Source: an uncultured Chloroflexia bacterium
GTDB taxonomy: Bacteria; Chloroflexota; Limnocylindria; Limnocylindrales; CSP1-4
Assembly: GCA_963713975.1 (NCBI GenBank)
Contig: OY970218.1
Span: 1,056,001-1,120,000 of the forward strand
Direction: 5' to 3'
DNA: 64,000 bases
Part shown: in pieces, positions 1 through 64,000 of the stretch
Layout of the letters: every line of letters begins with the position of its first letter
How positions within the stretch are numbered: the first letter of the stretch is position 1
Notes under the pieces: generated by a model
Told to the model about the DNA's origin: nothing
Seen by the model: only the letters and a program-made list of their open reading frames with translations
Database searches by the model: none
Translations under genes and position numbers: made by a program

Positions 1-302
1 ACCGGCGGCAAAACGAAGTAACTGCCAACAAGCAGCCTGCTCTCGCCCTCGCCGCTTAGGCGGTAAGGTGAGCATGGAAGCGGCCTCCCCTTCGCGGGCC
101 GTGGAAGTGTCACTCAGCGAAGGTGCAGCCCGGAAGAGACTGCGTACTCCGGAGCGAAGCCCGATCTAGGGACACGTGGATGGGCCGGACGGAAGCCTGC
201 CGATGGGCGTCCGACCGGCTGACGAAAACCATCGGACACGCTCGTAGTGGGTCCTGGCGAAGGGTTCTGGACGGGGAGTTCGACTCTCCCCCATCTCCAC
301 CA
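1..302 (+). ncRNA. ssrA: tmRNA, 3' part (5' end lies outside the window)
   Basis: Tag frame 24-59 reads ANKQPALALAA*, with the typical ALAA end and AACT before the resume codon. The 3' end has a T-arm (GGGGAG-TTCGACT-CTCCCC-like) and acceptor end ...TCTCCACCA at 302. Confidence 0.93.
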
Positions 303-639
303 ACACAGTGCAGCCGAGCGTCGGCGCGGGGCCGCGACGGCTCGTCCTGCCCACCCTGCTCGAGCTCTTCGGTCGCGCGGATGTGACCGACGCTCGCGGA
401 TGTCATTTGAAGTAGCCCAGCCAGGAGAGCACCGAGCCGCTTCATCACGTCTCCCAAGGGCTTCTCGCGACTTCACGGGGCAACGGGAATCGTGACCCGC
501 AGCCGCTGGTCGGCCTTCAGCGTGACGCCTGCCTGTCCAAGGATTGTTCCCCCCACCTCCTCTCGTACGAGCACTGCGTACTTGGTCGCCCGGACCTCGC
601 CGGCGTGCCATGTGCAGCGTCCGCGGTCGCCGCTCGTCC

Positions 640-780
640 GAAACACGACCCGCCGGGATCGACGCCGACGTGCGCCACGTGACCGACATGGCGGGGGCCG
701 CGTCGCCCGGCGTGCTGTTCACGCCGGGCCTCGCCATCGACGGCACGCTGATCCCGGCCGGCTGGCGCCGCATCAGGTGA
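640..780 (+). pseudogene. Remnant of a small thioredoxin-like (MTH895/redox-active disulfide protein 2 type) gene
   Basis: AGIDADVRHVTDMAGAASPGVLFTPGLAIDG resembles the family's C-terminal half (GIDAEVEKVTD...YGVMSTPALVIDG). The N-terminal CxxC is not in frame. Confidence 0.55.
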
Positions 781-805
781 GGGTCCGCAACCCGATAGTC
801 TTCAT

Positions 806-837
806 TAGTTGCGCAAGTACGCAACTATAGATAGCAT
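806..837 (+). promoter_or_regulatory. Promoter TTGCGC-17-TAGCAT with overlapping perfect inverted repeat TAGTTGCG-N6-CGCAACTA (putative ArsR-family operator)
   Basis: 8-6-8 palindrome at 806-827; -10 at 832-837, 6 nt before ATG 844. The same core occurs at 5112-5127. Confidence 0.7.
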
Positions 838-843
838 CTCCCT

Positions 844-2055
844 ATGACCGATCAACCGACCCCATCCCAGCCGGCGACTCCGGCCACCCGCAAGCGAGCA
901 CTCGTGATCGGCGGAGGGTTCGGGGGTGTCCAGGCGGCCACGGCCCTCGCGCGCCATGAGCGCTTCGACGTCACGCTGATCTCGGATCGGGACTTCCTGT
1001 ACCTGTTCCCGACATCCATCTGGGTCCCGACGCGGGAGATGCCCTACGAGCAGGCCCAAGTGCCACTCGCGGCCGTCGCCCGGAAGCGGGGTTTCCGGCT
1101 CGTCGTGGATGCCGTCGAGGAGATCCGGTCCGCGGACAACGTCGTCCGCTGCGCAGGCGGCGAGCACACCTACGACTATCTGGTCGTCGCCACTGGCGCC
1201 GAGAAGCTGCACCACCCCGGAGCGGAGCACACGCTCTCGATCTGCGGCAGGCCCGAGACGGGGCTCGACATCAGGGATCGGCTCGACGCGCTCATCGCGC
1301 GGGGCGAGGGGACGATCGCCGTCGGGTTCGGCGGCAACCCGAAGGACCGCTCCGCGGTTCGAGGTGGTCCTGCCTTCGAGCTCCTGTTCAACATCCACCA
1401 GCACCTCAAGCGCCGGAAGGTTCGTGACCGGTTCACGCTCACGTTCTTCGCCCCGATGGCGGAGCCCGGCGAGCGCATGGGCCGGCGCGCCCTCAAGCTG
1501 ATGGACGGCATGTTCACCAGGTTCGGCATCGACAGGCGTGTCGGAACCCCGATCAGCGCGTTCGACCCCGATGGCGTGAAGTTCGCCGACGGGTCGCGCC
1601 TGGACGCCGATCTCGTGCTGTTCATCCCCGGAGCCACCGGGCACTCGGTCGCCGGCCGATCGGACCTGCCGCTGAATGAGGCCGGCTTCGTCCGGATCGA
1701 CGACACCTGCCTCGTGCAAGGCACCGGGAACGTCTACGCCGTCGGCGACGTCGCCGCGCTCGAGGGTCCCGACTGGCGTGCGAAGCAGGGCCACACGGCC
1801 GAGGTGATGGCGCGCAACGCGGCCTACAACATCGCGGCGGCCGATGCCGGCCGGCCCGAGCGAAAGGGCTACCAGTCCCACCTGTCGATCATCTGCCTGA
1901 TGGACACGGGCGACGGGGCGGCCATGGTCTACCGCGGCCGCAGGAACAGCCTCGTGGTCCCGCTGCCCATCGTCGGGCACTGGATGAAGCAGGCATGGGG
2001 CCGGTACGCGCGCCTCGTGGCGCTGGGCCGGATCCCCCGCGTCCCCGGCCTCTAG
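844..2055 (+). CDS. sqr: Sulfide:quinone oxidoreductase-like flavoprotein (type VI/SqrF-like)
   Basis: GGGFGG FAD motif, SICG, AVRGGPAFE (Val where other SQR types have Cys), AVGD and IICLMD motifs. Confidence 0.7.
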   Translation: MTDQPTPSQPATPATRKRALVIGGGFGGVQAATALARHERFDVTLISDRDFLYLFPTSIWVPTREMPYEQAQVPLAAVARKRGFRLVVDAVEEIRSADNVVRCAGGEHTYDYLVVATGAEKLHHPGAEHTLSICGRPETGLDIRDRLDALIARGEGTIAVGFGGNPKDRSAVRGGPAFELLFNIHQHLKRRKVRDRFTLTFFAPMAEPGERMGRRALKLMDGMFTRFGIDRRVGTPISAFDPDGVKFADGSRLDADLVLFIPGATGHSVAGRSDLPLNEAGFVRIDDTCLVQGTGNVYAVGDVAALEGPDWRAKQGHTAEVMARNAAYNIAAADAGRPERKGYQSHLSIICLMDTGDGAAMVYRGRRNSLVVPLPIVGHWMKQAWGRYARLVALGRIPRVPGL

Positions 2056-2070
2056 GTCAACTGGTCGGGC

Positions 2071-2898
2071 TCAGCAGCAGCCGTCGCCCCCGCAGCAGCC
2101 GGTCGCGACAGGGGCCAGGGGCAGGTCACCCGGCGCCGATGCCGATGCAGCCGGGAGCGACGGATCAACAGTGGCCGCGGCCTTGGACGCCCTCACGATG
2201 ACGCTTGTCATGCCGTCGACCACCTCGTGCGTCGGGACCAGCGAGATGTCCGTGAGCCCCACCGCCTCCAGGCCATCCCGAAACTCCGAGAACGAGAGGG
2301 CACCGGCGATACAGCCCGTGTAGCTCCCCCGCTCGGCGCGCTCGGCAGGGGACAGGGCATCGTCGGCCACGATGTCGGTGACGCCCATCCGACCGCCCGG
2401 CCGCAGGACCCGCGCGATCTCTCGGAACACGGCCGACTTGTCTGCGGCGAGGTTGATCACGCAGTTGCTGATGACCACGTCCACCGATGCGGCGGGGAGC
2501 GGGATGGATTCGATCTGGCCGCGCAGGAACTCGACGTTGGTGGCACCGGCCTCGGCCGCGTTCCGCTGGGCGAGCGCGAGCATCTCGTCGGTCATGTCGA
2601 GCCCGAGCACACGCCCGGTCGGGCCCACCCGCTTCGCGGACAGGAGCACGTCGATGCCGCCGCCCGACCCCAGGTCGAGGACGCGCTCGCCCTCGTGGAG
2701 CTCCGCGACCGCGATGGGGTTGCCGCAGCCGAGCGACGCGAGCACGGCGGCGTCGGGCAGCTCCGCGCGCTCCAATGCCGTGTAGAGGCCCTGGCCGATC
2801 GTCTCCGGCTCCGACGAGCAGCAGCCCCCGGTGCTCGCCTGGACGGCAGCGGCCGCGTAGCGGGCCCGGACCTCGTCGTGGATGGATTCGGTGGTCAT
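2071..2898 (-). CDS. arsM: Arsenite S-adenosylmethionine methyltransferase
   Basis: [25 protein letters not shown] and GCIAGA motifs, plus a Cys-pair tail. GAGGAG RBS before ATG 2898. Divergent from arsR. Confidence 0.9.
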
Positions 2899-2960
2899 GG
2901 GGGCTCCTCGGTAATTGGGGCTGATTTCGGCTGGTGGTGCGGGCATGCTGGTTGCATGGG

Positions 2961-2998
2961 TATTGATACTTGACGATATCGATGTTTGTCAATACCGT
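2961..2998 (+). promoter_or_regulatory. arsR/arsM divergent promoter-operator (TTGACG-17-TACCGT; inverted repeat TTGAC...GTCAA)
   Basis: AT-rich patch between divergent genes; -35 at 2970-2975, -10 at 2993-2998, ATG 7 nt downstream. Confidence 0.7.
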
Positions 2999-3005
2999 GG
3001 CGGTC

Positions 3006-3335
3006 ATGAAGCGGCTCCTCGATCCAGACGCGCTCCTGCTCCAGGGTGCGGCGGACCCCACCCGCCTCGCGATCCTGCGCCAGCTCGCCGGCGGGGACGG
3101 GGTCTGTGCGTGTGACTTCACGGCGTGCTGTGAGGTTGCCCAGCCGACGGTCAGCCACCATCTCAAGGTGCTGCGCACGTCTGGGTGGGTGCGCTCCGAG
3201 CGGCGTGCGTCCTTCGTCTACTACTGGCTGCGCCCCGAGGCGATCGAGCGGTTCCGCGAGATTGCCGGTGAGCTTGCGCCCGCGGTCGGGCTTCCGCCGG
3301 CCCGCGCCCTCCCGGTGCTGCAGCCGGACGCCTGA
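3006..3335 (+). CDS. arsR: ArsR/SmtB arsenite-responsive repressor
   Basis: ADPTRLAIL, VCACDFTACC metal site and QPTVSHHLKVL helix. Confidence 0.88.
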   Translation: MKRLLDPDALLLQGAADPTRLAILRQLAGGDGVCACDFTACCEVAQPTVSHHLKVLRTSGWVRSERRASFVYYWLRPEAIERFREIAGELAPAVGLPPARALPVLQPDA

Positions 3336-3358
3336 GGCACGACGGGCGTGGACAGCCG

Positions 3359-3931
3359 ATGATGGACGTCGTGACACCATCTCCGACACCCGGACCCTGG
3401 CGCTGCCCGCAATGCGGATCGGATCGGGACGCCGCCGACACCTTCTGCGGCCGCTGCGCCACCCGGCGCCCCACGAACCGGGACGTGGTGGCCGGCCCGG
3501 AGACGCCTGCGGAGCGGCCGGCCGGCTTCCCGCTGCGACGGGCCCTGATCCTCAACGGGATCGTCATCGGGGTCGTCGTGATCGCCGTGCTGTTCAGTGG
3601 CAGCGGGGGTCCCGGACCAATCGGCTTCGAGCCCTCTCGCTGGCGCTGCGATGGCACGGAGCGCGTCTGGACCGCCTCCATCCCGGCCGAGCACGAGGAT
3701 GTGGTGATCGAATGGCGATCCGGTGGTCCCGAGGGGTTGCTCAGGACCGGGACCACGACCAGCCGGACCCGGCTCGAGGCCTACCGGCAGCCGGACGGGA
3801 CGTTCCGCGTCACGACGAACGATCCGGCTGCCCCCGAGTGCAGCCTGCCGCCGGACCGCTACACCATGGTCGTGCGCGATGCCGGGTCGAACGCCCTGGT
3901 CGCCCTGGGTGACGTGGAGCTGGAGCGCTGA
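3359..3931 (+). CDS. Hypothetical single-pass membrane protein with N-terminal zinc ribbon
   Basis: CPQCG...FCGRC, one hydrophobic helix, then an extracytoplasmic domain. Confidence 0.6.
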   Translation: MMDVVTPSPTPGPWRCPQCGSDRDAADTFCGRCATRRPTNRDVVAGPETPAERPAGFPLRRALILNGIVIGVVVIAVLFSGSGGPGPIGFEPSRWRCDGTERVWTASIPAEHEDVVIEWRSGGPEGLLRTGTTTSRTRLEAYRQPDGTFRVTTNDPAAPECSLPPDRYTMVVRDAGSNALVALGDVELER

Positions 3932-3938
3932 ACCCGGG

Positions 3939-4928
3939 TCAGCTCACGGGGACGATGGCCAGGAACTTCCCGTCGCGCCCGGGGTACTTGCCCTCGGGGC
4001 GCTTCCACGGCAGGTAGTTGCGCCGCATCTCCGCGGCATCCTGGTAGACGCCCGGCTTGTCGGACGGGCCCCAGATCCGCGAGATGCGCGGGTACCAGGG
4101 GTCGATGATGTAGGCGCCGGACACCTTCGCGTTCTTGAAGACCGTGGGATCTGCGTCGGCCTTGTAGCCGGTCATGACCCAGGCGTGCGCGCCGCGCCAG
4201 GCCAGCAGGATGGCCGCGTTCCCGGTCGTCGTGATGGCCCTGGCCGCGCCACGGAGCGCGTCGGCCCTCGTGTCGTAGATCCGCAGCTCGTAGTCCACCT
4301 TGCCCAGCTGGTTGAGCGTCGCCACCATGCCCTGCGGCCCGGCCCCGCCGTTGTGGCTGTCCTTGCGGGTCGTGGCCGCGACCTCCAGCTCGCGGATCCG
4401 GGCCTGCCGGACAGGCGTGGTGTCCACCTTTGGCCCGTTCACGTTGAGCGCGATCTGCACCGCAGCAGCGGCACACCACGTGATCCGCTGCTCGCTGGCG
4501 AAGGCAACGGCCGGCTTGGGCTCAATCTTCACCGTCACCGGCTTGCGCACGGGCGCCGGCGTCGGGCTGGGAACCGGGCGGGGAGCCCCGGGTGGGGATG
4601 CGGTCGGCGATGGGGTGGTCGCCCGCGGTGTGGCAGACGGAGCGACGGCCACCCCGGCCGACCGGCTTGGTGAGGGAGCGAGCGCCCGGCTGGTGACGAC
4701 CCCGGCGAGATTCCAGGTCACCAGGCCGATCACGAGTGACGCCACCACGAACACCACCAGGCCCAGGTCCTTGCGCATGGCGGGGTCCCCGTGACCGCGT
4801 CTGGGGGGCGGCGGCTCGTACACGACCGTCGGCTCGATGATAGGCCGCGGTGGCGTCTGCCGAGCGTCGGTCACCGAGGGGCGGCGGTTCGGGACGGGCA
4901 GGTCCGCACGCGGGTCGTGGTCGCTCAT
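3939..4928 (-). CDS. Membrane-anchored papain-like/C39-like peptidase-fold protein
   Basis: TM helix, Pro/Thr/Ser linker, then WCAAAAVQ (Cys), GAHAWVMTGY (His) and IIDPW (Asp). GGAG RBS before ATG 4928. Confidence 0.6.
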   Translation of the reverse strand: MSDHDPRADLPVPNRRPSVTDARQTPPRPIIEPTVVYEPPPPRRGHGDPAMRKDLGLVVFVVASLVIGLVTWNLAGVVTSRALAPSPSRSAGVAVAPSATPRATTPSPTASPPGAPRPVPSPTPAPVRKPVTVKIEPKPAVAFASEQRITWCAAAAVQIALNVNGPKVDTTPVRQARIRELEVAATTRKDSHNGGAGPQGMVATLNQLGKVDYELRIYDTRADALRGAARAITTTGNAAILLAWRGAHAWVMTGYKADADPTVFKNAKVSGAYIIDPWYPRISRIWGPSDKPGVYQDAAEMRRNYLPWKRPEGKYPGRDGKFLAIVPVS

Positions 4929-5108
4929 CGCCTGTTCTCCGGACCTCCTCCGGCCATCCTGCACCGGGCACGTCGTGCGCCGCGTCACCCGGCCTCCACC
5001 CAGACGAATCCGAGCCTCCCGGTGTGGCGTCCGTCGTGCCCGCTCGACAGCCTCATCGCACTCGACGGCCCTGTCGGGCCAACGGTTCCCAAGCCCTAGA
5101 TGTTCACG

Positions 5109-5141
5109 CACTTGCGCAACTACGCAACTCCGGTGTACCGT
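5109..5141 (+). promoter_or_regulatory. Promoter with TTGCG-N6-CGCAA operator upstream of the second ArsR gene
   Basis: cacTTGCGcaactaCGCAActc; -10 TACCGT at 5136-5141, ATG at 5148. Confidence 0.65.
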
Positions 5142-5147
5142 GCGGCC

Positions 5148-5510
5148 ATGGCTTCCCACACGTCGGATCTCGAGCGGTACCGCCGCCACGCTGAGCTGTG
5201 CAAGGTCCTCACGGATCCCAAGCGCCTGATGCTGCTCGATGCGCTCCGGTCCCGGGAGCGCGCAGTCGGCGAGCTCGCGGACGACATCGGCTCGACGCTA
5301 GCGAACACGAGCCAGCACCTCGCCGTCATGCGCGTTGCCGGGTTGGTCTCGGGCACTCGTGTTGGCACCACGGTCCACTACCGCCTTGCGGAGCCCGCGA
5401 TCATCGGGGCCTGTGACATCGTCCACGGGATCGTGGAGCGCCGACTCGCCGGGCGATCTCCCGCCCACGCCGAGGCCGAGACCCCGGAGCCAGCAGTGGT
5501 CCCGGCATGA
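5148..5510 (+). CDS. ArsR-family repressor with Cys in the first and last helices
   Basis: AELCKVLTDPKRL, ANTSQHLAVMR, VHYRL and GACD motifs. Confidence 0.85.
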   Translation: MASHTSDLERYRRHAELCKVLTDPKRLMLLDALRSRERAVGELADDIGSTLANTSQHLAVMRVAGLVSGTRVGTTVHYRLAEPAIIGACDIVHGIVERRLAGRSPAHAEAETPEPAVVPA

Positions 5511-5513
5511 GCG

Positions 5514-6035
5514 ATGGGTCCTGATCCGATGCCCGCCTCCTGCCCGCTCCTCGCGCTCCGCGACCGTCGCCTGCTGCTCTGGACGGTCCTCTGGATGCTC
5601 GTGTCGGGCATCGCCTTCGGCCTGATCACGGCCATCATCCCGAACCCCGTCTTCGGCCGCCAGATCCCGCCGGAGCCCTTCGCCATCGGTGTCTGGCTGA
5701 TCTCAGCGCCCCTGATGGGCCTGGTAATGGCGACCTACACGACGCCCGTTCCTACGTCGCCCATCGCGATCACCCAGCCGCTGACGCCTGAGCGCCTCGC
5801 GGTCGCGGACGGCCGGTCCACGACGCTCGGCGGGCTGGCCGGGTTTGGCGCCTTCCTCGCCATCGGCTGCCCGGTCTGCAACAAGATCGCGCTTGTCCTC
5901 CTGGGCGCCAGTGGGGCGATGTCGGTGTACGCGCCGATCCAGCCGCTCATCGGCGCCGTGTCGCTGGCGCTGCTCGTGGCCACGGCGGTGTGGCGGCTCC
6001 GGCTGCGCGCGAATGGGGCCGCCTGCCCGGTCTGA
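5514..6035 (+). CDS. Integral membrane protein with GCPVCNK motif
   Basis: About 4 hydrophobic helices, a CxxC and a C-terminal ACPV; starts 3 nt after the ArsR stop. Confidence 0.7.
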   Translation: MGPDPMPASCPLLALRDRRLLLWTVLWMLVSGIAFGLITAIIPNPVFGRQIPPEPFAIGVWLISAPLMGLVMATYTTPVPTSPIAITQPLTPERLAVADGRSTTLGGLAGFGAFLAIGCPVCNKIALVLLGASGAMSVYAPIQPLIGAVSLALLVATAVWRLRLRANGAACPV

Positions 6036-6099
6036 GCGGCCACGCCGCGTGGGGCGGGGCGTACGCTTGTCTCCCTGTCCGCAAGGACCTTGAGCGTGA

Positions 6100-6553
6100 C
6101 GGCGAAGCGAGCGTCGTCGCGGCCACGGCGGATCGTCACGAGCACCCAGAGCACCCGGGAATGACGGTCCCTGACGTGAGCACGGCGATCGTGCGCTACG
6201 ACTCGGGCCCGGTGGGCGCCTTCACCGCGACCTGCATCCTCGGCGGGACGTCCGCCCATGAGGTCCGGTTGTTCTCGGATGACCTGACGATCACGATCCG
6301 CCAGCAGGGCGTCCTGTACGAGGACGCCCGCACGAAGGCCGTCACGGCCACGGACTGGTTCACCGGCAGCCGGCTCTGGGGCGTCACCGCGACGCGCTAC
6401 GTGCCCACCGGCAACGACCCCTTCCGGGACGAGGACCGCGCGTTCCTGGATGCGATCCGCCACGGAGACACGAGCCGCCTCTTCAGCAACTATGAGGACG
6501 CGCTGTTGACCCATCGCCTGACCTGCGCCATCCGCTCGGCCGCGGAGGCGTAG
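6100..6553 (+). pseudogene. C-terminal remnant of a Gfo/Idh/MocA oxidoreductase
   Basis: PDVSTAIVRYDSGPVG...EDRAFLDAIRHGD...YEDALLTHRL resembles the family's C-terminal domain. No N-terminal Rossmann fold is present. Confidence 0.6.
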
Positions 6554-6562
6554 GGGTCCGCG

Positions 6563-8908
6563 TCAGGCGGCCTCGGCGGCGGGCGCTGCCTCCGGGTGCT
6601 CGTCGCCGAGCGCCACGTAGAGCTCCTCCTCCTGGGCCATGTGCAGCCTCAGGATCGCGTCCAGACCGTAGAGGACGCGACGCAGATCGGTCAGGTCCTC
6701 AGGACCCGGGCCCGACTCCGGGATCTCGGCCACCAGCCGGTCCATGAGCCGGATCAGGTGGAAGATCTCAGTGTGCGTGCGGTGAAGGGCAGCCGTGACA
6801 TCGTCGTTGCCAACCGCGCTCGCGAGCAACGGGAAGATCTCGCGATCCTCGCTCTCCTCGTGCGGGATCAGTGTGCCCGTCAGGAAGGCGCGGACCTGGT
6901 GCAGCTCGATCAACGCCTGCTCCGGCGGCATCGAGCCGAGCCCGTCCGCGAGTGCGCGGATCCGGCTGATCGGGGCGGCGAGCTCGCGGTGCTCGCTGCG
7001 CAGCCGGATGCTGATCTCGGTCCAGCCGGGGATCCTGGGGGTCTTCTCGAGGCCCCCGGACAGCGCCCGCAGCGCGTTGAGGATCACGATCACGTCGATC
7101 GCCTCCTGGAGCAGGGCGCCGGCGACCGGCGGCAGCGCGCCCGTCATCGCGAACAGCATGGCCGCGAAGGACAGGCCCATGCCGACCACGACACTCTGGA
7201 TGGCGATCTGCCGCGACCGGCGGGCGATCAGGATCGACTCCGGCAGCCTGTCCAGCCGGTCCACGGTGATCACGACGTCCGCGGCCTCGGAGCTTGCCGT
7301 CGCGCCGCGGGCGCCCATCGCAACCCCCACGTCCGCGGCCGCCAGCGCCGGCGCATCGTTGATCCCGTCACCCACCATCACCAGGATGCCGTTGGCGTCG
7401 GCGCGCTCGCCCATGACCGCATCCACCTTGTCGGCCGGCGTGCGCTCCGCGAGCACGCTGTCCACGCCGATCGCCGCGCCGACCATGTCCGCCACGCCGT
7501 AGTGATCCCCGGTCACCATCACCGTGCGCCGCACGCCGGCCCGCCGCAGGGACCGGATCACCCGCGGGGTCTCGGGTCGGACGGGGTCATCGAGCACCAG
7601 CGCCCCGACCAGCGCCCCGTCCACCGCCACGAACACGCTCGTTGCGCCCTCGAGGCTCACGCGACGCCGGACATCGCGGGCCCAGCCGGGCAGCCCGGCA
7701 CCACCGCTGGCGTAGTCGGCCGTTCCCGCGAGGACCGCTTGTCCGCCAACGCGACCCGAGACCCCGGAGCCGGGAACCTCAACGACGCCGTCCGGCAGGA
7801 CGAGCGCGACGCCTCGCTCGCGGGCGCCGCCCACGATCGACGCGGCCAGCACGTGCGGCGACAGCTGCTCCAGGGAGGCGGCCAGGCCCAGCACGTCGTC
7901 CGGGGACCAGCCCGGCGCGGTCACGACATCGGCGAGGTGGGGGCGCCCCGCCGTCAGCGTGCCGGTCTTGTCGAACAGGAGGACCTTCGCCCTGGCCAGG
8001 GACTCGAGCGCGCCGCCGCCCTTGACGATGATCCCCCGCCGGGCGGACCGGCTGATGCCGGCCACGATGGCGATCGGGACGGCGAGCAGCAGGGGGCATG
8101 GGGTTGCCACCACGAGGACGGACAGCGCCCGGACCGGATCTCCCGAAAGGATCCAGGCCAGCCCGGCCATGCCCAGGGCGAGCGGGACGAACAGCAGCGC
8201 ATACTGGTCGGCCAGCCGCACGAAGGGGGCCTTCGATGACTGGGCCTCCTCCACCAGGCGGACGATCCCGGCATAGGTGCTGTGCTCCGCGGTGGCGACC
8301 GCGATCAGGTCGAACGGTGCGCCGGCGTTCACGGTGCCCGAGCTCACCGGATCTCCGGGCTCGCGCGTAGCCAGCCTGGCCTCGCCGGTAAGCGCGGATT
8401 CGTCCAGCACGGCGGCGACGCCGGTCACGGTGCCATCCACCGGAACGACCTCGCCGGGCTTGATCAGGATCCGGTCACCGACCTCGACCTGTGCGATCGG
8501 TCGGTCGGCGATCGAGCCGTCCTCGTGACGATGGACGATGCGCGGCGCGCGCGACACCAGCGCCGACAGCTCGCGATGTGCCCGGCCAGCGGCATAGCGC
8601 TCCAGCCAGTCGCCGGTGGCCAGCATCACGGCGATCACCGCCGCCGCCAGGGACTCGCCCAGGAGCAGGGCGCCCACGATCGCGAGGACGGCGATCACAT
8701 CGACCCCGGCCTCGTGGTGCAGGAGATCCCGGACGATGGAGATGGTGAGCCAGACGCCGACGAGCACGGCAGGGACCGTCCATGCCCACCAGGCCAGCGT
8801 GTCGTTGCCCGCGACCACGGCGATCAGGCCGATGATCAGGCCACCGAGCGTCAGGGGCAGCATCACGCGCTCGGTGATCGAGTCGAGCGCCTCGAGGAAC
8901 CGCGTCAT
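6563..8908 (-). CDS. P1B-type heavy-metal ATPase (P1B-5-like) with C-terminal hemerythrin domain
   Basis: TGE, ATPCPL, DKTGT, HVLA, GDGINDAP and QEAID motifs. The C-terminus has EH...PHEESED...H...LHMAQEEE hemerythrin ligands. Confidence 0.9.
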   Translation of the reverse strand: MTRFLEALDSITERVMLPLTLGGLIIGLIAVVAGNDTLAWWAWTVPAVLVGVWLTISIVRDLLHHEAGVDVIAVLAIVGALLLGESLAAAVIAVMLATGDWLERYAAGRAHRELSALVSRAPRIVHRHEDGSIADRPIAQVEVGDRILIKPGEVVPVDGTVTGVAAVLDESALTGEARLATREPGDPVSSGTVNAGAPFDLIAVATAEHSTYAGIVRLVEEAQSSKAPFVRLADQYALLFVPLALGMAGLAWILSGDPVRALSVLVVATPCPLLLAVPIAIVAGISRSARRGIIVKGGGALESLARAKVLLFDKTGTLTAGRPHLADVVTAPGWSPDDVLGLAASLEQLSPHVLAASIVGGARERGVALVLPDGVVEVPGSGVSGRVGGQAVLAGTADYASGGAGLPGWARDVRRRVSLEGATSVFVAVDGALVGALVLDDPVRPETPRVIRSLRRAGVRRTVMVTGDHYGVADMVGAAIGVDSVLAERTPADKVDAVMGERADANGILVMVGDGINDAPALAAADVGVAMGARGATASSEAADVVITVDRLDRLPESILIARRSRQIAIQSVVVGMGLSFAAMLFAMTGALPPVAGALLQEAIDVIVILNALRALSGGLEKTPRIPGWTEISIRLRSEHRELAAPISRIRALADGLGSMPPEQALIELHQVRAFLTGTLIPHEESEDREIFPLLASAVGNDDVTAALHRTHTEIFHLIRLMDRLVAEIPESGPGPEDLTDLRRVLYGLDAILRLHMAQEEELYVALGDEHPEAAPAAEAA

Positions 8909-8937
8909 CCCGCGGATGGTATCGACTGGCCCGCCCG

Positions 8938-9645
8938 TCAGGCCGTGCCGGTCGGCCCGGATCGCGAGTCGCGGCGGCCCCTCGCACCGGGTCCCTCGCC
9001 GGCGCCCAGGAGGTCATCCGCCCATGAGGCCACGCCTGGCCAGACGCGCTCGACGCCCGCCGCCAGGAAGTCGGCCTCCCTGGTGGTGGTCCCGACGGCA
9101 GCGAACGACGCGCCGGCGGTCGCCGCCATCTCCAGGTCGACGGGCGTGTCGCCCACGTAGACGGTGGCTGCCGGCGCCACCCCGAGCTCGTCCAGCGCGC
9201 GCAGCAACGCCTCCGGATGCGGCTTGGAGTGCGTCACGTCGTCCGAGTACCAGGCGGTCTCGAACACGCCGCCCAGGTTGAGGCGGGCGATGCTCGGCTC
9301 CACGACACCCCGGGTGCTCGCCGTCACGAGACCCACCCGCACGCCATGGCTGCGCAGGCGGCGGAGCGCGGCCCGGGCCCACGGCATGGCGCGTGGCCGC
9401 ATCCGTCCCATCTCGTCGGCCCAGCGGTCGGCCATCTCGTCCCACAGCTCCTCGGGGATGCCGAGCTCAGCGTAGGACCGGCGCCAATCGGGCGTATACC
9501 GCTCGCGGAACCAGGACCGGCTCATCGTGATGCCGTAGTGGCCCAGGGCGGCGACGTTGGCGCGGTAGATCATGCCCATCGTGTCGACGAGCGTGCCGTC
9601 CCAATCGAAGACGGCGGCGGCGGGAAGCGGGCGCGATGCTGGCAT
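8938..9645 (-). CDS. HAD-superfamily hydrolase
   Basis: FDWDGTLVD, KPHPE and YVGD motifs. Confidence 0.85.
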   Translation of the reverse strand: MPASRPLPAAAVFDWDGTLVDTMGMIYRANVAALGHYGITMSRSWFRERYTPDWRRSYAELGIPEELWDEMADRWADEMGRMRPRAMPWARAALRRLRSHGVRVGLVTASTRGVVEPSIARLNLGGVFETAWYSDDVTHSKPHPEALLRALDELGVAPAATVYVGDTPVDLEMAATAGASFAAVGTTTREADFLAAGVERVWPGVASWADDLLGAGEGPGARGRRDSRSGPTGTA

Positions 9646-9683
9646 GAACCGATCGTACGTGAGGCGGCGGCGCGGGACGGGCC

Positions 9684-10331
9684 TCAGCCGGCAATCCCGA
9701 GCGCGATGGCCACCAGGCCGAATGCCCCGATCAGCACCGCCGAGCCTGTGTTCAGCCAGCGCACCGCTCGCGGAGTCAGGCGGGCTCGCAGGCCGACAAT
9801 CAGGCCAGTGAGCAGCGCCCACCAGGCGACGGATCCCAGGAACACGCCGGAGACCACGGCCACGGCCCCCGCGGGTCCCCCGGTGCCGGCGCCGATGCTC
9901 GCGAACAGGGCCGCGAAGCTCAGGATCGTGGCCGGGTTGGTCAGCGTCAGGCCGACCATCGACGCCCATGCCCCCGGGTTGCCGCCCCGGGGGGCGGCCG
10001 AGACCTCCACGGGATTGGCGCCAGCAGCCGCATCGGCACCTGTGGCACGGGCCGCCCCCAGGGAGCTGGCCGCCAGCGCGACCAGCACTCCGCCGCCGAC
10101 GATGCCCAGCAGCTGGTCGACGCCCACCAGCAGCTCCGTGATCGCGGTCAGCCCGAATGCGGCTACGGCCGCGTACGCGGCGTCGGCGGTCGCGACACCA
10201 AGCCCGGATGCGAATCCGAACGCCCAGCCCCGGTCAACGGTGCGGCGGATCACGATCAGGCCGATGGGGCCAAGGGCGAACGCGATGGCGAACCCGATCG
10301 CCAGGCCGCGCAGGAACAGGTCGAGGGTCAC
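9684..10331 (-). CDS. LysE/RhtB family translocator
   Basis: LGPIG, GLGVATADAAY and LTLTNPATI motifs; about 6 TM helices. Confidence 0.85.
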   Translation of the reverse strand: MTLDLFLRGLAIGFAIAFALGPIGLIVIRRTVDRGWAFGFASGLGVATADAAYAAVAAFGLTAITELLVGVDQLLGIVGGGVLVALAASSLGAARATGADAAAGANPVEVSAAPRGGNPGAWASMVGLTLTNPATILSFAALFASIGAGTGGPAGAVAVVSGVFLGSVAWWALLTGLIVGLRARLTPRAVRWLNTGSAVLIGAFGLVAIALGIAG

Positions 10332-10413
10332 GGTCGGGCACTCTCCGACAGGGCGGGCGAGCCCTTGACGCAGCGCCCCGCCGGTCGGCGCGGGCGCCTG
10401 GGCGGTGCCGGCG

Positions 10414-12321
10414 TCAGGGTGTGGGCGACGGCTTGGGCGCCGCGGTCCCCTTGCCCCTGAGCACGACGCCGGTGATGGTCGCGTAGTGTGAGTAGTACGT
10501 CTTCTGCCGGAGCTTCTTGCCGTTCTCGTACACGGTGACAGTCCGCCACACGTCGAACCCGTTCACCGGGTACTCGACGCGCTCGGACTGGCCGGGGCGG
10601 AGGCTCGAGGTGTACTGGACGGAGTCCGTGGCCGTGTGCCGGTTCTTGATCGTCGGGGCACTGATCACGACCTTGCGTCCGACCGGCACGCTGTACAGCT
10701 GGAACGTCACATAGCCGATGCTGCCCTTGCGGGTGTTGATGCCGCGGATCAGCACCGGGTACCTGGTGTCGTTGGTCCAGCTCATGGTCTGCTTCGAGCC
10801 GCCTCCGGAGATGAACACCGTCGCATCGAGGCCGACCGGGTAGCGGTCGATGTAGTAGTAGTGGTTGCGGCGGGCGCCCATCTTGTAGCCGGCCCGGAGC
10901 GCCGCGTTGAACAGCGTCGTCGAACAGGAGCAGATCCCGCCGGCGAGCGCCCCCTGGGGCGCGGTCCTGCCGTCGATGATGGCGCCGCCCTGCTTGTAGC
11001 CCTGCTCGCGGGTGACCGGCCCGGTGGCCTTCCAGAAGTCGAAGGTCTCGCCCGGCGCCACGACGTAGCCGTTGATCAGCCTGGCCGGGATCCAGATGTT
11101 CGCGCCGAAGCCGTTGTTCACATAGATGTGGAACCACGTGGTCCACCTGCCCTTGGGCAGCGCCTTCATCTTCGGGGCGACCGCCTTGGCCTCCGCGGTG
11201 GTGAGGACGGGCTCGGTGATCGCGACCGCGGGCTCGATCGGCCCGTCGGGCGTTCCGGCCTGGCGAGCCGCAAGGGCGCCCATGACGAGGCCGCGGGTCG
11301 CCTCCACATCCAGCTTCCTGCCCTCCCGGCTCGCGGAGCCCGCGACGACCTTGCCCCCGGACAGCTTGAGGCCGGCGTTCGCCACGGCCTGGTTCACATC
11401 CTTGGCGATCGGCTTGACCAGCGGATCGATCCCGGTCTCGTCCACCACAACCTCGACGGTGCCACCGGCGGCCGGCGCGAACGAGATCAACTTCCGGAGC
11501 TTCTTGCCGGGGATCGTCCACGACGCGTCGCCTCGGGTGAGCACGAGGTCCTGGCCCATGCGGACGGCGGCGGTGGTCGCGGCCTCGACGTCGGCACTCT
11601 CGGTGTCGGGCGCGCTCGTGGTGAACGGGATGTCGATGCGGCCGTCGGCCGGGGCGTCGACGCGCGAGAGGGCCTCGTCAAGGGCCGCCAGCAGCGCTTG
11701 CTGGTCCACGGTCCGACCCTCGACGGAGGGGGTGGTGCTGTACGAGCCGTCGTCGGCCACGGCCAGAGTTGCATTGACGGGCTCGCGATCGATCGTCCTG
11801 GCGATCGCGGCGACCGCCGCCGCGAGGAGCGCCGGGTCGTGGGTGACTGCCGGCGCAACGGTCGCACCGCGGATCGCGGTCTGCGGTGCCCCGATGAGGT
11901 CCGCGACCGGCTGGCCCAGGCGCCCTGCCGCCATGGCGGCGGCGAGCATCGCATTGGTGTCGGGTCCGCGGCCGAGCTCGCTGAACGAGATCGTGGCTTC
12001 GCGGTCGGGGCCGGCCAGCGTGATCGTCCCGGCGCCGAGCGTCCCGTGGGCGCCACCGATCGCGGCCGTGGCCGCCTCGGGCGTCATGCCCGAGAGGTCC
12101 ACGCCACCGGTGCTCACGCCCGGCAGGATCCTGCCGGTGTACTGCTGGCCGTAGGCGTAGAGCCCGGCACTGCCGACTCCCACGACGAGCAGGGCACCCA
12201 GAACGAACGCGATCGCGAACCTGGCGCCGAGTGCCCGGCCGCGGTGCGAAGGAGGCGGCGCGACGGGCTCAGGGGACGCCGGAACGGCTTCGGTGGGCGC
12301 CGGGGTGGATTCGGTGGACAT
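10414..12321 (-). CDS. VanW-domain protein with peptidoglycan-binding repeats and G5-like tail
   Basis: N-terminal TM; PGETFDFW, GGICSCSTTLFNAAL, RRNH and YPVGLDATV motifs. Confidence 0.8.
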   Translation of the reverse strand: MSTESTPAPTEAVPASPEPVAPPPSHRGRALGARFAIAFVLGALLVVGVGSAGLYAYGQQYTGRILPGVSTGGVDLSGMTPEAATAAIGGAHGTLGAGTITLAGPDREATISFSELGRGPDTNAMLAAAMAAGRLGQPVADLIGAPQTAIRGATVAPAVTHDPALLAAAVAAIARTIDREPVNATLAVADDGSYSTTPSVEGRTVDQQALLAALDEALSRVDAPADGRIDIPFTTSAPDTESADVEAATTAAVRMGQDLVLTRGDASWTIPGKKLRKLISFAPAAGGTVEVVVDETGIDPLVKPIAKDVNQAVANAGLKLSGGKVVAGSASREGRKLDVEATRGLVMGALAARQAGTPDGPIEPAVAITEPVLTTAEAKAVAPKMKALPKGRWTTWFHIYVNNGFGANIWIPARLINGYVVAPGETFDFWKATGPVTREQGYKQGGAIIDGRTAPQGALAGGICSCSTTLFNAALRAGYKMGARRNHYYYIDRYPVGLDATVFISGGGSKQTMSWTNDTRYPVLIRGINTRKGSIGYVTFQLYSVPVGRKVVISAPTIKNRHTATDSVQYTSSLRPGQSERVEYPVNGFDVWRTVTVYENGKKLRQKTYYSHYATITGVVLRGKGTAAPKPSPTP

Positions 12322-12423
12322 CGGAGCGATCTCTGAGATTGGAACGGGAGCGGATCCTAGCAGGGTCGTCCAATCGGGGCCCGCGAACGGACGTCCTGGG
12401 CCCCTGTGTGACTCCCCGGTCCG

Positions 12424-13458
12424 CTACGGGTTGCGCGGCAGGACGACCACGCGCCGGTTCGGCTCCTCGCCGATCGACTGCGTCGAGACTCCGTCGTTGT
12501 TGCGCAGGGCGAGATGGATCCAGCGGCGCTCGAGGGCCGGCATCGGCTCCAGCTGGAGCATCTTGCCCGTCTCGACGACGCGGTCGGCCGCACGGGTCGC
12601 CAGGTCGGCGAGCTGGCGCTCCCGCCTGCCCCGGTAGTCCTCGACGTCGACCAGCACACGGGTCCACTGGCCGGTACGGCGCGAGAGCATCAGGTTGACC
12701 AGGTGCTGCAGCGCCGAGAGGCGCTCGCCCTTGCGGCCGATCAGGGATCCCAGCGCCTCACGATCCGGGCCGTCACCGACCACGTTGAGGCGGCTCGTCT
12801 CACCCTCGCGGATCTCGACCGTGACGCCCTCGAAGCCCAGGTGGCGCATGACGGTCTCGAGGATCTCGCGACCCGCGGCCAACGCCTCGGGGGTCGCCTC
12901 CGCCGCCTCGAGCTCTGCACGCTCCATGGCGAGTGAGCCGCGCGCGGTGGTCACGGCAGCGACCTCGGCAGCAGAGAGCTCGGAGCCGCCGGGCGCCGGG
13001 CGGTTGTCGCTACGCGGCCCCTGGTCGCCGACAGGGCGGTTTGCGGGGGCGCGGCGCGGGCCGCGGTCGCCGGACGGACGGTCACCGTACTCGCGACGCG
13101 GGCCACGATCCTCACGGGGACCCCGATCGCCGTACTCGCGACGCGGGCCGCGGTCGCCGGACGGACGGTCACCGGACGGACGGTCACCGTACTCGCGACG
13201 CGGGCCACGATCCTCACGGGCCGGCGGGGGGGGCAGGGGCTTGGATTCGGCTGCCTCACGCTTGGGGGCGGAGCCGCCGAGCGCACTGCGGGGCGCGGCG
13301 ACGATCCGGGCGGGCTCGGCACCCATGCCCAGCACGCCACGGCTGCCGGGCGTGAGGATCTCGAAGTCGAGATCCGCCAGCCCGACGCCAAACTGGTCGC
13401 AGGCGGACTTGATGGCCTCCTCGACAGACTTGCCGGTGAAATCCTGGTACTCGCTCAT
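12424..13458 (-). CDS. khpB: RNA-binding protein Jag/KhpB (EloR)
   Basis: GKSVEEAI Jag_N domain, KH (LIGRKGERL) and R3H (ERRWIH); located downstream of yidC. Confidence 0.92.
   Translation of the reverse strand: MSEYQDFTGKSVEEAIKSACDQFGVGLADLDFEILTPGSRGVLGMGAEPARIVAAPRSALGGSAPKREAAESKPLPPPPAREDRGPRREYGDRPSGDRPSGDRGPRREYGDRGPREDRGPRREYGDRPSGDRGPRRAPANRPVGDQGPRSDNRPAPGGSELSAAEVAAVTTARGSLAMERAELEAAEATPEALAAGREILETVMRHLGFEGVTVEIREGETSRLNVVGDGPDREALGSLIGRKGERLSALQHLVNLMLSRRTGQWTRVLVDVEDYRGRRERQLADLATRAADRVVETGKMLQLEPMPALERRWIHLALRNNDGVSTQSIGEEPNRRVVVLPRNP
13055..13220 (-). repeat. In-frame tandem repeats in the jag linker (GDRPS/GDRGPRREY/REDRGP)
   Basis: Near-identical DNA blocks such as tcaccgtactcgcgacgcgggccacgatcctcacggg occur twice. 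Confidence 0.85.
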
Positions 13459-13459
13459 A

Positions 13460-14635
13460 TCAGCGTCGTCTCCCTCGTCGGCCACTCCGCTTGCGGGTGG
13501 TCCGGATCGTCGATTGGGCAGAGAGGTCCCGGTCGGGGGCTTTGGTGGGCTTGGGGGCGCGTGTGGGTTCGGATGCGACGATTGGCTTGGGCTCCGGGGG
13601 CTTGGTCACGAACCGAGGCGAGTGGTTGCGCGCGAAGGCCGGGTGCCAGCCGAACAACGGGAACATCCCGCCCCAGCCAAGGAACAGGTACTGCTGGACC
13701 GACTGGATGAGCGTGGAGGCGATCCAGTAGAGGAACAGCCCAGCCGGGATGATGCTGCCGTACAGGATCGAGATCAGCGGCAGGAAGTAGGCCATCTGGC
13801 GCTGGATCTTGACGTTCTGGTCGTCCGCGGTGCGGGGGTCGTGCGGCGGCAGGGCCATGCGCGACTGGACCAGCTGGAGCAGGGACGACACGATGGCGAG
13901 GATGCTGATGCCGAACCCGAACAGCTTGAGCCCCGTCGTGTCGGGCTCGGGGATTCCCCAGTTGATGCCGAAGGCAAAGGGTTCGAGGCAGGCGTTGACC
14001 ACGTGGCCAGTCGTCGGGTTGAAGATCGGCTCGGGCGGGCAGATGATCCCCGGGAACAGGTTGACCCCGAAGACGTGCCACATCGCGCTCGGGTCGTAGT
14101 TGGTGAGGCCCTGGCTGATGACCGAGTACATCGGGATCAGCAGGCCCATCGTCAACAGCGTCGGCAGGCAGCCACCCGCCGGGCTGATGCCCCGCTGCTT
14201 GTAGTACTCCTGGGTGGCGGCCTGCTGCTTGACGCGATCGCCCTTGTACTTCGCCTGGATCGCCTTGATCTCCGGCTGGAGCAGCTGGGTCTGGCGCGAG
14301 GAGACGAGCTGCTTGCGCGTGAGCGGCGTGGTCAGGACCTTGAGGACGACCGTGAGCAGCAGGATCGCAACGACGATATTGCCCGTCAGCTCATTGAAGA
14401 ACGTCAGCGTGATGAACAGGGCCTGGAAGATCGGCGTGAACAGCCAGGCCAGCAAGCTGACCGGGTCCGCACCGGGCTGGGCAGGCTCGAGCGGAGCCTG
14501 GCTGGGAATCGGCGTGGCGGAAGCGGACCCCCCGGGGCCGACGGTGCCCGGCACGCAGGCCGCGACGACCATGGCGACGGCGACCAGGAGCAGGAGGGGC
14601 GCCAGCCGGACGAGGAGATTCTGGAGGCGGGTCAC
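13460..14635 (-). CDS. yidC: Membrane protein insertase YidC (lipoprotein-type N-terminus)
   Basis: VAAC lipobox; LQPEIKAIQAKY, GGCLP and PAGLFLYW motifs. Confidence 0.92.
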   Translation of the reverse strand: MTRLQNLLVRLAPLLLLVAVAMVVAACVPGTVGPGGSASATPIPSQAPLEPAQPGADPVSLLAWLFTPIFQALFITLTFFNELTGNIVVAILLLTVVLKVLTTPLTRKQLVSSRQTQLLQPEIKAIQAKYKGDRVKQQAATQEYYKQRGISPAGGCLPTLLTMGLLIPMYSVISQGLTNYDPSAMWHVFGVNLFPGIICPPEPIFNPTTGHVVNACLEPFAFGINWGIPEPDTTGLKLFGFGISILAIVSSLLQLVQSRMALPPHDPRTADDQNVKIQRQMAYFLPLISILYGSIIPAGLFLYWIASTLIQSVQQYLFLGWGGMFPLFGWHPAFARNHSPRFVTKPPEPKPIVASEPTRAPKPTKAPDRDLSAQSTIRTTRKRSGRRGRRR

Positions 14636-14651
14636 GCGGTTCTTCTATCCG

Positions 14652-14870
14652 TTAGGGGACCGGGTCATAGCCGCCCGGGTTCCAAGGATGACACCGGCCG
14701 ATGCGTCGAGCGCCCATCCAGCTCCCGCGCAGCAGCCCGTATTTCTGGATCGCCTGCTCGGTATAGCGCGAGCACGTTGGTTCGAAGCGGCAGTCCGAGG
14801 GCAGCCAGGCGAACACGATGCGGTACAGGCGGATGAGCCTGACCCCGATCGCGATCCCGACGCGTCTCAC
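14652..14870 (-). CDS. yidD: Membrane protein insertion efficiency factor
   Basis: [10 protein letters not shown] and [14 protein letters not shown] motifs. Confidence 0.93.
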
Positions 14871-15241
14871 GACTCCGTCAGACCTCCGAGCACGCCTCCC
14901 GAACGGAGGACCCGGCCTAGTGCCCCGACCAGTGCGTCATGGTCGGCTTCGACGATCGCGGGCCGGGCGATGATGAGGACGTCCCAGCCTGGCTGGAACG
15001 AGGGCGCCATCACCCTGAGCACCTCGCGGACCCGGCGCCTGGCGCGGTTCCGGACAACGGCTCCTCCGAGCCGCTTCCCGGTCGCGAGCCCGAACCGGGT
15101 CTGGTCAAGGTCGGTCCGGACGAAGCGTCCGACCAGCAGTGGGTGCGTCCTTGCGACGCCTCCGGCCGCCAGCCTGGCGAAATCGCCCGGGCGGGAGAGC
15201 ATGACGACGCGCAGCGGGTTGTGACTGCGCCCGTCGATCAG
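14867..15241 (-). CDS. rnpA: Ribonuclease P protein component (start at CTG 15241 or ATG 15202)
   Basis: [28 protein letters not shown] motif; lies between rpmH and yidD. Confidence 0.9.
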
Positions 15242-15375
15242 GCCGAGAGCCGCTTCCGGCCCCTCGCGCGTCGCGTCGCGAGCACACGCCGGCCACCCGC
15301 TGTCTTCATGCGGGCGCGGAACCCGTGCTCCCGGGCGCGATGTCGCTTCTTGGGCTGGAATGTCGGCTTGCCCAT
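15238..15375 (-). CDS. rpmH: 50S ribosomal protein L34
   Basis: [45 protein letters not shown]. Confidence 0.96.
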
Positions 15376-15489
15376 CGGGACTGTCCGTGATCCTCTCCGT
15401 CCGGCCCCGGGACCCGGAAACTCCGACCCCAAGAGGCACGCAAACGCGCCGAGCGCCCTGAAGCGCGGCGGCGCGTGTTCGTCGGGGGG

Positions 15490-15519
15490 ATGATATGGCG
15501 CACGCCGAACGAGTGTCAA
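15490..15519 (-). promoter_or_regulatory. Putative rpmH promoter TTGACA-18-TATCAT
   Basis: Consensus -35 and near-consensus -10 upstream of rpmH. Confidence 0.6.
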
Positions 15520-15847
15520 ACCACGCGACGGCCGCTGGGTCATGCGCTCGCGCGGGGCGCCTCCTGGCGGGCCGGCCGGTAGTCAGAGGCGCCCGGCTGG
15601 CCCTGGTCGGCGTGGCTCCGCACGATACTCCATGGGAGTATGCGGGAATCGCCTTGCGACCCCTCGCGAGGCCGGTGTATTGTTCCCGAGCCTGAGGTGC
15701 CGGGCGAGGAGGGAAACCTTCTCGGTAGAACCCGTAGCCGCCACGGGAACGGCGCTCCGGGATCCATCGGTCGGCAGGTGCTCGTCCTGCTCCCTGGTCA
15801 CACATTACCCATCGCAGCCCCCGTCAGACAGGAACCTGATCGAACGA

Positions 15848-17212
15848 ATGGACGCGAAGCAGGTCTGGCGTGCGGCCCTCGGCGAGCTGCAGGTCTCCTT
15901 GTCGCCCGCCAACTTCGAGACCTGGCTTCGTGACACCCACCTCGTGGAGGTGGACGACCAGCGGTTCCGAATCGCGGTTCCCAACGGGTTCGCCAAGGAC
16001 TGGCTGGACACCCGCTACCGCTCCCTGATCTCCCAGACGCTCGCCCGGGTCGTGGGCTATAGCGTCCAGGTCGAGTTCCTCGTCGCCGGGGTCGGCGAGG
16101 CCCAGGCGCAGGCCGCAACGGTCGCGGCCCAGCCGGTCCGGGTGGAGCCGACCCGGGTCGGTGCGCCCGAGGGTGCCGGCGGTGGCGCGACCAACCTCAA
16201 CGCCCGGTACACCTTCTCGAACTTCATCGTCGGGTCCGCGAACAGGCTCGCCCATGCCGCGTCGCTGTCCGTGGCGGAACGCCCGGGCCATGCGTACAAC
16301 CCCCTGTTCCTGTACGGCGGAGTTGGCCTGGGCAAGACCCACCTGATGCACGCGATCGGCAACGCCGTGGTCGCCAAGTTTCCGCGCAAGCGCGTGGCCT
16401 ACGCCACCTCGGAGAAGTTCACCAACGAGTTCATCACCTCCATCCAGCAGGGCAGGATCGACGAGTTCCGCGCCCGCTACCGCCGGATCGACCTGCTCCT
16501 GATCGACGACATCCAGTTCATCGCGGACAAGGAGCGGACCCAGGAGGAGTTCTTCCACACGTTCAACACGATCCACGAGGACGGCAAGCAGATCGTGCTG
16601 TCGTCGGACCGGCCCCCGAAGGCGATCCTGACCCTCGAGGAGCGCCTGCGCAGCCGCTTCGAGTGGGGGCTGATCGCGGATCTCACCGCGCCGGACCTGG
16701 AGACCCGAATCGCCATCCTGCGGGCCAAGGCGGAGGATCAGGGCACCCCGATCACATCCGACGTGATCGAGTTCATCGCGCGCAAGGTCGTGTCCAACAT
16801 CCGGGAGCTCGAGGGCGCCCTCAATCGCATCGTGGCCTATGCGTCCATGGGGGCGATGCCGATCTCGATCGAGTTGGCCCAGGCGGTCCTCAGCAACGTG
16901 CTCTACAACCCCAAGAAGCGGCAGGTCACGCCGGAGCGGATCGCCAAGGCGGTCTCGGACTACTACGGGGTGGGCATGGACGCCCTGCAGGGCCAGAAGC
17001 GCGAGAAGAGCATCGTGGTGCCGCGCCAGATCGCGATGTACCTGATGCGCGAGGAGACCGACGTCTCGCTCCTGCGGATCGGGGCGGAGCTCGGCGGGAG
17101 GGACCACTCCACGGTCCTGCATGCCTGCGGCAAGATCAACCGCGAGATCCAGGTCAACGACGAGATGCGGCGCGAGGTCGCAGCCGTGCGCGAGCTGATC
17201 TACTCCGACTGA
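15848..17212 (+). CDS. dnaA: Chromosomal replication initiator DnaA
   Basis: YTFSNFIVG, YNPLFLYGGVGLGKTHL, LLIDDIQF and GGRDHSTV motifs. Confidence 0.98.
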   Translation: MDAKQVWRAALGELQVSLSPANFETWLRDTHLVEVDDQRFRIAVPNGFAKDWLDTRYRSLISQTLARVVGYSVQVEFLVAGVGEAQAQAATVAAQPVRVEPTRVGAPEGAGGGATNLNARYTFSNFIVGSANRLAHAASLSVAERPGHAYNPLFLYGGVGLGKTHLMHAIGNAVVAKFPRKRVAYATSEKFTNEFITSIQQGRIDEFRARYRRIDLLLIDDIQFIADKERTQEEFFHTFNTIHEDGKQIVLSSDRPPKAILTLEERLRSRFEWGLIADLTAPDLETRIAILRAKAEDQGTPITSDVIEFIARKVVSNIRELEGALNRIVAYASMGAMPISIELAQAVLSNVLYNPKKRQVTPERIAKAVSDYYGVGMDALQGQKREKSIVVPRQIAMYLMREETDVSLLRIGAELGGRDHSTVLHACGKINREIQVNDEMRREVAAVRELIYSD

Positions 17213-17733
17213 CCAGCTGCGCCCCCGGCCCGCCGGCTTGCACCGCCCTGCGCTTCCTGTCGCCCGTGATCCCCTGCCTCCGCATCCCTGCCCGTGTCGC
17301 CGCGTGGCTCGCGCGCGGCGACTGGTCCGACGGGTCTGTGGATCGATCGCCGGAAACGCGTGGACAACCCCCGATTGGCGTGGACCACTGTGCCCCGTAC
17401 CGGGGATCGCCCGGCGGGTGATCCGGGTGTCTGGCGCCCCCCTGTGGATGGTTGCCGGTCGATGGCCTGGTCGTGCACACCCAGGGCCCCAACCCATCAC
17501 CGGGTCATCCCCATCCCTCCACGGCGGGGTTCGTCACGCCCACAGCGCTCCCCCGCACAACCAAGCGTGCCAATCCACCGTTTCCACGGCAATATGACGG
17601 TGATGACGGAGTGAGAAGATAGAACCCTCATTTCACTTCCTGTCCCGCGCGCGCTCCGCGCCCTGCGCGCGCACCTGTCAGGTGAGACCACCCGCGAACC
17701 CGCTACCCGCCCGAACACTGGAGACAACCCAAC
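17213..17733. other. Probable oriC (dnaA-dnaN intergenic region)
   Basis: About 520 bp with several degenerate DnaA boxes (TGTGGATCG ~17337, CGTGGACAA ~17359, CGTGGACCA ~17379, TGTGGATGG ~17443, CAATCCACC/GTTTCCACG ~17571-17588) and an AT-richer patch at ~17590-17642. Confidence 0.7.
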
Positions 17734-18849
17734 GTGAAACTCTCGGTCATGCAGGAGAACCTGGCTCGCGGCCTGTCCGTGGTCTCGCGGGCGGTGTCGA
17801 GTCGCAGCACCCTGCCGGTGCTCGCCAACGTGCTTATCCGCACAGAGGACGCCGGCCTGAAGCTGACCGCGACCAACCTCGAGATTGGGATCACCTACTG
17901 GGTGCCCGGCAAGATCGAGACCGACGGCGCGACGACCGTGCCCGCACGCCTGCTGGCCGACCTCGTCGGCAGCCTCCCTGCCTCCGAGAAGGTCGACCTC
18001 GAGCTCCAGGGGACCGACACGCTCCACCTGCGATGTGGCCGCTTCGCCACGCACGTCAAGGGCATCGATGCCGATGAGTACCCCACCATCCAGACCGCGG
18101 GCGAGCGACCCACGACCCGGATCACCCAGAAGGTCCTGAGGCAAGCGCTGGAGGAGACGATCTTCGCCGCCGCCAGCGACGAGGCGCGCCCGATCCTCAC
18201 CGGTGTCCTTGCCCGTTTCGAGGGCAGCCGCCTCACCCTGGCCGCTGCCGACAACTACCGCATCGCGGTTCGGACGATCGACATCCTCGACCCGGTCGAG
18301 GCCGTCTCGGTCGTCATCCCTGCGCGCGCCCTCACCGAGCTGCACAGGATCCTGGCCGACACGGACGATGCCGTGGAGCTGGTTCTGGCGCAGGCGCGCA
18401 ACCAGGTGCTGTTCCACCTCGACGGCATCGACCTCATCTCGCGTCTCATCGACGGCCAGTTTCCCAACTACCAGCAGGTCCTGCCGGCAGAGCATGCGAG
18501 CCGTGCGGAGTTCGATCGCGAGGAGCTCCTGCGAGCCGTCCGGCCGGCCGCCTTGATCGCCAGCTCGTCGGCCAACATCGTCAAGCTCGAGGTGGGCGGG
18601 GATGGCGCCGGCGTGACGGTCACGGCCACGGCCGAGGTGGGCGACTACTCGGGCGACGTCGAGGCGACGGTCGAGGGGGACCCGACGACCATCGCCTTCA
18701 ATGCCCGGTACCTGGCCGATGTCCTGGGCAACGTCGGGGCGGACCGGTTCTCGCTCGAGCTCAACGGGCCGCTCTCGCCGGGCGTGTTCCGGCCAGTCGG
18801 CGATGCGGACTACGTTCACGTCGTGATGCCCGTGCGGACGACCTCCTGA
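17734..18849 (+). CDS. dnaN: DNA polymerase III beta clamp
   Basis: STLPVLANV, ATNLE, RPILTG, RLIDGQFPNY, AFNARYL and VVMPVR motifs. Confidence 0.97.
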   Translation: MKLSVMQENLARGLSVVSRAVSSRSTLPVLANVLIRTEDAGLKLTATNLEIGITYWVPGKIETDGATTVPARLLADLVGSLPASEKVDLELQGTDTLHLRCGRFATHVKGIDADEYPTIQTAGERPTTRITQKVLRQALEETIFAAASDEARPILTGVLARFEGSRLTLAAADNYRIAVRTIDILDPVEAVSVVIPARALTELHRILADTDDAVELVLAQARNQVLFHLDGIDLISRLIDGQFPNYQQVLPAEHASRAEFDREELLRAVRPAALIASSSANIVKLEVGGDGAGVTVTATAEVGDYSGDVEATVEGDPTTIAFNARYLADVLGNVGADRFSLELNGPLSPGVFRPVGDADYVHVVMPVRTTS

Positions 18850-20051
18850 CGGACCCCGCGAGCCCCCTCCCCCGGCCGGAGCCCGACGCCCCCGTCCTGC
18901 GGGGCCTCGTCGTCCGCGACCTGCGCGGCTACGCGGAGCTCGATGTCAGCTTCGATCCGGGCCCCCAGCTGGTGTGGGGACCGAACGCGGCCGGCAAGAC
19001 GAGCCTCCTCGAGGCGATCGTCCTGCTCGCCTGGGGCAGGTCGCACCGAACCAGCGCGGATGGCGAGCTCGTGCGCTGGGGCTGTGAGCTGGCCCGCGTC
19101 GAGGCACGGGTCGGGTCCGCCACGACGACCCCCGACGACGGCGACGCGGTCGAGGTGGCGCTTGTGCGCACGGCCTCCGGTGGTGCCCGCAAGCGGATCC
19201 GGGTGAACGGCGTCGCACGCCGTGCCGCCTCCCTCGCGGCCGTCCTGCGGACGGTCGTGTTCGCGCCCGAGGAGATGCTGCTCGTGGCCGGCTCCCCTTC
19301 CCTGCGCAGGGAGGCGCTCGACGGTCTGGCCGGCCAGCGGTCACCCGCCTACCTCCGGGATCTGGCGGCGTACGGCCGCGCGCTCCAGCAGCGGAACGGG
19401 CTCCTGCGGCTCATCCGGGAGGAGCAGGCGAGCCGGAGCGAGCTGCGGTTCTGGGACGGCGCCCTGCTGGAGGCGGGAACTGCCGTGCGCGAGGAACGCC
19501 AGCGGCTGCTCGTGGAGATCGGCGGTCCGTTGGCGGCCGCCCATGCCGAGATCGCGCCCGAGGAGGCCGTGGGGGCCAGGCTGACGTTGGGCTACGTGAC
19601 GAACGCCCCACAGCACCCGGGCGAAGTGGTCCGCGACGCGCTTGCCCGGCGGCTGGCGGAGACGGCCGAGAAGGAGGTCTGGAACGGCACGACGCTGATC
19701 GGGCCCCACCGGGACGACCTCGTGTTCGAGATGGGGGGGAGGCCCCTGGCGTCGTTCGCCTCACGGGGTCAGCAGCGGACGGCGATCCTGGCCTTCAAGC
19801 TGGCCGAGGTGGACCTGCTCACCGCGCTCGACGGGCGTCCCCCGCTCCTGCTGCTGGACGACGTCTTCTCGGAGCTCGACCCGGAACGCCGGTCACACCT
19901 GGTCCGGAGGATCGCGGCCCTGCCGCAGGCCTTCGTCACGACGACCACCCTCGACGACCTGGACCCGGGCCTGCGGTCCGTCGGAACGACGTGGGCGGTC
20001 ACCACGGCCGACGACGGGACGTCCGTCCTCCTGCGCGAAGGCCCCGCATGA
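18846..20051 (+). CDS. recF: DNA replication/repair protein RecF (probable CTG start at 18846)
   Basis: The frame is open from CTG 18846 through VRDLRGY and GPNAAGKTS; GPHRDDL, SRGQQR and LLLDDVFSELD motifs. Confidence 0.93.
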   Translation: MTDPASPLPRPEPDAPVLRGLVVRDLRGYAELDVSFDPGPQLVWGPNAAGKTSLLEAIVLLAWGRSHRTSADGELVRWGCELARVEARVGSATTTPDDGDAVEVALVRTASGGARKRIRVNGVARRAASLAAVLRTVVFAPEEMLLVAGSPSLRREALDGLAGQRSPAYLRDLAAYGRALQQRNGLLRLIREEQASRSELRFWDGALLEAGTAVREERQRLLVEIGGPLAAAHAEIAPEEAVGARLTLGYVTNAPQHPGEVVRDALARRLAETAEKEVWNGTTLIGPHRDDLVFEMGGRPLASFASRGQQRTAILAFKLAEVDLLTALDGRPPLLLLDDVFSELDPERRSHLVRRIAALPQAFVTTTTLDDLDPGLRSVGTTWAVTTADDGTSVLLREGPA

Positions 20052-20431
20052 GCGGCCGCGATCGACCGACGGATCCCGAGGCGTCCTCCCGCCGCCGCCG
20101 CCCTGACCGCCTCAGCGACCTCCTGCCCGAGGCCGCGCGGCACCTCGGCCTCGAGCGCGAGCTGCGGCTGGCCCGCGCCGTCGCGACCTGGGACGCCCTC
20201 ATCGCCGAGCGTGTGCCACCGGCGGCCGGTGCGTGCAGGCTGGTCGGGCTCGAGCCGGACGCGCTCGTCGTCGCCGCCGACGAGCCGATCGTCGCCGCGG
20301 AGCTCCGGATGCGGGCGATCGAGCTGCTCGAGGCTTTCGCCGCCGCCCCCGGCGGCTCCCACGCCAGGTTCCTGAGGATCAGGGGCGAGACGGCGCGCGA
20401 TTTGGGGAGGCGTCAGGCCCCCCGCGTATAA
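20048..20431 (+). CDS. dciA: DciA/DUF721 family protein
   Basis: ATGA-coupled to recF; LSDLL...W..LI...LVVAA...AAELR pattern; canonical position after recF. Confidence 0.75.
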   Translation: MSGRDRPTDPEASSRRRRPDRLSDLLPEAARHLGLERELRLARAVATWDALIAERVPPAAGACRLVGLEPDALVVAADEPIVAAELRMRAIELLEAFAAAPGGSHARFLRIRGETARDLGRRQAPRV

Positions 20432-20507
20432 TTCGCTCCCGCTGCCGACTGCGGGTGCGTCACGCGCCCCGCCCCAGTCGCGTCGCTCTCGCAATGAGGC
20501 TCATCGC

Positions 20508-22802
20508 TTGGCCGTCCGTCTCCAGCTGAAGCTTGGCGCCGTCACGGAGCAGGACAGGCTCCCCGATTCCCCCGACACGATCGTGGTGGTGGAGCCGTCT
20601 GTCGGTTCCGTGGGGCGGACCAAGGGCAACCTGTACCTCCTCGTCACCTCCAGGGTGGCCGGCAACCGCGCGCGCGAGGCGACCAGGATGGTCGCGGACA
20701 CCGTCCGCAACGAGTACTACTACGATGAGTCGGCGGGCATCCGCCAGTGCCTCACCAAGGTGCTCGGGGTCGCCAACAAGCGGCTGACCCACCAGCGGGA
20801 CCGCTATGGGCTCGGCGCCCAGGCCGACGGCGGCGGGCCCATCGGCGTGGCGGCCGCCGTGGTCCGCGGACGCGAGCTCTACGTCGCCACGGTGGGTCCG
20901 GCGGAGGCCTACCTGATCCGCCAGGCCCGGCTGTCCACGCTGCCCGATCCCAACGGCGACCGCGGCCTGCCCGCCACCGATCTCGAGCCCGAGGTGTGGC
21001 GCGGCGAGCTGTCCGTGGGGGACTCGCTGTGCCTGGTCTCTTCGAACGTCGTGGCCGGGATCGGGACGGACGCCCTCAAGGACGCCCTGGTCACGCTCCA
21101 TCCGCAGTCGGCCATCGAGCACCTCCACGCGCGCTTCGTGGCTGCCGACGGCAAAGGCAGCGACGGCGCCTTCGCCTTCGAGGCGGCGGAGGTTGGCGCC
21201 ACGTTCAAGTCACGCACGCTGGTCTCGGTGCGCCCGGCCGAGCCGCTCGCCGGGGCCCCCGACCGGTCCCCGATCCCGTTGGCGGACTCCGTGACGGACG
21301 CGGCGGCTGCGATGGGGGCCGGGGCTGCCAGGGCCCGGAATGCCGCCGGGAGCAAGTTCCAGCGCGCCGTCTGGCGCGTCCAGGACCTCCTGCCACGACG
21401 CAAGCCCGGCCAGCGCAAGGTCACGGCCGCCACGCGGCGGATGGAGACCCAGCGACGGGCGGCGGTGGCGCTGCTGGCCTTCATCGCGGTCGCTGGGGCC
21501 CTCGTGCTCGGCGTCTACGCCGTCGGAGGCCAGAAGGGGCCCACGGAGGCGATCCGGTCCATGACGGCCGCCCAGCAGGCGTTCCAGGCGGCCGAGGAGG
21601 CCGTGGCGAGCGTGTCCGGGCCCGGGTTCGATCTCGTCACCGACGATCCCCGGAAGGCCCTCGAGCTCCTGACCCTCGCCTACGAGAGGCTCGATGCCGC
21701 CGGCGCCGCCGGGTACCCAGCCGCGGAGGTCCAGCTCCTGCGCGGGACGGTTGCCGACGGCCTCGACCGGCTGTACGGCGTGGTGCCCGTCCGATCGAGC
21801 ACGGTGTTCACGTTCCCGGACGACACCCCGGTCCAGCTCGCCGGCCTGGTGCGCGGGGACGACGGTGCGCCCTACGTGCTGGACACCGCGAGCAAGACCG
21901 TCTGGCGCATCGACCTCGCCGCGAAGACCGCGTCGCCGATCGCAGCTTCGGGCCAGAAGGTGCTGGCGGCGAAGGTCGCGGACCCCACCATCCTTGCGAG
22001 CGGAGGCCCGGATGTCCTCGTGCTCGACAGCAAGAACAACCTGTGGCGCTGGCGCCCCCTGCCCGCCAAGGGCAAGGGAACGCTGGTCAAGATCCGGGTC
22101 GAGGACTCCTCCTCGTGGGGTGACGACATCAGCGTGATGTCGACCTTCGTCGCCAACTACGACGCGGCGCTGTACAAGCTCTACATCGTCGACCCGTCGG
22201 AACAGAACATCATGGTCGTCTCACCGTCCAGCGACGGCTCGGGCTACCTGGGCAAGCCGACGGGCCGCCTGCCCACCGACCGGCCGGTGGATGGGATCAC
22301 CGATCTCCTGCTGGACGGTGACATCTTCGTGGCCGAGAACGGGCAGGTCGCGCGCGCCATCCCGGCCGCGGGGTGGACCGCCCAGCCGCCCGAGGACACC
22401 CAGGTCCGCCCGAATCCCAGCTACACCATCCTGTCGTCGCCAGACCGGCCGGATGGCCAGTCCAGCAAGCGCAACGGCCTGCTGTACGCCTTCGACCAGA
22501 CCAACCACCGGATCGTGGCGTTCAACAAGGCGGACGGCAAGTACGTCGAACAGTACGTGCTGGCGGATGGCGACCGCGGCTGGACTGACCTCCAGGACCT
22601 GGTCGTGCTGCCCGGAGCGGACGCGGAGGCTCCCTCGACCGCGTGGTGGGTCTCCAGCACCGGCCTCCACAGCGCGGTGCTCGTCGCCGCCGAGGGCCCC
22701 GCAGCGACACCCACGCCCACCGCCGCCGAACCGTCGGCCAGCCCCGCGAAGACCCCCAAGCCCGCGAAGACCCCCAAGCCCAAGAAGACCCCCAAGCCGT
22801 GA
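20508..22802 (+). CDS. Membrane protein: degenerate PP2C-like cytoplasmic domain, TM helix, extracellular beta-propeller-like domain
   Basis: AAVVRGRELYVATVGPAEAYLIR and GDSLCLVSSN follow PP2C motifs without the catalytic Asp residues. One TM, repeated YVLD/LVLD/YIVD/FVAE blades and a PAKTPK tail. TATAAT at 20427. Confidence 0.65.
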   Translation: MAVRLQLKLGAVTEQDRLPDSPDTIVVVEPSVGSVGRTKGNLYLLVTSRVAGNRAREATRMVADTVRNEYYYDESAGIRQCLTKVLGVANKRLTHQRDRYGLGAQADGGGPIGVAAAVVRGRELYVATVGPAEAYLIRQARLSTLPDPNGDRGLPATDLEPEVWRGELSVGDSLCLVSSNVVAGIGTDALKDALVTLHPQSAIEHLHARFVAADGKGSDGAFAFEAAEVGATFKSRTLVSVRPAEPLAGAPDRSPIPLADSVTDAAAAMGAGAARARNAAGSKFQRAVWRVQDLLPRRKPGQRKVTAATRRMETQRRAAVALLAFIAVAGALVLGVYAVGGQKGPTEAIRSMTAAQQAFQAAEEAVASVSGPGFDLVTDDPRKALELLTLAYERLDAAGAAGYPAAEVQLLRGTVADGLDRLYGVVPVRSSTVFTFPDDTPVQLAGLVRGDDGAPYVLDTASKTVWRIDLAAKTASPIAASGQKVLAAKVADPTILASGGPDVLVLDSKNNLWRWRPLPAKGKGTLVKIRVEDSSSWGDDISVMSTFVANYDAALYKLYIVDPSEQNIMVVSPSSDGSGYLGKPTGRLPTDRPVDGITDLLLDGDIFVAENGQVARAIPAAGWTAQPPEDTQVRPNPSYTILSSPDRPDGQSSKRNGLLYAFDQTNHRIVAFNKADGKYVEQYVLADGDRGWTDLQDLVVLPGADAEAPSTAWWVSSTGLHSAVLVAAEGPAATPTPTAAEPSASPAKTPKPAKTPKPKKTPKP

Positions 22803-22837
22803 CGCGTCCGGCCGCCGCCTGAGCGGGGGGCCACAGG

Positions 22838-23539
22838 GTGCTGCCGCTGCGCGACGCCACGCCCCCCAGCCGGACCGCGGTGGTGACGGCCGCGATCATG
22901 GTTCTGTGCGGCCTTGTCTTCGTGTGGGAGCTGGTCGTGCTCACGCAGGGCGGTCAGGCGGCTCTCGACCGGCTGGTCGAGCGCCGCGGCCTCGTACCGG
23001 CCGAGCTGGTCGCCGCGCTCCAGGGCGGCGATCTCGTGTCCGGCCCGGTCCTCGGCCTGGTCACCTACATGTTCCTGCACGGCAGCTGGCTGCACCTCAT
23101 GGGCAACCTGCTCTTCCTGTGGATCTTTGCGCTGAACGTCGAGGACCGACTTGGCCGCCCGGCATTCGCTGCCTTCTATGTCGCGGGCGGGATCGCCGCC
23201 GCCTCGCTGCACGTCCTGACCGACCCGACGAGCGAGATCCCGATGATCGGCGCCTCGGGGGCCATCTCCGCGGTGCTGGGCGCCTACGTCGTCCTCTACC
23301 CACGCGCCCGGATCCAGTCACTGGTCTTCCTGGTGTTCTTCTATGAGCTGGTTGCCGTGCCGGCCGTCCTGGTGCTGGGCTTCTGGTTCGTGCTCCAGCT
23401 GATCGACGGGTTCGCGTCGCTCGGAGTCCAGGCGCAGGCCGGGGGTGGCATCGCCTTCTGGGCTCACATCGGAGGCTTCGTGGCAGGCATGCTGATGGCG
23501 CTGCCCTTCCGGCTGCACCGTGCCCGGCCCGTGGGATAA
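22838..23539 (+). CDS. Rhomboid intramembrane serine protease
   Basis: MFLHGSWLHLMGN, GASGAIS and AFWAHIGG motifs. Confidence 0.92.
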   Translation: MLPLRDATPPSRTAVVTAAIMVLCGLVFVWELVVLTQGGQAALDRLVERRGLVPAELVAALQGGDLVSGPVLGLVTYMFLHGSWLHLMGNLLFLWIFALNVEDRLGRPAFAAFYVAGGIAAASLHVLTDPTSEIPMIGASGAISAVLGAYVVLYPRARIQSLVFLVFFYELVAVPAVLVLGFWFVLQLIDGFASLGVQAQAGGGIAFWAHIGGFVAGMLMALPFRLHRARPVG

Positions 23540-23546
23540 TCGGGCC

Positions 23547-24188
23547 ATGGCCGACGAGCGCGTCCCCGTGAGCGAGATGGTGGTGGAGAGCGTTCGCGTG
23601 CACATGCGGACGGGCCGCCACGTCCTCCTGCTCAAGGAGGTCAGTGTCGGCCGGGTCCTGCCCGTGTGGATCGGACCGTGGGAGGCCCAGGCCATCGCGA
23701 TGCGCCTCCAGGGGATCTCGTCCGAGCGGCCACTGACGCACGACCTGTTCGTGACGGCCCTGCGGGACCTCGGGGTCCGCGTGGAGCGCGTCGTGATCGC
23801 CTCGCTCGCCGACGAGACGTTCCACGCCCGCCTGGTGCTGCTGGCGCCGGACGGCCCTCACGAGGTGGATGCCCGCCCGTCCGACGCGATCGCGCTCGCG
23901 GTTCGGCTGGAGTGTCCGATCTACGCCGCCAACGCGGTCCTGGACCAGGCCGCCGCGCTCCCGGACGACGATGACGCTGACGAGGACGACGACGCGGACC
24001 AAGCGGGGGCGGTGGCCCGAGGAGCGGCACGCGATGCACGGCGGAGCCGCCTCGCCGCGGGCTCGCTGGAGGCGACCGGCGAGACTCTCGATCCCACGAA
24101 GCTAGACATCTTCCGCGAGTTCGTGAACTCCCTCGATGCCGAGGGCGGTGATCCGCGGACCGGCGGCGGAGGAACCACCGCCGGCTGA
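23547..24188 (+). CDS. Bifunctional nuclease family (DUF151) protein
   Basis: LPVWIG..EAQAI, RPLTHDL, DARPSDAIALA and FREFVNSL motifs. Confidence 0.9.
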   Translation: MADERVPVSEMVVESVRVHMRTGRHVLLLKEVSVGRVLPVWIGPWEAQAIAMRLQGISSERPLTHDLFVTALRDLGVRVERVVIASLADETFHARLVLLAPDGPHEVDARPSDAIALAVRLECPIYAANAVLDQAAALPDDDDADEDDDADQAGAVARGAARDARRSRLAAGSLEATGETLDPTKLDIFREFVNSLDAEGGDPRTGGGGTTAG

Positions 24189-24241
24189 GACGCCAGCCGC
24201 GTCGCCGGGCCAGCCCGCCGGCCTTCCGGCTGCCTGGCCGG

Positions 24242-25036
24242 TCAGGCGCCGAGGATCGGACGCCCGCGGCGCCTGGCCCGATCTGCGTTGGCCCACAGGC
24301 GAAGGCGCAGCAGCCAGAAGTCCTTCACCGCCCGCCAGATCACCGAGGGCTTCGCCCCCGTCGGGGACCCGGCGGTGCGGGCGTAGTGGGGCACGCCGAC
24401 CTCCGCGACGGATCGCCCCTGCTCCGTGACCTTGATCAGCAGCTCCGCAGAGAAGAACGCGCCCCCGGATTCGACCCGCACGCCGTCGAGTGCCTCGCGG
24501 CGAAAGAGCTTGCAGGCACAGTCCACGTCCCGGACCCGGAGGCCGAAGAAGATGCGATTGGCCAGCTTGTAGGTGCGGGCGTAGACCACGCGGATGATCG
24601 GATCTGCGCGCTTGATCCGGTAGCCGACCACGACATCCGGGTGGTCCGTCGCGTCCATCCGCTCCGTGAGGCGGCCGATGTCGGCGATCCGGAACTGGCG
24701 GTCGCCGTCCGTGAACGCGAGCAACTCGTAGCGGGATGCCTCGAACCCGGAGCGGAGCGCCCCGCCGTACCCCCGGTTGACCTCGTGGTGGACGACGCGC
24801 ACCACGTCGGGATGCTCGGCCGCGAGGCGATCCGCGATCTCGCGGGTGCGGTCACGAGAGCCGTCGTTGACGGCGATGATCTCGAACGTCTCGGCGAGGG
24901 ACGGCAGCGTCTCGAGCGCCTCCTGGACGAGCCCCTCGAGGTTCGCCTCCTCGTTGTGGGCCGGGAAGAAGTACGACAGGCGCGGCACCCGTGCGGGCGC
25001 CACGGCGTCCGTGGGATCTGCTGCGGGTGCGGTCAT
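24242..25036 (-). CDS. GT2 polyprenol-phosphate glycosyltransferase (DPM1/Ppm1-like)
   Basis: PAHNEE, VNDGSRD, NRGYGGA, TDGDRQF and DVDCACKLFRR motifs. Confidence 0.85.
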   Translation of the reverse strand: MTAPAADPTDAVAPARVPRLSYFFPAHNEEANLEGLVQEALETLPSLAETFEIIAVNDGSRDRTREIADRLAAEHPDVVRVVHHEVNRGYGGALRSGFEASRYELLAFTDGDRQFRIADIGRLTERMDATDHPDVVVGYRIKRADPIIRVVYARTYKLANRIFFGLRVRDVDCACKLFRREALDGVRVESGGAFFSAELLIKVTEQGRSVAEVGVPHYARTAGSPTGAKPSVIWRAVKDFWLLRLRLWANADRARRRGRPILGA

Positions 25037-26619
25037 TGCTGGTTCTCCTGGCGGCCCGTCACGCGGTACATGCCCTCGAGGCGATCGACGGGCTCGATCA
25101 CATAGCGTAGGCCCAGAGCCTGCACGTCGGAAGCTTGCGCACGGATGACGTACACGGGCCGACGTCCGAGGTTGGCCTCGATGACGTCCTCGATCGTACC
25201 GAGACCCTCATCGAGCAGTGTCCGATCGTCGAGGACGAGGACGTCCGGCCGGCGCCCCTCGATGAGCTGGCCGTACCAGAGCGGCGTCGAGTACGACCAC
25301 CACGACAGGACGACCGCATCGCGCTCGAAGGCGGCGAACGCGTCGTCCAGCCAGCCAGCCATCGCGGTATCGCCGGAGCGGTCCGCCTCCCGCCAGCGCG
25401 GACCGAGGGCGACGCCCGTGGGCACGAGGAGGACAAGTGCGATGGCCGCGACGGTGACAGCTCGCACGATCCGGCCGCGACGACCCCGGGCCGACCCGGG
25501 CGCCAGCCGGCTGACCGTCAGGTCGATGCCCGTCGCTGCCAGCACGGCGAGCCACGTCCAGGCGAAGAACAGCGGACCCAGGTAGTAGCGGTCGATCGCG
25601 GCGTTGTCGTAGGACATCGCGAACAGGCAGGTCAGGAGCACGGCGACGCCGGACAGCAGCGCGTAGGCCCGGAGCCGGACCGCGGTGGCGAGGAACCCAG
25701 CCGGCACCAGGAGGGCCAGCACCCCCAGCTGGTCCCCGGCGAGCCGGCCGAGGGCGACGACCTTTCCAGCTGGGTCGGCGAGCAGGCCGAGGAGGCCGCC
25801 CTGGAACTGGCTGGCGAGGACGACCTCCCAGAACCCACCCCACGTCTCGGGGTGCCCGTACACGATAGGTGAGCGGAACGGACCCGCCCGAAGCGGCAGC
25901 TCGAGGTACAGCACGGCCGCCACGCAGAGGCACGCGGCGAGCGCGGTCGCGACCAGCCGGGGCCGGCGCAGCGCCGCGGGATCCACGGCCAGCACGTAGA
26001 GGCCGACGGGGGGGATGAGCAGGATGGTGAGGCCGTGATTGGCCAGCGCGACCCCGAACACGGCGGCGGCCAGCACGAGTCCCCGATCCGCCCGGCGGGC
26101 GGCAATGGCGTCGCCCGGGGCCGCCCCGCGATCCGCAACCAGCGCGGCCCAGCGCAGAAGGGTCAGCACCGCCAGCGCCAGGAGCGCCAGGTGGAGCGCA
26201 TGGACGTCGGCCGCGGCGGAGATGTGCCACGCGACGGGTGCCAGGGCGATGCCGATGGCGGCCGCGACGGCCACCAGGAGTGGCACCTCGAGGCGCCGCA
26301 GCACGAGGACCCCGGTGCCGGCGGCGGTCGCCGCGAGGATCGCAGACAGCAGGTTCGCCCGGAACGCAGGGTCGCCGAGGGGCTGCAGGATCGCCGATGC
26401 CAGCCAGCCCAGCAGGACGAAGGCCGGGAACCCGGTGGGGTGCATCGTCCCCATCAGCGCCGGCACGGTCTGGGCCTCGGCGGTGTCCCACAGCGACACC
26501 CCCGGCAACAGCGTCGTTCGGTAGATGCCGAGCACGGCGAGCCCGGTGAGCAGTGCCGCCACCCAGGACCAGTCGCGGGACCGCCATCGGCCGGCGAGCG
26601 CGCTACCAGGCAAGGACAT
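25033..26619 (-). CDS. DUF2723/TMEM260-like GT-C membrane glycosyltransferase
   Basis: YRTTLLPGVSLWDTAEAQ, HPTGFP, AADVHAL, NHG and WYGQLIEGRRPDV motifs. Confidence 0.8.
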   Translation of the reverse strand: MSLPGSALAGRWRSRDWSWVAALLTGLAVLGIYRTTLLPGVSLWDTAEAQTVPALMGTMHPTGFPAFVLLGWLASAILQPLGDPAFRANLLSAILAATAAGTGVLVLRRLEVPLLVAVAAAIGIALAPVAWHISAAADVHALHLALLALAVLTLLRWAALVADRGAAPGDAIAARRADRGLVLAAAVFGVALANHGLTILLIPPVGLYVLAVDPAALRRPRLVATALAACLCVAAVLYLELPLRAGPFRSPIVYGHPETWGGFWEVVLASQFQGGLLGLLADPAGKVVALGRLAGDQLGVLALLVPAGFLATAVRLRAYALLSGVAVLLTCLFAMSYDNAAIDRYYLGPLFFAWTWLAVLAATGIDLTVSRLAPGSARGRRGRIVRAVTVAAIALVLLVPTGVALGPRWREADRSGDTAMAGWLDDAFAAFERDAVVLSWWSYSTPLWYGQLIEGRRPDVLVLDDRTLLDEGLGTIEDVIEANLGRRPVYVIRAQASDVQALGLRYVIEPVDRLEGMYRVTGRQENQQ

Positions 26620-28120
26620 GACCCCAGGTGACGCCCCACAGGTTGATCAGCCCGCCCGCCACCAGCAGCGCGATGGCGATCATTCGAGGCCGGCCGTCGG
26701 ACGGCCTGGCCGATCCCAGCGCGACCATCGGCAGGAGGAACGGCACGAAGTCGAGCGAGAACCGGTAGCCCCACTGCACCCAGCCCTGTGAGAAGTGCGC
26801 GAGGTTGAACGTCGCGACCAGCAGCACGGCCGCCGCGGTCGCGAGCCCCAGGCGGGAACGCCCGTGCCGCCGGAGCGCGAACAGTGCGAGCAGCAGGCCC
26901 GGTGCGCTGAGGAGGATGCTGGTGCCGATGTCCGAAGGGATGGCGAGCGGACAGGCGGCATCGAACAGCGAGCGCTGGGCGTCCGGCGCCGTGCACAGCA
27001 CGACGGGATCCAGGAAGCCGAGGCTGTCCGGCAGGCTGTCCGGCAGGACTCGGGGCAGCGCCGCCAGCATGATCCCCACGTTCTGCGGGATGTAGCGGAG
27101 GTCCTCCACGGACCAGTCGGCGTGGTAGCCGAGGGCTGAGTAGCCGGCGGCCTCGCGCTGGTACTGGTAGGCGTAGCCCGGGTGGAGCAGGGCACCCGTC
27201 GTCAGGTAGGTGTAGCCGAGCAGCGCCGCCACGGGCAGGATGCCGCCGGCCGCCGCGGACACGAGTCGGCGCAACGGCGTGCCGCCGCCGCCCACCAGCA
27301 CGAACCACGGCGCGGCGAAGATCAGCGGCAGCCTCGCGGTCACGGCAAGGCCGAGCAGGAAGCCCGCCAGGACCTGGGACCGGTCGAGTGGCCAGGCGGC
27401 CTCACGCAGCTGTGCCAGCCGGGAGGGCCCCCGGTTCGCGACCCCATCGCCGGCGGGCGCCTTATCGCCGGCCCCGCCCGCCTCTTCCGGATCCTCGCCC
27501 GCGTGATCGTCTGCGGCACCCGTGTCGTGGCGCAGGGTCACGCCCACGGCGAGGAAGGCGAGGTTGACCGCCACGAGGTGGGCCAGGTACCAGGTGCTGC
27601 CGACGGATGCCGCCCACCACCACACGGTGCCGGTTGCGAACAGGAACGTGACCAGTGCCCGGACGCTGGTCCGCAGGCGCAGGCCGCCGAGCATCCACCA
27701 CGCCAGGCCGACGCCGAGCGCCCCGAGCCCCACCGCGACCGCCTCCTGGTCCGTGGCGAGGCCCCAGATCGCCACGAACGGCATCAGCACGATGGCTGGG
27801 AGCGGCGGGAACGGGAGCAGCACGCGCCCGTCGGGCAGGCCATCCGGCCGGGCCAGCGGGTACACGTCCTGGAAGTAGTCGTTCCGGGGAAGATCGCCCC
27901 CGCCGGGCACCGGGTACGGGAACCAGGCGCGACCGTTGAGAAAGGCGTCCGCCTGCCACACGAAATGGTTGTAGACGTTCCAGTGGTCGAGGCTCGAGAC
28001 CCAGTACACGGCGAGCGCGAACAGCACGAGCAGGAGCCCGACGAGCCAGCTCGTCGGGTTCCTGGCGGCAGAGAGGGACTGGGGGGACCCTCCGGGGCCC
28101 TCGGCTATACTCGGCGGCAC
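26603..28120 (-). CDS. Putative GT-C-fold membrane glycosyltransferase (start uncertain)
   Basis: TM1 followed by YNHFVWQADAFLNG, PFPPLPA, multiple TMs and GWVQWGYRFSLDF. The ORF-track extension to 30076 overlaps the opposite-strand gene. Confidence 0.65.
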   Translation of the reverse strand: MPPSIAEGPGGSPQSLSAARNPTSWLVGLLLVLFALAVYWVSSLDHWNVYNHFVWQADAFLNGRAWFPYPVPGGGDLPRNDYFQDVYPLARPDGLPDGRVLLPFPPLPAIVLMPFVAIWGLATDQEAVAVGLGALGVGLAWWMLGGLRLRTSVRALVTFLFATGTVWWWAASVGSTWYLAHLVAVNLAFLAVGVTLRHDTGAADDHAGEDPEEAGGAGDKAPAGDGVANRGPSRLAQLREAAWPLDRSQVLAGFLLGLAVTARLPLIFAAPWFVLVGGGGTPLRRLVSAAAGGILPVAALLGYTYLTTGALLHPGYAYQYQREAAGYSALGYHADWSVEDLRYIPQNVGIMLAALPRVLPDSLPDSLGFLDPVVLCTAPDAQRSLFDAACPLAIPSDIGTSILLSAPGLLLALFALRRHGRSRLGLATAAAVLLVATFNLAHFSQGWVQWGYRFSLDFVPFLLPMVALGSARPSDGRPRMIAIALLVAGGLINLWGVTWGHVLAW

Positions 28121-28147
28121 CTTCAACGCTGCGTTAGGAGGCTCCCC

Positions 28148-31100
28148 GTGACCGCTCTGGGTTCGGGTGCGCCCGCCCGGGAGTCGACGACGGACGAAGC
28201 CCCCCGGCGAGGCGTCGGCCCGCAGATCGCGCTGATCATGCTGATCGGCGTGGTCTTCCGCTTGATTCTGGCATACGGCATCGATGGACTCCGCGGATCC
28301 GGGTTCGGCGCGGACCTTGGCCTCTTCCGGTACTGGGCCGACACACTTGCCACTCACGGGCCATGGGGCTTCTACGCGAACGCGTCCTTCGCGGACTACA
28401 CGCCCGGCTACCTGTACGCCCTGTGGCCGGTCGGGGTCGTCGGCCAGTTCGTCGGCGGTGTCGGCGACCTGATCAAGATCCCGGCAATCATCACCGACGT
28501 GGTGCTCGGGTACATCGTGTGCTCGATGGCGCTGGACCTCGGCGTGACGCGCAGGCGCGCCCTGATCGCGGCCGCCGTCGTGATCCTCAACCCCATCAGC
28601 TGGTTCGACTCGGTGATCTGGGGCCAGGTGGACAGCTTCGGGACGGTCTTCCTGCTGCTGGGTGTGCGCGAGTTGTGGCGCGGCCGGGGCGAGCGGGCTG
28701 CCGTCCTCGCCGTGATCGCTGCACTGGTCAAGCCGCAGCTGGCGATCCTCGTGCCCATCGTCGCCGTCGTTGTGATCCGCCGGGCCCTGTGGCCACGGGG
28801 AGGATTCGGCGACGAGCCGGCGCCGCGACCGGCTGGCACGGGCTGGGAGCGCCGCACGACCGGATGGATCCGGATCCTGACCACGGCCGCCGCCGGCTTC
28901 CTGACGGCGGTGGCGATGTCCGCTCCGTTCGGGTTGTCCGTGGTCGGCGTGTCCGCCAGCGCGCCGTATCTCGACTCGTCTCTGCTGCGACTCGTCTTCA
29001 GCACCGCCGCCGGGTACCCCTACCTGACGGTCAACGCCTACAACTGGTGGGCCCTGTTCCCGGTCGACGGGCTGAGCGTGGCCTCGGCAGGTGGCGCCCT
29101 GTGGATGCCCGACTCGCCGGTCCCCGATGCGACGGTATGGGGAGCCATCGGGCCCGTTCCCGCCGCGCTGGTGGGGGCCACGATCCTGCTGACCGTGGCG
29201 GCGCTGGTTGCGTGGGTGGTGGCGCGCCGGCCGGACCGGCTCACGATCCTGGTGGGCGTCACGGTCCTCGCCGTGGCGTTCTTCGCCGCCCCAACGCGCG
29301 TCCATGAGCGCTACCTCTTCCCGTTCTTCGGCCTCGCGGGAATCCTGTTCGCCGTCTCCTTTCGCTGGAGGATCGCCTACGTCGTTGCCGGCGTCGCCAC
29401 GTTCCTCAACATGTACGTGGTCCTCACCACGCTCTACGGCGACAACCCGCAGGTGTCGGACTGGCTGGGGATCGGCGGTGCCATCAGGTCCTCGGCGGGC
29501 GTGACCCTGGTGGCGCTGCTGCACACCGCGGCGTTCGGATGGGGACTGCTCCAGCTCCGGCCACGGGCCCGGTCGACGCTCGCGATCGAGCTCGACGCGG
29601 CGCGGATCGAGGAGGGTGGCGACGGCCACCAGGTTCACGCCGGGGGAGCCGCCGGTCAGGTATCCGCGCCCGCGCCACCGGCCGTCGCGGCGGTTACGGG
29701 CGTGCGATCGGCCGCTGCCGGCCCGGCCCGGCCCGGATCTGCACCGGCCCGCCGCCTGCTCCCCGCCTGGTATGACCGGCCGTCCTGGACGGAGATCGGC
29801 CCCATCGCCTGGCTCAGGGTGCGCGTCGCCGAGACGCCATGGCGTCCCGATCGGTCCCGATCCCTCGCGACGGAGGGTCGCGGCCGCCTGGACCGGCTGG
29901 ACCTGTGGATTCTGATCGTGCTGGTCGTCGGAACGATGGGCCTCCGCACGTACCGCCTGGAGGAGCCCTCCAGGATGCACTTCGACGAGGTCTACCATGC
30001 CCGTACGGCCACGGAGTTCCTCCAGGACTGGCGCTACGGCATTTCCCACTCCATCTATGAGTGGACCCACCCGCATCTCGCCAAGTACTCAATGGCGCTC
30101 GGGATCGTGGCCTTCGCGGGCGCGGACGTCGAGGCCACCAGCGACCTCGGCGTCCCGGTGCGTGCGGCTGCGATCGAGCCAAGGCGCGAGGACCTGGCCG
30201 GTGGTACGGATCGAGCCGGCGACCGCGCATGGGTGGTGACGGGCTCGGAGCTCATCGCCTATGACCTGCAGACGCGGGCCGTCGTGGCTCGCTGGGCGCT
30301 GCCGGGGGCGAGCGCGGTCGCCTTCGACGAGGTGGGCCCTCGCCTGTTGGTCGGCACCGACGCGGGTGAGGTCCTCGCTCTGGACACGAGCGCGCTGGAC
30401 GCCCTTCCCGCGGCGACCCCGGAGTCCCAGACGATCGACCCGCTGCCGGTGGCCATGCTCGAGGGTCCCGTGATCGGCCTCGCGGGCTACAAGGATGGGT
30501 CCCACGTCGCCGCGCTGCTCCAGGACGGACAGGTGGCCGTCCTGGACGCCGACACCGGAGAGGTCACCGGAAGCGCCACGGTTGACGGCGCCGTGGACCT
30601 CGCGGCCGTCGACGATGTCTCAGCGCTCGTGGCCACGCCCTCAGCGGTCGCGGACGTGCCGGCTGTCGCGGCGGAGCTGGCCGCACAGCTGGGTGGCGAC
30701 GAGGCGTCCTACGAGGCGCAGCTGGCCGCCGCGGAGGCCGACACGGTCGTTCTCGACGCGCCGGTCACCGCCGACAATCGGGACGCGCTCCAGGCTGCGA
30801 TCGACGACGGGCGCCTCGCCGGCCTGGCGATCGAACCCGTTCCCACGATGGCCGTGGCTGGTTCCGGCGGCGTCTCGTTCCTCACCACACGGGGCACGAC
30901 CTCCGCCACCGTGGACCTGGAGCACGGCGCGGCCGGGCTGGCGCTGGTCACGAACATCGATGACGGGGCCCAGCTCTACGTGACCACGAAGGCCCCGGGC
31001 ACGGGCGACCCGGAGATCGCCGTGATCGCGGTCTCGGGCGACGCGGCCGCGAACGGTCCCGAGCGGACCGACAGCTTCCCGCTGCCGGCACCGGGGACCA

Positions 31101-33520
31101 GGGTCGTGTACGACACGGCGTCCGAGCTGGTCGAGGTGCAGGGCGTCACCCCGGACGGCACGGGCTCCACCGTCTACGTGATCGAGCCGCACGGCAAGAG
31201 CGTGTTCGCCGATCACAAGCTCCCGTTCGTGCCGGTCGCCCTCGCCATCGACCACAACGGGGACTATCCGATCGACAGCCGTGGATCCCTGCTCGCATTT
31301 GCCTCCGGAGGGGAGTCGGCGTCGATGGACGTGGGGTCCTACCAGATGGCCTGGCGCCTGCCCGGCGCGCTGCTCGGCGCGCTCACGGTGGGCGTGCTGT
31401 TCCTCCTGGGTCGCGTGCTGTTCCGGCGACGCACCGTGGGCGTGCTGGTCGGGCTGTTCGCGCTGCTGGACGGGATGCTCTTCGTCCAGAGCCGGATCGC
31501 GATGAACGACGTCTACACGGGCTTCTTCATCCTCGCCGCCTACCTGCTGTTCGCCCTGGTGTGGCTCGAGCCCCAACGGTCCAAGCGCGCCTTCTGGGTT
31601 GTCATGCCCGTCATGGGCGTGCTCCTCGGCCTGGCGCTTGCATCGAAGTGGGTGGCCGCCTACGCCATCGGGGCGTTGGGCATCCTGGTGCTGATCCGCT
31701 CGGCGCTGGGGCGGATCCTGCTGATCGCCGGCCTGGTGGGGATCACCGGGGTGCTGGGGTGGATGGCGCTGGCGGTTCCGACGGGCAGTGGCGGTGCAGG
31801 CAACCTGCCGTTCGTCCTGATCATGATCGCGATCACCCTGGCGACAGTTGCGATCACCGTCTACCACCCCGTCGCCTGGTCGGACGACGAGGTCCGCTTC
31901 GCCGTCGGCGCCCCAGCCATGCTGGGGATGCTGGTCGTGCTCGCCGGGATTGCCGCGGGCAAGGCGGAATCGAGCATCGTGCTGGGACCCGTCCAGGTGA
32001 CCCCGCTCGAGGTCGGCTTCGGCCTGGTCATCGTGGGCCTGCTGGCCTATGCGGCCTTCGGCCTGGGTGGGCGCCTGGGAGTAGGCCCGATGGCGCCCTC
32101 GCCGGATCCCGACATGCTGGCCGGCGGGCCGCCACCGGCGTCGCCCGCCCCCGAGGGCTGGGTGCGTCTGGGCTGGCACCTGGGGATCCCGGCCGCCTGG
32201 CTGGCCGCATCGCTGCTCGTGATCCCGCTGGCCGTGTACGTGGTCTCGTACCTGCCGTGGGCCGCCATCGAGGGTCATCAGCTCGTGGCGGGCTGGCCGG
32301 TCGGACATACCGGCCAGGCGCTCACCGACCTCACCGGCGAGATGTACCGCTACCACAACAACCTGACCGCGGCCCACGCCGCGAGCTCGCCGTGGTGGGC
32401 GTGGCCCCTCAACCTCAAGCCCGTCTGGTTCTACCAGGGCGGGTTCGCGGGTTCCACGGCGGCCGCGATCTACGACGCCGGGAACATGGTGATCTGGTGG
32501 ATGGGGATCCCGGCCATGGTGTTCGTCGCCTACCAGGCATTCAAGCGGCGGAGCCTCGCGCTCGCGCTGATCCTGATCGCCTTCCTCGCCCAGTGGATCT
32601 CGTGGGCCCGGATCGACCGGGCCGCCTTCCAGTACCACTACTACACGAGCCTGCCGTTCGTGATCCTGGCCCTCGGCTACTTCGTTGCCGAGGTATGGCA
32701 CGGAGCCTCGCCGCGGACCTGGCTCCTGGCCCGGGCCGCCGCGGCCGTGGCGATCATGGGCCCGGTGCTGCTGTGGCTGCTGCGCTACCCGCTGTGCGCG
32801 ATCGCCGAGGTCGAGTCCGTCAACGCGGGGTCGCAGGCCTGCAACGGCAACCCGGGGAATCTCGTCGTCACGCCCGCCACCGGCCTCATGGTGATCGTGG
32901 CCATCGTGACCGTGATCGTGGTCACCTGGCAGCTGATCGACCTGGGTCGTCCGCGACCCGACGGCAGGCCCACCAGGGGACGGGACCTGCTGCCGCTGGG
33001 TCTGACCTCCGTGGTGGCGGGCACCGCCCTGGCGATCGCACGCCTGCTCCCGGACGGCGACCCGCTGTTCACGTTCAACGGGATCGTGCCCGAGATCATC
33101 GCCCTGATCGTGGCAGTACCCCTGGGGCTGGTGGCGATCCAGGTCCTCACCGCACGGGACGCCCGCCGGTTCACGGCCGGGCTGCTGGCGGCCGTGGTCG
33201 CCTGGTTCGCGATCCTGTACCCGAACCTCTCGGCCCTGGTCATGCCGTCCGCGGTCGTCAACGCCTACCAGGGTCTGTTGCCCACGTACCTGTACGCGTT
33301 CCAGTTCGGGGTGAACACGGTGGACCGAAGCGAGGCGATCTCGTTCGCCGACCCGAGGTTTGCGATCCTGATGGTGTTCCTTGTCATCGCCTGCGGTGTG
33401 GTGGCCTACGCCGCCTGGGCGTGGCGCCAGGCGAGCGCTGACGCTCCGGATCCCATGCCGCCGGACTCAAGTGCCGATGGACCGGCAGCCCAAGCAGGCG
33501 CCGAGCCGGGCGTTTCCTGA
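28148..33520 (+). CDS. ~1790 aa fusion: N-terminal GT-C module plus protein O-mannosyltransferase (PMT) module with a large inserted extracytoplasmic domain
   Basis: AGGAGG RBS before GTG 28148. Module 1: ADLGLFRYW, DYTPGYLY, WGQVDS, KPQ, VHERY. Module 2: FDEVYH, HPHLAK, WRLPGA, SRIAMND, SKW, YHNNL...H...SPWWAWP, GN, FQYHY. Confidence 0.85.
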   Translation: MTALGSGAPARESTTDEAPRRGVGPQIALIMLIGVVFRLILAYGIDGLRGSGFGADLGLFRYWADTLATHGPWGFYANASFADYTPGYLYALWPVGVVGQFVGGVGDLIKIPAIITDVVLGYIVCSMALDLGVTRRRALIAAAVVILNPISWFDSVIWGQVDSFGTVFLLLGVRELWRGRGERAAVLAVIAALVKPQLAILVPIVAVVVIRRALWPRGGFGDEPAPRPAGTGWERRTTGWIRILTTAAAGFLTAVAMSAPFGLSVVGVSASAPYLDSSLLRLVFSTAAGYPYLTVNAYNWWALFPVDGLSVASAGGALWMPDSPVPDATVWGAIGPVPAALVGATILLTVAALVAWVVARRPDRLTILVGVTVLAVAFFAAPTRVHERYLFPFFGLAGILFAVSFRWRIAYVVAGVATFLNMYVVLTTLYGDNPQVSDWLGIGGAIRSSAGVTLVALLHTAAFGWGLLQLRPRARSTLAIELDAARIEEGGDGHQVHAGGAAGQVSAPAPPAVAAVTGVRSAAAGPARPGSAPARRLLPAWYDRPSWTEIGPIAWLRVRVAETPWRPDRSRSLATEGRGRLDRLDLWILIVLVVGTMGLRTYRLEEPSRMHFDEVYHARTATEFLQDWRYGISHSIYEWTHPHLAKYSMALGIVAFAGADVEATSDLGVPVRAAAIEPRREDLAGGTDRAGDRAWVVTGSELIAYDLQTRAVVARWALPGASAVAFDEVGPRLLVGTDAGEVLALDTSALDALPAATPESQTIDPLPVAMLEGPVIGLAGYKDGSHVAALLQDGQVAVLDADTGEVTGSATVDGAVDLAAVDDVSALVATPSAVADVPAVAAELAAQLGGDEASYEAQLAAAEADTVVLDAPVTADNRDALQAAIDDGRLAGLAIEPVPTMAVAGSGGVSFLTTRGTTSATVDLEHGAAGLALVTNIDDGAQLYVTTKAPGTGDPEIAVIAVSGDAAANGPERTDSFPLPAPGTRVVYDTASELVEVQGVTPDGTGSTVYVIEPHGKSVFADHKLPFVPVALAIDHNGDYPIDSRGSLLAFASGGESASMDVGSYQMAWRLPGALLGALTVGVLFLLGRVLFRRRTVGVLVGLFALLDGMLFVQSRIAMNDVYTGFFILAAYLLFALVWLEPQRSKRAFWVVMPVMGVLLGLALASKWVAAYAIGALGILVLIRSALGRILLIAGLVGITGVLGWMALAVPTGSGGAGNLPFVLIMIAITLATVAITVYHPVAWSDDEVRFAVGAPAMLGMLVVLAGIAAGKAESSIVLGPVQVTPLEVGFGLVIVGLLAYAAFGLGGRLGVGPMAPSPDPDMLAGGPPPASPAPEGWVRLGWHLGIPAAWLAASLLVIPLAVYVVSYLPWAAIEGHQLVAGWPVGHTGQALTDLTGEMYRYHNNLTAAHAASSPWWAWPLNLKPVWFYQGGFAGSTAAAIYDAGNMVIWWMGIPAMVFVAYQAFKRRSLALALILIAFLAQWISWARIDRAAFQYHYYTSLPFVILALGYFVAEVWHGASPRTWLLARAAAAVAIMGPVLLWLLRYPLCAIAEVESVNAGSQACNGNPGNLVVTPATGLMVIVAIVTVIVVTWQLIDLGRPRPDGRPTRGRDLLPLGLTSVVAGTALAIARLLPDGDPLFTFNGIVPEIIALIVAVPLGLVAIQVLTARDARRFTAGLLAAVVAWFAILYPNLSALVMPSAVVNAYQGLLPTYLYAFQFGVNTVDRSEAISFADPRFAILMVFLVIACGVVAYAAWAWRQASADAPDPMPPDSSADGPAAQAGAEPGVS

Positions 33521-33566
33521 GGTCGGACGCCCACCGCACCCGGCAACGCCCGCAGCAAGTTCGAGT

Positions 33567-34802
33567 TCAGTCCGGCTCCACCTCGGCACCCGGCGGCAGG
33601 ACGAGCCGGTCCGAGCGAGCGGTGCTCGCCAACCCGGGCCGCGGAGAGGGCGGGATCGCAGCAGTGAAGTGCGGCGGCAGCGAGCCCGTGGCCGCAAGCC
33701 GACGGATCACGAACCCGTAGTAGTCGTCCACCTTTGCGGTCACTCGCGGCCAGCTGAACTCCTCCGCACGACGCATGCCGGAGGCGGACATCTCGGCCGC
33801 AAGCTCACGGTCCCTGAGCAGCCGGCCGATCGAGGCGGCGAGCTCCTTGTGGTCCTTGGGAGGCACGAGGAGGGCCTCGCGCCCGCGGCGGACGACCCCC
33901 TTGTAGCCGTGGATGTCCGAGGCCACGATCGGAGCGCCGGCGGCCATGGCCTCCAGGAGCACGATCCCGAACGACTCGCGGCCGGTCGCCGGGCTCGCGT
34001 AGACGTCGGCGGTCCGGAACAGCTGGGCCTTCTCGTCGTCCGAGACGCGACCGAGGAACTCGACGCCCTGGAGGCGTCGTGTCGCCACGTAGCGGCGGGC
34101 CTCGCGCTCCTGGGGGCCGCCGCCGACCAGCAGCAACCGGGCATCGACGCCCGCTCGGCGCAGCAACCGGTAGCCCTTGAGCATGTCGAGGACGCCCTTG
34201 CGGGGCTCGAAGCGGCCCACGAAGAGCACGTTTTGTCTGCCGTCCTGCCAGCGTGCCACCGGCACGGCCCGCTGGTAGCGCTCGACGTCCACTCCGTTGG
34301 GGATGACCTTGTAGTCGCCGGGGAAGTAGCGGTCGATGAAGTGGCGGGCGGCGGCCGAAACTGCGATCCGGCCGTGCAGGCGGTCCGCGTACCCGCGCAG
34401 GGCCCGTGACCCGAACTCGTAGGCCGGCGACCAGCCCCCATAGGCGTGGAAGGTGCCGACGTTCACGCTCTGAGACTCCCGCAGGATGACGAGCGACAGG
34501 AACGGCACGAATGGCTCGTGGAAGTGCAGCACGTCGAAGCGCTCCCGGTCGAGGAGCTCCCTGGCCTGGGACACGTACCGCGGCGAGAGCGTCACCGTCC
34601 CGACGGAGCCATTGGCGGGCATCGAGAAGCCCTTGCCCAGCCGGATGACGTCGCCATCGGACGAGCGCTGCAGACCGTGTGACGAGGTCAGGATCCGGAC
34701 GTCGTGGCCACGCTGGCGCAGGTTCTCGTACAGGAATCGGACGTGCTGCGTCACACCGCCCGGCAGCGGGTACACGTACGGCGAGACGAGGCCGATCTTC
34801 AC
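33567..34802 (-). CDS. pimA: GT4 phosphatidyl-myo-inositol alpha-mannosyltransferase-like protein
   Basis: KIGLVSPY...PGGV, PANGSV, HFHEP, IPNGVD, RFEPRKG and ESFGIVLLEAMAAG motifs; operon context. Confidence 0.8.
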   Translation of the reverse strand: MKIGLVSPYVYPLPGGVTQHVRFLYENLRQRGHDVRILTSSHGLQRSSDGDVIRLGKGFSMPANGSVGTVTLSPRYVSQARELLDRERFDVLHFHEPFVPFLSLVILRESQSVNVGTFHAYGGWSPAYEFGSRALRGYADRLHGRIAVSAAARHFIDRYFPGDYKVIPNGVDVERYQRAVPVARWQDGRQNVLFVGRFEPRKGVLDMLKGYRLLRRAGVDARLLLVGGGPQEREARRYVATRRLQGVEFLGRVSDDEKAQLFRTADVYASPATGRESFGIVLLEAMAAGAPIVASDIHGYKGVVRRGREALLVPPKDHKELAASIGRLLRDRELAAEMSASGMRRAEEFSWPRVTAKVDDYYGFVIRRLAATGSLPPHFTAAIPPSPRPGLASTARSDRLVLPPGAEVEPD

Positions 34803-35626
34803 CGCTCGTCCGTCCGTCCGAAGGTCGGGTCGTAGCGCGCTGGGCGCAGCGTCCCGCCCGGGTAGCCGAGATCCCGCCCGGTTCCGTCCCGGCGTACCCG
34901 GCCGCCGATCGTGGCCCGCCAACCCCGCGAGTACTTCGCGAGCTGCCCGCGGTACACGCCCAACTGCGTGAGCGACCCGTGGAACGAGCCCTGGTGGCGC
35001 GTGGTCCCATCCGCGATCGCTGCCCGGTAGTCCTCCGGGCCCCGGCCCGGGAAGGTGGTCCAGGCGGCGCCCACGGCGGCCGTCGCGTGTGCGTCGCTGT
35101 TGCCAACCTGGGGCAGTCGGTGTTCCTCGGCAAACCGCACGACCGCCGCGTGGCCGTACTTCCCGAGCGCCGTGGGGTTGAAGGTCTCGATCGCATCGGG
35201 GCGCGACGCAGGATCGTCGCGGGCCAGGAGGCGCCGGAGCGTGAAGCCCTGGGCGCACAGCGGATATGGGACCATCGGGTGGGCGGGGATGGCGAGGCCG
35301 CCCTGGTCGTGGACCGCCTCGATCGTCCAGCGGAGGCTCCTGAGGGCCGGCACGGGCTGCTCCAGGAACAGGGCGAGCAGGTGGCCCTCCCGGGAGCTGA
35401 TCTCCTCCCCAACCACGACGTGGACGCCGAGGCCGAGATCGCCGGCCATCTGGCGGGCCGCCAGCGCGGCATCGATCCGGTCGTGGTCCGCGATGGCGAC
35501 GATGTCCAGGAACCCATCGGCCTCTACCCGGTCGAGGATCTCACGTACCGACGACGTCCCGTCTGAGGCAAGGGTGTGGACGTGCATGTCGGCCCGGCCG
35601 AGGCGGACGAGCGGATCAAGGCTCAT
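34799..35626 (-). CDS. PHP-domain metal-dependent phosphoesterase
   Basis: DMHVHT..SDG, ADHD, GEE, GH, AHP and GNSDAH motifs. Confidence 0.85.
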   Translation of the reverse strand: MSLDPLVRLGRADMHVHTLASDGTSSVREILDRVEADGFLDIVAIADHDRIDAALAARQMAGDLGLGVHVVVGEEISSREGHLLALFLEQPVPALRSLRWTIEAVHDQGGLAIPAHPMVPYPLCAQGFTLRRLLARDDPASRPDAIETFNPTALGKYGHAAVVRFAEEHRLPQVGNSDAHATAAVGAAWTTFPGRGPEDYRAAIADGTTRHQGSFHGSLTQLGVYRGQLAKYSRGWRATIGGRVRRDGTGRDLGYPGGTLRPARYDPTFGRTDER

Positions 35627-36660
35627 GCCCTTGCCTCGAGGCCGCCGGCAGGGACGGCGAGGTCCGGCCAGATGGGGTGGAACGCGCCCCACCACTGCTC
35701 AGGCCCGTCCGCGAGGATCGTCTCGAAGGCGGTCGCGATGGCGGCGGTCAGGGCGATCGTCCGCTCCCGGCGCGTGCCCTCGACGGGGACGGGCACGGCG
35801 ATGAGCTTGCCGATGCACCGACCGTCGCGGGTCCGGCGGGCAGAGCCCGCGTACACGGGCACTCCCGCCTCGATAGCCAGCAGGGCCGGACCGGGCGACA
35901 TCGGCGCCAGGTGGCCGAAGAATGGCGTGGGGATGCCGGTCCGGGTGATGTCGCGGTCGTTGACCATGCCCACCGACTCACCTCTCCGCAGGGCCGCAAG
36001 CATGGTCCTCCGCGCGTTGGCCAGCGGGATGACCCGCACGCCGACGCGTCCCCGCGATGTCTCGAACCAGCGCTGGACCACGGGATCGGCGACGGTCTCC
36101 ATGGGTGCCGTCACCGGGTGCCCCACGAGGTTCGAGATGTAGACGACCGGCAGCTCGATCGCGCCGTAGTGCAGGCCGACGAGGACGATCGGCCGGCCCG
36201 ACGCAAGGGCCTCGCGGATCTCGCCGGGCGTCTCCTGGTGAAGCCGGGCCAGCGCGGTCGCCAGGTCGTAGGAATCGGCCCGGGCGACTTCGAGGTAGTA
36301 GCGGACGGCGTGCCGGAAGGAGGCACGCACGAGCCGCTCGAGGGCGGCGGGGTCCGTGGCCGCTCGGCGGGCGAGTCCGGTGCCACGTCCCTGGGCCGCC
36401 AGCCCCTCGCACACCCGGCGCAGGTTGTTGCGGGCCTGGGAGGCACGGTCGGGAGCGAGGCGATACCAGAGCTCGCCGATGCTGTCGGCCGCGGCAAGCA
36501 GCGGCCGCTCGGGTAGGACGGCGACGATCCGGGTGCCCGCCACGAGGATCGTCCCGCGCAGCGAGCGCCGGATGGGCGCCCCGGGCCCGGAACCGGCACC
36601 GGGCTCGTCACCACGACCCGCACGAGGCGCAACCGAACCGGGCCCGCCACCCGGTGTCAC
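35623..36660 (-). CDS. PatA/LpxL-family acyltransferase (copy 2)
   Basis: HYGAIE, NDRD, FFG and PEQWW..FHPIW motifs; GTGA-coupled to copy 1. Confidence 0.8.
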   Translation of the reverse strand: MTPGGGPGSVAPRAGRGDEPGAGSGPGAPIRRSLRGTILVAGTRIVAVLPERPLLAAADSIGELWYRLAPDRASQARNNLRRVCEGLAAQGRGTGLARRAATDPAALERLVRASFRHAVRYYLEVARADSYDLATALARLHQETPGEIREALASGRPIVLVGLHYGAIELPVVYISNLVGHPVTAPMETVADPVVQRWFETSRGRVGVRVIPLANARRTMLAALRRGESVGMVNDRDITRTGIPTPFFGHLAPMSPGPALLAIEAGVPVYAGSARRTRDGRCIGKLIAVPVPVEGTRRERTIALTAAIATAFETILADGPEQWWGAFHPIWPDLAVPAGGLEARA

Positions 36661-37673
36661 CGTCCCGCGGCCTCGTCCGGCGTGGATGGCGCATCGGACC
36701 CGGCCAGCATGGCTGCAGCGCGTGCTGCGAGCTCTGCGCCCTCGGCCGGATCGCTCGGCCACATAGGCTTGAAGCTGTACCACTGGGCCGGCGCGGCCCG
36801 GACCGTCGTCTCCAGCGCGTCCGCGATCCGCTGGGTCGCTCGCTGCAGGTCCGCCGGGCTCGAGGACGGAACCGTGAACTCCCCGTGTGCCTCGATGCGG
36901 AAGCGCCCACTCGGGGTGCGGCGGATGGCGAGCGGCGCGATGATGGCGCCCGTCTTGGCGGCCAGCGAGGCGGGCCCGGCCGGCAGGGTCGTCCAGGCGT
37001 CGAAGAACCGCACCGGGATGCCGTCATTCCGGTAGCCCCAGTCCACGAGCAGGGCCAGGATCTCGTTGCGGCGCAGCACCCCGAACAGCTCCCGCAGGTT
37101 GCGCCACGGGATGAGGGTCGCGCCCCAGGCCTCGCGCTGCCGGCGGAGGATCTCGAACAGCTCGGGAAACGTGGAGTCGTCCGCGACCACGTTGGTCGGA
37201 TAGCCTCGGGTGGCGATGGCGGCGCCCACGGCCTCGTTGTTGCCCACGTGGCCGACGACCACGATCATCGCCCGGCCCGAGGCGCGCCAGGCCTCGATGA
37301 TCCGGTCGATCCCGTCTCCCTCGATGCCGTCCGCCAGCTCGTCGAGGGGCCGGGACGGGAGCCGCATGAGCTCCACCATGTAGCGCGCGTACTCCCGGTA
37401 GGCGCGAAGCGCCATCCGGTGAACCCGCGGGTGGGACGGCGGGAGCCCCAGCACGTGGCCGAAGTTGGCGCTGGAGAATCGGCGCTTGTTGGGCCATAGG
37501 AGGTAGCTCAGCTGCGAGGCTCCGCCGATCACCGCCCGCGAGAGCACGGGCGGCACAACGGCGAGAGCGGCGGACATCGACCGGTAGCCGATGACCGCCG
37601 CCTTCTCGACGACTCGCGGGGGGGTTGACTCGAGGCGCCGGTGTGGCGCCTCGAGCTTCCGGTTGGAGGTCAC
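36657..37673 (-). CDS. PatA/LpxL-family acyltransferase (copy 1)
   Basis: [27 protein letters not shown] and PAQWY.FKPMW motifs. Confidence 0.82.
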
Positions 37674-38872
37674 TTGGTGGCGGGGGCCTTCGTCCTTGAT
37701 GCGGTCGCGAGCGCCTTGGAGTCCTTCTTGGACTCCTCGTTGCCCTCGAGCGTCTCGTTGTCGTCGCCACGGATGAAGGCCTCGACCCGCTCCCGTGCCA
37801 CGTCGTCGTGGAGCTGGAGCGGCGGGCTCTTCATGAAGTAGCTGGACGGTGCCACGAGGGTACCCTTCAGGCCGCGATCGAGCCCGATCTTAAGACACCG
37901 GACGGCGTCGATGATGACGCCGGCGCTGTTGGGGCTGTCCCAGACCTCGAGCTTGAGCTCGGCCTTGAGCGGCACGTCACCGAAGGTGGTGCCCTCCATG
38001 ACGATGTAGCAGTACTTGCGGTCCTGGAGCCACGGCACGTAGTCGGACGGGCCGACGTGGACGTTGCCCGGCTCCAGCTCGTAATCGAGCATGGACGTGA
38101 CAGCGTTCGTCTTGGAGATCTTCTTGGACTCCAGCCGCTCGCGCTCGAGCATGTTCATGAAGTCCGTGTTGCCGCCGAAGTTCAGCTGGTAGGTGCGATC
38201 GAGGCGGACACCCCGGTCCATGAACAGGCGGGTCAGCACGCGGTGGCTGATCGTCGCGCCGACCTGGCTCTTGATGTCGTCGCCGATGATCGGGAGGCCC
38301 ATGTCGGCGAAGCGGCGCTGCCAGTAGGGCTCGCGGCCGATGAACACCGGGATGGCGTTCACAAAGCCGACGCCGGCCTGGAGGGCCTGCTCCGCGTACC
38401 ACTTGGTCGCCTCCTCGCTCCCGACCGGGAGGTAGGAGACCATGACGTCGACCTGGCGATCCTTGAGGATGCCGACCACGTCTGCCGTCGGGCCGGGGGC
38501 CTTCTCGATGACCTGCGAGAGGTACTTGCCCAGACCGTCGTGGGTCATGCCGCGGTCCACGGTCACGCCCATGTGGGGCACGTCCATGAACTTGATCGTG
38601 TTGTTCTGGCCCGCGAAGATCGCCTCGGAGATGTCCTTGCCGACCTTCTCCTTGTCGATGTCGAAGGCCGCCACGAACTCCACCGAGTTGATGTGGTAGT
38701 CGCCCAGCTGGACGTGCATCAGGCCCGGGATGGTGTCGGTGGTCTTCGCGTTCTCGTAGTAGTAGCGGCCCTGGATGAGGCTGCTGGCGCAGTTGCCGAC
38801 GCCGACGACGGCGACGCGGATCTTGCGATCCGCCTTGGCGGGGACGGTCTCGTTGGTCACGTGGGTCTCCAT
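37670..38872 (-). CDS. ino1: myo-inositol-1-phosphate synthase
   Basis: [36 protein letters not shown] and WDSPNSAG motifs. Confidence 0.95.
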
Positions 38873-38880
38873 GTGTCGCG

Positions 38881-39507
38881 CTACCCCTGGCGGGACGCCT
38901 GCCCGAGGGTGACGACGATGCGCTGGATAGTGGTGATGGTCGCGAGGATTGCGATCAGCCCGAGGGAGAACGCCAGGATGGTCAGGGATGCACCCGCGAG
39001 CGCGACGCCCACGGTCAGGATCACGAGCCGGACCTCGCGTGGGGCGAGACCGACATTGGCCATGCCCTTGCCGGGCGCGAAGCCCAGGCTCTCCGCGCGA
39101 GCGCGGGTGTAGCTGACCATGAAGGCGGCCGACATCGCCGCGGCGGCGAGGATCGCCCCCAGGTCAAAGTCCGCAAACAGGCAGCCGGCGACGATGCCGA
39201 TGTAGACGACCCCCTCACCCCACCGGTCGAAGGTGGAGTCGAGGAATGCGCCGGCCTTGCTCGCCTTCCCGGTCGCCCGGGCCACGAGGCCATCGAACAT
39301 GTCGAAGATGCCGCCGAAGATGATCAGGAACCCGGCAAGCGGCCAGGCTTGTGCACCCGCGGCGACGGCCGCGGCGCACGCGATGAGGAATCCGATGACG
39401 GTGAGGGCGTTGGGCGACAGTCCGAGGCGGGCCAGGCCCCGACCCACCGGCTCGGCGAGCCCGCGGATGCGGGATCTCAGCTCCGGCGAGACGAACGAGC
39501 CGCTCAC
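38881..39507 (-). CDS. pgsA: CDP-alcohol phosphatidyltransferase (phosphatidylinositol-phosphate synthase-like)
   Basis: [15 protein letters not shown]...[19 protein letters not shown] and R.VR motifs. Confidence 0.85.
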
Positions 39508-39866
39508 GACGACGCTCCCTGCCCGATCGGGGCTGCCTCCAGCCCGAGGGCCCTGGCCTGGCGGGTGGCGAACATCGCGAAAGCCTCCGGCTCGATGGTG
39601 TGGATCGTCTCCCGGCCGTTCCGCTGTGCGGAGACCAGCCCGACCTCGCGCAGCTTGGAGAGGTGCCAGGAGACGAGGGGTTGCGACAAGCCGACACGGT
39701 CGATGAGCTCGGTGACCGTGGCCGGCCCCTCGGCCAGGACGCGGCAGATCCTGAGCCGGTTGACGTCCGCCAGCACCTTGTGGAAGCGGCGCAGCTCGCG
39801 GAGGTCGTCGGGCTGGTCGACGACCGCGGCAAACGTGCTCCGGATCCGCGCGGGAGAGGGGGACAC
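39504..39866 (-). CDS. ArsR-family transcriptional regulator heading the PI/PIM operon (start approximate)
   Basis: KVLADVNRLRI and SQPLVSWHLSKLREVGLV motifs; GTGA overlap with pgsA. Confidence 0.8.
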   Translation of the reverse strand: MSPSPARIRSTFAAVVDQPDDLRELRRFHKVLADVNRLRICRVLAEGPATVTELIDRVGLSQPLVSWHLSKLREVGLVSAQRNGRETIHTIEPEAFAMFATRQARALGLEAAPIGQGASS

Positions 39867-39907
39867 GACCGGGGGTACCTGCTGCTCGAGTTGACACACC
39901 GTCGAAT

Positions 39908-39968
39908 GCATCAACGACGGTTTATATCAACGGGCGTTGATGCTAGGCACGGGGCGTGCGCTTGTCAA
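39908..39968 (-). promoter_or_regulatory. Promoter TTGACA-17-TAGCAT with tandem ATCAAC-N4-GTT(G/T)AT operators
   Basis: -35 at 39963-39968 and -10 at 39940-39945 (minus strand); palindromes at 39910-39925 and 39926-39941. Confidence 0.75.
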
Positions 39969-40081
39969 GCCGTCCTCCCCCGAGATCGGCGGAGCGGGAG
40001 GACGGCGGCACCGATGAATGCTCCGCGGCCGGTGTCAGGGCGCCGGATGCCGACGCGTCACGAGGCGGGTCGATATCGGCG

Positions 40082-41221
40082 ATGATCCTGGACATGGACT
40101 CGACAAGGCGCGCCGACCCCTTGTCGACGACGCCCGTGCGGCAGCGCCTCGTACTGGTCACCGGGAGCACCCGGAGTGGCACCAGCATGGTCGCGGGCTC
40201 GCTCCACCATCTCGGGCTGCACGTTCCGCTTCCGGTGCTCAAGTCGAATGACAGCAATCCCCGGGGCTTTTTCGAGTCGACGTGGCCGCTGTGGTTCCAT
40301 CGCCGCCTGCTCGACAAGTGCCTGGTGAACCAGACCGACTGCAGGCCCGAGGCGTTCCGGATCGTCGCGGGGGCGGTGACGGACGTCGAGCGCGCCGAGC
40401 TCGGCGCCTGGCTGGAGGGCGTCTTCGGTGACGCCCGGCAGGTCGTCGTGAAGGATCCCCGTGCCATTTGGGTGCCGTGGCTGTGGGAAGCGACTGCCGC
40501 GGGCATGGGTGTCGACACCGGGTTCCTCACCGCGGTCCGGCACCCCGCCGAGGTTGTCGCGAGTCGCGCGACGTACTACCACGCGGGACGGCCCGACCGG
40601 GACGCCTGGAGCTACCGCGTCCGCAACCTGTGCACCTGGATCAACGCCAACCTCGGCATCGAGCGCCAGACACGTGGCCGCCGAAGGGCGATCGTCCGCT
40701 ACGAGGATCTCCTCGCTGACTGGCGCGGCGTGATGCGGACCGTTCGGGATGACCTTGACATCGAGCTGGACCCGGCGATGGACGGCAGCGGGCGGCACGA
40801 GGTGGATGCCTTCATCGAGCCGTCGCTCCGCCGGCATGAGCCGTCGTGGGACGGCATGGACCTGCCACCAGCACTCGTGGAGATCGCCGAGGGGGTATGG
40901 ACGGGGCTTGGCGCGGTTGCGGGCGGCCAGAGCGACTCCACCACTGCAGGGGACCTGGACGACCTTGCCCACGAGTACGAGTCGCTGATGCTCGTCGCGC
41001 AGGCCGTAGCGCAGGACACCGCCCGGGCGGCGCACCTCGCCGGCATTCGCGAGGCCGGCGCCGGCCTGCCGGATGGCACCGGCACCGGGCGGGGGGCAAT
41101 CAATCGCGCGGCGACCAGGCAAACGGCCGGCCGCAGGATCCGCCGCGTGGCTCGGCGCTGGACGCCGGCCTCGATGCGGCGCCTGGTCAGTCGGACTCGG
41201 GACGAGGAGTCGCAGCCCTAG
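40082..41221 (+). CDS. Sulfotransferase-family protein
   Basis: VTGSTRSGTS PAPS-loop, NPRGFFE, KDPR, RHPAEV..S and VRYEDLL motifs. Confidence 0.8.
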   Translation: MILDMDSTRRADPLSTTPVRQRLVLVTGSTRSGTSMVAGSLHHLGLHVPLPVLKSNDSNPRGFFESTWPLWFHRRLLDKCLVNQTDCRPEAFRIVAGAVTDVERAELGAWLEGVFGDARQVVVKDPRAIWVPWLWEATAAGMGVDTGFLTAVRHPAEVVASRATYYHAGRPDRDAWSYRVRNLCTWINANLGIERQTRGRRRAIVRYEDLLADWRGVMRTVRDDLDIELDPAMDGSGRHEVDAFIEPSLRRHEPSWDGMDLPPALVEIAEGVWTGLGAVAGGQSDSTTAGDLDDLAHEYESLMLVAQAVAQDTARAAHLAGIREAGAGLPDGTGTGRGAINRAATRQTAGRRIRRVARRWTPASMRRLVSRTRDEESQP

Positions 41222-41415
41222 GTGGATGGGGATGCAGATCGTCCGGCGATGAGCCGGGCACTCGCGGGTGGTACGACCAGGGCTCCTTGCATCCAAATGG
41301 AATCCCGACTGATTCCCTATGCCTTACCGACAAGGCGCCATAGATGGCGTTGAATCTAAGGTGAGGCGACCGAAGTCGGTCCACCTCGACCAAGCCCGCA
41401 ACCGGTAGTGTCCCA

Positions 41416-41523
41416 ATGCTCTACGACCTCGCCATCAGCACCATCACCGTTCTTATCGTGGTCTCCCCCATGGCCTTCGCGGCCTGGTACGACCGCCGCC
41501 TCGGGCTCGACGCGGACCGCTGA
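41416..41523 (+). CDS. Putative 35-aa single-TM small protein (MLYDLAISTITVLIVVSPMAFAAWYDRRLGLDADR)
   Basis: Mostly G/C third positions, hydrophobic helix plus charged tail, followed by a GC hairpin. Too short for the ORF track. Confidence 0.5.
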   Translation: MLYDLAISTITVLIVVSPMAFAAWYDRRLGLDADR

Positions 41524-41529
41524 CCCGCA

Positions 41530-41556
41530 CCCACCGGGCCGCGAAGGCCGGTGGGC
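41530..41556 (+). terminator. GC-rich hairpin after the small ORF
   Basis: cccaccgggcc-gcgaa-ggccggtggg; no clear U-tract. Confidence 0.35.
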
Positions 41557-41577
41557 CACCCGTCCTACACTCCCGGG

Positions 41578-43239
41578 GTGCATCGGCTCTCGCGGCGTGA
41601 TTCCCTCGTTCTCCTCGCGGTCCTCGGAACCGGGGTCTTTCTTGCCGGCCTCGAGCTGATGATCACGGCGGTGGCCCTCCCGGCCATCGTCGTGGACCTG
41701 GCCGACTGGACGCGCCTCCGGGAGGCGTCCTGGATCATCAACGGCTACCTCCTGGTGTACGTCGTCACGATGCCCGTGGCGGGCAGGCTGGCAGACCTGT
41801 ACGGCGCGCGCCGCACGTTCCTCGTGGCCCTGTCGATCTTCACCCTCGGCTCGCTTCTGGCGGGCGCTGCGCCCACGCTCGAGTGGCTGATCGCGGCGCG
41901 CCTCGTGCAGGCCGTCGGCGGTGGCGCCCTGATCCCGATCGCGACCTCTGCGGCATCGCACCTGTTCGCAGGCAGGGCGCGACCGAGGGCGCTCGGGGTG
42001 ATCGGCGCCCTGACGTTCCTGGGCATGGCCGCGGGTCCGGTCCTGGGCGCCGCCATCCTGGGGGCCGTTCATGCCGAGGCCGCCCTGTCGCGGCTCGGGT
42101 TTGAGGCCGGGTCGACTGCCGCCGGCCTGCTGGCCCCATCGTGGCGCTGGGTTTTCTACGTGAACGTGCCCATCGGCACCGTGGCGCTGGTGATCGCCTG
42201 GGCGGCGAGCAGCGATTGGGAGACGCCGCGGCGCAAGGGTCGCGTGGACTTCGTGGGCGCCCTCCTGTTCTCGGCGTTCCTGGTGGGCTCGCTCGGCGCG
42301 CTGACGCTGCTCGGCTCGCAGGGATCAACGGCGGAAGGCCTGGACCCGACGACGGTCTCCCGGGTGCTGATCGTGATCGCCGCCGTCGCCGGGCCGACCA
42401 CGATCGTGCGCGGGCTCCGGGTGTCGGACCCGTTCCTGGACCCTCGCCTCTTCCGGTCGGCTCCGTTCTCCTCGGCGACACTGGTTTCGGCCCTTACCGG
42501 CTACGGGCTGGCGACGGCGATCGTGGGCGCGGCGGTGTTCGTGGACCGGGTGCTGTACGGCGGACCGGACGAGCAGCGACTCGCGCTCGGTGCCCTCGCC
42601 GGTGCGACGGCCGCTGGGGCGCTCCTGTCCGGGTTCGCGGTCCGGCTGCTGTCGCTGCGCATCGTCACGCTGCTGGGGCTGGGAGCCTCGATCGCCGGGT
42701 TGTGGCTCATGGCCTCGTGGACGCCCGCGACATCGGTCGAGCAGGCCGCCATCGCCCTCGCCATCTTCGGGGCGGGGTTCGGCCTCACGGTGACACCCCG
42801 CTCCACCGCCGCGGTGGAATCGGTATCGATCGATGCGTACGGGGTGGCGTCGTCGACCGTGACCGTTGCCCGGATGGTGGGCATGGCCGTCGGCCTCGCG
42901 ATCCTGACCGCGTACGGCTCGACGACGATCGACCGCCTGTACGACCAGATCTACGCCACGTCGGACGCCTACCTCCAGTACATTCCTGAGTCGCTCCAGG
43001 ACCGGCCGCTCCGGGACGGGCTGGTCGTTGAGGCTCTGGAGTCATGGGCGGCCGGCGAGGCGGCCCGGATCATGGTCGGCGTGTTCCTGGTCGCGGCCGT
43101 GGTGACCGCCGCGGCGATCCCGCCGTCGCTCCTCCTGGACCGGCGGCGGCGTATGCTCGGCGACGCCGGAGTGGACCCGGTGACGAGTGGAGCAGCGGAG
43201 CCCGATGCAGCCCCCGACGACAACGACGCCCGAGCCTGA
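41578..43239 (+). CDS. MFS transporter (DHA2/EmrB-like)
   Basis: WIINGYLL, GRLADLYGARR, ARLVQAVGGG, WRWVFYVNVPIG and LDPRLF motifs. Confidence 0.9.
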   Translation: MHRLSRRDSLVLLAVLGTGVFLAGLELMITAVALPAIVVDLADWTRLREASWIINGYLLVYVVTMPVAGRLADLYGARRTFLVALSIFTLGSLLAGAAPTLEWLIAARLVQAVGGGALIPIATSAASHLFAGRARPRALGVIGALTFLGMAAGPVLGAAILGAVHAEAALSRLGFEAGSTAAGLLAPSWRWVFYVNVPIGTVALVIAWAASSDWETPRRKGRVDFVGALLFSAFLVGSLGALTLLGSQGSTAEGLDPTTVSRVLIVIAAVAGPTTIVRGLRVSDPFLDPRLFRSAPFSSATLVSALTGYGLATAIVGAAVFVDRVLYGGPDEQRLALGALAGATAAGALLSGFAVRLLSLRIVTLLGLGASIAGLWLMASWTPATSVEQAAIALAIFGAGFGLTVTPRSTAAVESVSIDAYGVASSTVTVARMVGMAVGLAILTAYGSTTIDRLYDQIYATSDAYLQYIPESLQDRPLRDGLVVEALESWAAGEAARIMVGVFLVAAVVTAAAIPPSLLLDRRRRMLGDAGVDPVTSGAAEPDAAPDDNDARA

Positions 43240-44239
43240 CGTCCCACTGGCCGGCGGCGCCGTGCCCGACGAGGCGTGGCCCCGGATCCGGGGTGTCTCC
43301 TGGACGCCCGCCGGCACACAGTCGATCGACGACCGCGAGACGCTCTCGCGGGCGCTGGCCGACCCGGAGGCCCGCCTGTGGGTGGACGTCACGGCGCCGT
43401 CGCATGTCCAGGTCACGGACATCGCCGACCTGCTCACGCTCCATCCCCTCATCGCCGAGGACATCGCCGAGCGCAATCAGCGGGCCAAGGTGGAGGAGAT
43501 CGGGGGCGCTATCCATGTCGTCATGTTCTGGATCTCCCACAAGTCCAGGATCGCCGAGGTCGAGATCGACCTGGTGCTCACCCATCGATCGCTGCTGACC
43601 GTCCACGAGCCCGGCTGGGACCCGTTCGCGATGCAGCAGCTCCGGGGCGATCCGGGCAGCCTGCTCCGCCGGGGCCCCGACTTCCTGCTCTACGCCCTGA
43701 CCGACGGCATCGTGGACGGCTACTTCCCGGTGCTGGACGCGATCGAGGACGAGATAGACGCGCTCCAGGACGACGTGATCGCGAACCCAAGCTCGACGAC
43801 GCTGGAGCGCCTGTTCGCCCTCAAGCGGGACCTCATCGGTCTGCGCAGGGCGATGTCGCCTGCCCGCGAGATCTTCAACCAGCTCACGAACCGCGACCTG
43901 GACCTCGTGGCGCCCGAGCATGTCGTGTACTTCCGCGACGTGTACGACCACCTGATCCGCGTCACCGACGAGCTGGACAACGACCGCGAGCTCGTCGCCG
44001 GCACCCTCGAGGTGTACCTGTCCACCGTCAACAACAACCTGTCGGTGATCATGAAGCGGCTGACGGGTGTGACGGTGATCCTCGCGGGGATCGCCGCGGT
44101 CGCCGGGCTGTTCGGGATGAGCGAGGCCGGCGCCGCGATCGCCGGGCGCGAGGGTGGCGGTTTCTGGCTGGTGACCACGATCGTCGTCGCCGGGGCAGTG
44201 TCGACCGCAGCCGTGCTCCGCCGGATCAACTGGATCTAG
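43187..44239 (+). CDS. corA: CorA-family divalent cation transporter (start may be ATG 43205)
   Basis: LHPLIAED, QRAKVE, YFRDVYDHL and MKRLT motifs; GMS replaces the GMN signature. Confidence 0.85.
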   Translation: MEQRSPMQPPTTTTPEPDVPLAGGAVPDEAWPRIRGVSWTPAGTQSIDDRETLSRALADPEARLWVDVTAPSHVQVTDIADLLTLHPLIAEDIAERNQRAKVEEIGGAIHVVMFWISHKSRIAEVEIDLVLTHRSLLTVHEPGWDPFAMQQLRGDPGSLLRRGPDFLLYALTDGIVDGYFPVLDAIEDEIDALQDDVIANPSSTTLERLFALKRDLIGLRRAMSPAREIFNQLTNRDLDLVAPEHVVYFRDVYDHLIRVTDELDNDRELVAGTLEVYLSTVNNNLSVIMKRLTGVTVILAGIAAVAGLFGMSEAGAAIAGREGGGFWLVTTIVVAGAVSTAAVLRRINWI

Positions 44240-44282
44240 GGTCGCGCCGCCCACGTCGTCCGCGGCTCACCCCAGCCGACCG

Positions 44283-45032
44283 TCAGCCGCACACCACGGG
44301 CTTGGGCTTCGGGTTCGCGTCCTCGTGGGAGGCCGCGGACACGGAGATCAGGGAGGCCCGCAGCTGTGTCTTGCCCAGCGTCCCCTTCGGCCCCTCCGAT
44401 GTCTGGAGCCAGAGCTCCTCGTCGGTGGCCGCCAGGGCGTCCTCGAGGTCGAGGGCATGCAGCCGGTATTCCTCGATCTCGTACAGGTAGACCTTGTCGT
44501 CGCTGCTGTAGACCTGGACGACCATGCCGAGCATCTTCTTGGCGTTGCGCTTCGGGATCGCCAGCTCGTAGATCGGGCCGAACATGCCGTCCCGCGCGTG
44601 TGCGTAGAGGTATGTCGCGCGGCCCTCGCCAGGTTGCCCGAAGGCGTCCTTGGCCTCGCTCTTGCCGGTCTGGAGATACATCGCCACGTTGCACAGCGGG
44701 TAGCCGCTGTTGCCCTTGACGACAGGCAGGTCGATCTTGAGCGCGGGGATGGCCACGCGGGTCGCGACGGCCCGCTCGCCCGGTGCCGTGGGACTCGGGG
44801 ACACGGAGGCGGTTGGCGTGGAGTCGGGGGACAGGCTCGGCGTCGGGCTGGGCTCTGTCGTGGGCGACGACGTGGGTGCCAGCGTCTCGACGACCGCCAC
44901 CTGCTCGGGCGTGGTGCCCGGCGTCGCAGAGTCGGCGTACGAGAGCAGTCCGGCCGTGATCAGCACCACGCCCATCGCCGTCACGAGGGCCGGGAGCAGG
45001 CGCCAGCGGATGAGGTGGAGCAGCGACGACAT
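44283..45032 (-). CDS. Sortase-fold membrane protein lacking the catalytic Cys
   Basis: TM plus P/T/S linker, RVAIPALKIDLPVV, PGEG..YLYAH; LWLQTS in place of TLxTC. Confidence 0.7.
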   Translation of the reverse strand: MSSLLHLIRWRLLPALVTAMGVVLITAGLLSYADSATPGTTPEQVAVVETLAPTSSPTTEPSPTPSLSPDSTPTASVSPSPTAPGERAVATRVAIPALKIDLPVVKGNSGYPLCNVAMYLQTGKSEAKDAFGQPGEGRATYLYAHARDGMFGPIYELAIPKRNAKKMLGMVVQVYSSDDKVYLYEIEEYRLHALDLEDALAATDEELWLQTSEGPKGTLGKTQLRASLISVSAASHEDANPKPKPVVCG

Positions 45033-45100
45033 CGTGCCGAGATGCTATGCGAGCACGGCGGATCCTGCCCCCACCCGTTCGGGCTGGTACGCTCGAACCG

Positions 45101-45817
45101 ATGGGTGGGAAGAGCGTGATCGTACTGGGGCTGGTCGCAGGTGTCGTCGTGGGCGGCCTGCTGGTCGGCGGACTCGTGGCCCTGACGCCCGGTCCGGCGA
45201 GCCCGGTGAACCCAACGCCCGCCGCCTCGGGACCGCCGCCCGCGACAGCGCCGCCCTCGACACCGCCGCCCCCGGCTCCGTCCACGTCCGCACCGGAGAG
45301 CACGACGCCGGCACCCCCGCCCACGGCACCCGCGGCGCCTGCCTCGAGCGATCCCTCCCCGTCGTCCGGGACCGCCGCCTTCGGCATCGGGGAGGTGGCT
45401 CCGCCGCTCGTCGTGCCGCTGCTCGGTGGTGGCACCGCGGACCTCGCCTCGTATCGGGGCAAGCCCGTCTGGGTCAACTTCATGGCGACCTGGTGCCCCT
45501 CGTGTGCCGACGAGCTGCCCCTGATGGCCGGCTATGCGGCCCGCTACGCGGAGTCGGGTCTCGAGGTGCTGCCGGTGGACGTGCGCGAGGACGAGGCGGC
45601 CGTTCAGGCGCTGTTCGACGCTGTAGCTCCCTCGCTCACCGCGGGCCTGGACCAGGACGGCGCGGCACAGGCGGCATGGGACGCCCTCGCCCTGCCGGTC
45701 CACTTCTGGATCGACGCGGACGGCATCGTCCGTGACGGCGCGCTGGGAGCGATCGGACCGGACGTGATGGCGCGCGGCCTGCAGGCGATCCTGCCCGGAG
45801 AGATCGTCACACCCTGA
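45101..45817 (+). CDS. Membrane-anchored TlpA/ResA thiol-disulfide oxidoreductase
   Basis: GKPVWVNFMATWCPSCADELP and LPVHFWIDADG motifs. Confidence 0.88.
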   Translation: MGGKSVIVLGLVAGVVVGGLLVGGLVALTPGPASPVNPTPAASGPPPATAPPSTPPPPAPSTSAPESTTPAPPPTAPAAPASSDPSPSSGTAAFGIGEVAPPLVVPLLGGGTADLASYRGKPVWVNFMATWCPSCADELPLMAGYAARYAESGLEVLPVDVREDEAAVQALFDAVAPSLTAGLDQDGAAQAAWDALALPVHFWIDADGIVRDGALGAIGPDVMARGLQAILPGEIVTP

Positions 45818-45923
45818 CACCGAGCAGGTCTGTCAGCCGGCCACGAGCAGCGGGTGCGTCAAGGACGGTAATGCTTATCCGCTTGCTTCAACACACCACA
45901 ACATGTAGGGGCAGGCAGGTGGA

Positions 45924-46385
45924 CTACACGCCGAGGCCGGCACTCCGCAGCAGGGTGACGAAATGGTCCGGGAGCGGCCCCGCTCCCCACGGCTCGACCC
46001 GCATCTCGGACGAAAGCATGGGCTGGGTAACCACCCATGTCGGAGGGTTCATCCACGCGTCCTCGCCGCCGAGCGGCTGGAAGGACACCAGCGCGACGAA
46101 GTCGCCACCGCGTCGGGTTGTCGCGCCCTCGTCACGAACGTCGGCGACGGCCACCATGGAGGCGGCCATGCCTGGCACTTGTGCGATCACGCTAGCGATG
46201 ACCGCTTCGCACGGCTCGCCCTGAAGTTCGCCGCAAACGTGCCGTTGCTCGGCAATCGCCGAGGGCGAGGCGGACGGTGACGGAGCCGGGGGCTGTTGCG
46301 TCGGACCCGTTGTGGGCTGAACCTGGCTGCACGCGGCAACGGCGATGACCGCGAGCACCAGCAGAGCGATGCGTTTCATGACCAT
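45924..46385 (-). CDS. Hypothetical lipoprotein
   Basis: MKRIALLVLAVIAVAAC lipobox. Confidence 0.6.
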   Translation of the reverse strand: MVMKRIALLVLAVIAVAACSQVQPTTGPTQQPPAPSPSASPSAIAEQRHVCGELQGEPCEAVIASVIAQVPGMAASMVAVADVRDEGATTRRGGDFVALVSFQPLGGEDAWMNPPTWVVTQPMLSSEMRVEPWGAGPLPDHFVTLLRSAGLGV

Positions 46386-46484
46386 CTGACGACCCCAGGG
46401 CGAGAGTTGTTTCCACAGCACTCTGTGACGGGGTTGGATCTTGTCAAGCGCAAGAGCGGCCTTGCGGCAAGTGTTCCTTCATCT

Positions 46485-47060
46485 ATGAGCCGCGGCCTGA
46501 CCAGGGTCCCCTTGATCGGGACGCTCGTCCTGACGCTGGTCATCTTCTTCGTGGTCCAGAACTTCGTCGCCCAGCCGTTCAAGGTGGATCAGCACTCGAT
46601 GGAGCGGACCTTTGCCGAGGGCGACTACGTCCTTGTCGATCGCCTGACGGGTCGCTGGAGTCCAGACGCACGCGGCCAGGTCGTCGTGTTCCAGCCACCC
46701 CCCGATTGGACGGACAGGCCGGAGCCCTACATCAAGCGCGTGATCGGCGTGGGCGGCGACACGGTCGAGGTTCGCGACGGGCAGGTCTTCGTCAACGGCA
46801 CCGCACTCGATGAGCCCTACCTCTTCCGCAACGACGCCGGCGTGGCCGAGCCCACCGAGACCGGCGATCAAGCCCGCTGGGTCGTGCCCGATGGTGAGCT
46901 GTTCGTGATGGGCGATCACCGTCAGAAGTCGGTCGACAGCCGCGTCTTCGGGGCCATTCCCGCCGCCTCTGTCCTCGGGCGCGGGGTCGCTCGCTACTGG
47001 CCGCTGGCGCAGTTCGGTATCGTCGAGACTCCGACCTACGACAGCATCTCCGCTCCTTGA
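46485..47060 (+). CDS. lepB: Signal peptidase I
   Basis: HSMERT (Ser), YIKRVIG (Lys) and GDHR..SVDSR motifs. Confidence 0.92.
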   Translation: MSRGLTRVPLIGTLVLTLVIFFVVQNFVAQPFKVDQHSMERTFAEGDYVLVDRLTGRWSPDARGQVVVFQPPPDWTDRPEPYIKRVIGVGGDTVEVRDGQVFVNGTALDEPYLFRNDAGVAEPTETGDQARWVVPDGELFVMGDHRQKSVDSRVFGAIPAASVLGRGVARYWPLAQFGIVETPTYDSISAP

Positions 47061-47231
47061 CCATGCCCGGGGAATGTGGCGTGGGTTGTCGGGGCGTCGC
47101 TGGTCGGCCCCACCGCGGACAGGCACGGGTTCGGCCCAACAGGCTGGAGGTGTCTTCTCACGAGCCGTGTCTCGGGCGGGCTCGTAGGGCACTCGGACCC
47201 GCACCCAGCGGATGCGCGTCAGCCCGGCAGA

Positions 47232-47588
47232 TCAGGGCCAGCCGATGAGCAGCGACTCGCCCGGACCGACGCACGCACCCTCGATCCGATCGCCTTCTCG
47301 CAACACCACAGAGCCGCTCGCGTTGAGGACTTCGAGCGACGGAACGAAGCGGGCGGTGAAGCCCGTCGGGAACACAACGCTCAAATCCCCAGGCCCCGGC
47401 TCGAGCCAGACCACACGCGGGTCGGTCGGGCTGCCGTGGAGTGTCGCATCCGCCAGCCCGACGCCGGCGCACTCTTGGCCGGTGGTGTCGATCGTCCGGA
47501 TGGCGGGGGTGGGCGAGGGCGCCGACCCGCACGAGGCGACTGCGAACGTCATCGCCGAAGCGATGGCCAGGAGCGCTCTCTGGCCCAT
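47232..47588 (-). CDS. Hypothetical lipoprotein
   Basis: MGQRALLAIASAMTFAVASC lipobox; small Cys-containing domain. Confidence 0.5.
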   Translation of the reverse strand: MGQRALLAIASAMTFAVASCGSAPSPTPAIRTIDTTGQECAGVGLADATLHGSPTDPRVVWLEPGPGDLSVVFPTGFTARFVPSLEVLNASGSVVLREGDRIEGACVGPGESLLIGWP

Positions 47589-47717
47589 CGCTGCGCGGCG
47601 CGCGTGCTGGTGCCTACCGGCCTCTGGCATCTCGCCCCTCGCCTGTGTCTGCGCATCTTTTTCGGCCTGTCCGCGCGTGGCCGCCAGCGGCTGAGATGGA
47701 CTGCAACGTACCACCTG

Positions 47718-48270
47718 TCAGCCGACCACCAGCAGCAACCCCTCGCGCAGCAGCCCGACGGCGAAGGCCACCAGCAGCACCGCGAGGGCCCGCATCACCA
47801 GGTGGTAGCCGGGTCCCGCGATCTTGCCGCGAGCCCGACCGGCCACCAGTGCGATGCCGACCTTGGACCCCACGAGGCAGCCGTAGAACCCGAGCAGGAA
47901 CGCCGCCGCCGCCGGGATCCCTCCCGAGGCGTACGCGGCAAGCAGCGTCGGCGCGCCAACGGCGATCCAGAACAGCCAGGGATGTGGGCTGAGGCTGTTC
48001 ACGACGATGCCTCGCGTCCATGACCGCGGTGCCGGCGCCAGCTCGCCCCGTGATGATCGCCAGCGGCCACGACGTGCCCGCCACGGTCTCCACGACGAGG
48101 ACGCTGATCACGACGATCGGCAGGTCCGTGATCAGGTGTGCCAGCGCGACGCGCAGCCCCTGGCCGAGGCCGTGGCGCACGGTCTGCGAGATGACGAGCG
48201 CGAGCAGCGGTCCAGGGGCGAGCCCGGCCGACAATCCGAACAGGGCCCCGGTTGCGAGGGCGTCGATCAT
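47718..48270 (-). pseudogene. Frameshifted/internally deleted LysE-family translocator
   Basis: The N-half (GLSAGLAPGPLL...ITDLPI) and C-half (VNSLSPHPWLFW) are in different frames, and the middle TM segment appears missing. Confidence 0.7.
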
Positions 48271-48321
48271 GGCACTGGGGGTTGTGGCCGGTCCGAGGAG
48301 CCCACCCGTGGTGGTCCCGTC

Positions 48322-49785
48322 CTAGAGGATCGCTGCGGCGGCCGTCCCGACGATGTCCAGCAGCAGGCTCGGGAACAGGCCCATCATGACGGTCACGACG
48401 GACGCCACGGCGAGGCCAGCCCAGACCAGGCGGCCGTGCCGCAGCGGCGGCAACTCCTCGGCGGGATCGCGCATGAACATGTACACGACGACGCGCAGGT
48501 AGTAGAAGGCCGCCACGGCCGCGTTGAGCACGGTCAGGACCGCCAGGACGTTCAGCCAGCCACCCACCTCGACCGCGGATGAGATCACGAGGAACTTGCC
48601 GAAGAAGCCGGCCGTGGGCGGGATGCCAGTGAGGCTGAGCATGAACAGGGTCATCAGCCAGGCCAGTGCGGGCTCGCGGCGGATGAGGCCGGCAAAGCTC
48701 GAGAGGTTGCTCGTGATCCCGCGCCGCCGCTGGATGGCCACGATGACCGCGAACGCGCCGAGGTTCATGAACGCGTAGGCGGCACCGTAGAACAGCAGCG
48801 CCTCCATCCCCGCGATGTTGCCGGCGGCGTACGCCGCGAACGCGACCAGCATGTAGCCGGTGTGCGCAATCGACGAGTAGGCCAGCATCCGCTTGACGTT
48901 GTCCTGCGTCAGGGCCACCAGGTTGCCGAGGGTCATGGTCAGCGCCGCGAGCACCATGATCACGGCGTTCCAGTCCGCGGCCATGGGGCCGAGCGCCTCG
49001 GCGAACAGCCGGATGATCAGCGCGAACGCCCCGATCTTGGGTCCCACGGACAGGTAGCCGGTGACGGGCGTCGGGGAGCCCTGGTACGCGTCGGGTGTCC
49101 AGTAGTGGAACGGGACCGCCGCGATCTTGAAGGCGACGCCCGTGGTCAGGAACGCGAGGCCCATGCCCAGGCCGGGCGGGAACGGTGCGGCCCCGGACAC
49201 CATGCCCTCCAGCGCCGCCGCCACGCCTTCGATCCGGGTGGTGCCGGTGAGGCCCCACACGAACGCGAGGCCGAACAGGAAGATCGCCGACGAGAACGAG
49301 CCGAGCAGGAAGTACTTGATCGCGCCCTCGGTGCTGTACCCGTCGCTCTTGTGGTAGCCGGCAAGGACGTAGCCCGGGAGGACCATGAGCTCGAGGCCGA
49401 GGAACAGGACCAGCAGGTCCGCGGAGCCCGCGATCAGCATGGCCCCCGACATGGCGAAGACGATGATCGCGGCGAACTCCGCGACCGGCAGCCCGCGCTC
49501 CTCGAGGTAGTCGGGTGCGAAGGCCATGGTCAGGGCAACGATCGCCACGAACAACAGGTCCAGGAACGTGGCCAGGGGATCCACGATGTAAGCGCCGCCG
49601 AACGAGTCTCCCTCCGTCTGGCCGGTCAACACCACGAGGACCGCGATGAGCGCGAGCCCGGCGAAGGTCGTGACCAGGGCCGGGACCTTGCGCCCGGGGA
49701 AGATGAAGTCCACGGCGAGGATCGCGGCGGCGACGAGGATCGCCGCGACGAAGGGCGCCAGCGTGACGATGTCGGGGAAGGTCAC
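48322..49785 (-). CDS. nuoN: NADH-quinone oxidoreductase subunit N
   Basis: EGAIKYF, FKIAAVPFHYWTPDAYQG and KRMLAYSSIAH motifs. Confidence 0.95.
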   Translation of the reverse strand: MTFPDIVTLAPFVAAILVAAAILAVDFIFPGRKVPALVTTFAGLALIAVLVVLTGQTEGDSFGGAYIVDPLATFLDLLFVAIVALTMAFAPDYLEERGLPVAEFAAIIVFAMSGAMLIAGSADLLVLFLGLELMVLPGYVLAGYHKSDGYSTEGAIKYFLLGSFSSAIFLFGLAFVWGLTGTTRIEGVAAALEGMVSGAAPFPPGLGMGLAFLTTGVAFKIAAVPFHYWTPDAYQGSPTPVTGYLSVGPKIGAFALIIRLFAEALGPMAADWNAVIMVLAALTMTLGNLVALTQDNVKRMLAYSSIAHTGYMLVAFAAYAAGNIAGMEALLFYGAAYAFMNLGAFAVIVAIQRRRGITSNLSSFAGLIRREPALAWLMTLFMLSLTGIPPTAGFFGKFLVISSAVEVGGWLNVLAVLTVLNAAVAAFYYLRVVVYMFMRDPAEELPPLRHGRLVWAGLAVASVVTVMMGLFPSLLLDIVGTAAAAIL

Positions 49786-49795
49786 CGGTGTCCTC

Positions 49796-51348
49796 CTACC
49801 GCCACAGGCCGAGGGCGATGGGCGAGGCCTGCGAGACGGCAGCAAGCGCGTAGTCGACGGAGCCCGCGATCAGGTCCAGGATCAGGCCCGGCCAGAGGCC
49901 GAACACGACGACCAGCGCCCCAAGCGGCACCAGCGTCATGGCCTCCACCGGCCGCATGTCGGTCAGGTGGTGTCCAAGGCCCTTGAGGAAGTCCGACACG
50001 TCTCCGAACGCCACCCGCTGGAACATCCACAGCAGGTAGCCCGCGGCCAGGATCATCACGAAGGTCGCGATTGCCGCAGCGGCGTAGTTGCCGGACTCGA
50101 ACGTGCCCAGCAGCGTCAGGAACTCGCCCACGAACCCGGACAGGCCGGGCAGGCCGACCGAGGCGAAGACGAAGAAGCCGAAGGCGGCCGCGAACACGGG
50201 CACCGGAGCGCCCAGGCCGCCCATCTTGGCGATCGTGCGGTCGTGGGTGCGCTCGTAGATGACGCCCACGAGGAGGAACAGCGCGCCGGTGATCAGGCCG
50301 TGGTTGACCATCTGGAGGATCGCGCCCTGCATGCCCTGCTCCTGGAACACGAAGATGCCGAGGGTCACGAAGCCCATGTGGGAGACGGACGAGTACGCGA
50401 CCAGCTTCTTGAGGTCCGGCTGAACGAGGGCGACGATCGCGCCGTAGATGATCCCGATCAGCGACAGGACGATGATCAGCGGGGCCCACGAGTGGGCCGC
50501 CTCGGGGAACAGCGGCAGCGCGAACCGGATGAACCCGTACCCGCCCAGCTTGAGCAGGACGCCGGCCAGGATCACCGACCCGGCCGTGGGCGCCTCGACG
50601 TGCGCGTCGGGGAGCCACGTGTGGAAGGGGAACATCGGGACCTTGATCGCGAAGGCCAGGAAGAAGGCGCCGAAGGCCAGCAGGCCGAAGGTGCCGCCGA
50701 ACGCACCGGTGGCGGCGTACTCGGACAGCGCCTGGACGTTGAACGCTCCCACCCAGCTGCCGTCGTGCCCGGCCTGGTAGGTGTACGCGGTGGCCAGGAT
50801 CGCGACCAGCATCAGCAGCGAGCCGACGAGGGTGTAGAGGACGAACTTGATGGTGGCGTAGATGCGGTTCGTGCCGCCCCAGATACCGATGATCAGGTAC
50901 ATCGGCACCAGGACCAGCTCCCAGAAGACGTAGAACAGGAACATGTCCATCGCCACGAACACACCGATCATGCCGACTTCCAGGACCAGGAAGGAGATCA
51001 TGTACTCCTTCACCCGGGTCTGGATGGGGCTGAACGAGGCCAGGATGCTGATCCAGGTCAGCGTCGTCGTCAGGACGACGAGGACCAGCGAGAGACCGTC
51101 GACGCCGACGGCGTACTGGATCCCAAATGCCGGGATCCACTCCGCGACCTCCTTGAACTGGAAGCCCGGCTCGCCAGCGACGAAGGCCACGAGCAGTGCC
51201 AGCGAGGCCACCCAGGCCGCCAGCGCGAACCCGAGGGCCACGTAGCGGGCGAGGTTCGGGCGGCTCCGAGGCGTCACCGCGACGACGAGCGCCCCGAGCA
51301 GGGGCAGGAACGTCACGATGGTCACCAGCGGCAACCCGTTGAGTGCGG

Positions 51349-51352
<4 letters not shown>
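49796..51352 (-). CDS. nuoM: NADH-quinone oxidoreductase subunit M
   Basis: FYVFWE, KVPMFPFHTWLPDAHVEAP and KKLVAYSS motifs. Confidence 0.96.
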
Positions 51353-53409
<2,057 letters not shown>

Positions 53410-53421
53410 CTCGGTCGCCGC

Positions 53422-53754
53422 CTACTGCCGCATCGCGTCGTACTCGTCGACGAGTGGCGTCTTCTTGTTGCGGTAGATCGCGATCACGATCGCGAGGCCC
53501 ACCGTCGCCTCCGCGGCCGCTGCCGCCATGACGATCAGCGCGATGACGGACGCGTCCACGTTGAGCGACAGGCTGAAGGCGCCGAACGCGATGATCGCGA
53601 GGTTGACGGCGTTGAGCATCAGCTCGATCGACATCAGCATGCTGATCGCGTTCCGCCGGGCCAGGAAGCCGAACGAGCCGATGGCGAACAGGAGGCCGGC
53701 CAGGATCAGGTAGGCGTCGAGGCTCTGCGAGACGTTGTCGAGGAAGGACAGCAT
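53422..53754 (-). CDS. nuoK: NADH-quinone oxidoreductase subunit K
   Basis: RRN..MLMSIELMLNAVNL and AAAEATVGLAI motifs. Confidence 0.95.
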   Translation of the reverse strand: MLSFLDNVSQSLDAYLILAGLLFAIGSFGFLARRNAISMLMSIELMLNAVNLAIIAFGAFSLSLNVDASVIALIVMAAAAAEATVGLAIVIAIYRNKKTPLVDEYDAMRQ

Positions 53755-54290
53755 CAGCCGGCATCCTCCCGCTCGCGCTTGGCGAGGTACACGCCGCCGA
53801 TCACGGCGGCCAGGAGCAGGACGCTCACCACCTCGAACGGCAGCGTGTAGTCGCTGAACAGGGTCGTCGCCAGCTCCGTCGTGTCGGTCCAGATCCGGGC
53901 CCCCGCCTCGGGCCAGTCCGTGGCCACGATGCTGAGGATCACGAGGACGGCGAGCACCGCGGACGCGATCGCCGCCGGAAGGGCCTGCGTCTGGAACACC
54001 AGCTCCCGGGGCGCCGCCTTGGTCTGGGTGAGCATGATCGCGAACAGGACCAGGACGCTGATCGCGCCGATGTACACCAGGACCTGCGCGGCGGCGACCA
54101 CCGGTGATCCCGCGATCACGTAGAGCCCGGCCAGGGCGGCGAAGCAGATGATCATCGCCAGGCCCGACCGGATGATGTCGCGCATCAGGACGACCAGGAG
54201 GGCGGACCCGAGCATGACGGCCGCGAAGCCCATGAACAGCAGGTCGTCCCACCCGATCCCGAGCAGCGGGATCGTCTCAGGCAGCGTCAC
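53754..54290 (-). CDS. nuoJ: NADH-quinone oxidoreductase subunit J
   Basis: QVLVYIGAISVL and YTLPFEVVSVLLLAA motifs. Confidence 0.95.
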   Translation of the reverse strand: MTLPETIPLLGIGWDDLLFMGFAAVMLGSALLVVLMRDIIRSGLAMIICFAALAGLYVIAGSPVVAAAQVLVYIGAISVLVLFAIMLTQTKAAPRELVFQTQALPAAIASAVLAVLVILSIVATDWPEAGARIWTDTTELATTLFSDYTLPFEVVSVLLLAAVIGGVYLAKREREDAG

Positions 54291-56947
54291 GCGTCCCTCT
54301 CAGCGTTCGGGGCGGAGACGGCGTTTCCGGACCCTTGGTGGTGTCCGTTGCCGTTGCCGTTCCCGTGTCCGATCGCAAGCGAGGCCGGCAGGACGGGGAG
54401 CAGCCGGGACTCGTCGAGGATGCGGCCCTCGGCCCGTGCACGCTCCGCCCAGTCGCGCTCGCGGCGGATGTAGCTCATCTCCGTCTCACGCTCGATCCCG
54501 GCCAGCGCGAGGAGGTCGATCGACGGCTCCTCGCGGGACGTGTGGCTGAGCTCGAACTGGTCGCTGTCGCGGACGGCATCGTAGGGGCAGGCGTCGACGC
54601 AGATGCCGCACAGGATGCAGCGGCTCTCGTCGACCTCGTACTTCTGGAGGACGCGCGGCTTGGGCATCAGCGCACCGGTCGGGCACGTCTCCGCGCAGCG
54701 GCCACAGGACACGCAGGGCGTGTCGTTGAGGCTCATGTCCAACGGCGTCGTGACCAGAGTGTCGAAGCCGATGCGCATGAAGTCGTAGCAGGCGGCCCCC
54801 ACGACCTCGGCGCACACGTTGGCGCAGCGGCCGCAGTCGATGCACCGGGCGGGCTCGCGCAGGATGAAGGCGTGGGAATCGTCCCGGACGTAGTCGTGGT
54901 TGACGCCGGTGAACCGGTTCTCCGTCACGGACCGGTAGCCGGCGCCGGAGTGGAAGGTCTTCTCGAGCGTCCGAAGGGTCGTGCCGTACTCGATGCCCAG
55001 GCGGCGCAGGTCGCAGAAGCCGATCGCCTCGCATGTGCACTGGAGGCAGCGGGTCGACTCGGCCACGGCCTCGTCCCGCGTGTACGGGATCTCGTACTCG
55101 ATGTAGCTCGCGTTGCGGATCTCGGCCTCGAGGCCCTTGAGGCGGTAGCGCGACTCCTTGATCTCGCCGGTGAAGGGCACGATCGAGAGGAACTCGGGCT
55201 GCGGCTCCGCGAGCGTCTGGCGGGTCCGGATGGCAGCCAGGTCGTTGCCTCGGAGGTAGGCGTCCACCGCGTAGGCCGCTCGCCGCCCCTCGGCGATGGC
55301 CTGGACGACCGTCGCCGCGCCGATCCGCACGTCACCCGCTCCGAACACGCCGGGACGCCCGGTCTCGAACGTGACGGCGTCCGCCTGGAGGCGGCGGTTC
55401 CGGGTGGCCGTCAGGCCGTCGTTGCCGGGACCGAACCAGGCAAGGTCGGGGCCCTGGCCGATGGCGAGCAGGACGCGGTCGCAGGGGATGGTGAACTCGG
55501 TGCCGGCGGCCGGCTCCGGGCGGCGGCGGCCGGATGCGTCGGGCTCGCCGAGCTGCATCCGGATGAACTCGATCCCGACGGCCTTGCCGGTCTTCTCGTC
55601 AGTGACGACGCGCGTCGGACCGGCCTGGAAGATGGTGGTGACACCCTCCTCGATGGCCTCGTGGACCTCGCTCGCGGCCGGCATGTCCTTCATGTCGCGG
55701 CGGTAGACGAGCGTGACCTCGCCGGCGCCCTGGCGAACCGACGTCCGGACGCAGTCCATCGCCGTGAAGCCGCCGCCCACGACGACGACGCGGGTGCCCT
55801 CGTGGCCGGGGTACGGCAGGCCCAGCGTGGCGGTGCGCAGGTACTCCAGGCCGTCGATGACGCCGTCGGCGTCCTCGTTCGGGATGCCAAGCTTGTTCGT
55901 GTCGTAACAGCCGATGGCGACCACGACGCTGTCGAAGCCCTGGTGCTGGAGGTCGTCGAGCGTGAAGTCCCGGCCCAGCTCCATGTTGCAGCGCATCTTG
56001 CCGCCGAGCCGGGTGACCGACTCGTACTCGGCCTCGAGCACCTCCACCTTGGGCAGCCGGTACTGTGGGATGCCGTAGCGGAGCATGCCGCCGGGGGCCG
56101 CGTCGCGCTCGAAGATCGTCACACCGTGCCCGGCGAGGAGCAGGTAGAACGCCGCGCTCATGCCGGCGGGCCCGGAGCCGATGACCGCGGCCCGGCGCCC
56201 GGACGGCGCCTGCTTGTCGAACGGCAGCGGCGGGTCGACGTCATCATCGAGCATCGCCTTGAGCACCTGGTCGCCGGCATAGCGGTGGCTGTCGCGGATG
56301 GCGATGGCCTCGTCCACCTCGTCCCGCCGGCAGTGCTCCTCGCAGGGTGCCGGGCAGACCCGGCCGAGGATGCTGGGGAAGGGGATCGTGCGCTTGAAGA
56401 TGCGCACCGACTCCCGCCAGTTGGCCTCCGCGTTGGCCTTGAGGAAGCCGGGGATGTCGATGTGGCTGGGGCACTTGTTCTGGCAGGGCGGCAGGCAGTA
56501 GGCGTTGTGGTCCGAGAAGATCAACTCGAGGTTGGTCCGCCGGATCCGGCGCAGGTCGTCGGTCTGGGTCCGGACGACCATGTCCGGCTCGGCTGCGCGC
56601 GAGCACGAGATCGGCGGCTGCTCCTCGCCCTCGACCTCGACCACGCACATGCGGCAGGCGCCGAACCCCGGCAGCTTGGGCTCGTAGCACAGGGTGGGGA
56701 TCTCGATCCCGTTGTCGCGACAGACCTCGAGGATCGTCTGCCCCTCGAAGCCCTCGACGACGCGTCCGTCCACCTCGATCCGGATCCCCGGCGTGCTCTG
56801 CGGGCGCTGCGGCGACTGCGTGGTGAGCAGACGCTCCGCGAGCGAGTCGTCGCGCGGCGTGATGGTGTCGTAGATGAGCGGCGAGTCGGGGCGGACCTCG
56901 CGGGGTCGGTCGAGCGGGCCCTCGGGGCGCGTGATCAGGTCGGCCAT
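54287..56947 (-). CDS. 886-aa Fe-S flavoprotein: NuoG-like [2Fe-2S] domain, GltD/NfnB-like FAD/NADPH module, 2x[4Fe-4S] domain, C-terminal half of NuoI (StnC-like fusion)
   Basis: IPTLC...GACRMC, GRVCPAPCE, GSGPAG, GGMLRYGIP, GGGFTAMDC..YRR, CIDCGRC, CVSCGRCAETCP, then YEVDESRCILCGICVDACPYDA. Confidence 0.85.
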   Translation of the reverse strand: MADLITRPEGPLDRPREVRPDSPLIYDTITPRDDSLAERLLTTQSPQRPQSTPGIRIEVDGRVVEGFEGQTILEVCRDNGIEIPTLCYEPKLPGFGACRMCVVEVEGEEQPPISCSRAAEPDMVVRTQTDDLRRIRRTNLELIFSDHNAYCLPPCQNKCPSHIDIPGFLKANAEANWRESVRIFKRTIPFPSILGRVCPAPCEEHCRRDEVDEAIAIRDSHRYAGDQVLKAMLDDDVDPPLPFDKQAPSGRRAAVIGSGPAGMSAAFYLLLAGHGVTIFERDAAPGGMLRYGIPQYRLPKVEVLEAEYESVTRLGGKMRCNMELGRDFTLDDLQHQGFDSVVVAIGCYDTNKLGIPNEDADGVIDGLEYLRTATLGLPYPGHEGTRVVVVGGGFTAMDCVRTSVRQGAGEVTLVYRRDMKDMPAASEVHEAIEEGVTTIFQAGPTRVVTDEKTGKAVGIEFIRMQLGEPDASGRRRPEPAAGTEFTIPCDRVLLAIGQGPDLAWFGPGNDGLTATRNRRLQADAVTFETGRPGVFGAGDVRIGAATVVQAIAEGRRAAYAVDAYLRGNDLAAIRTRQTLAEPQPEFLSIVPFTGEIKESRYRLKGLEAEIRNASYIEYEIPYTRDEAVAESTRCLQCTCEAIGFCDLRRLGIEYGTTLRTLEKTFHSGAGYRSVTENRFTGVNHDYVRDDSHAFILREPARCIDCGRCANVCAEVVGAACYDFMRIGFDTLVTTPLDMSLNDTPCVSCGRCAETCPTGALMPKPRVLQKYEVDESRCILCGICVDACPYDAVRDSDQFELSHTSREEPSIDLLALAGIERETEMSYIRRERDWAERARAEGRILDESRLLPVLPASLAIGHGNGNGNGHHQGSGNAVSAPNAERDA

Positions 56948-58287
56948 CAGCGGGCTCCTGCTGGTGCCGTGCCGGCGCCCACCGCGATCGGTGTGCACAC
57001 GCCGGCGGGGCAATGGGAGCGAAGGAGGTGGTCGTCGATCTCAGCGCGGAAGTGGCGCATCGCGCTGGTGAAGGGCAGGGTGGCGAGACGCTCGTGGTCG
57101 CACAGCGCGGAGGCCGCGATGTCCTCGGCAAGGTCCGTCAGCAGGGCCGCGTCCGTGGGCTTGGGCCGGCCGGAGGCAATCCGGTCGCCGATCTCGTACA
57201 GCCGGCGCAAGCCGATCCGGCAGGGGATGGATTTGCCGCACGCGGCGTCCGCGGAGAACTTCGTCAGCAGGCGGGCGAGGTCCACGATGCAGGCACGCTC
57301 GTCGGCGACGACCACGGATCCGGAGCCGATGTGAGCGCCGGCATCCCGCAGGGCATCGAAGTCGTAGGGGGTGTCCAGGAGATCCGGGGGCAGGAGGCCG
57401 CCCGTTGGACCGCCGACGAGCACCGCCTTGAGGGCCCGGCTGCCCGTGCCGCCCGCGAGCTCCACGATCGTGCGAACGGGCGTGCCAAGGGGCACCTCGG
57501 CCATTCCTGCGCCCTCGGGCCCGCGCACCTGGACGAGGATGGTCCCCGGTCCGGCCGGCGAGCCGATGCCTGCGAATGCCTCGCTGCCGTGGGCCACGAT
57601 CCACGGGACCGCGGCCAGCGTCTGCACGTTGTTGACCACCGTCGGCCGGTCGAACAGGCCCTTCTCGGTGGGGTACGGCGGTCGTTGGTCCGGCTGGCCG
57701 CGCTTGCCCTCGAGGGCCTTGATGAGGACGGTCTCCTCGCCCAGCATGTAGGCGCCCTGGACGGTTCGGACCGTCATGGTCACGCGATGGCCGGATCCCA
57801 GCACATCCTCGCCCAGGAAGCCCGCCTCCTCGGCCGCCAGCATCGCGCCCTCGAGGAGGGTCACCAACGCCGGGTCGTCGCCGCGGACGGCGAGGATCGC
57901 CTCGGTTGCGTCGACCGCGAAGGCGGCGATGGCCAGGCCCTCGATCACGGCCCAAGGATCCCGGCGCATCAGCTCCGCGTCGGTCTGGACCGCCGGGTCC
58001 GCGCCGTACCCGTTGGCGATGACGTAGCGCTGGTCTGCCGGCCGGCCGGCCGCGGCGCGCCACTTCTCGCCGGTCGGGAAGCCCGCGCCGCCGCGGCCCC
58101 GGAGCCCGGAGGCAGCGATCGTCGCGATCGTGCCGGTGGCGCCCAGGTCCCGAACCGTCGTGCGGAGGCTCTCGAACGCTCCCTCGCGGACCGCGGCATC
58201 GAGGTCGGACGGGTCCGCGGCCAGTGCGGCGGCACGCCCGGTGAGGATCGATGGCCAGTCGGCGGGCGTCGTGAGGAAGGGGCTCAT
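56947..58287 (-). CDS. nuoF: Divergent NuoF/HydB-like flavoprotein
   Basis: SGLRGRGGAGFPTGEKW, GEET, PTVVNNV and GGPTGG motifs; altered NGYGADP and CGKSIPC; CPAGVC tail. Confidence 0.8.
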   Translation of the reverse strand: MSPFLTTPADWPSILTGRAAALAADPSDLDAAVREGAFESLRTTVRDLGATGTIATIAASGLRGRGGAGFPTGEKWRAAAGRPADQRYVIANGYGADPAVQTDAELMRRDPWAVIEGLAIAAFAVDATEAILAVRGDDPALVTLLEGAMLAAEEAGFLGEDVLGSGHRVTMTVRTVQGAYMLGEETVLIKALEGKRGQPDQRPPYPTEKGLFDRPTVVNNVQTLAAVPWIVAHGSEAFAGIGSPAGPGTILVQVRGPEGAGMAEVPLGTPVRTIVELAGGTGSRALKAVLVGGPTGGLLPPDLLDTPYDFDALRDAGAHIGSGSVVVADERACIVDLARLLTKFSADAACGKSIPCRIGLRRLYEIGDRIASGRPKPTDAALLTDLAEDIAASALCDHERLATLPFTSAMRHFRAEIDDHLLRSHCPAGVCTPIAVGAGTAPAGAR

Positions 58288-58949
58288 CAGCTCGTGCGCC
58301 CCCCGAAGCCGAGGGAGGTGTCCAGCGCAGCCACGAAGGCGCTCTCGCCGGCCCGGTGTGCCTCACCCGCCGCGGCGATCGGCGTCATCGCGGGCGGCTC
58401 GAACCGGAGGTGGCCGTAGGAGGAGGCGGTGCCGTAGATCATGGCGTACCAGGCCCCGGTGATCCGCGAGATGTGCCTGAGCGCGGCCACGGGCAGGTAG
58501 CCGTACACCGCCTGCGTCTCCTCGAGGATGGCCAGCAGCAGCTTCGGGTCGTAGTCGCGGGCCTCGAGGATGGCGTCCAGCGGCGCCAGGTCGATCTGGT
58601 CGAACCGTGCGTAGGCCGGGTCGGCGACCGGTCGGCCGGATCGCCGGAGCGCGGACTCCTCGCGCCGCTCGCCGTACGTCTCCGAGGGACCCCAGTGCAC
58701 GTGGAAGCGCCCCTTGGTGTCCACGCCGCCCATGTCGATGCACTCGATGGGGCACGCCTGGGCGCACTGGAAGCACGTCTCGCACTTGAGCGTGCCGTAC
58801 TCGTCGTAGAGGAGCTGCAGGCGGCCCCGGAACTTGGGTGCCACGTCGGCGCGCTGCTCCGGCCACATGATCGTGGCCTTGGGCTGGAAGAACCGGCGCA
58901 GGGTGAGACCCATGCCGCGGACCAGACCGATGCCGGGGATGAAACTCAT
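58287..58949 (-). CDS. Fusion of the N-terminal half of NuoI with the N-terminal helical domain of NuoE
   Basis: GMGLTLRRFF..ATIMWPE...FRGR...KCETCFQCAQACP (one ferredoxin motif), then LLAILEETQAVYGYLP...YGTASSY..LRFEP with no [2Fe-2S] Cys. Confidence 0.8.
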   Translation of the reverse strand: MSFIPGIGLVRGMGLTLRRFFQPKATIMWPEQRADVAPKFRGRLQLLYDEYGTLKCETCFQCAQACPIECIDMGGVDTKGRFHVHWGPSETYGERREESALRRSGRPVADPAYARFDQIDLAPLDAILEARDYDPKLLLAILEETQAVYGYLPVAALRHISRITGAWYAMIYGTASSYGHLRFEPPAMTPIAAAGEAHRAGESAFVAALDTSLGFGGRTS

Positions 58950-58956
58950 AGGACGC

Positions 58957-60300
58957 TCACAGGCTCCTCACGACGACGATCGCCGTGGCGGTGATGAACA
59001 GGTTGAGCAGCGCGGCGGGCAGCAGCCACTTCCAGGCGAAGCCCATCAACTGGTCGATGCGCACCCGGGGGAAGGTGCCCCGCATCCACACGAAGATGAA
59101 CACGAAGGTGAAAGACTTGAGCATGAACCAGGCGATGCCCGAGACCCAGTCCCAGCCGATGTAGGCGAGGCCGAGCAGCGCGCCCATGGCCACGAGGTTG
59201 AATGTGAGGAACCCGAGGACCAGCGCCTGCCAGCCGGGGCTCTTGGTCCGCACGAGGTAGAAGGGCATCGCGAACAGCAGGGTCAGGGCGACCGGTGCCG
59301 CTGCCGCCAGGATCAGGAGGCCGATGCCGAGGCTGCCCGGATCGAGCGCCAGCGTGATGTCCGGGAACGGGAACGGCGCGTTCCAGGCCCCGAAGAACAG
59401 GGTCACCATCAACGCCGAGACGATGAACACGTTCACGTACTCGGCGAAGAACAGGAACCCGAAGCGCATCCCCGAGTACTCGGTGGCGAAGCCGGCCACG
59501 ATCTCCGAGTCGGCCTCGGTCAGGTCGAATGGCGTACGGTTGGCCTCGGCGGTGGCGGCGATGAAGAAGATCAACGCCCCCAGCGGCTGACGGAACACGA
59601 ACCAGTTCGTGAACCAGCCCCCCTGCTGCTCGGCGATCCCGTTGAGGCTCATCGTCCCGGCAAGCAGGATCAGGCCGACCACGGACAGCGTCAGCGGGAG
59701 CTCGTAGGAGATGGCTTGGGCCGCGGAGCGGAGGCCACCGAGGAGCGAGTACTTGTTGAAGCTGGACCAGCCCGCGAGCAGCAGGCCGACCACCGTCATG
59801 CCGCCGACCGCGAACAGGTACAGCAGCCCGATGTTGAAGTCCTGGCCCACCAGCCCGGGCCCGAACGGGATGACCAGGAAGGTCATCACCGCGGTCAGGA
59901 AGACGAGCACCGGCGCCCAGGTGAACACCAGACGGTCTGCGTTGGTCGGGGTGAAGTCCTCCTTGGTCAGCACCTTCAGTCCCGCCACCAGCGAGTGGAG
60001 GGCGCCTGCGGGTCCCACCCGGTTGGGCCCGACCCGCAGGTTCATATAGGCGATGACCTTGAGCTCCATGTAGATGATGATGAACGCGGCCGGGATGCTG
60101 AACAGCAGGATCGCCGTGATCGCCACCACGAACCGGACGATGCCCAGGTTCGAGCTCAGGACCTCCACGAGCCACGGGACCAGGTAGACCGCACCCAGGA
60201 TCGTCACGATCGGCCCGACGACGAGGATCAGGAACAGCAGCGGCAGGATGATCTTGCCGGCCGTGCTCAGGCCGCCCCGAGGCTGGTTGAGGGTCGTCAT
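58957..60300 (-). CDS. nuoH: NADH-quinone oxidoreductase subunit H
   Basis: RVGPNRVG, KYSLLGGLR, ISYE, NRTPFDL.EA.SE and RIDQLM motifs. Confidence 0.96.
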   Translation of the reverse strand: MTTLNQPRGGLSTAGKIILPLLFLILVVGPIVTILGAVYLVPWLVEVLSSNLGIVRFVVAITAILLFSIPAAFIIIYMELKVIAYMNLRVGPNRVGPAGALHSLVAGLKVLTKEDFTPTNADRLVFTWAPVLVFLTAVMTFLVIPFGPGLVGQDFNIGLLYLFAVGGMTVVGLLLAGWSSFNKYSLLGGLRSAAQAISYELPLTLSVVGLILLAGTMSLNGIAEQQGGWFTNWFVFRQPLGALIFFIAATAEANRTPFDLTEADSEIVAGFATEYSGMRFGFLFFAEYVNVFIVSALMVTLFFGAWNAPFPFPDITLALDPGSLGIGLLILAAAAPVALTLLFAMPFYLVRTKSPGWQALVLGFLTFNLVAMGALLGLAYIGWDWVSGIAWFMLKSFTFVFIFVWMRGTFPRVRIDQLMGFAWKWLLPAALLNLFITATAIVVVRSL

Positions 60301-60310
60301 CGGATCGCCG

Positions 60311-61543
60311 TCACTTGTCGATCCCGCCCATGACCGGATCGATGGACGCCATGACGGCCATCGTGTCCGCGATCAGGTTGCCCTTCATGAGCAGCCCGAC
60401 CAGCTGCATGTTCACGAAGGACGGGTCGTGGATCTTCATCCGGAAGGGCTGGTCCGTTCCGTCCGAGATGGCGTACGTGCCATAGAGGCCGCGCGGCGCC
60501 TCCACGGCCGCCCACGCCCGGCCCGGCCGCGGGCGGAGCAGGCGCGGGAGCCGCGCCATGATCGGGCCGTCCGGCATCTCGTGGAGGCACTGGTCGATGA
60601 TCCGCAGGCTCTGCTTCACCTCGTCGAGGCGGAGCAGGTAGCGGTCGAGCGAGTCGCCGCCACCGGGGGTGTTGCGGACCGGGATGTCGAAGTCCAGCTC
60701 CGGGTAGACGGAGTAGGGATGCGCACGGCGGACGTCGAAGGGCACGCCCGAGGCGCGCAGGTTCGGTCCTGTGACCGCCATCCGGAGGGCCGTGTCGGCG
60801 TCCAGCTTGCCGATGTCGCGCATCCGGCGGACGAAGATCTCGTTCTCGTTGAGCAGCCCGATGTTGGCCTCGTGCTGCTTCGCGGCTCGGCTCATCCAGT
60901 CGCCAAGGCGGGACATGAACTCGTGGTTGAGGTCGCCGTTCACGCCGCCGATGCGGAAGTAGTTGAACAGCATCCGCTGGCCGGTGATGGCGGCCAGCAT
61001 CTCCACGATCTCGTCACGCTCGATGAAGCTGTACAGGATCGGGGTCAGGCCGCCGAGGTCCAGCGCCATCCAGCCCTGGTACAGGGCGTGGCTGGAGACA
61101 CGCAGGAGCTCGCCGGTGAGCACCCGGATGTACTCCGCGCGGCGCGGCACCTCCACGTCCAGGAGCTTCTCGAACGCCATCACGGGCGCCCACTCCATGA
61201 ACAGCGAGCTCACGTACTCGAGCGGGTCCACCTGGCTGATGATGTGGTGGTAGTCCGAGTTCTCGCACAGCTTCTCCACCCCGCGGTGGAGATAGCCGAG
61301 GACCGGGTCCAGGTCGACGACCTGCTCGCCGTTGATCTTCAGGACGACGCGCAGCACGCCGTGGGTCGACGGGTGCTGGGGTCCCATGTTGAGGAACATC
61401 TCGCCGTCGCGCAGGCTGTAGAACTCGGCCTCGCGCTCGGTGCGGGGCGGGTACGGCGGGACGGCCTCGAACGCACCGATCTGGTTGTCGAGCATGATCC
61501 GGGGATCGTCCTCGGACGGGTGCTGGCCGGTGGGCGCGGTCAT
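60311..61543 (-). CDS. nuoD: NADH-quinone oxidoreductase subunit D
   Basis: NMGPQHPSTHGVLR, GYLHRGVEK, EAPRG and DPVMG motifs. Confidence 0.96.
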   Translation of the reverse strand: MTAPTGQHPSEDDPRIMLDNQIGAFEAVPPYPPRTEREAEFYSLRDGEMFLNMGPQHPSTHGVLRVVLKINGEQVVDLDPVLGYLHRGVEKLCENSDYHHIISQVDPLEYVSSLFMEWAPVMAFEKLLDVEVPRRAEYIRVLTGELLRVSSHALYQGWMALDLGGLTPILYSFIERDEIVEMLAAITGQRMLFNYFRIGGVNGDLNHEFMSRLGDWMSRAAKQHEANIGLLNENEIFVRRMRDIGKLDADTALRMAVTGPNLRASGVPFDVRRAHPYSVYPELDFDIPVRNTPGGGDSLDRYLLRLDEVKQSLRIIDQCLHEMPDGPIMARLPRLLRPRPGRAWAAVEAPRGLYGTYAISDGTDQPFRMKIHDPSFVNMQLVGLLMKGNLIADTMAVMASIDPVMGGIDK

Positions 61544-61546
61544 CGG

Positions 61547-62095
61547 TCAGGCCTTCACGGTGCGGCGAACCACGAGCTCGGGCGCCTGGGCCGGCGGGTG
61601 GGGCTGCTCCATGTGGCGGACACCACCGCCCGGGGAGCGCGCCGCATCGTCCGGCAGGTAGAAGTCCTTGCGCAGCGGGAAGCTGGTGTAATCGGGGGGC
61701 ATGTAGATCCGCCGCAGGTCGCGGTTGCCCTCGAAGATGATCCCGAACATGTCGTACGTCTCGCGCTCCATCCACTCCGCGCCGGGCCACAGCCCGGTCA
61801 GGGTGGGGATGCGCGGGTTGTCGCGGGGCAGGCCGTCTGCGATCACGCGCAGCCAGTCCGTCGTGGTCGCCGACCACAGGTGGTAGGTGACCTGCATGTG
61901 GGCCCCGGTGTCCACGCCGGCGAGATCCGCGAGGACCCCGAAGGCCAGCTCTGGCTCGTCATGGAGCGCGGTCATCACCTCTGTCAGGCTCGCCGGGCCG
62001 ATCCGGATCTCGGTCTCGTCGTGGCGCTGCCGGACCGGTCCCGTCAGGTGATCCGCGAACCGGCCCTCGAGGAGCTTGCGCAGCTGGCGATCCAT
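61547..62095 (-). CDS. nuoC: NADH-quinone oxidoreductase subunit C
   Basis: AEWMERETYDMFGI.F.G..DLRRI and PLRKDF motifs. Confidence 0.94.
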   Translation of the reverse strand: MDRQLRKLLEGRFADHLTGPVRQRHDETEIRIGPASLTEVMTALHDEPELAFGVLADLAGVDTGAHMQVTYHLWSATTTDWLRVIADGLPRDNPRIPTLTGLWPGAEWMERETYDMFGIIFEGNRDLRRIYMPPDYTSFPLRKDFYLPDDAARSPGGGVRHMEQPHPPAQAPELVVRRTVKA

Positions 62096-62097
62096 GG

Positions 62098-62841
62098 CTA
62101 GACGTCCCGCGGGACGTTGGGCCCGATGGGATGATCCGGCCAGTGGCCCCGCCGCTCCTTGACGAGCTGGCCCAGCTTCATCATCCCGTAGATCAGGCCC
62201 TCGGGGCGGGGCGGGCAGCCGGGGACGTACACGTCGACCGGCATCAGGCGGTCGATGCCCTCGATGGTGGAGTAGCTGCGCTTGTAGCGGCCGCCCGAGC
62301 ATGTGCAGTCGCCCATCGCGACGCACCACTTGGGCTCCGGCATCTGCTCCCACAGCCGGACGAGCGGGCCGGCCATCTTGGTGGTGAGCGTGCCGGCGAC
62401 GATCAGCACGTCCGCCTGGCGGGGGCTCGCACGGAACGGGAACATGCCCCAGCGATCCATGTCGTTCTTGGACGTGGCCGCGGACATCATCTCGATGGCG
62501 CAGCAGGCCAGGCCCGACAGGAGCGGCCACAGGCTGTTCATCCGGATCAGGTCGACGAGCAGGTCCGCCTTGGTGGGGATCACCTCCAGCGCGCCCCAGC
62601 GTGCCGTGTCCGACAGGACCAGGTCCGAGCCCTCCAGGTTCCGCAGGTGGGTGAACGCCGGGCTCCCGGAGCGGTACGCGTCCGGGCTGGTGGACGTCCA
62701 CAGCGTGTTGGGCACGACGAGTGGCTGCGCGACATCTCGCGGGGTCGCGGCGACCAGCGCCGATGCGGCGTTCGCGGCGGGGGGAGCGTCCGCCGCGGCG
62801 GCGTCGGGGACGACGGCCTCGCCCGCTTCGTCGGGGGTCAT
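62098..62841 (-). CDS. nuoB: NADH-quinone oxidoreductase subunit B
   Basis: [21 protein letters not shown] and PGCPPRPE motifs. Confidence 0.96.
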
Positions 62842-63200
62842 CGCCACGACAGCACCCCCTTGCGCCATGCGTAGGCAAGGCCGAACAGGAGGATGCCGAC
62901 GAAGACCAGCATGCTCACGAACAGCGTGATCGGATCCGGGGCATCCCTGAAGATCAGGGCCCACAGGAAGATGAAGATCACCTCGATGTCGAAGGCGACG
63001 AACATCAGGGCGTAGATGTAGAACGAGATGCCGAAGCGGGCGTGCGTGTCGCCGTAGGTGTCGATGCCCGACTCGTACGGGTAGCCCTTGTGCTCGTCAC
63101 CACGGGTACGGTGGGAGATCAGCCAGGCCAGGCCGATCGTCCCGAAGACGAACAGGGTGCCGGCGATGACGAACCCGACGACGTACCAGATCCCGGTCAC
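62838..63200 (-). CDS. nuoA: NADH-quinone oxidoreductase subunit A
   Basis: PYESG, FVAFDIE and [10 protein letters not shown] motifs; GAGG RBS before GTG 63200. Confidence 0.94.
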
Positions 63201-63375
63201 GAGGTCCTCGAGGCCGAACGGGGCCGGAGTCGACGGCCGGCCCTCGATCGTGCGGTTGGGTGGCGATGGCTCCGCCCCGCTGGCGCGCGGCACGGCGCGG
63301 TCATTCTAGCAGCGCGACGGGGACAGGGATCCCCGTCCGGTCGGGCCATCCGGCCCCTTCCCGGCCCGGTTCCGG

Positions 63376-63416
63376 CGTCCTGCGCCTAGCCGTCCTGCGC
63401 CTAGCCGTCCTGTGCC
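63376..63416. repeat. 15-bp tandem repeat (cgtcctgcgcctagc x2 plus a partial copy) spanning the methyltransferase stop codon
   Basis: Read directly at 63376-63390, 63391-63405 and 63406-63416. Confidence 0.9.
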
Positions 63417-64000
63417 CCGCCGGGACGCGCGACGCGTTCGAGCGCGGGCAGCCGGACCGCCTCGGGCAGGCCCCGGCCGAAGGCGAGGACCCGGAACCCG
63501 CCCATCCCGCGCGGGTCGAGCAGGCGGGTGAGCGCCGAGCGGAGGGCAAGGCCGTCCTGGAGCGTGGCGCCGGGTCGACGCAGGTACGACCCCACGAGCT
63601 CTGCGGTGCCGACGCGCGCGAGCAGCTCGGCCTGGGTGGTCTCGCCCAGGGGTCGGAGCCCGACCGCCGCCGCGGAGGCTCGCACTGCTGCCAGGTCGAC
63701 CGTGGCCGTGAGGTCCTGGCGGCCGACATGCCGGAAGGGGTCGCCGCCGACGGCGTGTCGCGCGAACGTCCGGAGCGTGCCGTCGGGGTGGCCGGGCCCG
63801 TGGAGGACGGCGGGCTCCTCGGCGTAGTCGAGCAGCACGACGATGCCTCTGCCGAGGTCGCGGGTCGCGTCCGCGAGCCAGCCGTCGACGCCGACGCAGA
63901 TCTCGGTGACCTGGCCTTCCGCGAGCGAGATCCCCTCGTCCTGTAGCCGGTCCGCGAGCGCGGGCGTCGAGAGGTCACCCTCCACCCATGTGAACCCGCC
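63401..64000 (-). CDS. SAM-dependent methyltransferase, MidA/NDUFAF7 (DUF185) family, 3' part only
   Basis: LLDY, GTLR.F..H, GRQDLTATVD, TQAELL and LLDPRGMGGFRVL motifs. Confidence 0.8.
   Translation of the reverse strand, partial: GGFTWVEGDLSTPALADRLQDEGISLAEGQVTEICVGVDGWLADATRDLGRGIVVLLDYAEEPAVLHGPGHPDGTLRTFARHAVGGDPFRHVGRQDLTATVDLAAVRASAAAVGLRPLGETTQAELLARVGTAELVGSYLRRPGATLQDGLALRSALTRLLDPRGMGGFRVLAFGRGLPEAVRLPALERVARPGGAQDG

Follow-up and report, generated by a model that had tools for sequence, protein, structure and literature searches.

A probable single-chain protein O-mannosyltransferase assembly with a β-propeller in its first external loop, encoded by Limnocylindria (Chloroflexota)

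When two membrane glycosyltransferase modules of the GT-C fold and a large soluble domain are encoded by one uninterrupted reading frame, the question arises of what such a polypeptide does, and whether both of its modules are enzymes. The gene considered here lies in a window of 64,000 nucleotides (the whole stretch of contig OY970218.1 that was analysed) from an uncultured bacterium of the class Limnocylindria, phylum Chloroflexota. It occupies positions 28148..33520 of the plus strand, with a GTG start and a stop codon at 33518-33520. The frame without stops is longer, spanning 27182-33520 on the same strand, and translation from the GTG at 28148 yields a product of 1790 aa. This start is common to orthologues, the same first residues being found in locus L002 and the N-termini of the relatives P0072 and P0245 starting alike; moreover, the GC3 of the frame becomes coding-like only from about 28200, and the DNA upstream of that point is taken by a gene on the minus strand. 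The preliminary description had regarded the whole as one polypeptide, and this view holds: there is a single open reading frame (ORF), and the fusion is kept in relatives, those of full length sharing 52-84% identity and 115 of the 120 listed measuring 1743-1916 aa.

The second half of the protein is a PMT (GT39) module, as had been proposed. Both Pfam PMT (PF02366; aa 1058-1184, 49.2 bits against a cut-off of 22.7) and PMT_4TMC (PF16192; aa 1393-1549, 46.5 against 32.4) are matched above their cut-offs, the former at profile positions 75-199 only, because an insert splits the domain and sets its N-terminal third apart. That third, comprising the first transmembrane segment (TM1) and the start of external loop 1 (29894..30097, plus strand, aa 583-650), contains an intact DE motif, F612 D613 E614 (nt 29981-29989), directly after TM1, followed by T640 H641 P642, and both triplets are invariant in 33/33 sequences of a set that represents three families and to which all statements on invariance refer. 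The PMT had been said to start with FDEVYH at about 29890; the motif is present, but it lies at nt 29981, and about 29890 is where TM1 begins. Likewise, the separation by the insert of two stretches read as HPPLxK and GWR is real, although the actual letters are HPHLAK (aa 641) and AWRLPG (aa 1068, nt 31349). In an alignment with fungal Pmt1, the FDEV/HPxLAK stretch together with the membrane helix that follows it covers residues 53-104 and 137 onward, and in the fusion protein these same two stretches are about 420 residues apart. The DE motif aligns with the FDEV of CtPmt4 and ScPmt1, the overall similarity to solved fungal PMTs being weak (E 3e-4 to 2e-3).

The PMT membrane core (31349..32812, plus strand, aa 1068-1555) covers the matches to both Pfam families, and its invariant positions include R1116, N1120, D1121, K1167, W1168, H1410, S1414-P1420 and R1491, F1494, Y1496 and H1497. 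Within the PMT_4TMC match, R1491-A-A-F1494 represents the Rx2Y/F motif and is found in 33/33 sequences. In MtPMT, D74 and the Rx2Y motif (R441/Y444) are described as essential (PMC12331936), and D613 and R1491-x2-F1494 correspond to them by motif. The additional membrane blocks noticed earlier are also present, with 11-13 hydrophobic segments in the core, the extra ones at aa 1190-1310, and five more in a C-terminal extension (32813..33517, plus strand, aa 1556-1790) that matches no family. The extension measures 225-264 aa with five segments in this genus and 120-146 aa with two or three segments in families f2 and f3. The fusion protein is the sole match to PF02366 above the cut-off in the genome, and its score with the NCBIfam equivalog for bacterial Pmt (NF058602) is far below the cut-off (44.5 bits against 800), so that it should be regarded as a divergent member of the PMT family and not as an equivalog of the curated actinobacterial enzyme.

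The insert occupies 30098..31348 on the plus strand (aa 651-1067, 417 aa) and enters the protein some 35-40 residues past the catalytic D613, in the same outer loop. It had been described from its letters as an acidic, β-rich, propeller-like domain in the first external loop, which agrees with its composition (61 D+E against 18 R+K) and with its predicted structure, modelled confidently as a propeller whose seven blades are counted by fold match. It is the most divergent structured part of the protein, with 20-25% identity to family f2 and only four invariant positions among the 33 sequences. In this genus, it also harbours a helical sub-insert of about 65 aa (30635..30826, plus strand, about aa 830-893; alignment columns 200-263, helices at model residues 198-247), which is missing in family f2. 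Among proteins shorter than 984 aa, the propeller retrieved 24 matches. PMT-family domains are present in all 11 for which Pfam domains had been precomputed; two matches name their source, a Limnocylindrales or Chloroflexota bin in each case, and the others carry no annotation. These short matches are read as pieces of the same fusion family, and no independent stand-alone propeller protein was found with this query in that size range. A representative search with the PMT N-terminus plus propeller as query gave 2432 matches at E<=1e-3. A few of these seem to be without module 1, among them P0258 (1439 aa, on a 228-kb contig), P0269, P0266 and P0299.

The first half of the protein, module 1 (28148..29602, plus strand, aa 1-485), resembles the GT-C glycosyltransferases of the ALG6/ALG3/PIG-M/PimE type. 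The GT-C assignment that had been made on the basis of four motifs is borne out by the polytopic fold, which has the conserved N-terminal transmembrane module. All four motifs are present: DYTPGY (aa 83), WGQVDS (aa 158), KPQ (aa 195) and HERY (aa 386). The structurally nearest proteins are ALG6, which gives the best match, ALG3, GPI mannosyltransferase I and PimE. At the level of sequence families, module 1 of the window yields no match to Pfam GT87 (PF09594) at E<=10, nor any in the scan of its own genome, and a comparison of its profile with PDB sequences returned a sole, chance-level match (E 0.25). Seven of the eight scanned relatives match GT87 at E<=0.1, with 12.9-28.4 bits against a cut-off of 25 that four of them exceed, and one of the eight matches Alg6_Alg8 (PF03155) below its cut-off (22.4 against 25); the module of the window itself passes no family threshold. 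An Ala/Pro/Arg-rich linker (29603..29893, plus strand, aa 486-582) leads from module 1 to the PMT and measures 23-30 aa in family f2, 36-56 aa in f3 and 84-118 aa in this genus.

Taken together, the protein is probably a single-chain protein O-mannosyltransferase assembly at the outer face of the cytoplasmic membrane. Initiation would fall to the GT39 module, in which D613 of the loop 1 DE motif would serve to transfer a hexose, most likely mannose, to Ser/Thr residues of exported proteins. The sugar would come from a polyprenyl-phosphate donor made by the product of an adjoining gene (24242..25036, minus strand; Pfam Glycos_transf_2, 1.2e-27), a GT2 polyprenyl-phosphate sugar synthase-like protein whose best solved relatives are ArnC and the dolichol-P-mannose synthase of Pyrococcus (5mlz). 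This is the only neighbour tested that adjoins the fusion, in divergent orientation, in both families f1 and f2. As acceptors, P/T/S-rich linkers in proteins anchored to the membrane are plausible, and the window offers several candidates, as had been suggested: a sortase (44283-45032), a redoxin (45047-45817, the region earlier indicated as 45101) and the product of the ORF at 3939-5189. Two further ORFs named in the preliminary description, at 10414 and 20508, fit less well, their P/T/S signal being weak or terminal only. The propeller, tethered in the catalytic loop, may cap the catalytic face and admit or select acceptor polypeptides. Its place over the PMT active site is suggested by the insertion point alone, and its role by likeness to Rv3212 in mycobacteria and to the MIR domains of eukaryotic PMTs. 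Finally, module 1, connected through the cytoplasmic linker, would pair with the PMT in a pseudo-heterodimer as its second GT-C partner, in the manner of Rv0051 or Pmt2. As to how the modules might pack, a three-chain prediction without the propeller (module 1 aa 25-468, PMT aa 583-650 and 1068-1555) favours neither side (score 0.00, mark 0.32).

The earlier proposal that the PMT initiates a glycan, that module 1 elongates it and that the insert selects substrates is plausible, and elongation by module 1 stays so because its candidate catalytic residues are invariant, which falls short of proof. In the first half of the module, D83, Y84, P86, Y88, W158, G159, Q160, D162, K195 and Q197 are found in 33/33 sequences, and the same is true of P382, T383, R384, H386, E387, R388 and Y389 in the second half. 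In PimE, mutation of D58, K195 or H322 is described to abolish or reduce activity (PMC12041525), and D83, K195/Q197 and H386 of module 1 are the same kinds of residue, the likeness being one of kind. On account of these invariant candidates, the balance tips slightly towards module 1 being active too, for instance by extending the first sugar as PimE does; PimE is reported to extend O-mannose on proteins (PMC12331936; 10.64898/2026.09.29.755281).

In the alternative that survives best, module 1 is a structural partner without catalytic activity, which stabilises the PMT or helps to recruit substrates, so that only one sugar is added. This is a tentative possibility, for which the mycobacterial GT87-like partner offers a precedent, as it is described as lacking catalytic residues and is compared with Pmt2 (bioRxiv 10.64898/2026.07.15.738315), and it would also suit the failure of module 1 to reach the GT87 and ALG6 Pfam thresholds. 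Against it stands the strict conservation of D83, Y84, K195, Q197, H386, E387 and R388 in a protein whose linker retains no invariant position among the 33 sequences and whose propeller retains a mere four; residues of these kinds in PimE, when mutated, cause loss or reduction of its activity. The fullest version of the O-mannosyltransferase reading, in which both GT-C sites work and a propeller-gated PMT places the first mannose on P/T/S linkers before module 1 adds the next sugar, is rather speculative. If true, the Rv0051-type partner of mycobacteria would represent what is left, in degenerate form, of an elongating enzyme that was active in an ancestor. The question of enzyme versus scaffold is directly testable by two point mutants, given that the candidate residues of module 1 are retained.

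The closest parallel to the proposed assembly is found in mycobacteria, for which a complex has been proposed that consists of Pmt (Rv1002c/ML0192c, GT39), the GT87-like Rv0051/ML2687c, the periplasmic β-propeller Rv3212/ML0810c and two copies of the DivIVA-like Rv1209/ML1065 (bioRxiv 10.64898/2026.07.15.738315). According to the same preprint, affinity purification-mass spectrometry and AlphaFold3 indicate that Pmt binds the GT87-like protein, described as a non-catalytic dimer partner, and the separate periplasmic propeller, which caps the active site. Three kinds of part recur, i.e., a GT39 enzyme with DE motif, a GT87/ALG6-type GT-C protein and an extracytoplasmic propeller, the counterparts being matched by kind, and the fusion is best read as a single-chain form of the Pmt/Rv0051/Rv3212 complex. 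However, there are clear differences. In Limnocylindria a single polypeptide accommodates all three parts; its propeller lies within external loop 1, whereas Rv3212 is a protein of its own with a membrane anchor; fold matching gives the Limnocylindria propeller seven blades, as opposed to the eight described for the mycobacterial one; and module 1 keeps invariant candidate catalytic residues, while Rv0051 is described without them. Given the eight blades and the partner without catalytic residues in mycobacteria, the two sets of parts are analogous at best.

Other known systems share individual elements of this design. GT39-GT87 fusions have been noted in Paenibacillus (UniProt V9WAU2; bioRxiv 10.64898/2026.07.15.738315) and combine a GT87-type and a PMT module in one chain, as here, no propeller being mentioned there in connection with them. 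Eukaryotic Pmt1-Pmt2 (PDB 6p25) and Pmt4 homodimers (9i5k, 9e61) have the GT39 fold and the loop 1 DE motif in common with the fusion, as well as an organisation in two GT-C units and an outer or lumenal soluble domain thought to aid acceptor recognition. In these enzymes, however, the partner unit is a second GT39 protein instead of an ALG6/PimE-like module, and the soluble domain is a MIR β-trefoil in loop 5 instead of a propeller in loop 1. PimE (GT87; 9dm5/9dm7), which acts on Ac1PIM4, and ALG6 (GT57; 6snh) are structurally close to module 1, the sequence of which in the window passes neither family's threshold.

As a natural fusion, the protein offers independent evidence from evolution that its parts act jointly. 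The mycobacterial complex rests on one preprint, with structure predictions, a pull-down and correlated mutant phenotypes (bioRxiv 10.64898/2026.07.15.738315), and its architecture is supported by the covalent joining of parts of these three kinds in each of the three families sampled from an unrelated class. This suggests a general design in which a PMT is paired with both another GT-C unit and a domain that acts as a cap. In addition, a single chain fixes the stoichiometry at 1:1:1 and therefore offers a simpler object for cryo-EM and enzymology. Literature searches found no paper on protein O-mannosylation in Chloroflexota, and the fusion would be, as far as these searches show, the first indication of it in the phylum.

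A different function altogether is suggested by the genes nearby. It is conceivable, if rather improbable, that the fusion makes or modifies a glycan on a lipid anchor (a PIM/lipomannan-like inositol glycolipid) or else a polysaccharide of the wall and does not act on proteins, in which case each GT-C module would contribute polyprenyl-phosphate-linked sugars to a polymer held by the propeller. In this genus, a convergent operon encodes a GT4 protein, a PHP phosphatase, two PIM-acyltransferase-like proteins, inositol-3-phosphate synthase and PIP synthase, a layout kept in 3/3 loci that a glycolipid role would fit equally well; inositol-3-phosphate synthase was found in 5/5 genomes tested of families f2 and f3, in three of them 10-20 kb from the fusion; and PimE and GPI mannosyltransferase I, both fold relatives of module 1, act on inositol glycolipids. 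Nevertheless, the inositol operon does not adjoin the fusion in family f2, four other proteins of the genome lie above the GT87 cut-off and could serve a glycolipid pathway, the PMT-specific DE and Rx2F motifs are invariant, and characterised PMT-family enzymes are described to act on proteins (PMC12331936; bioRxiv 10.64898/2026.07.15.738315). The divergent operon on the other side includes, besides the GT2 gene, a TMEM260-like GT-C gene (25033..26619, minus strand; PF11028, 1e-16), seen in this genus only, and, as its first gene, one for a polytopic membrane protein of about 485 aa, here called Gene X (26603..28060, minus strand, approximate start). Gene X has a GC3 of 0.89 in its frame and is kept in 3/3 genus loci examined; it has no Pfam or NCBIfam match and falls into unnamed Atlas families only. 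A comparison with the profile of module 1 showed no relation (probability 6%).

The fusion itself is widely conserved. Among 80 independent related loci, the fusion is intact in a single ORF at 58; in 11 the frame reaches the edge of the contig without a stop, and in the other 11 the homology passes into another frame. Two spaced genes, with a stop, a spacer and a new start, occur in 0/80; two separate genes in relatives had been named in the preliminary description as part of what would speak against it. Open frames of at least 1441 aa carry it in 31 of the 32 other genomes sampled from the class, the 32nd (G074) having a 902-aa frame beyond which the homology goes on in another frame, and every locus examined in families f2 (12/12) and f3 (4/4) is a single ORF. 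The notion that the long ORF is an artefact, in which an error of sequencing or assembly fused two genes, is refuted by these data and retains next to no probability, even though the 11 loci of the 80 that pass into another frame, mostly long-read metagenome bins, are joined by G017, G018, G001, G012 and G074. A scan of the genome collection with the motifs of module 1 placed close Chloroflexota relatives in all of the best 80 positions. In another family of the phylum, genome G297 encodes an open frame of 935 aa with GT-C and PMT parts and without a propeller-sized insert. In a quick tree of 28 rows built from module 1 only, the copies from the class and the out-of-class G179 (f25) fall on one side with weak support (75), and three stand-alone copies (529-559 aa) nest among the fused ones. 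The second copy in genome G098 is a second full fusion of 1546 aa.

The stop-free frame holding the fusion gene spans positions 27182-33520 of the window's plus strand, and third-position GC marks the minus strand as the coding one upstream of about 28100, where gene X, encoding a 485-aa membrane protein, ends at 26603; the plus frame is coding-like only from about 28200. The GTG start at 28148, giving a protein of 1790 aa (28148-33520, plus strand), is borne out by orthologues, which begin at the same point. All motifs listed in the preliminary description were found, with two amendments: the position of FDEVYH is nt 29981, and the sequence of the second motif is HPHLAK. Two Pfam matches exceed their cut-offs, PMT at aa 1058-1184, where it is limited to profile positions 75-199, and PMT_4TMC at aa 1393-1549; the curated bacterial Pmt equivalog matches weakly (44.5 bits vs a cut-off of 800). 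Separate scans of module 1 (aa 1-501) and of aa 502-661 gave no match at E≤10, and the insert matched propeller families only, all sub-threshold. The closest PDB sequences to the C-terminal 1226 aa are fungal Pmt4, Pmt1 and Pmt4 (E 3e-4 to 2e-3), with Pmt1 residues 53-104 aligned to the FDEV stretch and residues from 137 onward to the next membrane helix. In the fusion protein, about 420 residues separate the FDEV stretch from that helix, which confirms the proposed insertion in external loop 1 and puts its length at about 390-415 aa. The fusion protein is the sole PF02366 match above the cut-off in the window's genome.

That one gene encodes the entire protein, as originally claimed, is supported by its relatives. 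Among 5.8 billion proteins searched, 1204 matched; 115 of the 120 matches listed are 1743-1916 aa long at 52-84% identity, and named sources among them are Chloroflexota or Candidatus Limnocylindrales. A match is present in 40 of 41 related genomes, the sole genome without one being 72% complete. Of 20 loci from the window's genus (the window's own counted), 17 hold a single stop-free ORF; a contig end truncates one, and the frame is broken in the other two. A second family of the class Limnocylindria, with genomes of 1.0-1.4 Mb, has a shorter single ORF (1401-1477 aa) in 12/12 loci, and four loci of a third family, checked directly, encode module 1, insert and PMT in one ORF. Eighty further loci from a genome collection comprise 58 with one ORF, 11 whose frame is still open where the contig stops and 11 continuing in another frame, with two separated genes in none of the 80. 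A profile scan of the phylum found matches in 85 of 301 genomes: of the other genomes of the class, 31 of 32 have their best match in an open frame measuring 1441 aa or more, the exception (G074) continuing in another frame; beyond the class, matches sit in open frames of 111-1032 aa.

Positions of the PMT module invariant in 33/33 sequences, candidate catalytic residues among them, are F612, D613, E614, Y616 and H617, T640, H641 and P642, R1116, N1120, D1121, K1167 and W1168, and R1491, F1494, Y1496 and H1497. M. tuberculosis PMT is reported to depend for activity on the DE-motif Asp of loop 1 and on an Rx2Y motif that a subsequent loop carries, the latter equated with R649-F652 of yeast Pmt1 (PMC12331936), a pattern that R1491-x2-F1494 of the fusion protein fits. 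Module 1 adopts the GT-C fold, in agreement with the preliminary description; its structural matches are headed by ALG6 (score 25.9, rmsd 3.2, 388 aa aligned), followed by ALG3 (24.9), GPI mannosyltransferase I (23.5), PIG-U (20.9), ArnT (19.4) and PimE (18.6). Seven of eight scanned relatives match GT87 at E≤0.1 (12.9-28.4 bits), four of them above the cut-off of 25, and some also match PIG-U, Alg6_Alg8 or Mannosyl_trans4 near or under the cut-offs. Module 1 is therefore assigned the GT-C fold but no curated family. Across the same 33 sequences from three families, it keeps D83, Y84, P86 and Y88, W158, G159, Q160 and D162, K195 and Q197, and P382, T383, R384, H386, E387, R388 and Y389. PimE is described as requiring both a phosphate-binding Lys and the Asp that tips its first juxtamembrane helix, and mutations of nearby His residues as lowering activity (PMC12041525). 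Asp, Lys and His are likewise invariant in module 1, a likeness at the level of residue kind, and module 1 is somewhat more likely active than not.

Beside the fusion gene lies a divergent minus-strand operon of gene X and a TMEM260-like GT-C gene (PF11028, 1e-16), together at 25033-28060 and both upstream of a 264-aa GT2 (24242-25036). Among solved structures, this GT2 is closest to ArnC and to the Pyrococcus dolichol-phosphate-mannose synthase. On the other side, a complete inositol-lipid operon (33567-39897, minus strand) converges on the fusion gene and encodes a GT4, a PHP-family metallohydrolase (PHP phosphatase), two proteins with PIM acyltransferase as best NCBIfam match, an inositol-3-phosphate synthase (3e-167) and a PIP synthase; it resembles the actinobacterial PI/PIM pathway but belongs to a Chloroflexota genome. 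The entire layout is kept in 3/3 loci of the genus. In the small-genome family (3/3 loci), from which gene X and the TMEM260-like gene are missing, only ORF 20508, a BFN-domain gene and the GT2 remain, the last directly adjacent to the fusion gene and divergent. As it stays beside the fusion in both groups, this polyprenyl-phosphate sugar synthase is the robust neighbour link, and it would be expected to supply the donor for both GT-C modules. ORF 20508 itself (20508-22802, plus strand; 764 aa), upstream of the BFN-domain and GT2 genes and conserved in both families examined, has a Pro/Thr/Lys-rich tail and no Pfam or NCBIfam match. A glycolipid role for the fusion protein is an unlikely alternative, albeit one compatible with gene content: the other two families have inositol-3-phosphate synthase in 5/5 genomes, three of which place it within 10-20 kb of the fusion gene.

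The most probable reading makes the fusion protein a single-chain counterpart to the PMT holo-complex proposed in mycobacteria; the data show its architecture, folds, invariant residues, conservation and GT2 linkage. Mycobacterial Pmt is predicted to bind three partners, backed by pull-down in M. smegmatis: Rv0051, GT87-like, said to lack catalytic residues and likened to Pmt2; Rv3212, an eight-bladed periplasmic propeller placed above the active site of Pmt and put forward as a gatekeeper; and a DivIVA-like protein in two copies (10.64898/2026.07.15.738315). The same source mentions, in a single sentence, Paenibacillus GT39 enzymes fused to a GT87 enzyme. A PimE-like protein is listed among MtPMT interactors elsewhere, where PimE is restated to be able to extend O-mannose (10.64898/2026.09.29.755281). 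The two GT-C modules would pack together, mannose would be the transferred sugar and proteins the acceptors. The seven-bladed propeller (aa 651-1067) shares its loop with D613, its tether point being 35-40 residues away, and may cap the PMT active site. It is the fastest-evolving structured part, with only four invariant positions in 33 sequences and 20-25% identity to the small-genome family (module 1, 37-41%; PMT-N, 59-66%; PMT core, 43-46%). Inside the propeller, the window's genus has a helical sub-insert (about 65 aa) that is absent from that family, and a search with the propeller as query found no independent stand-alone relative. No description of the fusion protein was found in literature on GT39+GT87, Chloroflexota O-mannosylation and, sampled in part, Limnocylindria glycosyltransferases.

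Double GT-C stop-to-stop frames occur elsewhere in Chloroflexota: genome G335 joins ALG6-like and GT87 parts (993 aa; locus L133 1266-4244, minus strand), and G297 joins module-1-like and PMT parts without a propeller-sized insert (935 aa; L135 1444-4248, plus strand). A 1032-aa frame of GT87 followed by a GFO/IDH/MocA oxidoreductase (L134 1186-4281, plus strand) may be two genes in one frame. Genome G098, of the third family, carries two full paralogous fusions, the second (1546 aa; L149 1004-5644, plus strand) sharing 33% identity with the window's protein in an alignment of 1314 columns that spans query residues 5-1265. The two double GT-C frames and the paralogous fusions suggest that GT-C pairing in one chain is recurrent and propeller insertion a class-specific feature.

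The window encodes membrane-anchored proteins with strongly P/T/S-rich linkers directly past the N-terminal anchor. One is a sortase (44283-45032, minus strand; up to 83% P/T/S per 30-aa window, within a rich stretch at aa 34-94), the other an AhpC/TSA-type redoxin (45047-45817, plus strand; up to 80%, within aa 43-116). The linkers measure 60-75 aa, their richest 30-aa windows being 80-83% Pro/Thr/Ser; that they serve as acceptors is only a guess. Elsewhere, the window holds a chromosomal origin neighbourhood (12424-20051) with minus-strand jag/khpB-like, yidC and rnpA genes and plus-strand dnaA, dnaN and recF, and a P-type ATPase carrying a hemerythrin domain at its C-terminus (6563-8908, minus strand). 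Finally, there is a run of NADH:quinone oxidoreductase subunit genes (48322-63293, minus strand), one of which (908 aa) unites 2Fe-2S, 4Fe-4S and pyridine-nucleotide-disulphide oxidoreductase domains.
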